Positions 1-64,000 of a stretch of DNA of 64,000 bases are shown in pieces. How positions within the stretch are numbered: the first letter of the stretch is position 1; the number at the start of each line of letters is the position of its first letter. A program made the position numbers and the translations under genes. This DNA is from Okamejei kenojei (lineage: Eukaryota): NCBI GenBank assembly GCA_035221665.1, contig CM069160.1, positions 10,168,001 to 10,232,000 on the forward strand, in the 5' to 3' direction. The notes below the pieces were generated by a model. It was not told where the DNA came from. It did no database searches and saw only the letters and a list, made by a program, of their open reading frames with translations.

Positions 1-196
1 AATATATTGTGTCACTCTGCTGTGTTTCCTCGTGAAATGGAAGGTGACATTTGGTCAATTAATGTTGAGTCCTGAAGTGCAGAAATATGCCATTCGGCCC
101 AACATGTCCATGCTGGGCTCTGTATGTATCTACACTTATCCAATTTGCATGTATTTAAGCCGTAGCTTTCAATACCTTGGCAATTAAATTTGCATA

Positions 197-395
197 TCTT
201 TCATTCATTGTTCATTATCTCTCCACATCACCATCTATATCTCTCGTTTCCCTGATCCCTGACCAGTCTGAAGAAGGGTCTCGAACCGAAACGTCGCCTA
301 TCTCCTTCGCTCCTTAGATGCTGCTGCACCCGCTGAGTTTCTCCAGCTTTTTGTGTAACCCTCGATTCTCCAGTATCTGCAGTTTCTTCTTTAAC
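197..395 (+). mobile_element. Solo Penelope 3' tail (mirror at ~57965-58160; other tails at ~2070-2195, 4935-5040, 8015-8220)
   Basis: Matches the 3' untranslated tail of the element at 6650-6830. Confidence 0.75.
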
Positions 396-574
396 AATTC
401 AATAGCTCGTTTTGATAATTCTGAAATATTTGGTGAAATTAATGTGCAATCACATAATTCCCATTCCCCAGTACAATTCCCTGCAACCTATTGCATTTCA
501 TGTGTCCATTAACCCTCACTGGACAGAACCAGGTCACCAGAACTAGCGGACAGCGGCACCACTTAGAATGACAG

Positions 575-990
575 ACTTCATAGAGTCATACAGCAAGGGG
601 TGTTGGATACCGACCAAGACGCCCCATCTGCGCTGTTTCCACTTGTCCGCATTTGGTCACCTAGTTCTAAAATTTTCTCTCCACGGATTTGTTCAAATAT
701 CTTTTAAATATTGTTATGGTATCTGAATCAGCTACCTCTCCTGGCAGCTCGCTCCATACACCCACTATCAAAGTTGCCCTTAATGTTCATATTAAATCTG
801 ATCCCTCTCGCCTTCAACCTATGCCCCCGCATGCTCAATGCCCCACTCAGGGTAAAAGACTGAGTATTCACCTTCACATTTCGTGACATTATACACCTGC
901 AATAGATCATTCTTCAGACTCCTGCGCTCCAGTGAGTGAAGTCCTCGGCTGCCCAACCGCTCCAAAGATCTCAGGTCCTCGACTACTGAG
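575..990 (-). mobile_element. Old CR1 3' fragment in intron 2 of gene A; mirror ~57360-57780
   Basis: ctggagcgcaggagtctga (LERRSL), FKRYL-like segment and catagagtcatacagc tail. Confidence 0.6.
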
Positions 991-1074
991 CTCTATACAG
1001 CTGCCCACTTATTACACACATCACAGGGATCAAATCTACACAAAAATAATTAAATCGATAGCACAAAGCCTGAC

Positions 1075-1170
1075 CTGAACTCCAGAAATGCTCTCTTTTT
1101 GTTTCTGCTCCATTTGCTCGATCTCTGATTTCTTTTCTGTGAGAGAGTTGAAAGAAGATTTCACCTGTTC
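1075..1170 (-). CDS. TRIM gene A, coding exon 2 (coiled-coil); remaining exons lie left of the window
   Basis: CCCCAG|GAACAG...GTTCAG|GTCAGG; 96 bp, phase 0, EQVKSSFNSLTEKKSEIEQMEQKQKESISGVQ; 96 bp is the typical class IV TRIM exon-2 size. Confidence 0.9.
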
Positions 1171-1260
1171 CTGGGGTTGGGTTTCAGATCAGAAAATGAA
1201 AATATCAGAAAATAATGAAAAGATTCGACAATGATGTGATCAAAATTGGTTTGGTTTTAC

Positions 1261-1671
1261 CTTGTAGAATTCAATTGCTTCATCTACCGGCATGAAGCTG
1301 TGAGACTTGTGTTCCCGCCCAGCTGCACAAATCACACAGATCAGTTTCTTGTCCGTTTCACAAAACAGCTTCAGTTCTTCCTGATGTTTCTCGCAGTGAA
1401 GTTTACTTTCCTTCTCTTTGAGATTCAGGCTCAGTGCTCGAGCTTTCTCAGACAGTCTCGCCAAGGCCCGATTCACCCTGAGGCTGCGGTCCACAAACTC
1501 CTCTCTACATTCCGGGCAGGAGTTACTCGCCTCCCTGTCCCAACTCTGTGTGATGCAGGAGCGGCAGAAGTTGTGCCCGCACTCCAGTATAACCGGGTCG
1601 GCGAAGAAATCCAGGCAGATGGGACAAACTGCCTCCTCGGTCCAACTCTCCACCTGGTCTTTCGAAGCCAT
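1261..1671 (-). CDS. TRIM gene A, coding exon 1 (RING C3HC4 + B-box2); class IV TRIM, TRIM39/A33/NF7-like
   Basis: [36 protein letters not shown] and CEKH..CETD..CVIC..HKSH B-box2; 411 bp open exon ending AAG|GTAAAA donor. Confidence 0.95.
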
Positions 1672-1746
1672 TTTAAATCCTCCTCTTCCTGGTTCAAAGT
1701 GTTTTCACCGACGTGGAGCTGCTGAATATGGTCATGGACACGTGAC

Positions 1747-2060
1747 CGTCACGGTGACGCGGCGGCAGAGTTGCTGCCTTGCGGCGAATGCAGCGCCTCA
1801 CAGACCCGGGTTCGATCCTGACTACGGGTGCTGTCTGTACGGAGTCTGCACGGTCTCCCCGTGATCTGCGTGGGTTTTCTCCGAGATCTTCGGTTTCCTC
1901 CCACACTCCAAGGTTTGGGAAATGTAAAAAAATGGCTTGGTAAATGTAAGAATTGTCCCTAGTGTAGGACAGTGTTAATGTCCGGGGATCGCTGGTCAGC
2001 GAGGACCTGGTGGGTCGAAGGGCCTGTTTGCGCGCTGTATCTATAACCTAAATTAAACTC
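1747..2060 (+). mobile_element. tRNA-derived SINE (HE1/V-SINE-like); mirror ~56262-56565(-)
   Basis: A-box-like cgcggcggcagag, B-box ggttcgatcc, V-domain-like ctccccgtg..gcgtgggttttctcc..tttcctcccacactccaa, CR1-like tail ending in taaa-type repeats. Confidence 0.8.
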
Positions 2061-2073
2061 AACCCCTCCCAGT

Positions 2074-2101
2074 CTGAAGAAGGGTCTCGACCCGAAACGT
2101 C
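2074..2101 (+). ncRNA. Minimal hammerhead ribozyme-like motif (representative copy)
   Basis: CTGAAGA-A-GGGTCTCGACCC-GAAAC-GTC: CUGANGA and GAAA core boxes, stem II GGGT/ACCC, palindromic ACGT stem III, GUC site; stem I weak. Confidence 0.55.
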
Positions 2102-3569
2102 GCCTATCTCCTTCACTCCTTAGATGCTGCTGCACCCGCTGAGTTTCTCCAGCCTTTTGTGTACCCTCGATTCTCCAGCATCTGCAGTTCATTCGTTAAC
2201 ACACCCTACAGTACCGTGTCGCTGCGCCCGCTGCCGTCCTGGCAATTACTGCCATTTGGCTACAAGTGTTCAGTGTGAAGATGTTCTGGCCGCTTCCAGC
2301 TCATCTCACACGAGGGAGGGGTAGATTGGATATTAAACTGGCCTGAATATGGACGAGATAAGTCAGGACAGAAGGGGACGGGGCCCGGTGCTAAGGAAGC
2401 CTCGGGTGTAACCTGAGGAGACGTTGCACCTATTGGGCAGTGGAACCCGCCGCCCGCATCTCCGTTCACAGCCCGGGATCAGGATGGACCCAGACCTCCC
2501 TCCGCCCTTATTTTTATTCCACAACAGTGCACCTGTCTCTCATGCAGTAGTCTTCGGCGGCAGGCTAATGATCAAGTTTAAGGAAACAGCGCGTGACCAA
2601 TGGAGAATCGAGGGTATTCAGGACCCCGGTGTACAAATAATCCGAGATGCGCCCCAACCAGCTTCTATTTTGCGTGCGATGGCTTGCAGCTTAACCTTGC
2701 ACTGTTTCATGTAATGTGTATTGTCTTTCTGCTGACTGGATAGCACGCAACAAAAGTCACTGTAGTAGAACACGCGACAATAAACTGAACTGACAATCTT
2801 ATTCCCTTAGATAGGCACAAAATGCTGGAGACCGTCTCTACCTGAAACGTCACCCATTCCTTCTTCCAGAGATGCTGCCTGTCCGCTGAGTTACTCCAGC
2901 ATTTTGTGTCTATCTGCGGTTTAAGCAGCATCTGCAATTCCTTCCTACTCCGCATATTCCCCTTGTTGCTTCTCTCTCTGAATTCTGTGCCCATTTGAAC
3001 CGCGCACAGATGGGAAAGACCTCCGCCCCATCCCGCCCACCCCACCGCCCTCCTCACCCCCCTCTCCACACCGGACACGAGCTTGAACCCTCTGTGAAAG
3101 CTTCAAATTCCATTCTCCACGGGAACCTGCACCGCTCTCCGGCCTCACCTCGGCCCGAATCTCCTCATCCTTGAAACCATTCCAGTGAATATCTCCTGCG
3201 CCCTCCCGATGACCCTCGCGTCATTCATTAAGTTTCGTGACCAGAAATAGGTTTGATGCACCAGTTGGGTACAACCTGTGTTTTATAACGATTCAACAAA
3301 ACCTCGGATGATGTACGAAGGAACTGCAGATGCCTGTTAAATCGAAGACATTCACATGGAGTATCCCAGCAGGACAGAGCTCCCGAGGATTTTGAAGAAC
3401 AACTGCAAAGAGAAGCAGGAAAAAGCAGTGACTGGCTCTCGCCCGAGTGGAGGAGAGTTAGAAGTAGGTCAGAGGGAGAAAACAGAGGAATTTGATACAA
3501 TAATACAATGATATAAGTTATTTGTTGTCATATGAACCTCGTGCAGTTCAAACGAAATTTGGATGGTAA

Positions 3570-4922
3570 ATTGGCACATTAGGCAAATTAATCAGTCAAT
3601 ATAAGCGAGACGGCTTCAGCGGCCTTGTGAGGGAAGTGCCTTCTGAGAAAAAGTCTTTGGTTCGAGAGTGCCTCGAAAAGAGTGCCTTGTGAGAAAAGTG
3701 TGAGTCTTTGGTTCGAGAGTCTTCGGCGAGGAGGCAGAGGAGAGGAGGCTAACATAAAGCCGAGAGGACGGAGCGCGGTGAACGCGGTGAACACATGTTG
3801 GAGTAGATGGGACAGTGTGAGGCTTGCAGAATGTGGGAGCCCAGGGAACACAAATGGAGCCTCTGGCTGCTACAACTGTGGCAAGTGCGCCCAGCTTCAG
3901 CTGCTAAATGACTGTGTTGGGGCACTGGAGAAGCAGCTGGATGACCTCAGGTCCATCCAGGAAAACGAGAGTTTCCTGGACAGGACCTACAGTGAGGTAG
4001 TCACGCCTAGGACACGGGAAGAACCAATGTGTGCGACTGAGAGAAAGGGTGGAAAGAGTGCAGAAGACCCAGGTGGCTGTGCCTAATGAAAACAGGTACG
4101 TCCTCTTGGGAGCTGTCCGGGGAGACGATTCCTTGTCCGAGGGGCAAAATAGCAAATAATTAGTTAAGACCAAAATTGGACCCATGAAGACCGAAAAAGG
4201 TGAATTGATTATGGGGAATAAGGAAATTGGAAGATGCGTTGAACAGGTACTTTCGATCTGTCGTCATTAAGGAGGACACAAACAATCTTCCTGATATAGT
4301 GGTGGCCAGAGGATCTGGGTTGATGGAGGAACTGAAGGAAATCCACATTAGGCGAAATTGTGTTGGATAGATGATTGGACTGAAGGCTGATAAATCCCAG
4401 GGCTGATGGTCTGCATCCCAGGGTACTTACGGAAATGGCTCTAGAAATCGTGGATGCATTGGTGATAATTTTCAATGTTCTATAGGCTCAGGATCAGTTC
4501 CTGTGGATTGGAGGGTAGCTCATGTTATTCAGCTTTTTAGGAAAGGTGGGAGAGAGAAAACAGGAAATTATAGAAAGGTTAGCCTGACATCGGTGGTGGG
4601 GAAGATGCTGGAGTCAATTATAAAAGATGAAATAGCCGAACATTTGGATAGCAGTAACAGGATCGGTCCGAGTCAGCATGGATTTACAAAGGGGAAATCA
4701 TGCTTGACTAATTTTCTGGAATGTTTTGAAGATGTAACTAGGAAAATGGACAAGGGAGAGCCAGTGGATGTAGTGTACCTGGACTTTCAGAAAGCATTTG
4801 ATAAGGTCCCACATAGGACATTAGTGGACAAAATTAGGGCACATGGTATTGGGAGTAGAGTGCTGACATGGATGGAGAAGTGGTTGCAGACAGGAAACAA
4901 AGAGTAGGGATTAACGGGTCCC
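3570..4922 (+). mobile_element. CR1-clade LINE: 5' UTR with tandem repeat, ORF1 N-terminus, joined by internal deletion to mid ORF2 (RT start); mirror ~52758-54250(-)
   Basis: YNCGKCAQLQLL..LEKQLDDLRSIQENESFLD (zinc finger/zipper of CR1 ORF1); DWRVAHV..GNYRKVSLTSVVGKMLESII..QHGFTKGKSCLTN..VDVVYLDFQKAFDKVPH. Confidence 0.8.
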
Positions 4923-5319
4923 TTATGAATCTCACTATATCACCGTATATATCTCTCGCTTCCCTTTCCCCTGACTCTCAGTCTGAAGAAGGGTCTCGAC
5001 CCGAAACTTCATCCACTCCTCCTGTTACTCCAGCTTTTTGTGGCCCTCTGCTGACGTTGTACTCTGGGCCTTCATTGATGCGGTTCTGAACTCCCGTTGT
5101 CATTACTGGCTGCAGTTCAATGTGATTTACGCAGGTAAAGCTCTCGGTGGTCTCCGAAAAGAGATGCGAGGACATTGTATAAATGTTAGCGGGTTGTGAC
5201 GCTGCAATGCTGAGAACTCTATGCTGCACATTGTAACTGTCCCTTTTCCCTATCTACTGGAGTTTGACTTGATTGTATTTATCTTGGTACAATCTAATTT
5301 GACTGGTTAGGATTCAAAT

Positions 5320-5650
5320 CAATAGACATTAGGTGAAGGAGTAGGCCATTCGGCCCTTCGAGCCAGCACCGCCATTCAATGTGATCATGACTGATCATTC
5401 CCAATCAATACCCCGTTCCTGCCTTCTCCCCATATCCCCTGACTCCGCTAGATTTACGAGCCCTATCTAGCTCTCTCTGGAAAGTATCCAGAGAACCGAC
5501 CTCCACCGCCCTCTGAGGCAGAAAATTCCACAGACTCACAACTCTCTGTGTGAAACAGTGTTTCCTCATCTCCGTTCTATATGACTTACACCTTATTCTT
5601 AAACGGTGGCCCCTGGTTCTGGACTCCCTCAACATCGGGAACATGTTTCT
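5320..5650 (-). mobile_element. CR1 3' fragment; mirror ~52027-52350(+)
   Basis: SRTRGHRLRI..FTQRVVSLWN..GYGEKAGTGY. Confidence 0.85.
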
Positions 5651-6435
5651 GCAAAGAAAGTAATATATCAAGAATATAAATGGATAACGATTTATCCAGG
5701 AGGCGTGCATCTTATTTAGTCGATAAATTCACTGCACTGCCCCATCACAAACGCTGCTGTGGCTGGCGGAGTGTTCCAGTGATTACAGCAGCCGCCAGCG
5801 AGACCAAACGACGTGGGTTCTGCCTGTGTGGACTTTGTTCATTCAACATCTCCCCACGTGCTTTTCCCGCGGCTGCTCCAGTTTCCGGCCACTTCCCGAA
5901 GACGTGAGAGGCTCTCGGTGAATTGGCTGCTTGATGTGACCCCAGCGTAGGTTGGTGTGGGGGTGGAGGGAAGGGGGAATAGGGTAGGGTGAGGGGAGGT
6001 GATGGTACGAGTGCGAGAAATGAGTGCAGGCAGTGGGGCTGATGGGAATACAGTGAGTGAGTGGCGGCAGAGAGTTGAGACACAAGAGCCAGGAGATGCT
6101 GGAAACTTGAACAAAACATAAATTGCCTGTCGCCTCAACGGGTCAGGCAGCATCTGTGGAGGGACATGGATGTTTCACGGTTCGACGCGTGATCCTCAGA
6201 CTTGATGGACGATTGGCTTCTTGTATATTTAATCGTGCGTAAAAAAGAACAAGCCTTTACAGAATTTCACTTTCAGAACTTGAATTTCCCCTTGAACCGT
6301 GCGGCCGCTTGTAGGACTTGGTACAACTTGATTTTGCTCGTATACTGTGTGATTTGGATGGATAAACGCGAGGCTTTTCACTGTACACGGAAATAATAAA
6401 CCAAACTAAACCAATACCACCATGTTGTTGTCAGC

Positions 6436-6609
6436 NNNNNNNNNNNNNNNNNNNNNNNNNNNNNNNNNNNNNNNNNNNNNNNNNNNNNNNNNNNNNNNNN
6501 NNNNNNNNNNNNNNNNNNNNNNNNNNNNNNNNNNNNNNNNNNNNNNNNNNNNNNNNNNNNNNNNNNNNNNNNNNNNNNNNNNNNNNNNNNNNNNNNNNNN
6601 NNNNNNNNN
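6436..6609. other. Assembly gap next to a (TGAA)n microsatellite
   Basis: N run; homologous gap at 51047-51237. Confidence 0.99.
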
Positions 6610-6649
6610 GGTGAATTCCAGTGAATGTGATGAACAATGAAATAAATGA

Positions 6650-7713
6650 AGGGTACACAAAAAACTGGAGAAACTCAGCGGGTGCAGCAGCATCTAAGGA
6701 GCGAAGGAGATAGGCGACGTTTCGGGTCGAGACCCTTCTTCAGACTGGTCAGGGATCAGGGAAACGAGAGATATAGACGGTGATGTGGAGAGATAAGGAA
6801 CAATGAGTGAAAGATATGCAAAAAAGTATCGGTGATAAAGGGAACAAGCCATTGTAAGCTGTTTGTGGTGTGAAAATGAGAAGCTGGTGCGACTGGGTGG
6901 GGGAGGGAGATAGAGATAGAGGGAATGCCAGGGCCCGAGGGCTGATGGAGAGGTGGGAAGGGGAGGAGACAGCAAGGGTTAACAGAATTGAGAAAATTCA
7001 ATATTCAAGCCCAAAGGATGCAGACTCCCCAAGCGGAATATGAGGTGCTGTTCCTCCAGCTTGCGGTGTTGCTCACTCTGGCCGTGGAGGAGGCCCAGGA
7101 CCGAGAGGTCGGATGTGGGAATGGGAGGGGGAGTTGAAGTGCTGAGCACCGGGAGGTCGGGTTGGTTATTGCGGACCGAGCGGAGGTGTTCGGCGAAGCG
7201 ATCGCCAAGCCTCCGCTTGGTCTCACCGATATAGATCATCTGGCATCTGGAGCAGCGGATGCAGTAGATGAGGTTGGAGGAGGTGCAGGTGAACCTCTGT
7301 CGGACCTGGAAGGACTGCTTGGGTCCCTGAAAGGAGTGGAGGGGGGAGGTGAAGGGACACGTGTTGCATTTCTTGCGGTTGCAAGGGAAAGTGCCCGGGG
7401 AAGGGGTAGAGTGGGAGGGGAGGGAAGAATTGACAAGGGAGTTGCGGAGGGAGCGGTCTTTGCGGAAGGCAGACAGGGGGGGAGATGGGAAGATGTGGCG
7501 GGTGGAGGGGTCACGTTGGAGGTGGCGAAACTGGCGGAGGACTATATGTTGTATTTGCCGGCTGGTGGGGTGAAAGGTGAGGACCAGGGGACTCTGCCCT
7601 GTTTGCGAGTGGGGGAATGGGGAGCGAGGGCAGTGTTGCGGGGTATGGAGGAGACCTGGTGCGAGCCTCATCAAAGTGGGGGAGGGAATCCCCGTTCTCT
7701 GAAGAATGAGGCC
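6650..7713 (-). mobile_element. Penelope-like element, 5'-truncated (GIY-YIG endonuclease + 3' tail/pLTR)
   Basis: ORF 6979..7674: PLVLTFHP..CNRKKCNTCP..FTCTSSNLIYCIRCSRCQMIYIGETKRRLGDRFAEHLRSV..LGSLHPLGLN; tail carries CTGAAGA..GAAAC motif. Confidence 0.92.
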
Positions 7714-7967
7714 ATGAATGAATAAATGAATGAAGGAATAAATGAATGATACTTTATTATCACATGGGGCAGGTCACAGTGGGTTTCTTTGTATTCCATA
7801 CACATGTGTGAAAAATATACATCTTCTAGATGCGCCGGGACGCATTCTCAGTGTTGTATACAAAGAGTTACAGATTATTAGTCCCCAAGCCGACCCTGCA
7901 GTGCGTTTTCAGGCAGCAGGTGGGGATCCTGCAGGTGGCGAAATTGCACAGACCTTTGGACAGCTCT

Positions 7968-7987
7968 GCATCGCCATCTGGTGGCTG
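7968..7987 (-). promoter_or_regulatory. CTCF-like motif (mirror ~49625-49645)
   Basis: Minus strand GCCACCAGATGGCGA fits the CCACYAGRKGGC core. Confidence 0.5.
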
Positions 7988-10064
7988 AATGCGGCAATGT
8001 CATGTCCAAGAAGCAACTGCAGATGCTGGAAAAATCGAAAGCAGACAAAAAATGCTGGAGGAACTCAGCGGGTGAGGCATTAGCGGGTGACCCCTGAAGA
8101 AGGGTCTCAGCCCTAAACGTCGCCCTGAAGAAGGGTCTCGACCCGAAACGTTGCCTATTCCTTCTCTCCGTAGATGCTGCCTCACCCGCCGAGTTTCTCC
8201 AGCATTTTTTGTCTACTTGCGGCAATGCAAAGAACATTTCCTGACATGCATGAGGTGGAATAGTGGAGGGTTCCTCAATGCAGCAGCGAGAAATAAACAT
8301 CTGGTCGAAGCAAAAGGATAAAGAACCATTTATGGGGAATAAGTGTCAAGGGCCGTGACCCAGAATCAAGCCGACCTGATGCAGGATTGCAGATTGCAGC
8401 ATCTGCAGACTTTCGTGTCTCCGTGAATTCAGGACTTCAACAACATCAATAACAGAACATGTTTTAATGTGCAGCGGGACTGACAGGGTCAGGGCAAATT
8501 CCGACCAGAGACTCGGAATACCAATTCAAGTTCTCTCTCCGCAGATCCTGCCTGGCCAACTGCGGACCCATCCCAAGCCCACTTGACTATCTCAGCTTTG
8601 TCCACCCACACAACAGAGGTCTGGGCTCAGGCAAAAAAGTCTGAGTCAGAGATTTTGCAACCCACTTAGTTAGGAGCTGGGAATGCTGATTACAAATCTG
8701 GAAGATTACGTACATGGGGGATGGAATGGCAACATTCCTTGAATGAGGAGCGAGGATTATTTACTAATATTGGAGTAGGAAGAGTAAGTGTGGCCCGCAG
8801 TTTAAGGGGGGAACGTTGTGAGGAGTGACATAGATGCAAACTCAGATTAAGGACAAGTAAGAATTTCATTACTCCGCCGCGGGACAGATGACAATTAACA
8901 ACTCATGAATACCCTTTCCCTCTCTTTGACTGCGGGCTGCCATTAAATGTTTCACCTGATGGATTGGGTGAAAGAAGGGAAGATACAGAAGCAGATAATC
9001 AGAGAGGAAAAAATGTCAAAGGGATTGGTTCATTGAAATCAAACCCGCTTACAATATTGTAGGTCAGTAGATTAATACACAGATAGAGAACATTTAAACC
9101 TCTGGTTGTTGCAGTTGGATAAATCCCACGACCAGTAACATTCATAAGAACCGAATAGAAAGATTGTGTTATTTCGAATTATGTGCTTGGTGCTTCTAAT
9201 ACTCCAATTGAAATAAAACCCAAATCGCTTTGGACAGTATAGCTTGCTTTTAAACTCTGTCTGTGAATGTTTCTGTCTGTAAATTGACTCCTGCATTTCA
9301 GTTGCCATTCCTGGCTGCGCTTCAAATCGAGAATTCCAGCAGTAACGCATTTTGGGGTCTCCTAAAAGAGATGCGAGGACATTGTGTAAATGTAAGCGGG
9401 TTGTTGCTGTACGCACTCGATCTTGGAGGGAATATTCCATTTCCGATGCGCAAACAGGGGTAGTGGATAGACGAAGTAGCCGATGGCGTCCGCGGGCTTG
9501 GAATGGATATTGGTCACTCGGCTTGTCTCGAGACGGCGAGAAAGCGAAGGGAAGAGTCGGGGCTCGAGAAGCGGAAAGGTGGGCACTGTTGGAGACTGGC
9601 AGTGAGGGAGATGAAGCGTGAAAGCGGTGACCGAGAGCAGGAAGCAGCACCGGTACAGACATGATGTACCCGAGAGAGAGGTGAGGGAGGGGTCTGGCGG
9701 CGACTGAAACAAGGAATGATCTACGTATCCTACAGAGAGACAGACAGAGCCTGAGCACAACGGGATCCCACCTGGAACCGGGAATTCGGTTTGAACCCAT
9801 TCTTCCACAGATCCGATCCGAAGAAAACTAATCTGTTGTGGGGAGAGGAAATGCTGCAAACACGATATAATTCTAATAGTCGGCGGACTTTACCCGGGGG
9901 AGCCCGGAGCTCAGGACCCGCCGCCCGCGGCCGCTGCTGAACCCGCGGGAAGGGCGATTGTTTCAATCTTTATATTTTCACAAAAGTAATTTCTGTTCCG
10001 TTGCCGGACGCGGTTAACGCGTTAAAATGAACGGATCGACAGACAGCTCTGATTTCAGTTGCTG

Positions 10065-10107
10065 TTTATTTCACTCTTCCCACATTTACATTCCCCCTGG
10101 TTTTATT
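10065..10107 (-). promoter_or_regulatory. Two candidate poly(A) signals (AATAAA) of TRIM gene B
   Basis: TTTATT at 10065-10070 and 10102-10107, ~145-185 nt after the stop; also present downstream of B' and A'. Confidence 0.55.
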
Positions 10108-10250
10108 TCCGCGCTCACTGGGGTTTCACGACGCGGAATTTGGGGATTAAATGGGAGCCGTTCGTTCAGCGCCGACCTGTTGTCCACCGGGTTTCTGCCC
10201 CCACAGCCCCTGAGCCCCGCTCCTGACGCCGGTCCCGGGACCCGACCCTT

Positions 10251-10783
10251 TTACACACCCGGAGCGGAACCGGAGCAGATTCTCAGCCACTGGTTTTCAT
10301 CCCAAGGCCCGAAGAAAGGATAAAGTTTCCCCGTGAATTTATTCCCAGTGAAGGTGTGGAGATGGGACTTGGTGTCCGCGTCGTAAAATGAAACTGTCCC
10401 GGACTCGTAACTGAGATAAACTCCCACCCTCCCGGGGATGGGACGGGCGGGGAGAGGGGATGGAGGGGAGGTGAATGCTTTAAACTCGTCATCATCGCGC
10501 CTGATGATCCAGACTCCAGTCTCCGGGGTCAGTGTGAACAGTCTCTTCCTCTCCACAGACTCTGCGGCGACTCCCAGACACCAGCGCCGACTCCCCGCCA
10601 CCTCCACCTCCCAGTAATGTCTCCCCGATGTGAATCCCTCCGATCCCAGCACACACGCCCAGTCTGTAAACCTCTTCCCGGTGTCAGGGAGACTCCTCCA
10701 GGTCCCGGTCCATCTCACCCTCTTCCGATCCTCAGACACCTCGAGCCACGGATGCGCTGTTTCCACATCCAGGGTGACGGAGA
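10251..10783 (-). CDS. TRIM gene B, exon 6 (PRY/SPRY, B30.2 domain), intact
   Basis: CCCCAG|TC acceptor; VTLDVETAHPWLEVSED..RF..CVLGSEGFTSGRHYWEVEV..WCLGVA..RVGVYLSYESGTVSFY..LYPFF; stop at 10251. Confidence 0.95.
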
Positions 10784-11269
10784 CTGGGGGGAGAAGCAGA
10801 GAATCAGAGAGTCCCCGGGGGTCGGGGGGAGACTCGGGCACAGGCGGGCAGACAACTGAACCCTTGCCCGGGGTTTGACACCAACCACATCGGATGGACA
10901 ACAGACAACTTTCTCGGAGTTTCTCAACCCGGCAGGAGAGGGGGAAATCCGCGGGTTATCGGGAACGGGAGGGGTCGGGCGGACGGGCAAAACGAATGCG
11001 GAAAGTGAGGATGAACGAAAGATTGCGGGTGGGGATGGAGAAATAAGCCGGGTATTCAAATATCTTGCCAGTGCATGGCAAATGAGACGCAGATTGCAAG
11101 ATGAGGAGAGGGATGCGAGTGGTAATGAGACGTGGTTAAAGAGGATGTTGAGATGTGGGGTGGAGTTGCGTGATCATACTGAACTGGAGAGGCCATCTTC
11201 TACTGTTTACTTGCTTTCTTTAGTGGAGGGTGGATTTGATGCGCCGATACAACCAAGAACACACTGATC

Positions 11270-13020
11270 TCATTGTGAACCAATACATGAACTTCACTGA
11301 GGGACTTGACAATATTCCGCATGTAGGGCTGGTCCAAAGGGAAGTGGGATCTAAACGAGCTGGGTAAATAGATCCAACATTCCCCTTGTGCTTGGAGGTG
11401 GAAGGTGACGGTAGAAGGATGATTTTTCTGCCTGGAGGTCTGTGACTGGTGGTGTGCAGCAGAGATCGGTGGTGCACCCTTTGCTGTTTATTTTATATTT
11501 TCCTGGCTTGGATGTGAATGTAGGAGGTGTGACTACTAAGTTTATGGAGAACAGGTAATACCTGTGGATAGCATGGAATTCTCAAAGTTTGCAACAAGAT
11601 AGAGGCTAGATCCTCCAAAGCTTATGTTCATACAGGGATATCAAAACTGGAGGGCGCGGGTTTAACACAAGAGGATGGAGATTTAAAGTGGGTCTGAGTG
11701 GTAAGTTTACTTCACGCAGAGAGTTATTGATACCTGGAATATTTTGCCAGAGGAGGTGGCGGACTAAGATGTAATCACTACATTTAAGCGGCATTATGAT
11801 GTAACAAATGACGTGTAGAATAATATGGTCCTAATGTGGGCAAATTGATTAGTGTAGCTGGGAAAAAATGTGTACATGGACACGTTGGGCCGAGGGGCCT
11901 GACTCTGTAATGTACAACCATGGCTCTCTGGCTCCAAGAGCACTGAATGAGTGAATCTTCACAACTACCCGTGCAGGGCATTCCAATGGTTGCCCAGTCT
12001 CTACGTGCCGTAATGTCTCCTTGTCTCTGTCCTAAATGTTCCAGCCTACATTCTGAGAGGATGTCCGCTGCCTCCAGACCCCTCAGACAGGGGAGACATC
12101 CTCCCTGCACGCAGCCCACTGAGCAGTGTACGGACTTTGTATTTCCCAGAGATCTCGTCAAATACAATTGGACTCTCGAGCAAGCAGGCGGAGACCACTC
12201 AATGTCACCCGCACAACAAATATCGTTATGGAACCAAGTATTGTCAATCGTTACTACTCTGTGCAGACTTTATCTTTGTATAAGTAGAAAAAAACATAAG
12301 ACAGGAAGAAAATAGGTGCGGAGTAGGCTTCGCATCTCAGGCCTATCCCCTGTTCAATGTGATCATGGCTGATCGAAGCTGGTCCCAGATCCTCTTCAGT
12401 GTAACTTCCCCATAACCCTCAGTCGAATGATCTTACCAATATCCAACTATTTTCCCTTCACCAATTCCAAAAATCTGGCCTGTCACCATAAATTAGGTCA
12501 CACAATTCCAGATATTTACTGCTCTGTTAGAGAAACAACTTCAACCCTCTGCGTGGTACGTGGTCTGGATGTTTTGATCTGATCGAATCCAGGGCGAGTT
12601 ACACAATGGAGCATAACCGTGGTCTGAAGGCAGTAGACAGAAGGTTGGTGGAGGAATGCTTTTTAAACTGGAGTCTCTCGCAGAGGGTGTGCCATAGAGC
12701 TTGATGCTCTCTCCATTGTTGGTCGTTATGTATACGAACGCTTTGTATGTGTATGTGGGTGACATAGTTAACAGGCTTGTTGAGGACACTAAAATTGGTG
12801 GCGTCATGGAGAGTGAAGAAGGTTATCCGAGATGAAATGTGATCTTAATTAGCAGGTGTAATTGGCTGAAGAATGGAAGACGGAATTTTCTAATGTTGAA
12901 AGATTGGGGGCATCAGTTTAAGGTGAGATGGTAAAGTTGGAAAAGGCATTGAAGGTCAATGTTTTCAGAGATTGGATTGTAGAGAGATAGAATGAGATTC
13001 CAGAGGCGGAGGTGAGTACA
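11270..13020. mobile_element. Old degraded CR1 fragments in intron 5 of gene B (~11270-11920 +, ~12300-12540 -, ~12545-13020 +)
   Basis: Remnants of RT (..gacactaaaattggtgg = DTKIGG) and CR1 3' tail sequences. Confidence 0.6.
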
Positions 13021-13097
13021 GTTACTGCGTAATGTTCACATTTATTGTACTTACAGGTGTAATCAATGAGAAGAATGGAAAACTGAACAAGTTTTAC

Positions 13098-13213
13098 CTC
13101 GCTGAATGGCGCAGGTTTCTCTCCACAACGTGTTCAACACAAAGTGGTGATGAATCTTTTCAATCGGCAAGGCACCATCTGTCACTGACAATGTATGAAC
13201 TTCATCACTGAAC
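13098..13213 (-). CDS. TRIM gene B, exon 5 (linker)
   Basis: TTTGCAG|GTTCAG...CAGCGAG|GTAAAA; 116 bp, phase 2 to 1, FSDEVHTLSVTDGALPIEKIHHHFVLNTLWRETCAIQR. Confidence 0.85.
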
Positions 13214-13309
13214 CTGCAAATATTTATCAACTGGTTAGAAGCTGAGCTTCAACAATTTCGGAGCTGTTCTACAAAAACATACAGCGTTTCAATCAAGAGC
13301 GTGTCCTAC

Positions 13310-13332
13310 CTCCTTTTCCGACCAGCTGCCTC
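13310..13332 (-). CDS. TRIM gene B, exon 4 (23-bp micro-exon)
   Basis: TTTCTTTCAG|GAGGCAGCTGGTCGGAAAAGGAG|GTAGG; the 23-bp exon is characteristic of class IV TRIMs; phases fit neighbouring exons. Confidence 0.85.
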
Positions 13333-13578
13333 CTGAAAGAAATAAGACACACGTCTGAATAACTGAGACACAACATCCACATTCCGACAGCAGAAATGAC
13401 ACGCAGATTGCCACAAGATTCCTATTAACCAACTCTTATTGCGGCAGCCACACTGACATGTATAGGATATTTCTGTCGGGACAAAGGTCCACGGGGGGGA
13501 AACACCAGGAACGTACATGGAAATGATGCCATTATTGAGACGGTGCACGTTACGGGCAAGAATGAGAAAGTGGTGGGG

Positions 13579-14168
13579 TGTTATTGGTATTGGTAAGACC
13601 AATTCTGGAGTATGGTGTACAATTTTGGTCGCCTAGTTATAGGAAGGATGTCAACAAAATAGAGAGAGTACAGAGGAGATTTACTAGAATGTTGCCAGGG
13701 TTCCAGCAACTATGTTACAGAGAATGGTTGAACAAGTTAGGTCTTTATTCTTTGGAGAGCAGAAGGTTAAGGTGGGACTTGATTGAGGTCTTTAAAATGA
13801 TGAAAGGGATAGACAGAGTTGACGTGGATACATTTTTCCCATTGAGAGTAGGGAAGATTCAAACAAGAGGGCATGACATGAGAATTAAGGGACAGAGGTT
13901 TCGGGGTAACGTGAGGGGGAACTTCTTTACTCAGAGGGTGGTGGCTGTGTGGAATCAGCTTCCAGCAGAAGTGGTGGAGGCAGGATCGATTTTAACATTT
14001 AAGAGTAAAGTGGATAGGTATATGGACATGAAGGGAATGGAGGGGTATGGTCTGAGTGCAGGTAGATGGGACTAGGGGAAAACAAATGGTCGGCACGAAC
14101 TGGAAGGGCCGAGAGGGCCTGTTTCCGTGCTGTAATTGTTATATGGTTATATGGTTTATATGGTTATG
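13579..14168 (+). mobile_element. CR1 3' fragment with (ATATGGTT)n tail; mirror ~38300-38950(-)
   Basis: LVRPILEYGVQFWSP..IERVQRRFTRM..NFFTQRVVAVWNQLP. Confidence 0.88.
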
Positions 14169-14639
14169 TGAAGAAGATGCCAGGGAATGAAGGGATGGGA
14201 AGATTTAAGATTATCTCTGTGGATTTAAATGGGTGGTGGGGGGGGGGGGGGGGGACAAATATTATTCCTTCTTTTGGGGAGACCAAAATTCAAAGATGAA
14301 ATAAGTGATGGCCTTCAATAAATCTCATTAGTCATGCGCAAAAGGAACGTGAACTCAGTCGCACAAAGTGGCCGAAGCCAATGTTCGACATACATTGAAG
14401 GGGAAGCAGGATAAGCGCAAGAGATTTCCCCGTTTGCCCCATTCCTGCATGTTCAATTCATGGATGACATATGATAAATGATGATGTTGTGCGCCACGTT
14501 CTAGATTTCAATGTTAATCTCCCACAATGTGGTCATGGCTAATCTTGGGTACTCCCATCCCCTCCCCCCCTACCCCCCCATTCCCCTCATGTTCAATTCC
14601 TGGAATTTTCAACAACAAAAAGTCTCGCCTTCTGGTTCA

Positions 14640-16118
14640 AATACTGCCGACAGTTTCAAACCCCAGAACCAGTCCCTGCAAACATGTACTGTCCCTGCCT
14701 GCTTCAAAGTCTCCACTATTATCCCTGTACACAAAAAGGCAAGGAGTACTTGTCTTAATGACTACAGGCCTGTCGCACTGACCTCTGTAGTCATGAAGAC
14801 ACTTGAAAGGCTTGTGTTGGCCAAGCTGAAATATATCACAAACTCCCTGCTGGACCCTCTGCATTTTGCATATTGGGCCAATAGATCAGTGGATGATGCA
14901 GTCAACCTGGGCCTGCACTTCATCCAACAGCACCTAGACCGCCAGGGGACCTATGCGAGGACCCTGTTTGTTGATTTTAGCTCTGCATTCAACACCATTG
15001 TGCCAGAGCTACTACACTCCAAACCTTTCGAGTTGACTGTGCCTGAACCCCTCTGTCAGTGGATCACCAACTTCCTGACAGACAGGAAGCAGCATGTGAG
15101 GCTGGGAAAGCATATCTAGGACCCGCAAACACTCAGCATAGGAGCACCGCAAGGCTGCGTACTCTTCTTCTCTCCTCCACTCTCTCTACACCAATGACTG
15201 CACCTCCACAGACACCTCTGTCAAGCTTCTCAAGTTTGCGGACGACACAACTCTGATTGGACTGATCCAGGATGGGGAGGAATCTGCCAACAGATAGGAA
15301 GTGTCACAGCTGGCATCCTGCTGCCGTCGCAACAACCTAGAGTTCAATGCTCTTACGACAGTGGAATTGATTGTAGACTTTAGGAGAGCTGCCCTCCCTC
15401 CCCCCACTCACCATCAACAACACCACAGTCACATCTGTGGAGTCTTTTAAATTCCTGGGAACCATCATCTCCAAGGACCTAAAGTGGCGGACTACCATCG
15501 ACTCCACAGTCAAAAAGGCACAACAGAGGATGTACGTCCTACGGCAGCTGAGGAAGCACAATCTGCCACAGGCAATGATGGTCCAATTCTACACGGCCAT
15601 CGTAGAGTCTGTTCTCACCTTCTCCATCATGGTCTGGTTTGGCTCAGCCACCAAGCACGACACCTGGAGGCTGCAGCGAATCGTCCAATCAGCAGAGAAG
15701 GTTATTTGCTGCAACCTTCCCTCCATTGATGAACTGTACACTGCAAGGGCCAGGAAGCGAGCGGGCAAGATCATCTCTGACCCCTCTCACCCTGGCCACA
15801 AACTCTTTGAATCACTTCCCTCTGGAAGGCGACTCTGGACTTTCAAAGCTGCCACAGCTAAACATAAAAATAGTTTTTATCCACGAGTAGTTGCTCTACT
15901 CAACAGCCAGAAATCTGTAGCCTCCCTTTGATCTGGTATTTTGTTGATTCACATGCTTCATCAATGGTGTTTTATCATTAATGTCTTGTTATTATTAACG
16001 TTTAGAGTTTTCTGAGTCATTCGTAACTGTCACTGTATGTCATGTTGTTACTTGTGGGCGGAGCACCAAGGCAAATTCCTTGTATGTGAATACTTGGCCA
16101 ATAAACTTACTTACTTAC
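14640..16118 (+). mobile_element. Rex1/Babar-type non-LTR retrotransposon, 5'-truncated, in intron 3 of gene B (antisense)
   Basis: [49 protein letters not shown]; KFADD; FKFLGTIISKDLKW..KKAQQRMY; AATAAA followed by (TTAC)n tail. Confidence 0.9.
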
Positions 16119-16791
16119 AAAAGTCTCTGGTGATTCACTTTTGTGTTGCGTCCAATGCTGCATCAACATTTCATGGAGAAGGTCATGAAGTCTATGACCT
16201 TCATGACCTTTTGCACGTTCTATGCAAAATGCTTTGATGTAACTTCGGAAAATTGTAACAAACCCCCCCTACAAGATTCTACAAGATATGACCAGCAGAA
16301 GAATAACCAGGGGTACTATTCACCTTTAAGAGCAAAATTATAACTAGGGATAGAGCAGGTCCAATTAAGTGCTGTTAAGGAGGACAAATTCCAATGTGTA
16401 TCCCAGGCTAAAATCATTAGACTGCCTGCACGGCGATGTTCTAACATCACAAACTCCTTTTCCTCTAACGCTGACCATACGGAACACTTTCCCGGTGGTC
16501 TTGTGATTCCTGGAGATTGTCCCTCTTTTCAGGGAAATATTCCATGTTCACACAAACTCAGTGCCAAGATCACAGCGACGGTTTCTCAAGGAGTTTGCAC
16601 ACTGTCCTGAGATCCCATAGTTTATGCAGGAGGCCATTTAGTTTGGGAACAACAGCAGCACATCGCTGGAACAGATGGAACATTGACCCAGCTCTGAATT
16701 ACTGGTAAATGATGCATTAATTTCAGAAATGTCGCCCACCATGTTGTGAATGTGCAGTTTCACTTCGCCTAACTGTAGTGTAACCCCTCAC

Positions 16792-17025
16792 CTTCAGAAA
16801 TATCCCGTTGTCTTTTTGATCTATCTGTTCCTGCAACGTTGAGAGTTCCTTTTGGATGGAATTTAAATTAGCTTGAATCTCTTGAAGCCTTTTCTCCATT
16901 GCGTTCCGAATTTTCTCCTCTTCTGCCCGGACATCTGCGAGTGCACGCCGTTCTTTCTCAATGAAAATCTGGTGCAGTTCAGCAAACTGGGATGTGATCT
17001 GTGACTGAAGGTTGTGTGACTCTTC
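16792..17025 (-). CDS. TRIM gene B, exon 3 (coiled-coil)
   Basis: CACAG|GAAGAG...CTGAAG|GTGAGG; 234 bp open, EESHNLQSQITSQFAELHQIFIEKERRALADVRAEEEKIRNAMEKRLQEIQ...GIFLK. Confidence 0.9.
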
Positions 17026-17334
17026 CTGTGAAATGAAAGATGAAGATCAATATATAATGTCACTGTATTGTGTTTCCTAACGATATGCGATATGATAGTT
17101 GGCCAATCAACCTTGTGGCATGGAGTACAGAAATAGGCCAATTGGCCCAACATGTCTTATGAGTTCCATAGAATAATTACCCTCTGGCAAAATAGGTTTA
17201 TTTTTTTTAGTTTAGAGATACAGCACAGAAACAGGCCCTTCGGGTCCGCGCCGACCAGCAATCCCCACACATTAACAATTTTTACATTTTCCAAGGCAAT
17301 AAACCTACAAACCTGTACATCTTTGTAAGCAAAT

Positions 17335-17987
17335 GTTATGTTAGCTTTCATAGCAAAAGGATTTTTGAGTATAGGAGCAGGGAGGTTCTACTTCAGTTGT
17401 ATAGGGTCTTGGTGAGACCACACCTGGAGTATTGCGTACAGATCTGGTCTCCAAATCTGAGGAAGGACATTATTGCCATAGAGGGAGTGCAGAGAAGGTT
17501 CACCAGACTGATTCCTGGGATGTCAGGACTGTCTTATGAAGAAAGACTGGATAGACTCGGTTTATACTCTCTAGAATTTAGGAGATTGAGAGGGGAACTT
17601 ATAGAAACTTACAAAATTCTTAAGGGGTTGGACAGGCTAGATGCAGGAAGATTATTCCCGATGTTGGGGAGGTCCAGAACAAGGGGTCACAGCTTAAGGA
17701 TAAGGGGGAAATCCTTTAGGACCGAGATGAGAAGGACTTTTTTCACACTGAGAGTGGTGGGTCTCTGGAACTCTCTGCCACAGAGGGTAGTGGACGCCAG
17801 TTCATTGGCCATATTTAAGAGGGAGTTAGATGCGGCCCTTGTGGCTAAGGGGATCAGAGGGTATGGAGAGAAGGCAGGTACGGGATACTGAGTTGGATGA
17901 TCAGCCATGATCATATTGAATGGCGGTGAAGGCTCGAAGGGCCGAATGGCCTCCTCCTGCACCTAATTTCTATGTTTCTATGTTTCT
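17335..17987 (+). mobile_element. CR1 (HER1-like) 3' fragment with (TTTCTATG)n tail; mirror ~34283-34950(-)
   Basis: LVRPHLEYCVQIWSP..EGVQRRFTRLIPG..FFTLRVVGLWNSLP..GYGEKAGTGY. Confidence 0.9.
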
Positions 17988-18029
17988 AATGTTTGTAGTG
18001 TGGTAGGAAACTGAAGATTATCAGAAAAA

Positions 18030-18140
18030 ACTCACGGGGAGAACATACAAAACTCCGTACAGACAGCACCCGTAGTCAGGATCGACCCGGGTCTCGGTGC
18101 TGTATTCGCTGTAAGGCAGCAACTGTGCCCACAGTGACCC
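18030..18140 (-). mobile_element. SINE head fragment in intron 2 of gene B (tail part ~17200-17325, apparently split by the CR1 insertion)
   Basis: actccgtacagacagcacccgtagtcaggatcgacccggg. Confidence 0.65.
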
Positions 18141-18377
18141 CTTTTCCAAGTTCCTCCTCACCTCCTTTCTTAAAAGAGCGCCCTACTAATTCTGAGGCTC
18201 TGACCTCTAGTCCTACAGCCCCACCAGTGGAAACATCCTTTCCACATCCCACTCTATCTACAGTCAGTACCTGCCCGCCCTAGTCTCTATCCCTAATAGC
18301 TACAACCCTCGGCTCCTGTGCTGTAGAGAGGTGTCCTGACGTTAAACGTCACATTGATGAAAATACACACAAGATCA

Positions 18378-18391
18378 GGAAATCGAAACTG
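18378..18391 (-). promoter_or_regulatory. ISRE-consensus motif in intron 2 of gene B
   Basis: Gene-sense CAGTTTCGATTTCC matches AGTTTCNNTTTCY. Confidence 0.45.
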
Positions 18392-18402
18392 GAAAACCTC
18401 AC

Positions 18403-18500
18403 CAGAAACACCAGAAATCTTCTCCTTCTGTTGCTGCTCCATTTGCTCGATCTCTGATTTCTTTTTTGTGAGAGATTCGAAAGGAAGATTTCACCTGATC
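18403..18500 (-). CDS. TRIM gene B, exon 2 (coiled-coil)
   Basis: CTCCAG|GATCAG...TTTCTG|GTGAGG, homologous to gene A exon 2; 98 bp (2 extra nt). Confidence 0.8.
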
Positions 18501-18589
18501 CTGGAGTTGGTTTCAGAACAGAGAAGAAAAATGTCAGAAAATAAAACTAAACGTGACACAAAGAGGTGATCAAAATCGGTTTGCTTTAC

Positions 18590-19010
18590 CTTGTAGATGT
18601 CTAACAGCTTCTTTGCTATCGGTATGAAGCTGTGAGACTTGTGTTCCTGCGCATCATCGACAATACACAGATCAGTTTCTTGTCAGTTTCACAAAACAGC
18701 TTCAGTTCTTCCTGATGTTCCTCGCAGTGAAGTTTACTTTCCTTCTCTTTGAGATTCAGGACTCAGTGTTCGAAGCTTTCTCAGCCAGTCTCGCCAAGGC
18801 CCGACTTCCCCCCTGAGGGTGCGGTCTGCAAACTCCTCTTACATTCCGGGCAGGAGTTTCTCGCCTACCCTGTCCCAACTCTGTGTTGATGCAGGAGCGG
18901 CAGAAGTTTGTGCCCACACTCCAGTATAACCGGGATCGGTGAAGAAATCCAGGCAGATGGGACAAAACTGCCTCTCGGTCCAAACTCTCCACCTGCTCTT
19001 TCGCAGCCAT
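18590..19010 (-). CDS. TRIM gene B, exon 1 (RING + B-box2), frameshifted in this sequence
   Basis: ATG at 19010 (MAAKEQVES..), NFCRSCI and [23 protein letters not shown] in shifting frames, AAG|GTAAAG donor; 421 bp vs 411 bp in gene A through small insertions (likely consensus errors). Confidence 0.85.
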
Positions 19011-19087
19011 TTTTAAATATAAGGACTTCCTGGTTTCAAAATGTTTTTCACTGACGTGGAGCTGCTGAATATGGGCGGTCACGTAAC

Positions 19088-19365
19088 CGTCACGGTGACG
19101 CTGCGGTAGAGTTGCTGCCTTCAGCGAATGCAGCGCTGGAGACGCGGGTTCGATCCTGGACTACGGGTGCTGTTCTGTACGGAGTTTGTACGTTCTCCCC
19201 GTACGTCTTCAGAATGTGGAAACGAACATCTCGGAGAAAACCCACGCTGGTTTTCTCGGGGAGAACGTACTAACTCCGTACAGACAGCACCCGTAGTCGG
19301 GATCGAACCCGGGTCTCTGGCGCTGCAAGCGCTGCAAGGCAGCAAAACTCCACCGCCTGCGCCCC
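19088..19365. mobile_element. Two SINE heads in inverted orientation upstream of gene B; mirror ~32875-33155
   Basis: gggttcgatcctggactacgggtgctgttctgtacggagt (+) and actccgtacagacagcacccgtagtcgggatcgaaccc (-). Confidence 0.75.
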
Positions 19366-19619
19366 CGGGGGAATCAGTGGTGAGAGTGGATCACGGAACA
19401 CTCAGATTCGAAAGCCCAATTGGCAGCATTTCCTCCGCCCCTGCAGCTCATTCTTGCCGCTAATGCTTCCGAGATGGCGCACCAACCAAGGCGGCTATTT
19501 GCGTGCGATACAGATCTACAATCACATATTACAACGCCCCACACTCTTAAATCTCTACTCCCACACTCAAACATTTCTCACTTTAACTATGATCGGGCTT
19601 TAACTATGATCAGACCTAA

Positions 19620-22600
19620 GGGATCTGAATGTGTGGGCTGAGGGGGCTTGGTGTTAGATTTATAGGACCACTGGGATCTCTTCTGAGGTAGGGGGTGACC
19701 TGTACAAAAGCGACGGGTTTGCACCTAACCGGAGGGGGACCGACATTCTGGAAGGCAGGTTTGCTAGGGCTACACGTAGTGGGTTGAAACTAAATAGTTG
19801 GGGGGAAGGATTGACAAAATTGGGAATTATAAAGATGGAGTTGAAGGGGAAGTGGCTACAAGAAAAATTACAAAGATTCTCGAAATTAATGGGAAGGAAA
19901 GCTTGAGAATGGACAACAGAGTAAGGTCAGGGCCAATTTGTGAGGGGGGAAGTGAATACGGAGGTCAAAGTACTGTATAATGAAGGCGCGAAGCATAAGG
20001 AATAAAGTGGACGAGCTTGAAGATCAGTTAGAAACTGGCAAGTATGATGTTTGTGGGAAATTACAGGAGACATGGCTGCAAGAGGGCCAGGGCTGCGAAC
20101 TGAATATTCAAGGGGTATAACTACCTATCGAAAGCAGGCCAGGGTGGGCTGCAGAGGGGGTGGGGTTGCTGTTGGTGAAGAATGAAATTCAGTCCATTGC
20201 AAGGGGTGACATTGAAACAGGAGATGATGTGGAGTCAGTATGGATAGAACTAAGGAATAGTAAGGGTATAAAAATACCCTAATGGGCCTAATCTACATGC
20301 CCCAAACAGTAGCCTGGACATAGGGCGCAAGTTGAATCAAGGAGTTAAAATTGGCATGTAGTAAAAAGTAATGCAAATGTGGTTGTTATGGGATGATTTC
20401 AAACATGCAGGTACACTGGGGAAATCAGGTTGGTACTGGACCCAAGAAAGGGACTTTGTAGAGTGCCTTCATGCATGGATTCTTTGAACAGCTTGTATTG
20501 GAGCCGTACCAGGAAGAAGGCCATATTCTGGATTTAGTGTTATGTAATGAACCGGATTTGATAAAGGACCTCGAGTTTTAATGAGAGCCATTAGGAGGCA
20601 GTGACCATAACATGGTTCAGGTTTTAATCTACAATTGGGGAGGAAGAGACGTGCAGATCGGAGGTGTCAGTGTTGCAGTTGAATAAAGGGGACTATGGGG
20701 CCATGAGGGAGGAGCTGGCCAAAGTTGACTGGAAAGATACACTAACAGGGATGACATTGGAACAAAAATGGCAGGTGTTTCTAGGAATAATACAGAAGGT
20801 GCAGGATCAGTTCATTCCCAGGAGGAAGAAAGATTGCAATGCGAGAAATGGATGACCATGGCTGACAAGGGGCATCAGGGACAGTATAAATATTAAAGCG
20901 AAGAAGTACAACGTAGCAAAGATGAGCGGGAAGCAAGAGGATTGGGTAATGTTTAAAGAACATCCGAAGATAACCAAAAAATACCAATATGGGGAGAAAT
21001 GAAGAGGTACAAAGGCAAGCTAGCCAAGAATTAAAGGAGGATAGTAAAAGCTTCTTTAGGTATGTGAAAGAAGAAAAAAATATTACTATATGAAGAAAGA
21101 CTGGATACCCGCTAGAATTTAGAAGATTGAGGGGGGATCTAATAGAACTTACAAAATTCTTAAGTGGTTGGACAGGCTAGATGCAGGAAGATTGTTCCCG
21201 ATGTTGGGGAAGTCCAGGACAAGGGGGTCACAGTTTTAAGGATAAGGGGGAAATCTTTTAGGACCGAGATGAGAAAAACAGTTTCACACAGAGAGTGGTG
21301 AATCTGTGGAATTCTCTGCCACAGAAGGTAGTTGAGGCCAGTTCATTGGCTATATTTAAGAGGGAGTTAGATGTGGCCCTTGTGGCTAAAGGGACCAGGG
21401 GGTATGGAGAGAAGGTAGGTAGGTAAGGGATACTGAGTTGGATGATCACCCATCATCATATTGAACTGGCGGTGCAGGCTCGAAGGGATCTGAATGGCCT
21501 TCTCCTGCAGCTATTTTCTATGTTTCTATGTTTCTATGTTTAAGACCAAAGTTGGACCCTTGAAGACTGAAAAAGGTGAATTTATTATGGGGAACAAGGG
21601 AATGGCAGATGAGTTGAACAGGTACATTGGATCTGTCTTCACTAAGGAGGACACAAACAAATTTCCTGATATTAGTAGTGGCCAGAGGATCTGGGGGTGA
21701 CAGAGGAACTGAAGGAAATCCACATTAGGAGGCAGGAAATGGTGTTGTATAGACTGATGGGACTGAAGGCTGATAAATCCCCAGGGGCCTGATGGTCTGC
21801 ATCCCAGGGTATTAAGGAAGTGGCTCTAGAAATCGTGGATGCTTTGGTGATAATTTTCCAGTGTTCTATAGATTGATGATCAGTTCCTGCGGATTGGAGG
21901 GTAGCTAATGTTATCCCACTTTTTAAGAAAGGCGGTGAGAGAGAAAACGGGGATTTATTGACCTGACATCGGTGTGGTGGGGAAGATGCTGGAGTCAATT
22001 ATAAAAGACGAGATAGCTGCACATTTGGATAGCAGTAACAAGGTCGGTGCGAGCCAGCATGGATTTACGAAGGCGAAAATCATGCTTGACTAATCTTCTG
22101 TAATTTTTGAAGATGTAACTAGGAAAATGGACAAAGGGAGAGCATGGGATGTAGTGTTCCTGGACTTCCAGAAAAAGCATTTGATAAAGGTCCCACATAG
22201 GAGATAAGTAGGCAAAATGAGGGCACATGGAATTGGGGGGGTAGAGTGCTGACATGGATAGAGAAGTGGTTGGAAAGACAGGAAACAAAGAGTAGGGATT
22301 TAAACGTGGGTCCCTTTCAGAATGGCAGGCAGTGGCGAGTGTGGTAGCGGCAAGGCTCGGTGCTGGGACCGCAGCTATTTACAATATGCATCAATGATTC
22401 GGGATGAAGGGATTCAAAGTAACATTATGCAAATTTGCAGATGATGACACAAAGGTGGGTGGCAGTATGTTGAACTGTGAGGAGGAGCTATGAGAATGCA
22501 GGGTGACTTGGACAGGATGGGGGAGTGGGCACAGATGCATGGCAGATGAAGTTTAATGCGGACAAATGTGAGGTTATCCACTTTGGTAGCAAAAACAGAA

Positions 22601-23400
22601 AGGCAGATTACTATCTAAAATGGCGTCAAGTTGGGAAAAGGGGAAGTACATACGGGATCTGGTGGTCCTTGTACATCAGTCTATGAAAAGTAAGCATGCA
22701 GTTACAGTAAGCAGGCACAGGTGAAGAAGAAAAGCGAATGGCCATGTTGTCCTTTTTTAACAAGAGGAATCGAATATAGGAGCCAAAGAGGTCCTTCTGC
22801 AGTTTTACAGAGCCCGACTGAGACCACACTCGGAGTATGTGTGTGCAGTTTTGGTCCCTAATTTTGAGGAAAGGACATTTCTTGCTTTATTGAGGGAGTG
22901 CAGCGCAGGTTTACAAGGTTAATTCCCGGGATGGCGGGTCCTGTCATATGCTGGGGAGAATTGAGCAGCTGGGCTTGTACACTCTAGGGTGTTTAGAAGG
23001 ATGAGAGAGGGATTCTCATGAAACATATAAGATTGCTAATGGCTTGCACACGCTCAGGGGCAGAAACGTGTTCCCGATGTTGAGGGGAGTCCCAGAACCA
23101 GGGGGCCACAGTTTAAGAATAAGGAGTAAGCCATTTAGACGGAGCAGATGAGGAAAACTTTTTCCTCACAGAGAGTGGTGGTCTGTGGAATTCTCTGCCT
23201 CAGCGGGCGGTGGAGGCAGCTTCTCTGGGTGCATGTCAAGAGAGACCTAGATAGGGTTTTAAAATAGCGGAGTCAGGGGATATGGGGTGAAGGCAGGAAC
23301 GGGGTAGTGATTGGGGATGATAGCCATGATCTACATGAATTGGCGGTGCTGGCTCGAAGGGCCCAATAGCCTCCTCCTGCACCTATTGTATATTGTCTAT
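19620..23400 (+). mobile_element. Long CR1-clade LINE (end of ORF1, APE endonuclease, RT, 3' tail) with nested CR1 3' fragment at ~21085-21540; mirror ~29165-32630(-)
   Basis: NARSIRNK/ETW/GDFN-like endonuclease motifs, LGGSDHN, RT motifs including KFADD, KFNADKCEVIHFG; nested piece ends in (TTTCTATG)n. Confidence 0.85.
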
Positions 23401-24314
23401 GGACGTTGCTGGATCTTAACTTACACTAAACTTAATTCCATCTATGTTGTATCTGTACACTGTACGTGGCTCGATTGTAATCATGGTATTGGTTTTCTGC
23501 TGACTGGTAGCACGCAACAAATTATTTCACTTTTACTTTTTTTGGGGGGGAAAAACACGTGGACTCAATAAACTAAGCTGAAAAAGCCTTATTCCCCTTA
23601 GATAGGTACAAAATGCTGGAGAAACTTCTCTACCATAAACCTCACCCGATTCATTCTCTCCGGGATGCTGCCTGTCCGCTGAGATTACTCCAGACTCTCC
23701 CAGCCATATTCCCCTTGTTGCTTCTATCTCTCTCCTCTCTCATTTCTGTGCCATTTGAACTTCGCACAGATGTAAAACACCCATTCGTCCCCAAATGGCC
23801 CGATTGCCACAGGAATCTGTATAAAACTGTGATGTATACAGAATCAACACAACCCCTGATGAGTAGGAAGTAACTGCAGATGCTGGTTTAAATCGTAGGG
23901 GGGACAGTTACCAAAATGCTGGAGTATTCAGCAGGACAGGAAGCATCTCAGGGCCTAGAAGGAAAATGGCTGAAGTTTCAGGTCGAGACCATTCTTTGGA
24001 CTCTTTCATCATTTTGTTTTTCTTTATATCCCACCGTCTATATCTCCCCTCCCTTCCCCTCTGACGCTCAGTCTGCAAGAAAGGTCTCGATCCGAAACGT
24101 CACCCACTACCTTGTGTCCAGTGATGCTGCCTGTCCCGCTGAGTTACTCCAGCTTTTTGTGACTCTGTCCAGATTGTGGTGTACTCTGGGCCTTCATTGA
24201 TGAGGTTCTGGATTCCGTTTGCATTAATGGCTGCACTTAATGTGATTTACGCAGGTAAAGCCACTCTGTGGTCTCCGAAAAGAGTATGTGGAGGAATTGT
24301 ATAAATTGTTTTAA

Positions 24315-25445
24315 TAGAATGGAACTGCAGATGCTGGAAGAATCGAGGGTGCACAAAAGCTGGAGAAGAATATCGCGGGTGCAGCAGCATCTAGGAGCGA
24401 AAGGAGATAGGCGAACGTTTCGGGTCGAGACCCTTCGTCAGGGACTGCTCAGGATCAGGGAGGAAACGAGAGATAATAGACGGTGATGTGGAGAGATAAA
24501 GGTAAATAGTGAAAGAATGCAAAAAAGTGTCGGTGATAAAGGGAACAAGCCATTGTAAGCTGTTTGTGGGTGTGAAATGGAGAAGCTGGTTGCGACTGGG
24601 GTGGGGGAGCGAGAATAGAGATAGAGGGAATTGCCCAGGGCCCGAGGGCTGAGGGATAAGTGGGAGGGGAGGAGAGAGGAGACAGACAAGGGTTACAGGC
24701 ATTGAGAAAATTCAATATTCAAGCCCAAAGGATGCAGACTCCCAAGCAGAATATGAGGTGCTTGCTCCTCCGCTTGCGGTGTTGGCTCACTCTGGCACGT
24801 GGAGGAGGCCCAGAAACCGATGAGCGTCGGATGTGGCATGGGAGGGGGAGTTGAAGTGCTGAGCCACCGGGAAGGAGAGGTCGGGTTGGTTATTGCGGTC
24901 CGAGCGGAGGTTGTTCGCGAAGCGATCGCCAAGCCTCACTTGGTCTCACCGATATAGATCATATGCATCTGGAGCAGCGGATGCAGTAGATGAGGTTGGA
25001 GGAGGTGCAGGTGAACCTCTGTCGGACCTGGAAGGACTGCTTGGTTCCCTGAAAGGAGTGGAGGGGGAAGGGGGTGGGGGAGGTGAAGGGACAGGTGTTG
25101 GCATTCTTGCGGTTGCAAGGGAAAGTTGCCCGGGGAAGGGGTAGAGTGGGAGGTAGGCAGGCCCTCGTATCTCTATCTCGGCTCCCCCCACCCCCAGTAG
25201 TTGCACCTGCTTCTCATTTTCATCAGCAACAAACAGCTTTCAATGGCTTGTTCCCCTTTATCACCGATACTTTTATGCATATCTTTCACTCATTGTTCCT
25301 TATCTCTTCCACATCACCGTTCTATAGCTCTCGTTTCCCTGATCCCTGACCAGTCTGAAGAAGGGTCTCGAACCCGAAACGTCGCCTATCTCCTTCGCTC
25401 CTTAGATGCTGCTGACCCGCTGAGTTTCTCCTGTTTTTGTGTACC
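24315..25445 (-). mobile_element. Penelope-like element with inverted copy of its 3' tail
   Basis: Minus-strand GIY-YIG remnant (IYIGETK, LGSLHPLGLNIEFSQ) at ~24690-25150, plus-strand tail at ~25160-25445; flanked by duplicated attgtataaat(t)gtt. Confidence 0.8.
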
Positions 25446-26199
25446 AATTGTATAAATGTTGGCGGGTTGTGACGCTGCAATGTGAGAACTCTATGCGCAC
25501 ATTGTAACTGTCCCTTTTCCCTGTCTATCGTACTGGAGTTTTGACTTGATTGTAATCAGCGGCACAATCCAGGGACACAATTTTAAATATTTTCCCCCAC
25601 TCTTAAATACAGTTAATCACCTAAATGCTAGAAAGAAGTAAACTGCCTGAAATACAATCACGCAACACTCTTATTTTTGTTTCAAGATCCAACTCGTTCA
25701 AAGTGGTTGAAGATCACAATGTCCTTGACTTTGGCCGAGCGATCTACTTCAGAGGGCCAGTTAGTGATGTGCAGTAAAATGGCTGGGTTCTTGCAGCGAC
25801 ATCTACACCTGAGACATTGATCACCTACTTACATAATTCCGTAATTATACGGTTATGTTTTGTTTATTAAGAACAGTATGAATAAAACTGTGAAGTTGAT
25901 GAAAAACAATGCGAAATCATAGCACAAATTATTACTCAGGACACCAGGTAGTGTTGAGGTCTCTCCTGTTCGTTTCCTCTCGTCATGCCGGATTGTGTTT
26001 CAGTCACCGCCACTGCTCCCACGTCCGTTGCGGCCTCCAGCATCGGAATCTGTTCATTCTCTCTGCCCGAGATTCACCATCCCCACAGGCAATGGGTTAA
26101 TATATCGGCCGTTCCGCAGTATTCGGGTTTTACCAGAGGTGGGACCTTGCGCACGCGCAAAACATTATAGGGGCAAAGCTCGGAGGTGAACACAAATGC

Positions 26200-27060
26200 T
26201 GGGGAAACTCGTTAAAAAGGAACTGCAGATGGACTGGAGAATCCGAGGGTTACACTCAAAAACCTCTCCAACCTCATCTACTGCCATCCGCTGCTTCCAG
26301 ATGCCAGATGGCTATTTCGGTGAGACCAGCGGGGCTTGGCGATCGTTTCGCCGAACACCTCCGCTCGGTCCGCAAAAACCAAACCCCGACCTCCCGGTGG
26401 CCTCAGCACTTCAACTACCCCTCTCATTCCGCATCCGACCTCTCGGTTCCTGGGCCTCTCCACGGCCAGAGTGAGCAACACCGCAAGTTGGAGGAACAGG
26501 CATCTCATATTCAACTTGGGGAGGTCTGCATTCCTCTGGGCTTGAACATTGAATTCTCTCAATTGTTAACCCTTGATGTCTCCTACCCTTCCCACTCTCC
26601 CTCAGGCCCTCGGGCCCTGGCATTCCCTCTATCTCTATATCCCTCCCCACCATAGTCGTACTAGCTTGATCATTTTACACATCAAACAGTTACGGCTTGT
26701 TCCCTTTATCATCGATAATTTTTTGCATATCTTTTCATCATTGTTTCTTTATCTCTCCACTCAACCCGTCTAGATCTCTCGTTTCCTGATCCACTTGCAC
26801 CAGTTTGAGAAGGGTCATCGACCCGAAACGTCGGCATATCTCCTTCGCTCCTTAGATGCTGCTGCACCGCTGAGTTTCTCCAGCTTTTTGGTAAACCATG
26901 CTGGAGAAACTCAGCGGGTTGAGGCAGCCTGAAGAAGGAGGGTCTTCGACTTGAAACGTCCACATATTCCTTCGCTCAATTGATGATGCTCACCCGCTGA
27001 AGTTTCTCAGCATTTAGTCTAGCTTCGATTTTCCAAGCATCTGCAGTCCTTTCTTAAAAC
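26200..27060 (+). mobile_element. Penelope-like fragment(s) with tails
   Basis: LGDRFAEHLRSVRKNQ..QHFN..HRKLEEQ..PLGLNIEFSQ, followed by two tail copies. Confidence 0.8.
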
Positions 27061-27519
27061 CATTTATACAGCTCGGCAGCAGTTGAAGCGGCTCTGCAGC
27101 GAATGAACTTCTGGACACGCATGAGGTTGCGTTGCATGAAATTTGTCGAACCTTATTCCACGTGCTGGGCTATTTTTAAACATATTTGCTATTGAAGTTC
27201 TACAAGCACGCGATTTGTTTAATGTATTCATTTTATTAATTGCTTGGTTCATCGTTGGTTGATGTCCGGAATTCAACCGGGATAAAAGAGTCTGCAGATG
27301 CGGCACATTGCATGAGGTGGAATAGTGGAGAGACCCTCAATGCGAGGAGCGATGAAGCGAACTTCTGGTAGATTGAAATTGGTTCAAGAAGCAATTGTTG
27401 GAAGCTTGAGCGGATCTCATTGAGGGTAAGAAACCCTTAAACATGACGAATTGTAACATTAATAGTTTGAATACTTTTAATCCCCATTTGTTTGAATTTG
27501 GTATTTCGCATACGACCAG

Positions 27520-28195
27520 TAAAATAAGTAAGTAAGTTAAGTTTATGTGGCCAAGTATTCAATACAAGGAATTTGGCCTTGGTTGCTCCGCCCACAGTAA
27601 CAACATGGCCATTACAGTGGACAGTTACGATATGACTCAGAAAACACCTAAACATTAATAATATAAAAACATTAATGATAAAAACACCATTGATCAAGCA
27701 TGTGAACCACACAAAATACCAGATCAAAAGGTAGGCTACAGATTTTTTGGCTGTTGAGTAGAGCAATCTCTCTCGTGGATAAAAACTTTTTATGGGCCGG
27801 CTGGGCACCTTTGACAGTCCGGAGTTGCCCTTCTAGGGGAAGGTGATTCAAAGAGTTTGTGGGCAGTGTGAGAGGGGTCAGAGATGATCTTGCCCACTCG
27901 TCTTACCTGGCCCTTGCAGTGTACAGTTCATCAATGGTGGGACGGCTGCCAGCCACAATAACCTTCTCTGCTGATTCGGACGATTCGCGTGCAGCCCTAC
28001 GGGTGTCGTTGCCTGGTGGCTGAGCCAAACCAGGACATGATGGCGAAGGTGTGACAGACTCTTACGACGGCCGTGTAGAATTGGGACCATCATTGCTGTG
28101 GCAGATTGTGCTTCCTCAGCTTGCCGCAGGAGGTACATCCTCCTGTTGTGGCTTTTTGACTGTGGGTCGATGGTCGCCCAGCGGACAGGCAAGCA
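27520..28195 (-). mobile_element. Rex1-type 3' fragment
   Basis: Homologous to ~15490-16118 including the taagtaagtaag tail. Confidence 0.75.
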
Positions 28196-28199
28196 TCTT

Positions 28200-28657
28200 C
28201 TGGACGAGAAGGAATGGGTGTGGCGTTTTGGGTCAGACCCAAAGTTATGGGGAGAGATGAGATACAAGATAAGGAAGTTGCAATGTGTGAAAACGTGACC
28301 AAGGGGGATGGAGATCAAGGAACATGTAGATAGATCATTGTTAGCTGGGTAGATATTGATAGAAGGTAACAACGAAGCAAACAGGGCGTAATGTAGTTGG
28401 GACAAAGCCAAACTGGGTCGGAGAACTGCGAAGGGGGAGGATGGAGAAAGGAAGGGTTTTCTATTAAAGTGTAGAGACGTTAATATTCATACCACTGGGA
28501 ATGTAAGCTGCCCTCAAAAATTAAATATGTATGCTTGCCTTTCTGCAAATTTCCGCTTGGCCTCACAGATGACAATGGATGAAGCCCAGGACATAAATAT
28601 TTGTGTGGGAATGTGAGGGGAGTTAAATTGTGTAGCAACCGGGAGGGTCAGGTATAG
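28200..28657 (-). mobile_element. Degraded Penelope-like 3' fragment abutting the gap
   Basis: LPVATQFNSP..KRKFAERQAYIF similar to the GIY-YIG C-terminus, plus tail ending gacccaaaacgccac. Confidence 0.6.
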
Positions 28658-29157
28658 NNNNNNNNNNNNNNNNNNNNNNNNNNNNNNNNNNNNNNNNNNN
28701 NNNNNNNNNNNNNNNNNNNNNNNNNNNNNNNNNNNNNNNNNNNNNNNNNNNNNNNNNNNNNNNNNNNNNNNNNNNNNNNNNNNNNNNNNNNNNNNNNNNN
28801 NNNNNNNNNNNNNNNNNNNNNNNNNNNNNNNNNNNNNNNNNNNNNNNNNNNNNNNNNNNNNNNNNNNNNNNNNNNNNNNNNNNNNNNNNNNNNNNNNNNN
28901 NNNNNNNNNNNNNNNNNNNNNNNNNNNNNNNNNNNNNNNNNNNNNNNNNNNNNNNNNNNNNNNNNNNNNNNNNNNNNNNNNNNNNNNNNNNNNNNNNNNN
29001 NNNNNNNNNNNNNNNNNNNNNNNNNNNNNNNNNNNNNNNNNNNNNNNNNNNNNNNNNNNNNNNNNNNNNNNNNNNNNNNNNNNNNNNNNNNNNNNNNNNN
29101 NNNNNNNNNNNNNNNNNNNNNNNNNNNNNNNNNNNNNNNNNNNNNNNNNNNNNNNNN
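28658..29157. other. Assembly gap, exactly 500 N
   Basis: N run at the inner end of the right arm. Confidence 0.99.
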
Positions 29158-32100
29158 AAGCCAACACAACGTCATAGACAATAGGTGCAGGAGTAGGCCA
29201 TTTGAGCCGCTTCGAGCCACACTGCCATCACTGTGGTCAGGGCTGATCATCCCCAATCAGTACCCCGTTTCCTGCCTCGACCCCATATCCCCTGAACTCC
29301 GCTATTTGTTAAGAACCCTATCTAGGTCCCTCGTTGAAAGCATCCAGAGAACTGCCGTCCACCGCCCCGCTGAGGAAGAGAATTCCACCAGACTCACCAC
29401 TCTCTGTGAGGAAAAAAAGTGTTTCCTCATCTCCGTTCTAAATGGCTTACTCCTTTATTCTTACACTGTGGCCCACCTGGGTTCTGACTCTCCCCCAACA
29501 ATCTGGAACGCGTTTCCTGCCCCTAGCGTGTGCAAGCCACTAGCAATCTTATATGTTTCATGAAGATCCCCTCTCATCTTCAAACACCAGAGTGACAAGC
29601 CCCAGCTGCTCAATTCCTCCCAGCATATGACAGTCCGCCATCCCGGGAATTAACCTTGTAAACCTGCGCTCAACTCCCTCAATAGCAAAATGTCCCTTCC
29701 TCAAATTAGGGGACCAAAAACTGCACACACTCTCCAGGTGTTGGTCTCGGTCGGGCTCTTTGCTCCGTATTTCGATTCCTCTTGTTAAAAAAGAGACAAC
29801 ATGCCATTTGCTTTCTTCACTGCCTGCTTAACTGCATGCTTACCTTCTTCATAGACTGATGAACAAGGACCACCAGATCCCGTTGTACTTCCCCTTTTCC
29901 TCCCAACTTGACGCCATTTAGATAGTAATCTGCCTTTCCTGTTTTTTTGCTACCAAAGTGGATGACCTCACATTTGTCCGCATTAAACTTCACTTCCATG
30001 CATACTGCCACAACGTTCCCCCAACGCTGTCCAAGTCACCCTGCAGTCTCATTAGCTTCCTCCTCACAGTTCACACTGCCCACCCCAGCTTTGTGTCAAT
30101 CTGCAAATTTGCTAATGTTACTTTGAATCCTTCATCCGAAATCATTGATGCATATTGGTAAATAGCTGCGGTCCCAGCACCGAGCCTTTGCGCTACCACA
30201 CTCCGCCACTAGCCTGCATTCTGAAAGGACCCGTTAAATCCCACTCTTTGTTTTCCTGTCTTCCAACCACTTCTCTATCCATGTCAGCCACACTACCCCC
30301 CCACTTCCATGTGCCCTCATTTTGCCTACTTATTCTCCTATGTGGGACCTTATCAAATGCTTCTGGAAGTCCAGGAACACTACATCCCCTGGCTCTCCCT
30401 TTTCCATATTTCCTAGTTACATCTCAAAAAATTCCAGAAATATCAAGCCATGATATCGCCTACGTAAATCCAAGCTAGCTTCGCACCCGATCTTTGTTTA
30501 CTGCTATTCCAAATGTGCAGCTATCTAGTCTTTTAATAATTGACCCAGCATCTTCCCCACAACCGATGGCAGGCTAACTGGTCAATAAATCCCCGTTTCT
30601 CTCTCCCACCCTTTTTTTTAAAAAGAGGATAAATAGCTAACCTCCAAATCCACTGAAACTGATCATCCAATCTATAGAACACTGGGAAAATTTATCACCA
30701 ATGCCATCCACGATTTTTAGAGCCCACTTCCTTAAGTAGTACCTGGATGCAGACCATCAGGCCCTGAGGATTTTATCAGCCTTCATTCCCATCAGTCCCT
30801 AAAACAACACCATTTCCCTGCTAATGTCGATTTCCTTCAGTTCCTCTGTCACCACCCCAGATCCTCTGGCCACTACTATATCAGGAAGATTGTTTGTGTC
30901 CTCCTTAGTGAAGACAGATCCAATGTACATGTTCAACTCATCTGCCATTCCCTTGTTCCCCATAATAAATTCACCTTTTTCGGTCTTCAAGGGTCCAACT
31001 TTGGTCTTAAACATAGAAACATAGAAACATAGACAATAGCTGCAGGAGAAGGCCATTCTCCTTAAGAATTTTGTAAGTTCTATTAGATCCCCTCTCAATC
31101 TTCTAAATTCTAGCGGGTCTATCCAGTCTTTCTTCATATAGTAATATTTTTTCTTCTTCACATACCTAAAGAAGCTTTTACTATCCTCCTTTATATTCTT
31201 GGCTAGCTTGCCTCCGTACCTCTTAATTTCTTCCCATATTGTATTTTTGGTTATCTTCTGATGTTCTTTAACAATTACCCAATCCTCTTCTTCCCGCTCA
31301 TCTTTCTACGTTGTAACTTCTTCGCTTTAATTTTTATACTGTCCCTGACGCAAGTCCCTTGTCCAGGCCATGGTTGTCCCTTTCTCGCCTTGGAATCTTT
31401 TCTTCTCATCCTAGGTAATGAACTATCCGGCACCTTCCTGTATTATCCTAGAAACACCTGCAATTTCTGTTCCAATGTCCATCCCTGCTAGTGGTATCTT
31501 TTTCGCCAGTCAACTTTGGCCAGCTCCTCCCTCATGGCCCCAAATCCCCTTTATTCAACTGCAACACTGACACCAAATCCGACTACTCTTCTCCCTCTCC
31601 AATGTAGATTATACCTGACCATGTTATGGTCAACTTCTGCCCTCCCTAAGACTCAGTAAACCCGACGTCCTTTATCAAATCCGTTTCATTAACATAAAAC
31701 ACTAAATCCAGAATTGCCTCTCCTGGTACGCTCCAATTAAAGCGTTCAAAGAATCCAGCACGAAGGCACTCCTACAAAGTCCCTTTCTTGGGATCCAGTG
31801 CCAACCTGATTTTCCCCAGTCTAACCTGCATGTTGAAATCTCCCATAACAACCACATGCATTACTTTTACATACATGCCCCAAATATTAACTCCCTGATT
31901 CAACGCGCCCTATGTCCAGCAACTGTTTGGGGGCATGTAGATTAGCCCATTAGGGTATTTTTACCCTACTATTCCTTAGTTCTTATCCATACTGACTCCA
32001 CATCTCCTGTTTCATTGTCACCCCTTGCAATGGACTGAAATTTCATTCTTCACCAAACAGCAACCCCACCCCCTCTGCCCACCTGCCTGTATTTTCGATA

Positions 32101-33227
32101 GAGGTTATAACCCTTCTGAATAGTCAGCTTCGCAGCCCTGGCCCTCTGCAGCCATGACTCTGTAATTCCCACAACATCATACTTGCCAGTTTCTAACTGA
32201 CCTTCAAGCTCGTCCACTTATTCCTTAAACCTCGCGCATTCATATACAGTACTTTGACCTCCGAAATTTCACATCCCCCCTCACAATGCCCTCACCTTAC
32301 TCCCCCTGTTGTCCATTCTCAAGCTTACCTTCCCATTAATTCGAAATCTTTTGTAATTTATCTTGTAGCCACTTCCCCTTTCAACTCCATCTTTAAATTC
32401 CCAATTTGTCAATCCTTTCCCCCCAACAATTTAGTTTCAACAACCCCACACGTGTAGCCTACAAACCTGCCTGCCAAAAGTCGGTCCCCCTCCGTTATGG
32501 TGCAAATCCTCGCTTTTGTACAAGGTCGCCCCCCCTACCCATCAGAAGATATCCCATGGTCCTAATAAATCTAATCCCTTGCTCCCTGCACCAGCCCCTC
32601 AGCCACACATTCAGATCCCTTAGGTCTGATCATAGTTTATAGTCCGATCCATATTAAAAGAGAGAAATGTTGATGTGGAGTAGAGATTTAAGAGTGTGGG
32701 GCGATTGTAATATGTGATTGTAGATCTGTATCGCACGCGAAATAGACGCCCCTGGTTGGGCGCCATCCTCCCGGAAGCATTAGCGTCAAAGAATGAGCTG
32801 CAGGGGCGGAGGAAATGCTGCCAAATGGGCTTTCGAATCTTGATGTTCCGTGATCCACTCTCACTGAAATTCCCCGGGGGCGCAGCGGTGGAATTGCAGC
32901 CTTGCAGCGCTTGCAGCGCCAGAGACCCGGTTTTCGATCCCGACTAACGCTGGCCTGTCTGTACGAGTTTGGCGTTTCTCTCACCCGAAACCGAGTGGTT
33001 TTCCTTCCGAGATGTTCGTTTCCTGCCAACATTCTAAAGATGTACGGGAGAAGGTAGCACACTCCGTACACACATCGCCCGTATCAGGATCGAACCCCGA
33101 CTCCAGCGCGCATTCGCTGAAGGCAGCAACTCAAACCGCAGCGTCCACCAGTGACGTTACGTGACCGCCCATATTCAGCAGCTCCCACGACAAGTGAAAA
33201 CAATTTTGAACCAGGAATCCTATTTAA

Positions 33228-36200
33228 ATGGCTGCGAAAGACCAGGTGGAGACTTGACGAGGAGGCAGTTTGTCCCATCTGCCTGGATTTCTCACACGAT
33301 CGGTTATACTGGGATTGCGGGCACAACTTACTGCCGCTCCTGCATCACACAGAGTTTTGGGACAAGTAGGCAGAAACTCCTCCCGGAATGTAGAGAGGAG
33401 TTTGCAGACCGCACACCTCAAAAGCAAATCGGGCCTTGGCTAGACTGGCTGAGAAAGCTCGAACACTGAAGCCCGAAATCTCAAAAGAGAAAGAAAGTAA
33501 ACTTCACTGCGAGAAACATCAGGAAGAACTGAAGCTGTTTTTGTGAAACTGACAAGAAGCTGATCTGTCTGATATTTCGAGATGCGAGGAACAACAAGTT
33601 CCTCACAGCTTCATCATATAACCGGATAGCTGAAGCTGTTGACATCTACAAGGTTATAAGCAAACCGATATTGATCACCTCTTTGGTGTCACGTTTTGTT
33701 TTATTTTTTCTGACATTTTTCTTCTCTTTCTGAAACCCAACTCCAGGATCAACCCAATGTGAAATCTCCTTCGAATCTCTCCACAAAAAAGAAATCAGAG
33801 ATCGAGCAAATGGAGCAGCAACAGAAAGGAGAAGTATTTCTGGTGTTTCTGGTGAGGTTTTCCAGTTTCGATTTTCCTGATCTTGTGTAGTTTTCAACAA
33901 TGTGACGTAGTGTAACGTCCAGGACACCTCTCTACAGCACAGGAGCCCGAGGTTGTAGCTATAGAGATTGAGACTTGGCGGGCAGGTCTACTGTAGATAG
34001 AGTGGATGTGAAAGGATGTTTTCCACTGGTGGGCTGTAGGACTAGAGGTCAGCAGCCTCAGAATTATAGGGCGCTCATTTTAGAAAGAGGTGAGGAGGAA
34101 CTTGAAAAAGGGGTCACATGTGGCACAGTCTGCTGCCTTAGCAGCGAATACACGCCGGAGACCCCGGTTCGATCCCGACCTACGGGGTGCTGTCTGTAAC
34201 GGAGTTTTGTATGTTCTCACCCCGTGGCCTGCGGTGAGTTTTTCTGATAATCTTCAGTTTTCCCTCCTCCCACAACTACAAACATAGAAACATAGAAACA
34301 TAGAACTTCATGTGCAGGAGGAGCCATTTCGGCCCTTCGAGCCTGCACCGCCATTCAATATGATCATGCTGATCATCCAACCAGTATCCCTGTACTGCCT
34401 TCCTCTCATACCCTCTGATCCCCTTCAGCCACAAGGGCCGCATCTAACTTCCTCTAAATATAGCCAATGAACTGGTGTCCACCTACCCACTGTGGCAAGA
34501 GTTTCCAGAGACCCACCACTCTCAGTGTGAAAAAAGAGTCCTTCTCATCTCGGTCCTAAAGAATTTTCCCCTTATCCTATAACCTGTGACACCCTTGTCC
34601 TGACTCCCCAACATCGGGAATAATCTTCCTGCATCTAGCCTTCCAAAACCCCTTGTAAAATTTTTTGTTAGTTTTCTAAAAGTTCCCCTCTCAATCTCAC
34701 TAAATTCTAGAGAGTATAAACCGAGTCCCTATCCAGTCTTTCTTCGTAAGACAGTCCTGCCATCCCAGAATCCAGTCTGGTGAACCTTCTCCTGTACTCC
34801 CTCTATGGCAATAAAGTCCTTCCTCAATTTGAGACCAGATCTGTACGCAATACTTCCAGGAGGTGGTCTCACTCTAGACCCCTATACAACTGAAAGTAGA
34901 ACCTCCCCTGCTCCATATACTCAAATCCTTTTGCTATGAAAGCAACATAACCCATTGCTTACAAAGATGTACAGGTTTGTAGGTTTATTGCCTGGAAAAT
35001 GTAAAAATTGTTAATGTGTGGGGATTGCTGAGTCGGGCGCGGACCCGAAGGTGCCGAAAGGGCCTGTTTCTTCTGCGCTGTATCCGCTAAAAAACTTAAA
35101 ATATAAACATATTTATCAGAGGGTAATTATTCTATGGAACTCAGAAGACATGTGTGGGGCCAATTGGCCTATTTCTGTACTCCATGCCACAAGGTAGATG
35201 GCCAACTAACATATCGCATATCGTTAGGAAAACACAATACAATGACATTAATATTACTCTTCATCTTATCATTTCACAGAAGAGTCACACAACCTATCAG
35301 TCACAGATCACAGCCCAGTTTGCTGAACTGCCACCAGATTTTTCATTGAGAAAAGAACGCCGTGCCACTCGCAGATTCCGGGAAGAAGAGGAGAAAATTC
35401 GGAACGCAAATGGAGAAAAGGCTTCAAGAGATTCAAGCTAATTTAAATTCCATCCAAAAGGAACTCTCTACGTTGCAGGAACAGATAGAATCAAAAGGAC
35501 AACGGGAATATTTCTGAAGTGAGGGGTTACACTACAGTTGAGGCGAAGTGAAACAGCCTCCAACAAAAAATTTTTCACAACATGGTGGTGACATTTCAGA
35601 ACATTTAATGCATCATTTACCAGTAATTCAGAGCATGGTCAATGTTCCATCTGTTCCAGCGATGTGCTGCTGTTTTTCCCAACTAAATGGGCCTCCTGCA
35701 TAAACTTTTGGATCATCAGGACAGTTTGCAAACTCCTTGAGAAACCGCGCGTGTATCTTTGGCACTGACTTTGTAACATGGAATATATCCCAGAAAAGAG
35801 GGACAATCTCCAGAATCACAAGACACCCGGGAAAGTGTTTCCGTATGGTCAGCGTTAGAGGAAAAGGAGTTTGGATGTTAGAAAACATCGCCGTGCTGGC
35901 AGTCCCTAATGATTTTAGCCCTGATACACATTGGAATTTGTCCTCACTTAACAGCTCTTATTTGGACCTGCTCTATCCCTAGTTTATAATTTTGCTCTTA
36001 AGGTGAATAGTACCCCCTGGATATTCTTCTGCTGGTCATATCTTGTAGAATCTTGTAGGGGGGGTTTGTTACAATTTTCCGAAGTTACATCAAAGAGCAT
36101 TTTGCATAGAACGTGAAAAGGTGTCATGAAGGTCATAGACTTCATGACCTTATCCGTTGACAATTTTGATACAGCATTTGGGACGCAACACAAAAGTGAA

Positions 36201-39200
36201 TCACCAAACTTTTGTAAGTAAGTAGTAAGTTTACTTGGCCAAGTATTCACATTACAAGAAATTTGCCCTTGGTGCTTCCTCACCAACAAAGTAACAACAT
36301 GACATACCGTGACAGTTACGAATGACCTTCAGAAAACACTAAAAACTTAATAATAACAATACATTAATGAAAAACACGCATTGATCAACTGTGAACCAAC
36401 AAATACCAGATCAAAGGGAGGCTACCGATTTTTGGCTGTTAGTAGAGACACTACTCGTGGAATAAAAAACTGTTTTTTTATGTCTGGCTGTGGCAGCTTT
36501 GAAAGTCCAGAGTCGCCTTCCAGAGGGAAGTGATTCAAAGAGTTTTTGGCCAATGAGAGGGGTCAGAGATGATCTTGCCCGCTCGCTTTCCTGGCCCCTT
36601 GCATGTACAGTTCATCAATGGAGGGAAGTGTTGCAGCCAATAACCTCTCTGCTGATCGGATGATTCACATGCAGCCTCCAGGTGTCGTGCTTGGTGGGCT
36701 GAGCCAGAAACCAGACCATGATGGAGAAGGTGAGAATAGACTCTACGATGGCCGTGTATAATTGGACCATCATTGCCTGTGGCCAGATTGTGCTTCCTCT
36801 CAGCTGCCGAAGGAACTACATCCTCTGTTTGTCCTTTTTGACTGTGGAGTTGATGGTATCCGCCACTTAAGGTCTTGTAGATGATGGGTTTCCCTGGAAC
36901 TTAAAAGACTTCCCACAGGTGGGACTGTGGTGTTGTTGAATGGTGAGTGGGGGGAGGGGAGGGGCAGCTCTCTATAGTCTACAATACAATTCCACTGTTC
37001 GTAAGAAGCATTGAACTCTAGGTTGTTGCGACGGCAAGCAGGACGCCAGCTGTGGACACTTCTGTCGGGTAGGCAGATTCCTCCCATACTGGATCCAGTC
37101 AATCAGAGTTGTGTCGGTTCCGCAAACTTGAAAAGCATACAGAGGTGTCAGTGGAGGTGGCAGTCATTTGGTGTAGAAGAGTGAGGATAAAGAAGTACGC
37201 AGCCTTGTCGGTGCTCCTATGCTGAGTGTTTGCGGGTACCTAGATATGCATTCACCCCAGCCTCACATGCTGCTTCCTGTCTGTCAGAAGTTGGTGATCT
37301 CACTTGACAGAGGGGTTCAGGCACAGTCAACTCGAAAGGTTTTTGGAAGAATATCTTCTGGCACATGGTGTTGAATGCAGAGCTAAAATCCAAAAAAAAA
37401 ACAAACAGCGTCCTCACATAGGTTTCCCCTGGCGGTCTAGGTGCTGGCAGGATGAAGTGCAGGCCCAGTTTGACTGCAATCATCCACAAATCTATTGGCC
37501 CAATAGTCCAAAATGCAGAGGTCAAGCAGGGATTTGTGATATATTTCAGTTTGGCCAACACAAGCCTTTCAAGTGTCTTCAGACTACAGAGGTCAGTGCG
37601 ACAGCCAGTAGTCATTATGACAATAATCCTTGCCTTTTTGTGTACAGGGATAATAGTGGAGACTTTGAAGCAGGCAGGGAACAGTACATGTTTGCAGGGA
37701 CTTAGTTCTGCTGGGGTTTGAAACTGTCTCATCTCATCAGCCGTATTTGAACCAGAAGGCGAGACTTTGTTTTGAAAATACCAGGAATTGAACATGAGGG
37801 GAATGGGGGGTGGGGGGGGGGGGGGGGGGGGGGATAGGGGGGGGGGGGGGGATGGGGAGTGTGATTTCTGTCATGGCAAGATTAGCCAATTGTGGGGACC
37901 ACATTGTGATTTGACCACATTGTGGGGATTAACATTGAAATCTAGAACGTGGCTCACACATCATCATTTATCATCTGTCATCCATGAATTGAACATGCAG
38001 GGAATGGGGCAAACGGGAAATCTCTTGCGCTTATCCTGCTTCCCCTTCAATTGTATGTCGAACATTATGGCTTCGGCCACTTTGTAGCGACTGAGTTCCC
38101 ACGTTCCTTTGTGCGGCATGACTAATGAGATTTATTGAAGGCCATCACATTATCTTTCATCTTTGAATTTTGGTCCTCCACACCCCCAAAAGAAGGAATA
38201 AGCTCATTTGTATTTGTCCCCCCCCCCACCACCCGATATATAAGTAAATCCACAGATAATCTTAAATCTTTCACCATCCCTTCATTCCCTGGCATCTCTT
38301 TACATAACCATATAAACCATAAATAACATATAACAATTCCAGCACGGAAACAGGCCCTCTCGGGCCCTTCCAGTCCGTGGCCGACCATTTGTTTTCCCCT
38401 AGTCCCATCTACCTGCGCTCAGACATACCTACCCCTCCATTCCCTTCACGGCGTCCCATATACCTATCCACTTTACTCTTAAATGTTAAAAATCGATCCT
38501 GCCTGCCTCCACCACTTCTGGCTGGAAGCTGATTCCACACAGCCACCACCACCCACTGAGTAAAGAAGTTCCCCCCTCACGTTTTACCCACCCCGAAAAC
38601 CTCTGTCCCTTAATTCTCATGTCCATGCCCTCTGTTTGAATCTTCCCTACCCTCAATGGGGAAAAACGTATCCACGTCAACTCTGTCTATCCCTTTTCAT
38701 CATTTTAAAGAAGACTCAGTCCCCTCCTTCAAGTCCCCCCTTAACCTTCTGCACTCACGCAAAGAATAAAAGACCTAACTTTGTTCAAAACCTTTCTCTG
38801 TAACATATTGCTGGAACCCTGGCAACATTCTAGTAAATCTCTTCTGTACTCTCTTCTATTTTGTTGACAAAACCTTGCTATAACTAGGCAAACTAGAGAA
38901 CGACCAAAATTGACACCATACTCCAGAAATTGGACCCTTACCAATACCAATAACACACCCCACCACTTTATCTTTCTCATTCTTGCCCGTAACGTGCACC
39001 GTCTCAAAAATGAATCATCTTTTCCTTCCATGTACGTTCCTGGTGTTTCCCCCCTGCCGTGGACCTTTGTCCAAGACAGAAATATCCTATACATGTCAGT
39101 GTGGCTGCCGCAATAAGAGTTGGTTAATAGGAATCTTGTGGCAATCTGCGTGTCATTTCTTTCTGCTGTCGGAATGGGATGTTTGTGTCTCAGTTATTCA

Positions 39201-42200
39201 GCAGACGTGTGTCTTATTTCTTTCAGGCGGCAGCTGGTCGGAAAAGGAGGTAGGACAACGCTCTTGATTGAAACGCTGCATGTTTTTGTAGAACAGCTCC
39301 GAAAATTTGTTGAAGCTCAGCTTCTAACCAGTTGATAAATAATTTGCAGGGTTAGTGATGAAGTTTCATACATTGTCAGTGACAGATGGTGCCTTGCCGA
39401 TTGAAAAGATTCATCACCCACTTTGTGTTGAACACGTTTGGAGAGAAACCTGCGCCATTCAGCGAGGTAAACTTGTCAGTTTCCATTCTTCTCATTGATT
39501 ACACCTGTAAGTACAATAAATTTTGAACATTTACGCAGAAACTGTACTCGCCGCCTCCGCCTCTGGAATCTCATTCTATCTCTCTACAATCCAATCTCTG
39601 AAAACATTGACCTTCAAGCCTTTTTCCAACTTTTACCATCTCACCTTAAACTGATGCCCCCCCAATCTTTCAACATTATAAAAATTCCGTCTTCCATTCT
39701 TCTTCAGCCAATTTACACCTGCTAATTAAGATCACATTTCATCTCAGATAAACCTTCTTCACTCTCCATGACGCCACCAATTTTTAGTGTCCTCAACAAG
39801 CCTGTTAACTATGTCACCCACATACACATACAAAGCGTTGGTAAAATAACGACCAACAATGGAGAGAAGCATCAAGCTCTATGGCACACCCTCTGCGAGA
39901 GACTCCAGTTTTAAAAAGCATTCCTCCACCAACCTTCTGTCTACTGCCTTCAGACCACGGTTATGCTCCATTGTGTAACTCGCCCTGGATTTGATCAATC
40001 AAAACATCCAGACCACGTACCACGCAGAGGGTTGAAGTTGTTTCTCTAACAGAGCAGTAAATATTAATTTGGGGGGGGGGGGGGGATGGGGGCGGGGGGG
40101 GGGGGGGGGGGTGGAATTGTGTGACCTAATGTATGGTGGGACAGGCCAGAAATTTGTGGAATTGGTGAAGGAAAATAGTTGGATAGGGGGGGGGGGGGGG
40201 GGGGGGGGTTGGTAAGATCATTCGACTGAGGGTTATGGGGAAGTTTACACTGAAGAGGATCTGGGACCAGCTTCGATCGAGCAGCCATGATCACATTGAA
40301 CAGGGGGATAGGCCTGAGATGCGAAGCCTACTCCGCACCTATTTTCTTCTTTTTTCTTCCTGTCTTATGTTTTTTTCTACTTATACAAAGATAAAGTCTG
40401 CACAGAGTAGTAACGATTGACAATACTTGGTTCCATAACGATATTTGTTGTGCGGGTGACATTGAGTGGTCTCCGCCTGCTTGCTCGAGAGTCCAATTGT
40501 GTTTGACGAGATCTCTGGGAAATACAAAGTCCGTACACTGCTCAGTGGGCTGCGTGCAGGGAGGATGTCTCCCCTGTCTGAGGGTGTGGAAGCAGCGGAC
40601 ATCCTCTCAGAATGTAGGCTGGAACATTTAGGACAGAGACCCAAGGAGAACATTACGGCACGTAGAGACTGTGCAACCATTGGAATGCCCTGCACGGTAT
40701 TGTGAAGGTTCACTGTAGTCGCAACAAACATTCAGTGCTCCTTGAGCCAGAGAGCCATGGTTGTACATTACAGAGTCAGGGCCCCTCTGGCCCAACGTGT
40801 CCATGTACACATTTTTTTCCCAGCTACACTAAACAATTTGCCCACATTAGGACCATATTATTCTACACATCATTTGTTAAATCGTAATGCCTCTGAAATG
40901 TAAGTGATACATCTTAGTCCGCCACCTTCCTCTGGTAAAAATACCAGGTATCAAATAACGCCTCTGCGTGACGTAAACTTACCACTCAGACCCCACTTTA
41001 AAAAACCCTCCCCATCCCTCTTGTGTTAAACCCAGCGCGCCCTCCAGTTTTGATATCCCTGTATGAACATAAGCTTTGGAGGATCTAGCCTCTATCTTGT
41101 TGCAAACTTTGAGAATTCCATGCTATCCACAGGTATTACCTGTTCTCCATAAACTTAGTAGTCACACCTCCTACATTCACATCCAAGCCATGAAAATATA
41201 AAATAAACAGCAAAGGGTGCACCACCGATCTCTGCTGCAACACCACCAGTCACAGACCTCCAGGCAGAAAAAAATCATCTTTCTACCCGTGACCTTCCAC
41301 CTCCAAGCACAAGGAGAATTCCTGGATCTATTTACCCCAGCTCGTTTAGATCCCACTTCCCTTTGGACCAGCCCTACATACGGAATATTGTCAAGTCCCT
41401 CAGTGAAGTTCATGTATTGGTTCACAATGATATCAGTGTGTTCTTAGTTGTATAGGCGCATCAAATCCACCCTCCAACACCTAAAGAGAGCAAGTGAACA
41501 GTAGAAGATGCAGGCCTCTCCAGTTCAGTATGATCACGGCAACTCCACCCCACATCTCTACATCCTCTTTAACCACGTCTAAAAACACCACTCGCATCCC
41601 TCTCCTCATCTTCCAATCTGCGTCTCATTTGCCATGTACTGGCAAGATATTTGAATACCCGGCTTATTTCTCCATCCCACACCCGCAAATCTTTCGTTCA
41701 TCCTCACTTTTTTCCGCATTCGTTTTGCCCGTCCGCCCGACCCCTCCCCTCCCGTTTCCGTTCCCGTTCCCGTTCCCGATAAACCCGCGGATTTCCTTTC
41801 CCCCTCTCCTGCCTGGGTTGAGAAACTCCGAGAAAGTTGTCTGTTGTCCATCCGATGTTGTTTTGGGGTGACACCACGGGGCAAGGTGTCAGTTGTCTGC
41901 CCGCCTGTGCCCGAGTCTCCCCCCGACCCCCGGGACTCTCTGATTCTCTGCTTCTTCTCCCCCCAGTCTCCGTCACCCTGGATGTGGAAACAGCGCATCC
42001 GGTGCTCCGAGGTGTCTGAGGATCGGAAGCGGTGAGACGGACCGGGACCTGGAGGAGTCCTCCCTGACACCGGGAAGAGGTTTACAGACAGTCTGTGTGT
42101 GCTGGGATCGGAGGGATTCACATCGGGGAGACATTACTGGGAGGTGGAGGTGGCGGGGAGTCGGGGCTGGAGTCTGGGAGTCGCCGCAGAGTCTGTGGAG

Positions 42201-42516
42201 AGGAAGGGAGAGGTCTACACTGACCCCGGAGACTGGAGTCTGGAGCATCTGGCGGAATAATGACGGTTTGAAGCACTACACCTCCCCTCGCTCCTCCCCC
42301 TCTTCCCCGCCCGTCCCATCCCCGGGAGGGTGGGAGTTTTATCTCAGTTACGAGTCCGGACAGTTTCATTTTGCGACGTGCGGACACCAAGTCCCATCTC
42401 CACACCTTCACATGGGAATAAATTCACGGAGAAAGAAATTTTATACTTACTTCGGGCCTTGGGATGTAAAGGACCACTGGCTGAGAATCTGCTCCGGATC
42501 CGCTCCGGGTGTGTAA
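33228..42516 (+). pseudogene. TRIM gene B' (mirror of B); exons ~33228-33652, 33747-33851, 35280-35518, 39226-39249, 39350-39466, 41967-42516; many frameshifts, possibly sequencing noise
   Basis: [32 protein letters not shown] and PRY/SPRY motifs ending WLRICSGSAPGV*; same exon order and intronic repeats as B in reverse complement. Confidence 0.8.
36215..37730 (-). mobile_element. Rex1-type element, mirror copy
   Basis: [24 protein letters not shown]; reverse complement of 14640-16118. Confidence 0.85.
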
Positions 42517-42778
42517 AAGGGTCGGGTCCCGGACCGGCGTCAGGAGCGGGGGCTCAGGGGCTGTGGGGCAGAAACCCGTGGACAACAGGTCGGGCGCAGA
42601 ACGAACGGCTCCCATTTACTCCCCAAATTCCGCGTCGTGAAAACCCCAGTGAGCGCGGAAATAAAACCGTGGGGGAATGTAAATGTGGGAAGAGTTAAAT
42701 AAACAGCAACTGAAAGCAGAGCTGTCTGTCGATCCGTTCATTTTAAACAAACGCGTTAACCGCGTCTGGCAACGGAAC

Positions 42779-42971
42779 TGTAGATGCTTTATATGCAACC
42801 AATAATATAGTTACCTCACTCAACACCCATTAACCTCCGCCCAGTTAACATCAATCATAAACGCCTTCCCCTCAGTAGAAAATGTGACCGGTTGCTTGAA
42901 GGTGGTGTAATACCCAGTGCTATCATTAAAAGATGTTGTACACTTAAGAGCTTGTAAAGTTTTCATTTACA
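42779..42971 (+). repeat. Gypsy 5' LTR (TG...CA, ~193 bp) followed by PBS-like aggtgtcaaagctgg
   Basis: tgtagatg...catttaca; near-identical copy at 47439. Confidence 0.9.
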
Positions 42972-45900
42972 AGGTGTCAAAGCTGGAAGATACTTTGCGT
43001 CTCCTGTTTATTATCGTTTTTATTTCTTTTTTTTGATTTGTGTTTTTTGTGCTTTGATCTCTTTGGCCATGGCGTCCTCTTGCAGAAAGCCGAGCAGCTT
43101 GTCGTTGATGCTGACATCTCTGAGCGCTGGGCCACGTTTGAATTTGATTTCACACACTTTGTCAACGTCGCACACCGCGCTGATCCTGACTCCCTTAAAG
43201 CTTCCCTCCTCCTCAACCTTGTCGGACCTGATGCCATGAAGAGAGCCAGAACTTTCACCTACGCTCCAGCGGTCCTGGGCGTCGATGGTGCGGTGATTAC
43301 TCCTGCAGAGTCTGCTAGACGACCCCGCTTGCCTGCTACGTACGTTCAGGGAGATTTGTGACCTGCCCTCGAACCGCATTCTAGAGAGGGCACGGTTCTT
43401 TAACGAGGAGTACAGTTGCCGGATGAACTGTTTGAATGTTTTATTGCTGATTTGCGTCATCTCGCCCAGCGGTGCCGTTTTGGCGACATGACCGACCACT
43501 CACTAGAGACATTTAGTAACTGGCCATGCGTGACCAGAAGCTGCGATGTGAGCTTTTGAGGGATCCGGATCTAACGGTTGGACAAAGCTATGCATGCCTG
43601 CAGATTGTCTGAGGTCGTTGTTTTGCAAGAGGACCCACCGGGATTTGGGCAATAAATCTGTCAACCTGGCAGGATTTAGGAGCCCACAGCCTCGGGTGGG
43701 AAACAATGTTTTTTCTGCCGCGTGCCCGCCCTGGACCTGGCGATGTGCCCCCGAAAAAGGTGCCCGAACTGTAACTACATGCACCATAGACTGTCGACGT
43801 GTCCCGCCTCTGGAAAAACCTGTAACTTTTGTAAAAAGCTGAACCATTTCTCAGCCTCCCTGTCGCTTACCCTCCGTTCCCCCGTGGGAGCCAGGCACAA
43901 GCTTCCAGTCCCAGTCCTAAACATGCTGGCCCAATTTGATCTCTGTTTCGACTCACAGCCCAATTTAGTTGAGTGCAATGGTGCGGAGCCAATTAATTCT
44001 GCCGAGGACTCTCATGTGTTTACCCTCCTACAGACACCCGCCCACCGCAATGATCCCTCCGTACCTGTGACTGTCAATGGCGTAACCTTCTCTGCCAAAT
44101 TAGATACTGGCGCGAGAGTCAGGGATGTTTTGTCCATGAATCTTTTCAAACAAGATAAGAATAATGAGCCTCTGGTTGTTGACGATGCTACCCTGCACAC
44201 CTATGGTGGGAGAGATTCTAAGGCCTGCGGGGAGGGCCACTTAACTTGCGTGCTGCAAAAGGCCACAAAAACCTGGTTTTCTATGTTTTTGAACTCTGAC
44301 TGTGTAACCCTGTTGGGCAACCGTGCGTGCCAGGATCTTGGCCTGGTCCTCCTTTGACCGCACGGTCCACAAAGTGCAACTTTCGTTTGACCCGGTTGCT
44401 GAATACCAGGACCTGTTCGACGCTGACCTGGGAAGTTGCCAGTGTACATACCATATTTCCAATTGACCCCAAATATACAACCCGTGTGTCCGCGCACTCA
44501 CAGGGTGTCTCATAACGCCATATGAAGGACAAGGTCGAGGCGATGCTCAACAGAGCGATGGTCGAAAAAGGGGGTGCTAGTAGCAGTTAGCGAGCCCACC
44601 GATTGGGTCTCCACCATGTTGCCACGATTAAGAAAGACAAAGAACGAGATAAAACGCCGTGTGTATCAAACCGAAGGACATAAACCTTGCCATCAGCGAC
44701 CACATTACCACCCAGCGGTCTTGTTGAGGATGTGTGGCGGCAAAGGTCGGGCAAGCCACCATCATTTTCGGGTCCTAGACGCTAAGACATCGTTTTGGCA
44801 GGTCCCGTTGGACAAAGCGTCTTCTGACCTGACGACCTTCGCCACACCGTTCGGGAACAGATTCAAGTTCCTGCGAATGCCATTCGGCATCAATTCTGCT
44901 AGCGAGGTGTTCCAGCAGACGATGGAGCAATTTTTTTATTTTTAAATATTTTTTCCCCTTTTCGCGCACCTGCCATGCCATGTGCCATCATCGTGGATGG
45001 TATCCTGGTTTACGGGAAGGCCCTTGCCGAGCACGACCTGAACCTCCACCGCGTCCTGGATCGCGCGCGAACCGGGCGAACCTGAAGCTGAATCCAAGAA
45101 GTGCCGGTTTCGTGTCTCAGAGGTCACGTATGTTGGACATGTTTTCACCCCTAACGGACTAAATAAAAGCCCGACCCCTTGAAGGCCGCTGCCATCTCCG
45201 AAATGGCAGCCCCCACCGACGTACCAGGTCTGCAAAACGATTCTTGGGCATGGTGAACTACCTTGGCATAGTTTATACCAAACCTCAGTGAGCTGAGTGC
45301 TCCCCTGCGGCAGCTGACAAAAAAGGATATCGCCTGGGCCTGGCTCCCATATCACCAGCAGGCTTTTGACCGTCCTCAAGTCGAAACTGATTAGCACTCC
45401 GACGTTGCGGTTCTTCGACGTGGTTGTCGCCCCATCACCGTCACCTGTGACGCTTCCAAGTTCGGCCTGGGTGCGGCCTGCCTTCAGTCTGTCGATGGAT
45501 CGCTGCATCCCGTCTCCTATGCCTCCCGCACCATGACGGACACCGAGCAGTCGGTATGCTCAGATCGAGAAAGAGCTGCTCGCGGTGTGTTCGCCTGCTC
45601 CAAGTTCAGAGACTTCCTGTTCGGCAGCAGATTTACGATCGAAACCGACCACCAGCCACTGGTGACAATCCTGAACAAGCCGATTCACACTGCCCCTGCC
45701 AGGCTGCAAAGCGTATGATGCTGCAGCTCCAGCGCTTCGACTTTGACATAATCTACAAGAAGGGCACCGAGATGGCACATTGCGGACACCCCTGGTCGCG
45801 AGCCCCGCGTACCTCCTGCGCTCGCCACCCCTACGAAACAGAGGACTTGCTCGTAACTGGGCGTTAACATTTATTTCCCACCAAGCAAGCTACAGGTTTT

Positions 45901-47438
45901 GGCCGAGCACACCGCTGCCGATCCGGCCTTGCAGCAGCTTGCATCGGTGATTAAAGCAGGGTCGCCAACAAAGCGCTCCCGCCGCGCCATCTGAAGCACA
46001 GCCTTTCTTCCTGGTCCGCGACGAACTGGTGCTCCAGGATGGTGTTATCGTCAAGGGACATAAAGTTGTGGTCCCGTCCTCCCTGTTTGACTTTTACTTT
46101 TTGTGCAGCCCCCCCACAGCGGACACCCTGGGGTCGATGCAACGCTTGCCCACGCTCAGTGGCCAATTCGGGGGGGGGGGATTGGCCTGGAATGGCCAAA
46201 TATATCCGAGACCGAGTTTCTGCCTGCTCCACGTGCAACAGTCCTTTTGCGCCGCACCAGCAGCGACAGCCCCTGCTAGCACAGACAGCCCGCCCCTGCT
46301 TTTGGCCTGGTCCTCGCTGTCTTGCCAGACATATTCGAGTGGCGTGGTAACCACTACCTTGTCCTGGTCGACTCGTACTCCACTGGTTTCGAAGTGGATT
46401 TGCTGACATCCCTCACGTCGGAGATGGTGATCCGCAAGCTGCGGAAACACTTCTCCACTTTTGACCCCTGTCAGGCTGCAGACTGACAACGGCAGCAGTT
46501 TACAAGCCGAGAAATTCAAAAGCTTTGCCGACAAGTGGAACTTCGTGCATTTCACCAGCAGCCCAGAGTACCCACAGAGCAACGGCCTAGGGGGGGGGCA
46601 GAACGGGCCGTCCGCAGCGCCAAGCTTCTGATGGAACAGGCGAGACTATCCAATTCTGATTTGTATTTGGATCTCCTGAACCTCAGAATGTTTTCCAGGG
46701 ATCCGGCCATGGGGTCCCCTGCCTCAGCGTCTGATGTCCAGAACTACCAGATCCACCGTCCCGATTGCCCAGCGCCAGCTGAAACCTCGGGTGCTGGAGC
46801 CCCCCTACCGTGCAGAGGCGAATTCAAGAGAAACATGACAGCCAGCGGCGTTCCCACGATCGGTCGTGCAGACCACTCGATCCTCTGTAGCCCGGACAGG
46901 TTGTTCGTATTGCAGACCGCCAGTGGGCACTACCGTCTGGCCACCGAGTGTTTGGGTGGCCGACTCACCTCGTTCGTATCTGGTCGACTGTGAGGGTTCC
47001 ATCTACACACGGAAGAAGAAGCCGACAACACCTGCTTGCGGTTAATGAGCCACACCGCAGCCCCCTGGGCCCTAGTGATGCCCCTCCCACTTCGCCTATC
47101 AGCAGCCGGCTGCCGCCCCGGCTGGTGTTCCCCATGCCCCGGTCCCCGTCGCGGGCGCCTGTTCGTTCCCCTCTGCGCGGGTCCCCTGTTGCCGATCGCG
47201 GTTCTCCCTCTCCTGTTTTTTCTCCCACCCCAATGCCCTTCCCTGGTTCCCCGGCTGCCTTGCGTCCTCCTGCTTCTTCTGCTCTTTCGGGGGAGGGGGA
47301 GGGGACACATCCGTACGCGGCTCGGGCAGGATCATGTAAGCGCCTGTTCGCTACGGCGGGGATTTCGTTTAATTCTGCTGTTTAATTCGGTTTGTCGTGA
47401 CAACAATCTGTTTTTTTTTGAATTTCTAAGGGGAAGGA

Positions 47439-47625
47439 TGTAGATGGTTTATATGCAACCAATAATATAGTTACCTCACTCCCATTAACCCCGCCCAGTT
47501 AACATCAATCATAACGCCCTTCCCCTCAGTAGAAAATGTAGCCGGTGCTTGAAGGTGTGTGTAATACCCAGTGCTATCATTAAAAGATGTTGTACACTTA
47601 AGAGCTTGTAAAGTTTTCATTTAAA
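47439..47625 (+). repeat. Gypsy 3' LTR preceded by polypurine tract aaggggaagga (47428-47438)
   Basis: Same sequence as the 5' LTR apart from small indels and few substitutions; terminal CA reads AA. Confidence 0.9.
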
Positions 47626-49902
47626 AACAGGAAAAAAAATAAACAAAAATTACTTTTGTGAAAATATAAAGATTGAAACAATCGCCCTTCCCGCGGGCGG
47701 CGGGTCCTGAGCTCCGGGCTCCCCCGGGTCCTAAAGTCCGCCAACTATTAGAATTTATATCGTGTTTGCAGCATTTGCTCTCCACACAACAGATTCGTTT
47801 TCTTCGAACGGATCTTTGGAAGAATGGGTTCAAACCGAATTCCCGGTTCCAGGTGGGAGCCCGTTGTGCTCAGGCTCTGTCTGTCTCTCTGTGGGATACG
47901 TAGATCATTCCTTGTTTCAGTCGCCGCCAGACCCCTCCCTCACCTCTCTCTCAGGTACATCATGTCTGTATCGGTGCTGCTTCCTGCTCTCGGTCACCGC
48001 TTTAACGCTTCATCTCCCTCACTGCCAGTCTCCAACCAGCTCCCGCTTTCCTCTGCTCGAGCCCCGATTCTTCCCTTCGCTTTCTCGCCGTCTCGAGAAA
48101 ACCCGAGTGACCAATTCCATTCAGCCCGGGGACGCCATCGGCTACTTCGTCTACCCACTACCCCTGTTTGCGCATCGGAAATGGAATATTCCCTCCAAGA
48201 TCGAGTGCGTACAGCAACAACCCGCTTACATTTACACAATGTCCTCGCATCTCTTTTAGGAGACCCCAAAATGCGTTACTGGTGGAATTCTCTTTGAAGC
48301 GCAGCCAGGAATGGCAACTGAAATGCAGGAGTCAATTTACAGACATGAACATTCACAGACAGAGTTTAAAAGCAAGCTGTACTGTCCAAAGCGATTTGGG
48401 TTTATTTCAATTGGAGTATTAGAAGCACCAAGCACATAATTCAAATAAACACAATCTTTCTATTCGGTTCTTATGAATGTTACTGGTCGTGTGAATTATC
48501 CAACTGCAACAAACAGGGTATTAAATTATCTGTTGTATTAATCTACTGACCTACAATATTGTAAGCGGGTTTGATTTCAATGAACCAACCCCTTTGACAT
48601 TTTTTCCTCTCTGATTATCTGCTTCTGTATCTTCCCTTCTTTCACCCAATCCATCAGGTGAAACATTAATGGCAGCCCGCAGTCAAAGAGAGAGAAATAT
48701 TCATGAGTTGTTAATTGTCATCTGTCCCGCGGCGGAGTAATGAAATTCTTACTTGTCCTTAATCTGAGTTTGCATCTATGTCACTCCTCACAACGTTCCC
48801 CCCTTAAACTGCGGGCCACACTTCTCTTCCTAACTCCAATATTAGTAAATAATCCTCGCTCCTCATTCAAGGAATGTTGCCATTCCATCCCCCATGTACG
48901 TAATCTTCCAGATTTGTAATCAGCATTCCCAGCTCCTAACTAAGTGGGTTGCAAAATCTCTGACTCAGACTTTTTTGCCTGAACCCAGACCTCTGTTGTG
49001 TGGGTGGACAAAGCTGAGATAGTCAAGTGGGCTCGGGATGGGTCCGCAGTTGGCCAGGCAGGATCTGGGGAGAGAGAACCTGAATTGGCATTCCGAGTCT
49101 CTGGTCTGAATTTGCCCTGACCCTGTCAGTCCCGCTGCACATTAAAACATGTTCTGTTATTGATGATGTTGAAGTCCTGATTCACGGAGACCCGAAAGTC
49201 TGCAGATGCTGCAATCTGCAATCCTGCATCAAGTCGTCTTGATTCTGGGTCACGGCCCTTGACACTTATTCCCCATAAATGGTTCTTTATCCTTTTGCTT
49301 CGACCAGATGTTTATTTCTCGCTGCTGCATTGAGGAACCCTCCGCTCTTCCGCCTCATGCATGTCAGGAAATGTTCTTTGCATTGCTGCAAGTAGACAGG
49401 AAATGCTGGAGAAACTCGGCGGGTGAGGCAGCATCTACGGAGAGAAGGAATAGGCAACGTTTCGGGTCGAGACCCTTCTTCGGGGCGACGTTTGGGGCTG
49501 AAACCCTTCTTCAGCAGGGGTTCACCCGCTAATGCCTCACCCGCTGAGTTCCTCCAGCATTTTTTGTCTGCTTTCGATTTTTCCAGCATCTGCAGTTGCT
49601 TCTTGGACATGACATTGCCGCATTCAGCCACCAGATGGCGATGCAGAGCTGTCCAAAGGTCTGTGCAATTTCGCCACCTGCAGGATCCCCACCTGCCGCC
49701 TGAAAACGCACTGCAGGGTCGGCTTGGGGACTAGTGGAATAATCTGTAACTCTTTGTATACAACACTGAGAATGCGTCCCGGCGCATCTAGAAGATGTAT
49801 ATTTTTCACACATGTGTATGGAATACAAAGAAACCCACTGTGACCTGCCCCATGTGATAATAAAGTATCATTCATTTCTTCCTTCATTCATTTATTCATT
49901 CA

Positions 49903-50998
49903 TGGCCTCATTCTTCAGAGAACGGGGATTCCCCTCCCCCACTATTGATGAGGCTCGCACCAGGGTCTCCTCCATACCCCGCAACACTGCCCTCGCTCCC
50001 CATTCCCCCACTCGCAAACAGGGCAGAGTCCCCCTGGTCCTCACCTTTCACCCCACCAGCCGGCAAATACAACATATAGTCCTCCGCCAGTTTCGCCACC
50101 GTCCAACGTGACCCCTCCACCCGCCACATCTTCCCATCTCCCCCCCCTGTCTGCCTTCCGCAAAGACCGCTCCCTCCGCAACTCCCTTGTCAATTCTTTC
50201 CTCCCCTCCCACTCTAACCCCTTCCCCGGGCACTTTCCCTTGCAACCGCAAGAAATGCACACACTTGTCCCTTCACCTCCCCCCTCCACTCCTTTCAGGA
50301 CCCAAGCAGTCCTTCCAGGTCCGACAGAGGTTCACCTGCACCTCCTCCAACCTCATCTACTGCATCCGCTGCTCCAGATGCCAGATGATCTATATCGGTG
50401 AGACCAAGCGGAGGCTTTGGCGATCGCTTCGCCGAACACCTCCGCTCGGTCCGCAATAACCAACCCGACCTCCCGGTTGGCTCAGCACTTCAACTCCCCC
50501 TCCCATTCCACATCCGACCTCTCGGGTCCTGGGCCTCCTCCACGGCCAAGTGAGCAACAACCGCAAGCTGGAGGAAACAGCACCTCATATTCCGCTTGGG
50601 GAGCCTGCATCCTTTGGGCTTGAATATTGAATTTTCTCAATTCTGTTAACCCTTGCTGTCTCCTCCCCTTCCCACCTCTCCATCAGACCCTCGGGCCCTG
50701 GGCATTCCCTCTATCTCTATCTCCCTCCCCCACCCCAGTCGCACCAGCTTCTCATTTTCACACCACAAACAGCTTACAATGGTAATAAAGGGAACAATGG
50801 CTTGTTCCCTTTATCACCGATACTTTTTTGCATATCTTTCACTCATTGTTCCTTATCTCTCCACATCACCGTCTATATCTCTCGTTTCCCTGATCCCTGA
50901 CCAGTCTGAAGAAGGGTCTCGACCCGAAACGTCGCCTATCTCCTTCGCTCCTTAGATGCTGCTGCACCGCTGAGTTTCTCCAGCTTTTTGTGTACCCT
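49903..50998 (+). mobile_element. Penelope-like element, mirror copy
   Basis: IYCIRCSRCQMIYIGETKRR; reverse complement of 6650-7713. Confidence 0.9.
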
Positions 50999-51046
50999 TC
51001 ATTTATTCATTGTTCATTCACTCATTCACTCATTCACTCATCCATT

Positions 51047-51237
51047 NNNNNNNNNNNNNNNNNNNNNNNNNNNNNNNNNNNNNNNNNNNNNNNNNNNNNN
51101 NNNNNNNNNNNNNNNNNNNNNNNNNNNNNNNNNNNNNNNNNNNNNNNNNNNNNNNNNNNNNNNNNNNNNNNNNNNNNNNNNNNNNNNNNNNNNNNNNNNN
51201 NNNNNNNNNNNNNNNNNNNNNNNNNNNNNNNNNNNNN
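51047..51237. other. Assembly gap next to a (TCAT/TCAC)n microsatellite
   Basis: N run at the mirror position of 6436-6609. Confidence 0.99.
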
Positions 51238-53980
51238 TGACAACAACATGGTGGTATTGGGTTAGTTGGGTTTATTATTTCACGTGTACAGTGAAAAGCT
51301 TTGCTCGCGTTATCCATCCAAATCACACAGTATACGAGCAAAATCAAGTTGTACCAAGTCCTACAAGCGGCCGCGCGGTTCAAGGGGAAATTCAAGTTCT
51401 GAAAGTGAAATTCTGTAAAGGCTTGTTCTTTTTTACGCACGATTAAATATACAAGAAGCCAATCGTCCATCAAGTCTGAGGATCACGAGTCGAAACGTGA
51501 AACATCCATGTCCCTCCACAGATGCTGCCTGACCCGTTGAGGCGACAGGCAATTTATGTTTTGTTCAAGTTTCCAGCATCTCCTGGCTCTTGTGTCTCAA
51601 CTCTCTGCCGCCACTCACTCACTGTATTCCCATCAGCCCCACTGCCTGCACTCATTTCTCGCACTCGTACCATCACCTCCCCTCACCCTACCCTATTCCC
51701 CCTTCCCACCACCCCCACACCAACCTACGCTGGGGTCACATCAAGCAGCCAATTCACCGAGAGCCCCTCACGTCTTCGGGAAGTGGCCGGAAACTGGAGC
51801 AGCCGCGGTAAAAGCACGTGGGAGCCGGTTGAATGAACAAAGTCCACACAGGCAGAACCCACGTCGTTGGGTCTCGCTGGCGGCTGCTGTAATCACTGGA
51901 ACACTCCGCCAGCCACAGCAGCGTTTGTGATGGGGTAGTGCAGTGAATTTATCGACTAAATAAGATGCACGCCACCCAGATAAATCGTTATCCATTTATA
52001 TTCTTGATATATTACTTTCTTTGCAGAAACATGTTCCCGATGTTGAGGGAGTCCAGAACCAGGGGCCACCGTTTAAGAATAAGGTGTAAGTCATATAGAA
52101 CGGAGATGAGGAAACACTGTTTCACACAGAGAGTTGTGAGTCTGTGGAATTCTCTGCCTCAGAGGGCGGTGGAGGTCGGTTCTCTGGATACTTTCCAGAG
52201 GGAGCTAGATAGGGCTCGTAGGAGTGGAGTCAAGGGATATGGGGAGAAGGCAGGAACGGGGTACTGATTGGGAATGATCAGCCATGATCACATTGAATGG
52301 CGGTGCTGGCTCGAAGGGCCGAATGGCCTACTCCTTCACATAATGTCTATTGATTTGCATCCTAACCAGTCAAATTAGATTGTACCAAGATAAATACAAT
52401 CAAGTCAACCTCCAGTACAATAGATAGGGAAAAGGGACAGTTACAATGTGCAGCATAGAGTTCTCAGCATTGCAGCGTCACAACCCGCTAACATTTATAC
52501 AATGTCCTCGCATCTCTTTTCGGAGACCACCGAGAGCTTCACCTGCGTAAATCACATTGAACTGCAGCCAGTAATGGCAACGGGAGTTCAGAACCGCATC
52601 AATGAAGGCCCAGAGTACAACAACATCAGCAGAGGGCCACAAAAAGCTGGAGTAACAGGAGGAGTGGATGACGTTTTGGGTCGAGACCCTTCTTCAGACT
52701 GAGAGTCAGGGGAAAGGGAAGCGAGAGATATATACGGTGATATAGTGAGATTCATAAGGGACCCGTTAATCCCTACTCTTTGTTTCCTGTCTGCAACCAC
52801 TTCTCCATCCATGTCAGCACTCTACTCCCAATACCATGTGCCCTAATTTTGTCCACTAATGTCCCTATGTGGGACCTTATCAAATGCTTTCTGAAAGTCC
52901 AGGTACACTACATCCACTGGCTCTCCCTTGTCCATTTTCCTAGTTACATTTTCAAAACATTACAGAAAATTAGTCAAGCATGATTTCCCCTTTGTAAATC
53001 CATGCTGACTCGGACCGATCCTGTTACTGCTATCCAAATGTTCGGCTATTTCATCTTTTATAATTGACTCCAGCATCTTCCCCACCACCGATGTCAGGCT
53101 AACCTTTCTATAATTTCCTGTTTTTCTCTCTCTCCCCACCTTTCCTAAAAAGCTGAATAACATGAGCTATCCTCCATCCACAGGAACTGATCCTGAGCCT
53201 ATAGAACATTGGAAAATTATCACCAATGCATCCACGATTTCTAGAGCCATTTCCGTAAGTACCCTGGGATGCAGACCATCAGGCCCTGGGGATTTATCAG
53301 CCTTCAGTCCCATCAGTCTATCCAAACACAATTTCCTGCCTAATGTGGATTTCCTTCAGTTCCTCCATCAACCCAGATCCTCTGGCCACCACTATATCAG
53401 GAAGATTGTTTGTGTCCTCCTTAATGACGACAGATCGAAAGTACCTGTTCAACGCATCTTCCATTTCCTTATTCCCCATAATCAATTCACCTTTTTCGGT
53501 CTTCATGGGTCCAATTTTGGTCTTAACTAATTATTTGCTATTTTGCCCCTCGGACTGGAAACATCGTCTCCCCGGACAGCTCCCAAGAGGACGTACCTGT
53601 TTTCATTAGGCACAGCCACCTGGGTCATCTGCACTCCAAGATTTCCTCCCTTTCTCTCAGTCGCACATATCGGTTCTTCCCGTGTCCTAGGCGTGACTAC
53701 CTCACTGTAGGTCCTGTCCAGGAAACTCTCGTTTTCCTGGATGGACCTGAGGTCATCCAGCTGCTTCTCCAGTGCCCCAACACAGTCATTTAGCAGCTGA
53801 AGCTGGGCGCACTTGCCACAGTTGTAGCAGCCAGAGGCTCCATTTGTGTCCCTGGGCTCCCACATTCTGCAAGCCTCACACTGTCCCATCTACTCCAACA
53901 TGTGTTCACCGCGTTCACCGCGCTCCGTCCTCTCGAGCTTTATGTGTAGCCTCCTCTCCTCTGCCTCCTCGCCGAAGAAT

Positions 53981-54202
53981 CTCGAACCAAAGACTCACAC
54001 TTTTCTCACAAGGCACTCTCGAGCCAAAGACTCACACTTTTCTCACAAGGCACTCTCGAACCAAAGACTCACACTTTTCTCACAAGGCACTCTCGAGCCA
54101 AAGACTCACACTTTCCTCACAATGCACTCTCGAGCCAAAGACTCACACTTTTCTCACAAGGCACTCTCGAGCCAAAGACTCACACTTTTCTCACAAGGCA
54201 CT
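53981..54202. repeat. 37-bp minisatellite, 6 copies, in CR1 5' UTR
   Basis: Unit ctcgagccaaagactcacacttttctcacaaggcact starting at 53981, 54018, 54055, 54092, 54129, 54166. Confidence 0.92.
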
Positions 54203-55374
54203 TCCCTCACAAGGCCGCTCCCTAAGAGCCGTCTCGCTTATATTGACTGATTAAGTGCCTAATTTACCAATTTACCAACCAAGTTTCGTTTGAACTGGAA
54301 CGAGGTTCAAATGACAACAAATAACTTATATCATTGTATTATTGTATCAAATTCCTCTGTTTTCTCCCTCTGACCTACTTCTAACTCTCCTCCCACTCGG
54401 GCGAGAGCCAGTCACTGCTTTTTCCTGCTTCTCTTTGCAGTTGTTTCTTCAAAATCCTCGGGAGCTCTGTCCTGCTGGGATACTCCATGTGAATGTCCTC
54501 GATTTAACCAGCATCTGCAGTTCCTTCGTAGATCATCCGGAGGTTTTGTTGAATCGTTATAAAACACAGGTTTGTACCCAACTGGTGCATCAAACCTATT
54601 TCTGGTCACGAAACTTAATGAATGACGCGAGGGTCATCGGGAGGGCGCAGGAGATATTCACTGGAATGGTTTCAAGGATGAGGAGATTCGGGCCGAGGGT
54701 GAGGCCGGAGAAGCGGGTGCAGGTTCTCCGTGGAGAATGGAATTTGCAAGCTTTCACAGAGGGTTCAAGCTCGTGTCCGGTGTGGAGAGGGGGGTGAGGA
54801 GGGCGGTGGGGGTGGGGGCGGGATGGGGCGGAGGTCTTTCCCATCTGTGCGAGGTTCAAATGGGCACAGAATTCAGAGAGAGAAGCAACAAGGGGAATAT
54901 GCCTCGGAGTGTAGGAAGGAATTGCAGATGCTGCTTTAAACCGCAGATAGACACAAAATGCTGGAGTAACTCAGCGGGACAGGCAGCATCTCTGGAGAGA
55001 AGGAATGGGTGACGTTTCAGGTGGAGACGGTCTCCAGCATTTTGTGCCTATCTAAGGGGAATAAGGATTGTCAGTTCAGTTTATTGTCGCGTGTTTCTAC
55101 ATACAGTGAAATACTTTTGTTGCGTGCTATCCAGTCAGCAGAAAGACAATACATGATTACAAACGAGCCATGTACAGTGGACTCGATGATGGAATAACGT
55201 TTAGTGCAAGGTTAAACCAGAAAAGTTCGATCACAGTTAAAGTGAGAAATGTTGAGGTGGGAGTAGAGATTTAAGAGTGTGGGGCGATTGTAATATGTGA
55301 TTGTAGATCTGCATCGCACGCAAATAGACGCCTTGGTTGGGCGCCATCTCGGAAGCATTAGCGGCAGGAATGGC

Positions 55375-55670
55375 CTATGGCGCAGCGGTAGAGTTGCTGC
55401 CTTGCAGCGCTTGCAGCGCCAGAGACCAGGGTTCGATCCCGACTACGGCTGCCGTCTGTACGGAGTTAGTACATTCTCCCCGGAGACCGCGTGGGTTTTC
55501 TCCGAAATCTCTGAAACCAAAGACGGGCTAATTGGCCTAGTCGATGTGTAAAATTGTCCCTAGTGTGTGAAGGATAGTATTAATGTGCGGGGATCGATGG
55601 TCGTTGCGGACTCGGTGGGCCGAACGCCCTGTTTTCGCGCTGTTTCTATAAACTAAACTAAACTAAAATA
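55375..55670 (+). mobile_element. HE1/V-SINE-like SINE
   Basis: tggcgcagcggtagag A-box, ggttcgatcc B-box, (TAAAC)n tail. Confidence 0.8.
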
Positions 55671-56641
55671 AACTGATCAGCAAAGTTAACTTTTGCAAAC
55701 AGCAATGAATGTTAGAGGGTCATATAATATACTTCAAACAATACACACGCATAGATTGCCCCGAAGACTGGTGCAATGAGAGACAGGTACACTGTTGTGG
55801 AATAAAATAAGGGCGGAGGGAGGTCTCCGTCCATCCTGATCCCGGCTGTGAACGGAGATGCGGCGGCGGGTTCCACTGCCCAATAGGTGCAACGCCTCCT
55901 CAGATAACACCCGAGGCTTCCTTAGCGCCGGGGCCCCGTCCCCTTCTGTCCTGACTTATCTCGTCCATATTCATGCCAGTTTAATGTCCAATCTACCCCT
56001 CCCTCGTGTGAGATGAGCAGGAAGCTGCCAGGGACATCTTCACACTGAACACTAGTAGCCAAATGGGCAGTAATATTGCCCCAGGACGGCAGCGGCGCAG
56101 CAATACGTACTGTAGGGTGTGTTACCGAAGGAACTGTAGAATGCTGGAGAATCGAGGTACAACAAAAGGCTGGAGAAACCAGCGGGTGCAGCAGCATCTA
56201 GGAGTGAAGGAGATAGGCGACGTTTCGGGTCGAGACCCTTCTTCAGACTGGGAGGGGTTGAGTTTAATTTAGGTTATAGATACAGCGCGCAAACAGGCCC
56301 TTCGACCCACCAGGTCCTCGCTGACCAGCGATCCCCGGACATTAACACTGTCCTACACTAGGGACAATTCTTACATTTACCAAGCCATTTTTTTTTTACA
56401 TTTCCCAAACCTTGGTGAGTGGGGGTGGAAACCGAAGATCTCGGGAGAAAACCCACGCAGATCACGGGGAGACCGTGCAGACTCCGTACAGACAGCACCC
56501 GTAGTCAGGATCGAACCCGGGTCTGTGAGGCAGCAACTCTGCCGCCGCGTCACCGTGACGGTCACGTGTCCATGACCATATTCAGCAGTCAGCTCCACCA
56601 CTCCGTGAAAACACTTTGAAGCAGGAAGAGGAGGATTTAAA

Positions 56642-59600
56642 ATGGCTTCGAAAGACCAGGTGGAGAGTTGAGACACCGAGAGGGGCAGTTTTGTCCCATC
56701 TGCCTGCTTTCTTCACCGGACCCGGTTATACTGGAGTCGTACGACAATTTCTTTTCTTCTGCCGCTCCTGCATCACACAGAGTTGTGACAGGGAGGCGAG
56801 TAACTCCTGCCCGGAATGCAGAGAGGATAGGAGTTTGTGGACCGCAGCCTCAGGGTGAATCGGGCTTGGGCGAGACTGGCTGAGAAAAGCTCGAACGCTG
56901 AGGCCCCGAAAAACTCAAAGAGAAGGAAAAGTAAACTTCACTGCGAGAAACATCAGGAAGAACTGAAGCTGTTTTGTGAAACGGACAAGAAAACTGATCT
57001 GTGTTGATTTTGTGCAGCTGGGCGGGTTACACAAGTCTCACAGCTTCAGCCGGTAGATGAAGCAATTGAATTCTACAAGTTAAAACCAAATCAATTTTGA
57101 TCACATCATTGTCGGAATCTTTTCTTTATTTTTCTGATATTTTCATTTTCTGATCTGAAACCCTACCCCAGGAACAGGTGAAATCTTCTTTCAACTCTCT
57201 CACAGAAAAGAAATCAGAGATCGAGCAAATGGAGCAGAAACAAAAAGAGAGCATTCTGGAGTTCAGGTCAGGCTTTGTGCTATTCGATTTAATTATTTTT
57301 TGTGTAGATTGATCCCTGTGATGTGTGTAATAAGTGGCCGGGGCAGCTGTATATAGAGCTCAGTATCGAGGACCTGAGATCTTTGGAGCGGTTGGCAGCC
57401 GAGGACTTCACTCACTGGAGCGCAGGAGTCTGAAAGAATGATCTATTGCAGGTGTATAATGTCACGAAATGTGAAGGTGAATACTCAGTCTTTTACCCTG
57501 AGTGTGGGCATTGAGCATGCGAGGGCATAGGTTGAAGGCGAGAGGGCATCATATTTAATATGAACATTGAGGGCAACATTGATAGTGGGTGTATGGAGCG
57601 AGCTGCCAGGAGAGTAGCTGATTCAGATACCATAACAATATTTAAAAGATATTTGAACAAATCCTGTGGAGAGAAAATTTTTAAACTGGTGACCAATGCG
57701 GACAAGTGGAAGCAGCTCAGATGGGGCGTCCTTGGTCGGTATCCAACACACCCTTCTGCTGTAATGACTCTATGAAGTCTGTCATTCTAAGTGGTGCCGC
57801 TGTCCGCTAGTTACTGGTGACCTGGTTACTGTCCAGTGAGGGTTAATGGACAACATGAAATGCAATAGGTTGCAGGGAATTGTGTACTGGGAATGGGAAT
57901 TATGTGATTGCACATTAATTTTTCACCAATATTTCAGAATTATCAAAACGAGCTATTGAATTGTTAAGATGAAACTGCAGATGCTGGAGAATCGAGGTTA
58001 CACAAAAAGCTGGAGTAAACTCAGCGGGTGCAGCAGCATCTAAGGAGCGAAGGAGATAGGCGACGTTTCGGGTCGAGACCCTTCTTCAGACTGGTCAGGA
58101 TCAGGGAAACGAGAGATATAGACGGTGATGGTGGAGAGATAAAGAACAATGAATGCAAGATATGCAAATTTAATTGCCAAGGTATTGAAAGCTACGCTTA
58201 AATAACATGCAAATTGGATAAGTGTAGTACATACAGAGCCCAGCATGGACATGTTGGGCCGAATGGCATAGTTCTGCACTCAGGACTCAACATTAATTGA
58301 CCAAATGTCACCTTCCATTTCACGAGGAAACACAGCAGAGTGACACAATATATTGATTCTCATCTTTCATCTGACAGGAAGCGTCACGCAACCTTCAGTC
58401 ACAGACCACATCCCAGTTTGCTGAACTGCACCAGATTCTCACTGAGAAAGAGCAGTGCATACTCGGAGATATCCGGGAAGAAGAGGCGAAGATTGTAAAA
58501 GAAATGGAGAAAAATCTTCAAGAGATTCAAGAGAATTTAAATTGCATTCAGGAGGAACTCTCAAAGTTACAGGAACAGATAAACCACAAGGACGGCGTGT
58601 TATTTCTGAAGGTGAGGGGTTACACTACAGTTTGGTGAAGGGAAAGTGTAGTCTCAAAATGGTGGGTTAAATCCCTAAAATAAATGCTGCATTTACCAGT
58701 AATTCAGTACTGGGTCAATGTTCCGTCTGTTCCATCTACTCACCACATCCGACAATAATGCCCCAAATTCCAGGAATCATCATGCATTTATCCCACTTCA
58801 ACTTAACTTTATCTGCAATATTGTCTTCAGGCCACCCTGTGAGTTCCACGTTCTGTTTACTGCATTTCTTGTGGAATTTATTAAAGGCCATCACACATTC
58901 TTGACTTTAATTTTCTTTTCTCCACAAGTCGTGATAATATTTCCAACCCCTCCCATTTAAATCCGCCGCTGACCTTAAAATATTCCATTCCATTATCTCT
59001 GGCATCTACTCCAGATAAATTTGCCACGACCTGCCCGTTCAACTCGTAAGTTGCATGCTCCTCACAGTTATTTTCATCGATATTATTCCTACTGCTGCTT
59101 TCCTCCGTGTTCGATGTTTCTACAATAATATCCACTTTTAAATCTTTGTGACAGCGGCAAATAGTTGGGAAATGGGAATTATCATGGGGGGGGGGGGGGG
59201 GGGGGGTGTTTTCAGAAAATTTGGTGAAATAACCCCCGTCGGGATAAATGATTCATCTCAGTCTATTGAGAATTGTGTTTTATTTATTTCAGAAGAAGCT
59301 GGGGGTCGCAAGAGAGGATGTAGGACAAATGCTTTTTTTGACTGAAACAGAATTGTATGTTTTTTTTATTAGTAAAGCTCAAAAAAAAAAAACAGCTAAT
59401 GCTCAAGGTTTCTAACCAGTCTGTTAAATATTTGCAGGGTTGGTGATGAACCAAACCAATGTTGGTATGGTGTTTAAACACCACCCATTGAAAAAGTTTG
59501 AATTATGGTGCGTTACCCATTGAAAAGTTGATCTCACTTTTTTTTCCATCCCAACATGGCATTGAGAGGATATCAATCAGAAACATCTGCACAATACCGT

Positions 59601-61153
59601 GTCATCAAACGAGGTAAAACTGACAAACACCTCTTACATCTGTTTGACGAAAACTAGGCATCCTCCGGTATTGAAATCCCCGTGCGGCATGACAATAAGG
59701 GGTCGATTGATCTAAGGGCCTCTATCTTGTTGCAGAACTTTTTGACGGACAATCCCTTTTCCTCGCTACCCCCAACCCACCCACATTTCTCATTCGCCCC
59801 AAACGTACTTACTTCACTTTCACATCACTACCTCCTAACTTACAACATCCAAGCACAAAAATAGAAAATAAACAGCAACGGTTGCAGCAAGCACCGATCT
59901 GCTGCTGCACACGGCACCATGTCACAGACCTCCAAGCCAGACCATCCTTCTTTCTTCGCTACACCATTCCCACCTCCAACCACTAAGACAATTTTGGAAC
60001 CATTTACATACAACTCGTCTTGGATCCCACCTCTCCTTCGCTTTCTGGACCAGCCTAACATGCAAGACATTGGCAAGTCCCCCAGTGAAGTTCATATTTG
60101 ATTTCACAATGAGATCATAGTGTTTCTTGGTTTGTTACAGACCATCAAATCCACTCTCATCCTCTAAAGAAAGTAATGAAACGGTAGCAGATTTGTCGTG
60201 TCGTCGACCCTCCAGTCCACTCCCGTTTCAGTATAATCACAGCAACTCCAATTACGCCCGGAGGACATGTATTTTATACATCCTCTTTAACCACTCTAAT
60301 TACACTCACATCCCCTCTTCAATTCCAATCTCCCTCTCCATATACTGGCAAGATATTGAAAACCCCGCCTTAATTCTCATCCCCGCCCACAATTCTCTCG
60401 TCCCTCCTCAATTTCCAGCATTCGTTTTCCGTTCTCGCTCTCTCCCGCCCCCTCCGTTCCCGAGAACCCGCGAATTTCCCCTCTTGCTCTGTTGAGCATC
60501 TCCGGCAAACATGTCTGTGGTCCAATCTGAGGCCGAGCGGCTTCTCCCCCGGTCCCGGGGCGGCGCTGAACCGTGTTCCCACGACCCGGGGTCTCTCTAT
60601 TCTCTGCTTCTACCCCAGTTCTCCTGTCACCCTGGTTGTGGGAACAGCGCATCGGAGCTCGAGGTGTCTGGGATCGGAAGCGGGTGAGATGGACCGGGAC
60701 CTGGTGGAGTCTCCTGACAACGGAAGATGTTTTATATACTGGGAGTGTGTGCTTGGATCGGAGGGATTCACATCGGGGTGATGAGACATTACTGGGAGGT
60801 GGAGGTAGCGGGGAGTCAGGACTGGGTGTTCTGGGAGTCGCCGCAGGAGTCTGTGGAGAGGAAAGGAGGAGGCAGGGACTGACCCGGTGACTGGAGATAT
60901 GGAGCATCACGAGATGATGACGAGTTTGTTGCAATCACCTCCCCTCCTTCCCCTCTCCCCGCCCTCCATCCCCGGGAGGGTGGGTGTTTTTCTCGTTACA
61001 GTGTCGGGACAGTGTATTTTTTACGACGCGAACACCAAGAACTCATCTACACACCCTTCTCTGGGAATAAATTCACGGGCAACTTATCCATTCTTCCAGA
61101 CTTATGAAGACCAGTGGCTGAGAATCTGCTCGGATCCGCTCCGGTGTCGTTAA
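56642..61153 (+). pseudogene. TRIM gene A' (mirror of A, complete structure); exons ~56642-57078, 57172-57266, 58378-58611, 59293-59316, ~59439-59613, 60619-61153; frameshifts possibly noise
   Basis: [37 protein letters not shown]; exon 3 open (EASRNLQSQTTSQFAELHQILTEKEQ...VLFLK, 234 bp); degraded PRY/SPRY (IPGRVGVFL, YPFF..DQWLRICS). Confidence 0.8.
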
Positions 61154-62990
61154 AAGGGTCGGGTCCGGGATCCGGCGTCAGGAGCGGGGCTCAGGGCGTG
61201 GGGCCAGAAACCCGGTGGACAACAGGTCAGGCCGCTGATACGAACGGCTCCCATTTAATCCCCAAATTCCGCGTCGTGAAAAACCCAATGGTGAGCGCGG
61301 AAATAAAACCAGGGGGAGTGTAAATGTGGGAAGAGTGAAATAAACAGACATACTGACAATCTGAGCTGTCGGTCGAGCCGTTCATTTTAACGCGTTAACC
61401 CCGCGTCGGCAACGAACAGGAAATGACTTATGTGAAAAAATTTAAAGATTGAAACAATCGCCCTTTCCTGCGGTTCAGCAGCCGCGGCGGGCGGCGGGTC
61501 TGAGCTCGGGCTCCCCGGTTCTTTAGTCGGCCGTCTCTTAGATTCAGGTGACTTAATAGCGTGTAGCAGCATTTGATCTCCACACAACAGATAAGTTTCT
61601 CTCGACGGATCTGTGGAAGAAATGGGGTCAAACCGAATTCCCCATTCAGGTGGAGCCGTTGTTTGCTCAGCTTCTCTGCCTGTCTCTCTGTGGGATCCGC
61701 AGTTCATTCCCTGTTTCATCGCCGCCAAGACCCCTCCCTCTCCTCTTCTCAGGTACAGCATGTCTGTATCGGTGGGCTTTCCTGCTCGGTCACCGCTTTA
61801 ATCATCGCGTCTTCTCCCTCACTGCCAGTCTCCATCCAGCTCCCAGTTTGCGTGGTCGAGCCGTGACACTACACTTTGCATTTCTCGCCGTCTCTTTCGC
61901 CTGTTTCAGAGAAACCCGAGGGACAATGTCCATTCCAAGACGCGACGCCAGGGGCCTACTTCGTCTATCCAATACCCCTGTTTTGCGCATAAAAATGAGA
62001 TTATTCCTCCAAGATCGAGTGAGCTCCAAAAGCAACTACCCGCTTACATTTTACACAATGTCCTCGACGTCTCTTTTAGCGAGACCCAAAGTGCTGTACT
62101 GTGGAATCTCCTGTGCGCAGCCAGGAATGGCAAACTGAATTGCAGGAGTCAATTTGCCAGACAGGGCATTCACAGACAGAGTTTAAAAGCTAGCCTTATA
62201 TGTCCAAAGCGATTTGGGGATTTTTCAATTGGAGTATTTAGAAGCACCAAGTACATACTTCATATAAACGCAATCTTTCTATTCGGTTTCTTATGTATGT
62301 TACTGGTCGCGCGAATGATCTAACTGCAACAAACTGTGTTTTAAATGTATCTGGTGTATTAATCTAAGACCTGCACATTGTAAGTGGGCTTGATTTCAAT
62401 TTTACAACCCTTTTCCATGTTTTCCTCTCTGATTATCTGCCTCAGATTCTTCTTCTTTCAATCAATCCATAGGTGAAACTTTAATCGCGCCCTCAGCACA
62501 AAGTGAGAAATTGTCATGGAGTTCGTTAATTGTTATGTACCGAGGCGGAGTAATGAAATTCTTACTGTTATTAGTCTAAATGTTCTATTTCAGCCTCACT
62601 GCTTTCCCAACCTTAAAAATGCGGCGAACACCTCTCTTCCTGACTCCAATGTTAGTAAATAATCCTCGTCCTCATTCAAGGATTGTTGACATTCCATCCC
62701 CCGTGTCAGTAATATTCAATGGCTTGTAATCAGCATTCCCAACTCACAATAAAGTGGGTTGCAAAAATCTCTGACTCAGACCTTTGTGCCTGAGCCCAAG
62801 ACCTCTGTTTGTGCGGTGTGGACCAAAGATGCGATAGTCAAGTGGGCTTGGGATGGTGTCCGAAGTTGGCCAGGCAGGGTATGTGGGTGATGACTTGAGT
62901 TCGCATTCCGTGTCTATGGTTCGAAAATTGCCCTGACCCTGTCAGGTCAGGATGCACATAAAAAAAACATTATTGTTATTGATGGTTGTT
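61154..62990 (+). repeat. Third copy of the TRIM 3' flank (segmental duplication)
   Basis: Collinear with 42517-42778 + 47630-49165 and with the reverse complement of ~8440-10250; lacks the Gypsy element. Confidence 0.85.
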
Positions 62991-64000
62991 GGGAATATGA
63001 GGCACTGTTCCTCGGTTTGTGTGGGCCTCACTCGGGCAACGGAAATAGACCAGGACAGATAGGTCAACGTGGGTATGGAAATAGGGAGTTAAATTGGTTG
63101 CTCACGGCAGCCCTTGGCGGACCGAGTGCATGTGTTAGGCAAATGGTCGTCGGACTCTGGACTTTCACACGAATGTGCACCAGGGCGAATTACTATCTCT
63201 CTATGATACAGGCTGCAGTGGACGAGGTGACGTGAACCTCTGTCTATTTGGAAGGACGGCTGGGATCCATGGATGGCGGGTGCCCCCCCCCCCCACCCCC
63301 GACCCCCCCCCCCCACCCGAGGCTGAGAGGGAAGGTCATATCAATTGCATTTAGTCCAGTTGTTTTGTTTAGTTTATTTGTCACGTGTATCGAGCTACAG
63401 TGAAAAGCTCTTGTTGAGTGCGATCCAGTTATCAGAAATTCATGTAACATCAGTGTATTGATACATGTGATCAGCCATGTATATTGAATGGCGGTGCAGG
63501 CTCGATGGGCGGAATGGCCTTTCCTGCACCTAATTTCTATGTTTTCTATGTTTCTATGATAAGGGAAGAACGTTTAGAGCAAAGTAAAGGCAGCAAAGTC
63601 GATCAAGTGCAGTCCAGGATCACCAACAGGTCCCATATTTGTATCTCAGCTCTCTTGGTTGTGAAAATATCAGCATGAGGATTGCCGAGAACAGCCTTTT
63701 TCCCTTAGGAAGAAAATTGCTCCTGAATCTGGAGGTGGTGAATCTTACTAGTGTTAGTACAACTGATTCACAACTATCCCGGTGAGAAATGTGTCTCCCT
63801 TATCTCAGTCCGGATATGAACTTAATCCTTTACTTTCTTAATAATGTGCCCCCTGGTTCTGGAATTCCCCCAACATCCGGGAACTTTTTGCTGCAGACTG
63901 CCTGCCCAATCCTCTAAAAAATGTATATGTTTCAATAAGATCTCCTTCAGCGTTCTAAAGTCCAGTGGAATATTATCCTGTCGGTCGATTCATAGATAAC

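Follow-up and report, generated by a model that had tools for sequence, protein, structure and literature searches.

When neighbouring copies of a TRIM gene differ at a few discrete spots of an otherwise near-identical PRY/SPRY exon, do the differences record selection on a binding surface or errors of the assembly? We addressed this question for genes in a 64,000-nucleotide stretch (the window; C30:10168001-10232000 of a 2.76-Gb assembly), where an initial annotation had proposed that two mirror copies, B and B', belong to a diversified innate-immune receptor repertoire. The window contains the following features.

1078..1671, minus strand: RING/B-box exons of gene A, located by tblastn with P0044
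10251..10783, minus strand: last exon of gene B, an intact PRY/SPRY (B30.2) exon with 28 positively selected codons
10784..10922, minus strand: intron tract of ~140 nt adjoining this exon and common to butyrophilin-like genes of C30, giving the 5' edge of the tract
13098..13213, minus strand: linker exon of gene B, also supported by spliced contigs of family members
13310..13332, minus strand: small exon of gene B, 23 nt
16792..17025, minus strand: coiled-coil exon of gene B, 92% to P0044
18407..19010, minus strand: RING/B-box and following exon of gene B, located by tblastn with P0044 and frameshifted in the assembly
28658..29157, no strand: 500-N stretch at the mirror centre, likely a scaffold gap
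33253..39462, plus strand: RING/B-box, coiled-coil and linker exons of gene B', indel-ridden
41967..42516, plus strand: PRY/SPRY exon of gene B', with 28 substitutions, 20 inserted and 3 deleted bases relative to B
42779..47626, plus strand: LTR-bounded retrotransposon-like insert ~260 nt behind the B' stop, with none at B
56692..58611, plus strand: RING/B-box and coiled-coil exons of gene A'
60619..61153, plus strand: PRY/SPRY exon of gene A', very noisy, with its nearest copy being L108 (C30:11.96 Mb) and not A

The limits of the gene B exon had been annotated exactly. An AG acceptor lies directly upstream of the exon, which runs on the minus strand from 10783 to 10251 and has an open 177-aa PRY+SPRY translation. 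It matches Pfam PF13765 (PRY) and PF00622 (SPRY), both in the one exon, and adopts the B30.2 fold by structural model and Foldseek. Gene B as a whole is organized as a class IV TRIM, with RING and B-box, coiled-coil and small linkers in order and a C-terminal PRY+SPRY exon, and indels increase towards the contig end around the RING/B-box stretch at 18407..19010. The intact PRY/SPRY exon of gene A lies outside the window, to the left (C30:10164796-10165328). The insert at 42779-47626 has protease-, RT- and integrase-like fragments, identified by eye, and terminal repeats of ~190 nt. A 37-bp tandem repeat of six copies with 96% matches is present at window positions 53980-54202.

The motif pairs that had been noted between B and B', DWA/DSL, RRWC/RGWS, AAGAGACTGTTC/AAGGGAGAGGTC and IIRRDDDE/SIWRNNDG, were present in a three-way alignment with A'. 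The pair CCTTTC/ACTTAC and part of ENQW/KDHW are less secure, as the C>A change of the former occurs in 0 of 67 paralogs and both may be noise. As had been proposed, the B-B' substitutions were concentrated at discrete spots, with 19 of 28 falling in 28 of the 177 codons (16% of the exon, Fisher p=2e-10), a codon set defined from 68 intact exons that included B and excluded B' and A'. When 28 codons were defined independently from the proteins of another skate, they held 20 of the 28 substitutions (p=1e-11). Bases differed between B and B' by 22.9% in the 28 codons, 2.0% in other codons and 2.1-2.5% in the adjacent flanks, so substitutions are far less dense in flanking DNA than at the selected sites. 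The suggestion that A' varies at the same spots was upheld in part: 20 of its 52 substitutions relative to B lie in the 28 codons (p=2e-5) and 28 of the 52 are shared with at least two paralogs, but A', with 19 inserted and 18 deleted bases, is noisier than B'.

This noise raises the question of whether B' is a duplicate read of B whose clustered differences arose from sequencing or alignment error. B' and A' lie in one indel-noisy 40-kb contig, gap openings reach 26-48 per kb in the B' arm compared with 2-8 in the clean copies L099 and L009, insertions dominate the B' indels and the mirror centre is an N stretch. However, 20 of the 28 substituted letters of B' recur in at least two of 67 paralogs (8 recur in fewer than two), which is not what noise would give. 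The W-R-N-N-D-G run of B' is present in copy L026 too, the 4.6-kb LTR insert distinguishes B' from B, and the pattern persists in clean exons without B' or A'. We therefore consider error a highly improbable source of the pattern, in agreement with the initial annotation, which had discounted indel-type read noise. From its sequence, B' is likely a real paralog in an unpolished contig, with most substitutions real and the indels noise, and some of the 8 non-recurring substitutions are likely errors.

The mirror arms extend over window positions -1021..23393 and 59465..29174. Stretches of 500 N occur every 40-60 kb in the flanks too and are likely scaffold gaps, and the previous one is surrounded by a second inverted near-copy pair with tandem-repeat blocks (C30 ~10.117-10.151 Mb, window -50883 to -17208). 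The recurrent N stretches and this second pair indicate that the mirror orientation is likely a scaffolding outcome, and a true inverted duplication was not supported on the same grounds, its centre being a 500-N stretch. A' was ruled out as the mirror copy of A beyond 59465, where L108 is nearest. The idea of B and B' as a special mirror pair was not borne out, as the mirror is centred on a gap and other copies are closer. Both L099 and L009 are closer to B than B' is.

Head-to-head scaffolding of a haplotype duplicate would make B and B' two alleles of one locus, with their differences maintained by balancing selection. Collinearity over ~24 kb, including the 5' half of gene A, the second inverted pair and the MHC linkage of the region would fit such alleles, but 5' introns and body are common to B, B', L099 and L009 at 1-2.6% difference (in the low-noise parts), and four copies are too many for two alleles. 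Moreover, the upstream part of B', including its 5' body, is closer to L009 than to B, and A' matches L108, not A. Downstream, B' is nearer to L013 and to a copy at +140 kb; since the nearest copies differ between upstream and downstream, the units are mosaics and at least some of them are paralogs. The annotation had left open divergent alleles or paralogs, and of these we regard paralogs in an array of hundreds as the best reading and alleles as unlikely. The family-wide selection described below stands whether B and B' are alleles or paralogs.

Selection was evaluated on a sample of the family. Of 126 exons fetched, 72 were open and 54 not open; L005 and L150 (local frameshifts) and L068 and L097 (<85% identity) were dropped from the open set, leaving 68 exons without B' and A', a sample biased towards B-like copies. 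With a codon tree and FastTree, and a codon likelihood of our own that reproduces the IQ-TREE M0 value (lnL -8253.89), M0 gave an omega of 1.51 across the 68 exons. Model M2a was favored over M1a (2dlnL 901) with an omega2 of 7.9 at 16% of sites, and the comparison of M8 with M8a gave 864. The 28 selected sites are those with a naive empirical Bayes posterior >0.95 under M2a, and a tree built without the selected codons retained 26 of them. In gene B they are H11, W13, W25, G27, W29, D41, W42, A43, R66, R67, C69, R81, L82 and T84 in the first half and R95, D97, D98, E100, K102, F104, P108, P110, F157, G159, P160, W161, D162 and E163 in the second. Undetected recombination could inflate the omega of these site models. 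A tree-free comparison gave the same picture: nine pairs with introns 1-3% apart differed by 19% at the sites and by 1.7% elsewhere in the exon, and B, B', L099 and L009 differed pairwise by 12-29% at the 28 codons and 1.1-2.9% elsewhere. The top 28 variable sites coincided at 23/28 positions in Leucoraja, 22/28 in Rhinoraja and 21/28 in stingrays plus sawfish, the sequences of these other species being database gene models. Site models, tree-free pairs and replication in other rays thus all support a positively selected B30.2 repertoire.

Hot spots could also arise if mutation were locally elevated or if surface loops were under relaxed constraint. Many of the changes are multi-base, and codons neighbouring the selected sites have a synonymous rate ~2x that elsewhere (alpha 1.5; pS 0.097 compared with 0.048). 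At the sites themselves, however, the synonymous rate is not raised: pooled rates at the sites were 0.75 (synonymous) and 8 (nonsynonymous), compared with 1.5 and 1 in the codons beside them and 0.75 and 0.5 far away, so that the nonsynonymous rate at the sites is ~10x the synonymous one. When the synonymous rate was left free site by site, 21 of the 28 sites were significant at p<0.05. Near-invariant residues such as I94 and R96 alternate with hypervariable ones along strands, and relaxed constraint cannot outpace the intron rate eightfold. Taken together, the omega of ~8 at 28 sites without a raised synonymous rate there makes an account without selection very unlikely.

More weight attaches to the proposal that short conversion tracts shuffling loop cassettes between paralogs are the main source of diversity, with selection secondary. 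In favour of shuffling, patch haplotypes reappear on different backgrounds and 67 of 68 combinations across the sites are unique; linkage among sites is strongest within 3 residues, and the flanks are mosaic. Against it, PHI-type tests inside the exon gave no recombination signal (p=0.93, 0.14, 0.76), and the 68 versions of patch 93-104 include 62 distinct ones, too many for a small pool; selection would still be needed to create the cassettes. We consider shuffling unlikely as the main source and prefer positive selection as the principal cause of the diversity. With PHI not significant, the case for conversion in this family, whose framework is ~95% identical across the array, is carried by tract borders, mosaic flanks and trees.

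The position of the selected sites was examined on a predicted B30.2 structure (pLDDT 90.9). Foldseek matched the model to the B30.2 domains of BTN3A1 and TRIM21 with TM scores of 0.92-0.94. By DSSP, 12 of the 28 sites are in a strand or bridge, 10 of them within strands of at least 3 residues, and selected sites alternate with near-invariant residues along strands (for example I94 and R96), several in an i,i+2 pattern. This alternation indicates that the variable surface comprises a pocket floor in addition to loops. The description of the sites as variable loops therefore holds for some of them, and about 10 of the 28 sit on the beta-strands of the pocket floor. The selected regions are presumably equivalent to the TRIM5 variable regions v1-v4. 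The accessible text of PMC4670481 names eight antibody-contact residues of TRIM21, two of them from its IgA model. In an alignment anchored on the D355A chain 8y58, TRIM21 residues W299, D355, L370, W381, W383 and F450 correspond to selected residues W13, C69, T84, R95, D97 and D162, the W383-D97 correspondence having a one-column ambiguity, and L371 and D452 correspond to the non-selected L85 and N164. Six of the eight contacts fall on selected sites (p=2e-4). On the model, and by analogy with TRIM21, the 28 sites line a predicted ligand pocket equivalent to the Fc-binding pocket of TRIM21.

We then consider the family to which B belongs. A DNA search returned 401 candidates, of which 40 were scored at 94-97% identity; 38-mer exact matches in the same genome numbered 179, and a Pfam PRY search gave 516 candidates, with 126 of 150 scored matches on C30 by hand count. 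These array sizes are lower bounds and may include false duplicates. Given the RING frameshift of B and the 54 of 126 exons that are not open, exon counts say little about how many of the genes work. Matches to MHC class I number 15, and every one lies on C30, at 1.5-8.5 Mb, interspersed with B30.2 exons. A search for MHC class II beta gave no match, and the control gave none either. Skate models named "zinc-binding protein A33-like" and "TRIM39-like" are the nearest proteins, at 82-92% identity, and database names among the closest relatives are TRIM39-like, zinc-binding protein A33-like and nuclear factor 7-like. The likeness to finTRIMs suggested by the annotation did not hold, as the nearest models belong to the MHC-linked class IV TRIMs and, by database names alone, are TRIM39/btr-like. 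Membership of the finTRIMs was rejected: the full-length relatives P0041 and P0044 have one B-box by inspection, and the closest relatives are skate and ray proteins. Contigs from three runs skip a 96-nt intron and continue into neighbouring exons (the RNA status of the runs is guessed, and X17 is probably DNA), which indicates that family members, rather than B itself, have spliced transcripts; runs with small word shares were left out of this evidence. The coiled-coil and linker regions are likewise variable among 40 Rhinoraja TRIMs.

Several copies depart from the common form. In L155 (C30:32481061), which may be a single-exon TRIM or a retrocopy, the PRY match lies within an open frame of 593 aa. 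A divergent B30.2 subtype, ~79% to B with a different PRY half, includes L097 and L117 (C30:10.675 and 16.36 Mb) and L068 (C28). Copies L131, L135 and L122 have in-frame insertions of ~6-10 codons near the C-terminal loop, after residue 160.

Collectively, we think it probable that B, B' and A' belong to a class IV TRIM array with several hundred members on the MHC class I chromosome, whose predicted pocket diversifies under positive selection. Duplication and exon-limited conversion would keep the B30.2 framework uniform, and pathogen pressure would diversify the ~28 pocket codons, each copy likely binding a different pathogen-derived target. Both TRIM5, which varies mostly between species, and TRIM21 bind multivalent targets as coiled-coil dimers and ubiquitylate them through the RING. 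Dimers of the skate proteins would engage multivalent targets in the same way, and ubiquitylation of the bound target by the RING would follow if the E3 activity of TRIM5, TRIM21 and reptile TRIMs extends to this array. The array would then constitute a large natural library of predicted substrate-binding pockets on one E3-ligase scaffold.

The finTRIM, btr and trim35/hltr families of teleosts have B30.2 domains under positive selection at TRIM21/TRIM5-type variable regions (accessible parts of PMC2657112 and PMC3137616) and resemble the skate array as multigene class IV TRIMs with selected B30.2 domains and linkage to the MHC or its paralogues. Unlike these expansions, the skate array is on the MHC class I chromosome itself, has one B-box and a framework ~95% identical, and comprises hundreds of exons, compared with the 40 ftr, 18 btr and 61 other TRIM genes counted in the available text of 10.1101/022061; its selected sites number 28, compared with 16-17 in ftr and 7 in btr. 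The finTRIMs are described in PMC2657112, as far as accessible, as teleost-specific, TRIM16/25-related proteins with a RING and two B-boxes. Zebrafish NLR-B30.2 genes offer a second parallel, with hundreds of genes on one chromosome and B30.2 domains homogenised across subfamilies by putative conversion; one exon-shuffling event with finTRIMs has been proposed (10.1101/022061, in part). In zebrafish the conversion is among NLR groups, whereas the exon pool of skates and of stingrays, separately, spans cytosolic TRIMs and two unrelated butyrophilin-like subfamilies. TRIM21 and TRIM5alpha have the same fold as the skate domain (TM 0.92 to the TRIM21-Fc chain 2iwg_B), and the selected sites map onto the antibody pocket of TRIM21. 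According to the accessible text of PMC4670481, TRIM21 antibody binding is conserved across mammals, whereas the skate pocket varies between paralogs in one genome. The squamate harbiTRIM cluster, in the portion of PMC12262214 available, encodes TRIM E3 ligases with distinct antiviral profiles, and an iguana TRIM was shown to ubiquitylate a multivalently bound target. As clustered non-mammalian TRIM E3 ligases, harbiTRIMs are a functional model for the skate array, although their antiviral activity is demonstrated and the array is known here from sequence.

The same exon is found in butyrophilin-like genes. Skate butyrophilin-like models have B30.2 domains 82-92% identical to that of B, and the genome analysed here has eight close IgV exons between 34.27 and 34.90 Mb of C30. 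Each of the 7 genes examined has a family B30.2 exon behind its Ig and transmembrane exons on the same strand, and the fetched segments of these genes gave no TRIM N-terminal matches. The genes at C30 34.25-34.93 Mb have the butyrophilin order of leader, IgV, IgC, TM and heptad exons followed by the B30.2 exon, with no RING between. Both heptad exons are present in 5/5 type-1 genes scanned, and a scan of 2 type-2 genes with type-1 peptides located neither. Two butyrophilin subfamilies carry the family exon, and their IgV domains are just ~40% alike; type-1 ectodomains have stingray counterparts at 60-64%.

The stretch that the butyrophilin-like genes share with B, at 88-94% identity, starts ~140 nt into the intron (~55 nt in one gene) and reaches the stop codon, where the match ends in 6 of 7 genes. 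B30.2 frameworks group by lineage: a branch with support of 100/99 sets 24 skate TRIM and butyrophilin rows apart from the rest, and a clade of butyrophilins was rejected (p-AU 9e-5 with 42 rows, 5e-9 with 52 rows); the trees hold 52 and 42 of ~190 domains, with too few shark TRIMs for sharks to be placed. Median framework identity of skate butyrophilins was 0.91 to skate TRIMs and 0.84 to stingray butyrophilins, in a table where P0159 is mislabelled; gene types were assigned by hand (P0043 TRIM, P0159 butyrophilin), and P0159 is absent from the trees. Paralogs therefore group by lineage and not by gene type, and the shared tract is bounded, as is characteristic of a concertedly evolving exon. 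The butyrophilin pocket is also variable, at 18 of 28 sites compared with 3 of 142 others among six copies of this genome, and at 27 of 28 compared with 14 of 142 among 17 stingray models. From these comparisons, the exon is shared between TRIMs and butyrophilins, likely by gene conversion. Either independent exon replacement in each lineage or ongoing conversion may fit the sharing, and gene conversion or unequal crossing-over would homogenise the framework across both gene types.

A bolder reading, which we put forward tentatively and regard as possible, is that skates and rays maintain an MHC-linked pool of hypervariable pocket exons, continually exchanged between cytosolic TRIMs and surface butyrophilins with two outputs. 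If so, a pocket for an intracellular pathogen target would be wired to destruction or to inside-out T-cell signalling, with the butyrophilin pocket speculatively triggering signals to T cells, and the repertoire would amount to a germline-encoded, antibody-like intracellular sensor system. Butyrophilin B30.2 domains may then act as diversified sensors and not as fixed metabolite detectors, and the exchange of a hypervariable pocket with TRIMs makes butyrophilin sensing testable with defined constructs. No living lineage with an MHC and gamma-delta T cells is older than the cartilaginous fish. The skate genes have the IgV-IgC-TM-heptad-B30.2 architecture of BTN3A1 and BTN2A1 (PMC7348870 and PMC12841164, in part), but the mammalian B30.2 domain senses phosphoantigens, whereas the pockets of the skate and stingray copies are hypervariable and their frameworks TRIM-like. 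The accessible part of PMC12841164 also reports that in some cartilaginous fish the MHC chromosome carries butyrophilins, and argues for butyrophilin ligands beyond gamma-delta receptors.

In the literature searched, mostly open papers, we found no description of the skate array or of TRIM-butyrophilin B30.2 exon exchange. TRIM and butyrophilin terms appear nowhere in the main text of PMC10751288, the main paper on the cartilaginous-fish MHC, so the gene content of C30 looks under-described. Term searches of PMC10620051, PMC8455134 and 10.1101/2025.06.08.657570 gave nothing on this TRIM family; the last catalogues tandem gene clusters of a stingray and a skate, which may include the skate TRIM cluster. 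The system is known in kind from the diversified B30.2 repertoires of teleosts and reptiles, and what is new is the lineage, the scale and the butyrophilin link.

Two further observations concern the butyrophilin-like genes. In several of those at C30 34.25-34.93 Mb (L183-L218), another B30.2 exon follows the first at a distance of 5-8 kb, for example at 34503646, 34606933, 34883924 and 34928737, in agreement with the tandem-domain model P0009. Among the shark butyrophilin models P0129, P0154, P0034 and P0036, some B30.2 domains are 48-53% identical to B and others are of the family type at 68-73%, hinting at replacement events in sharks.
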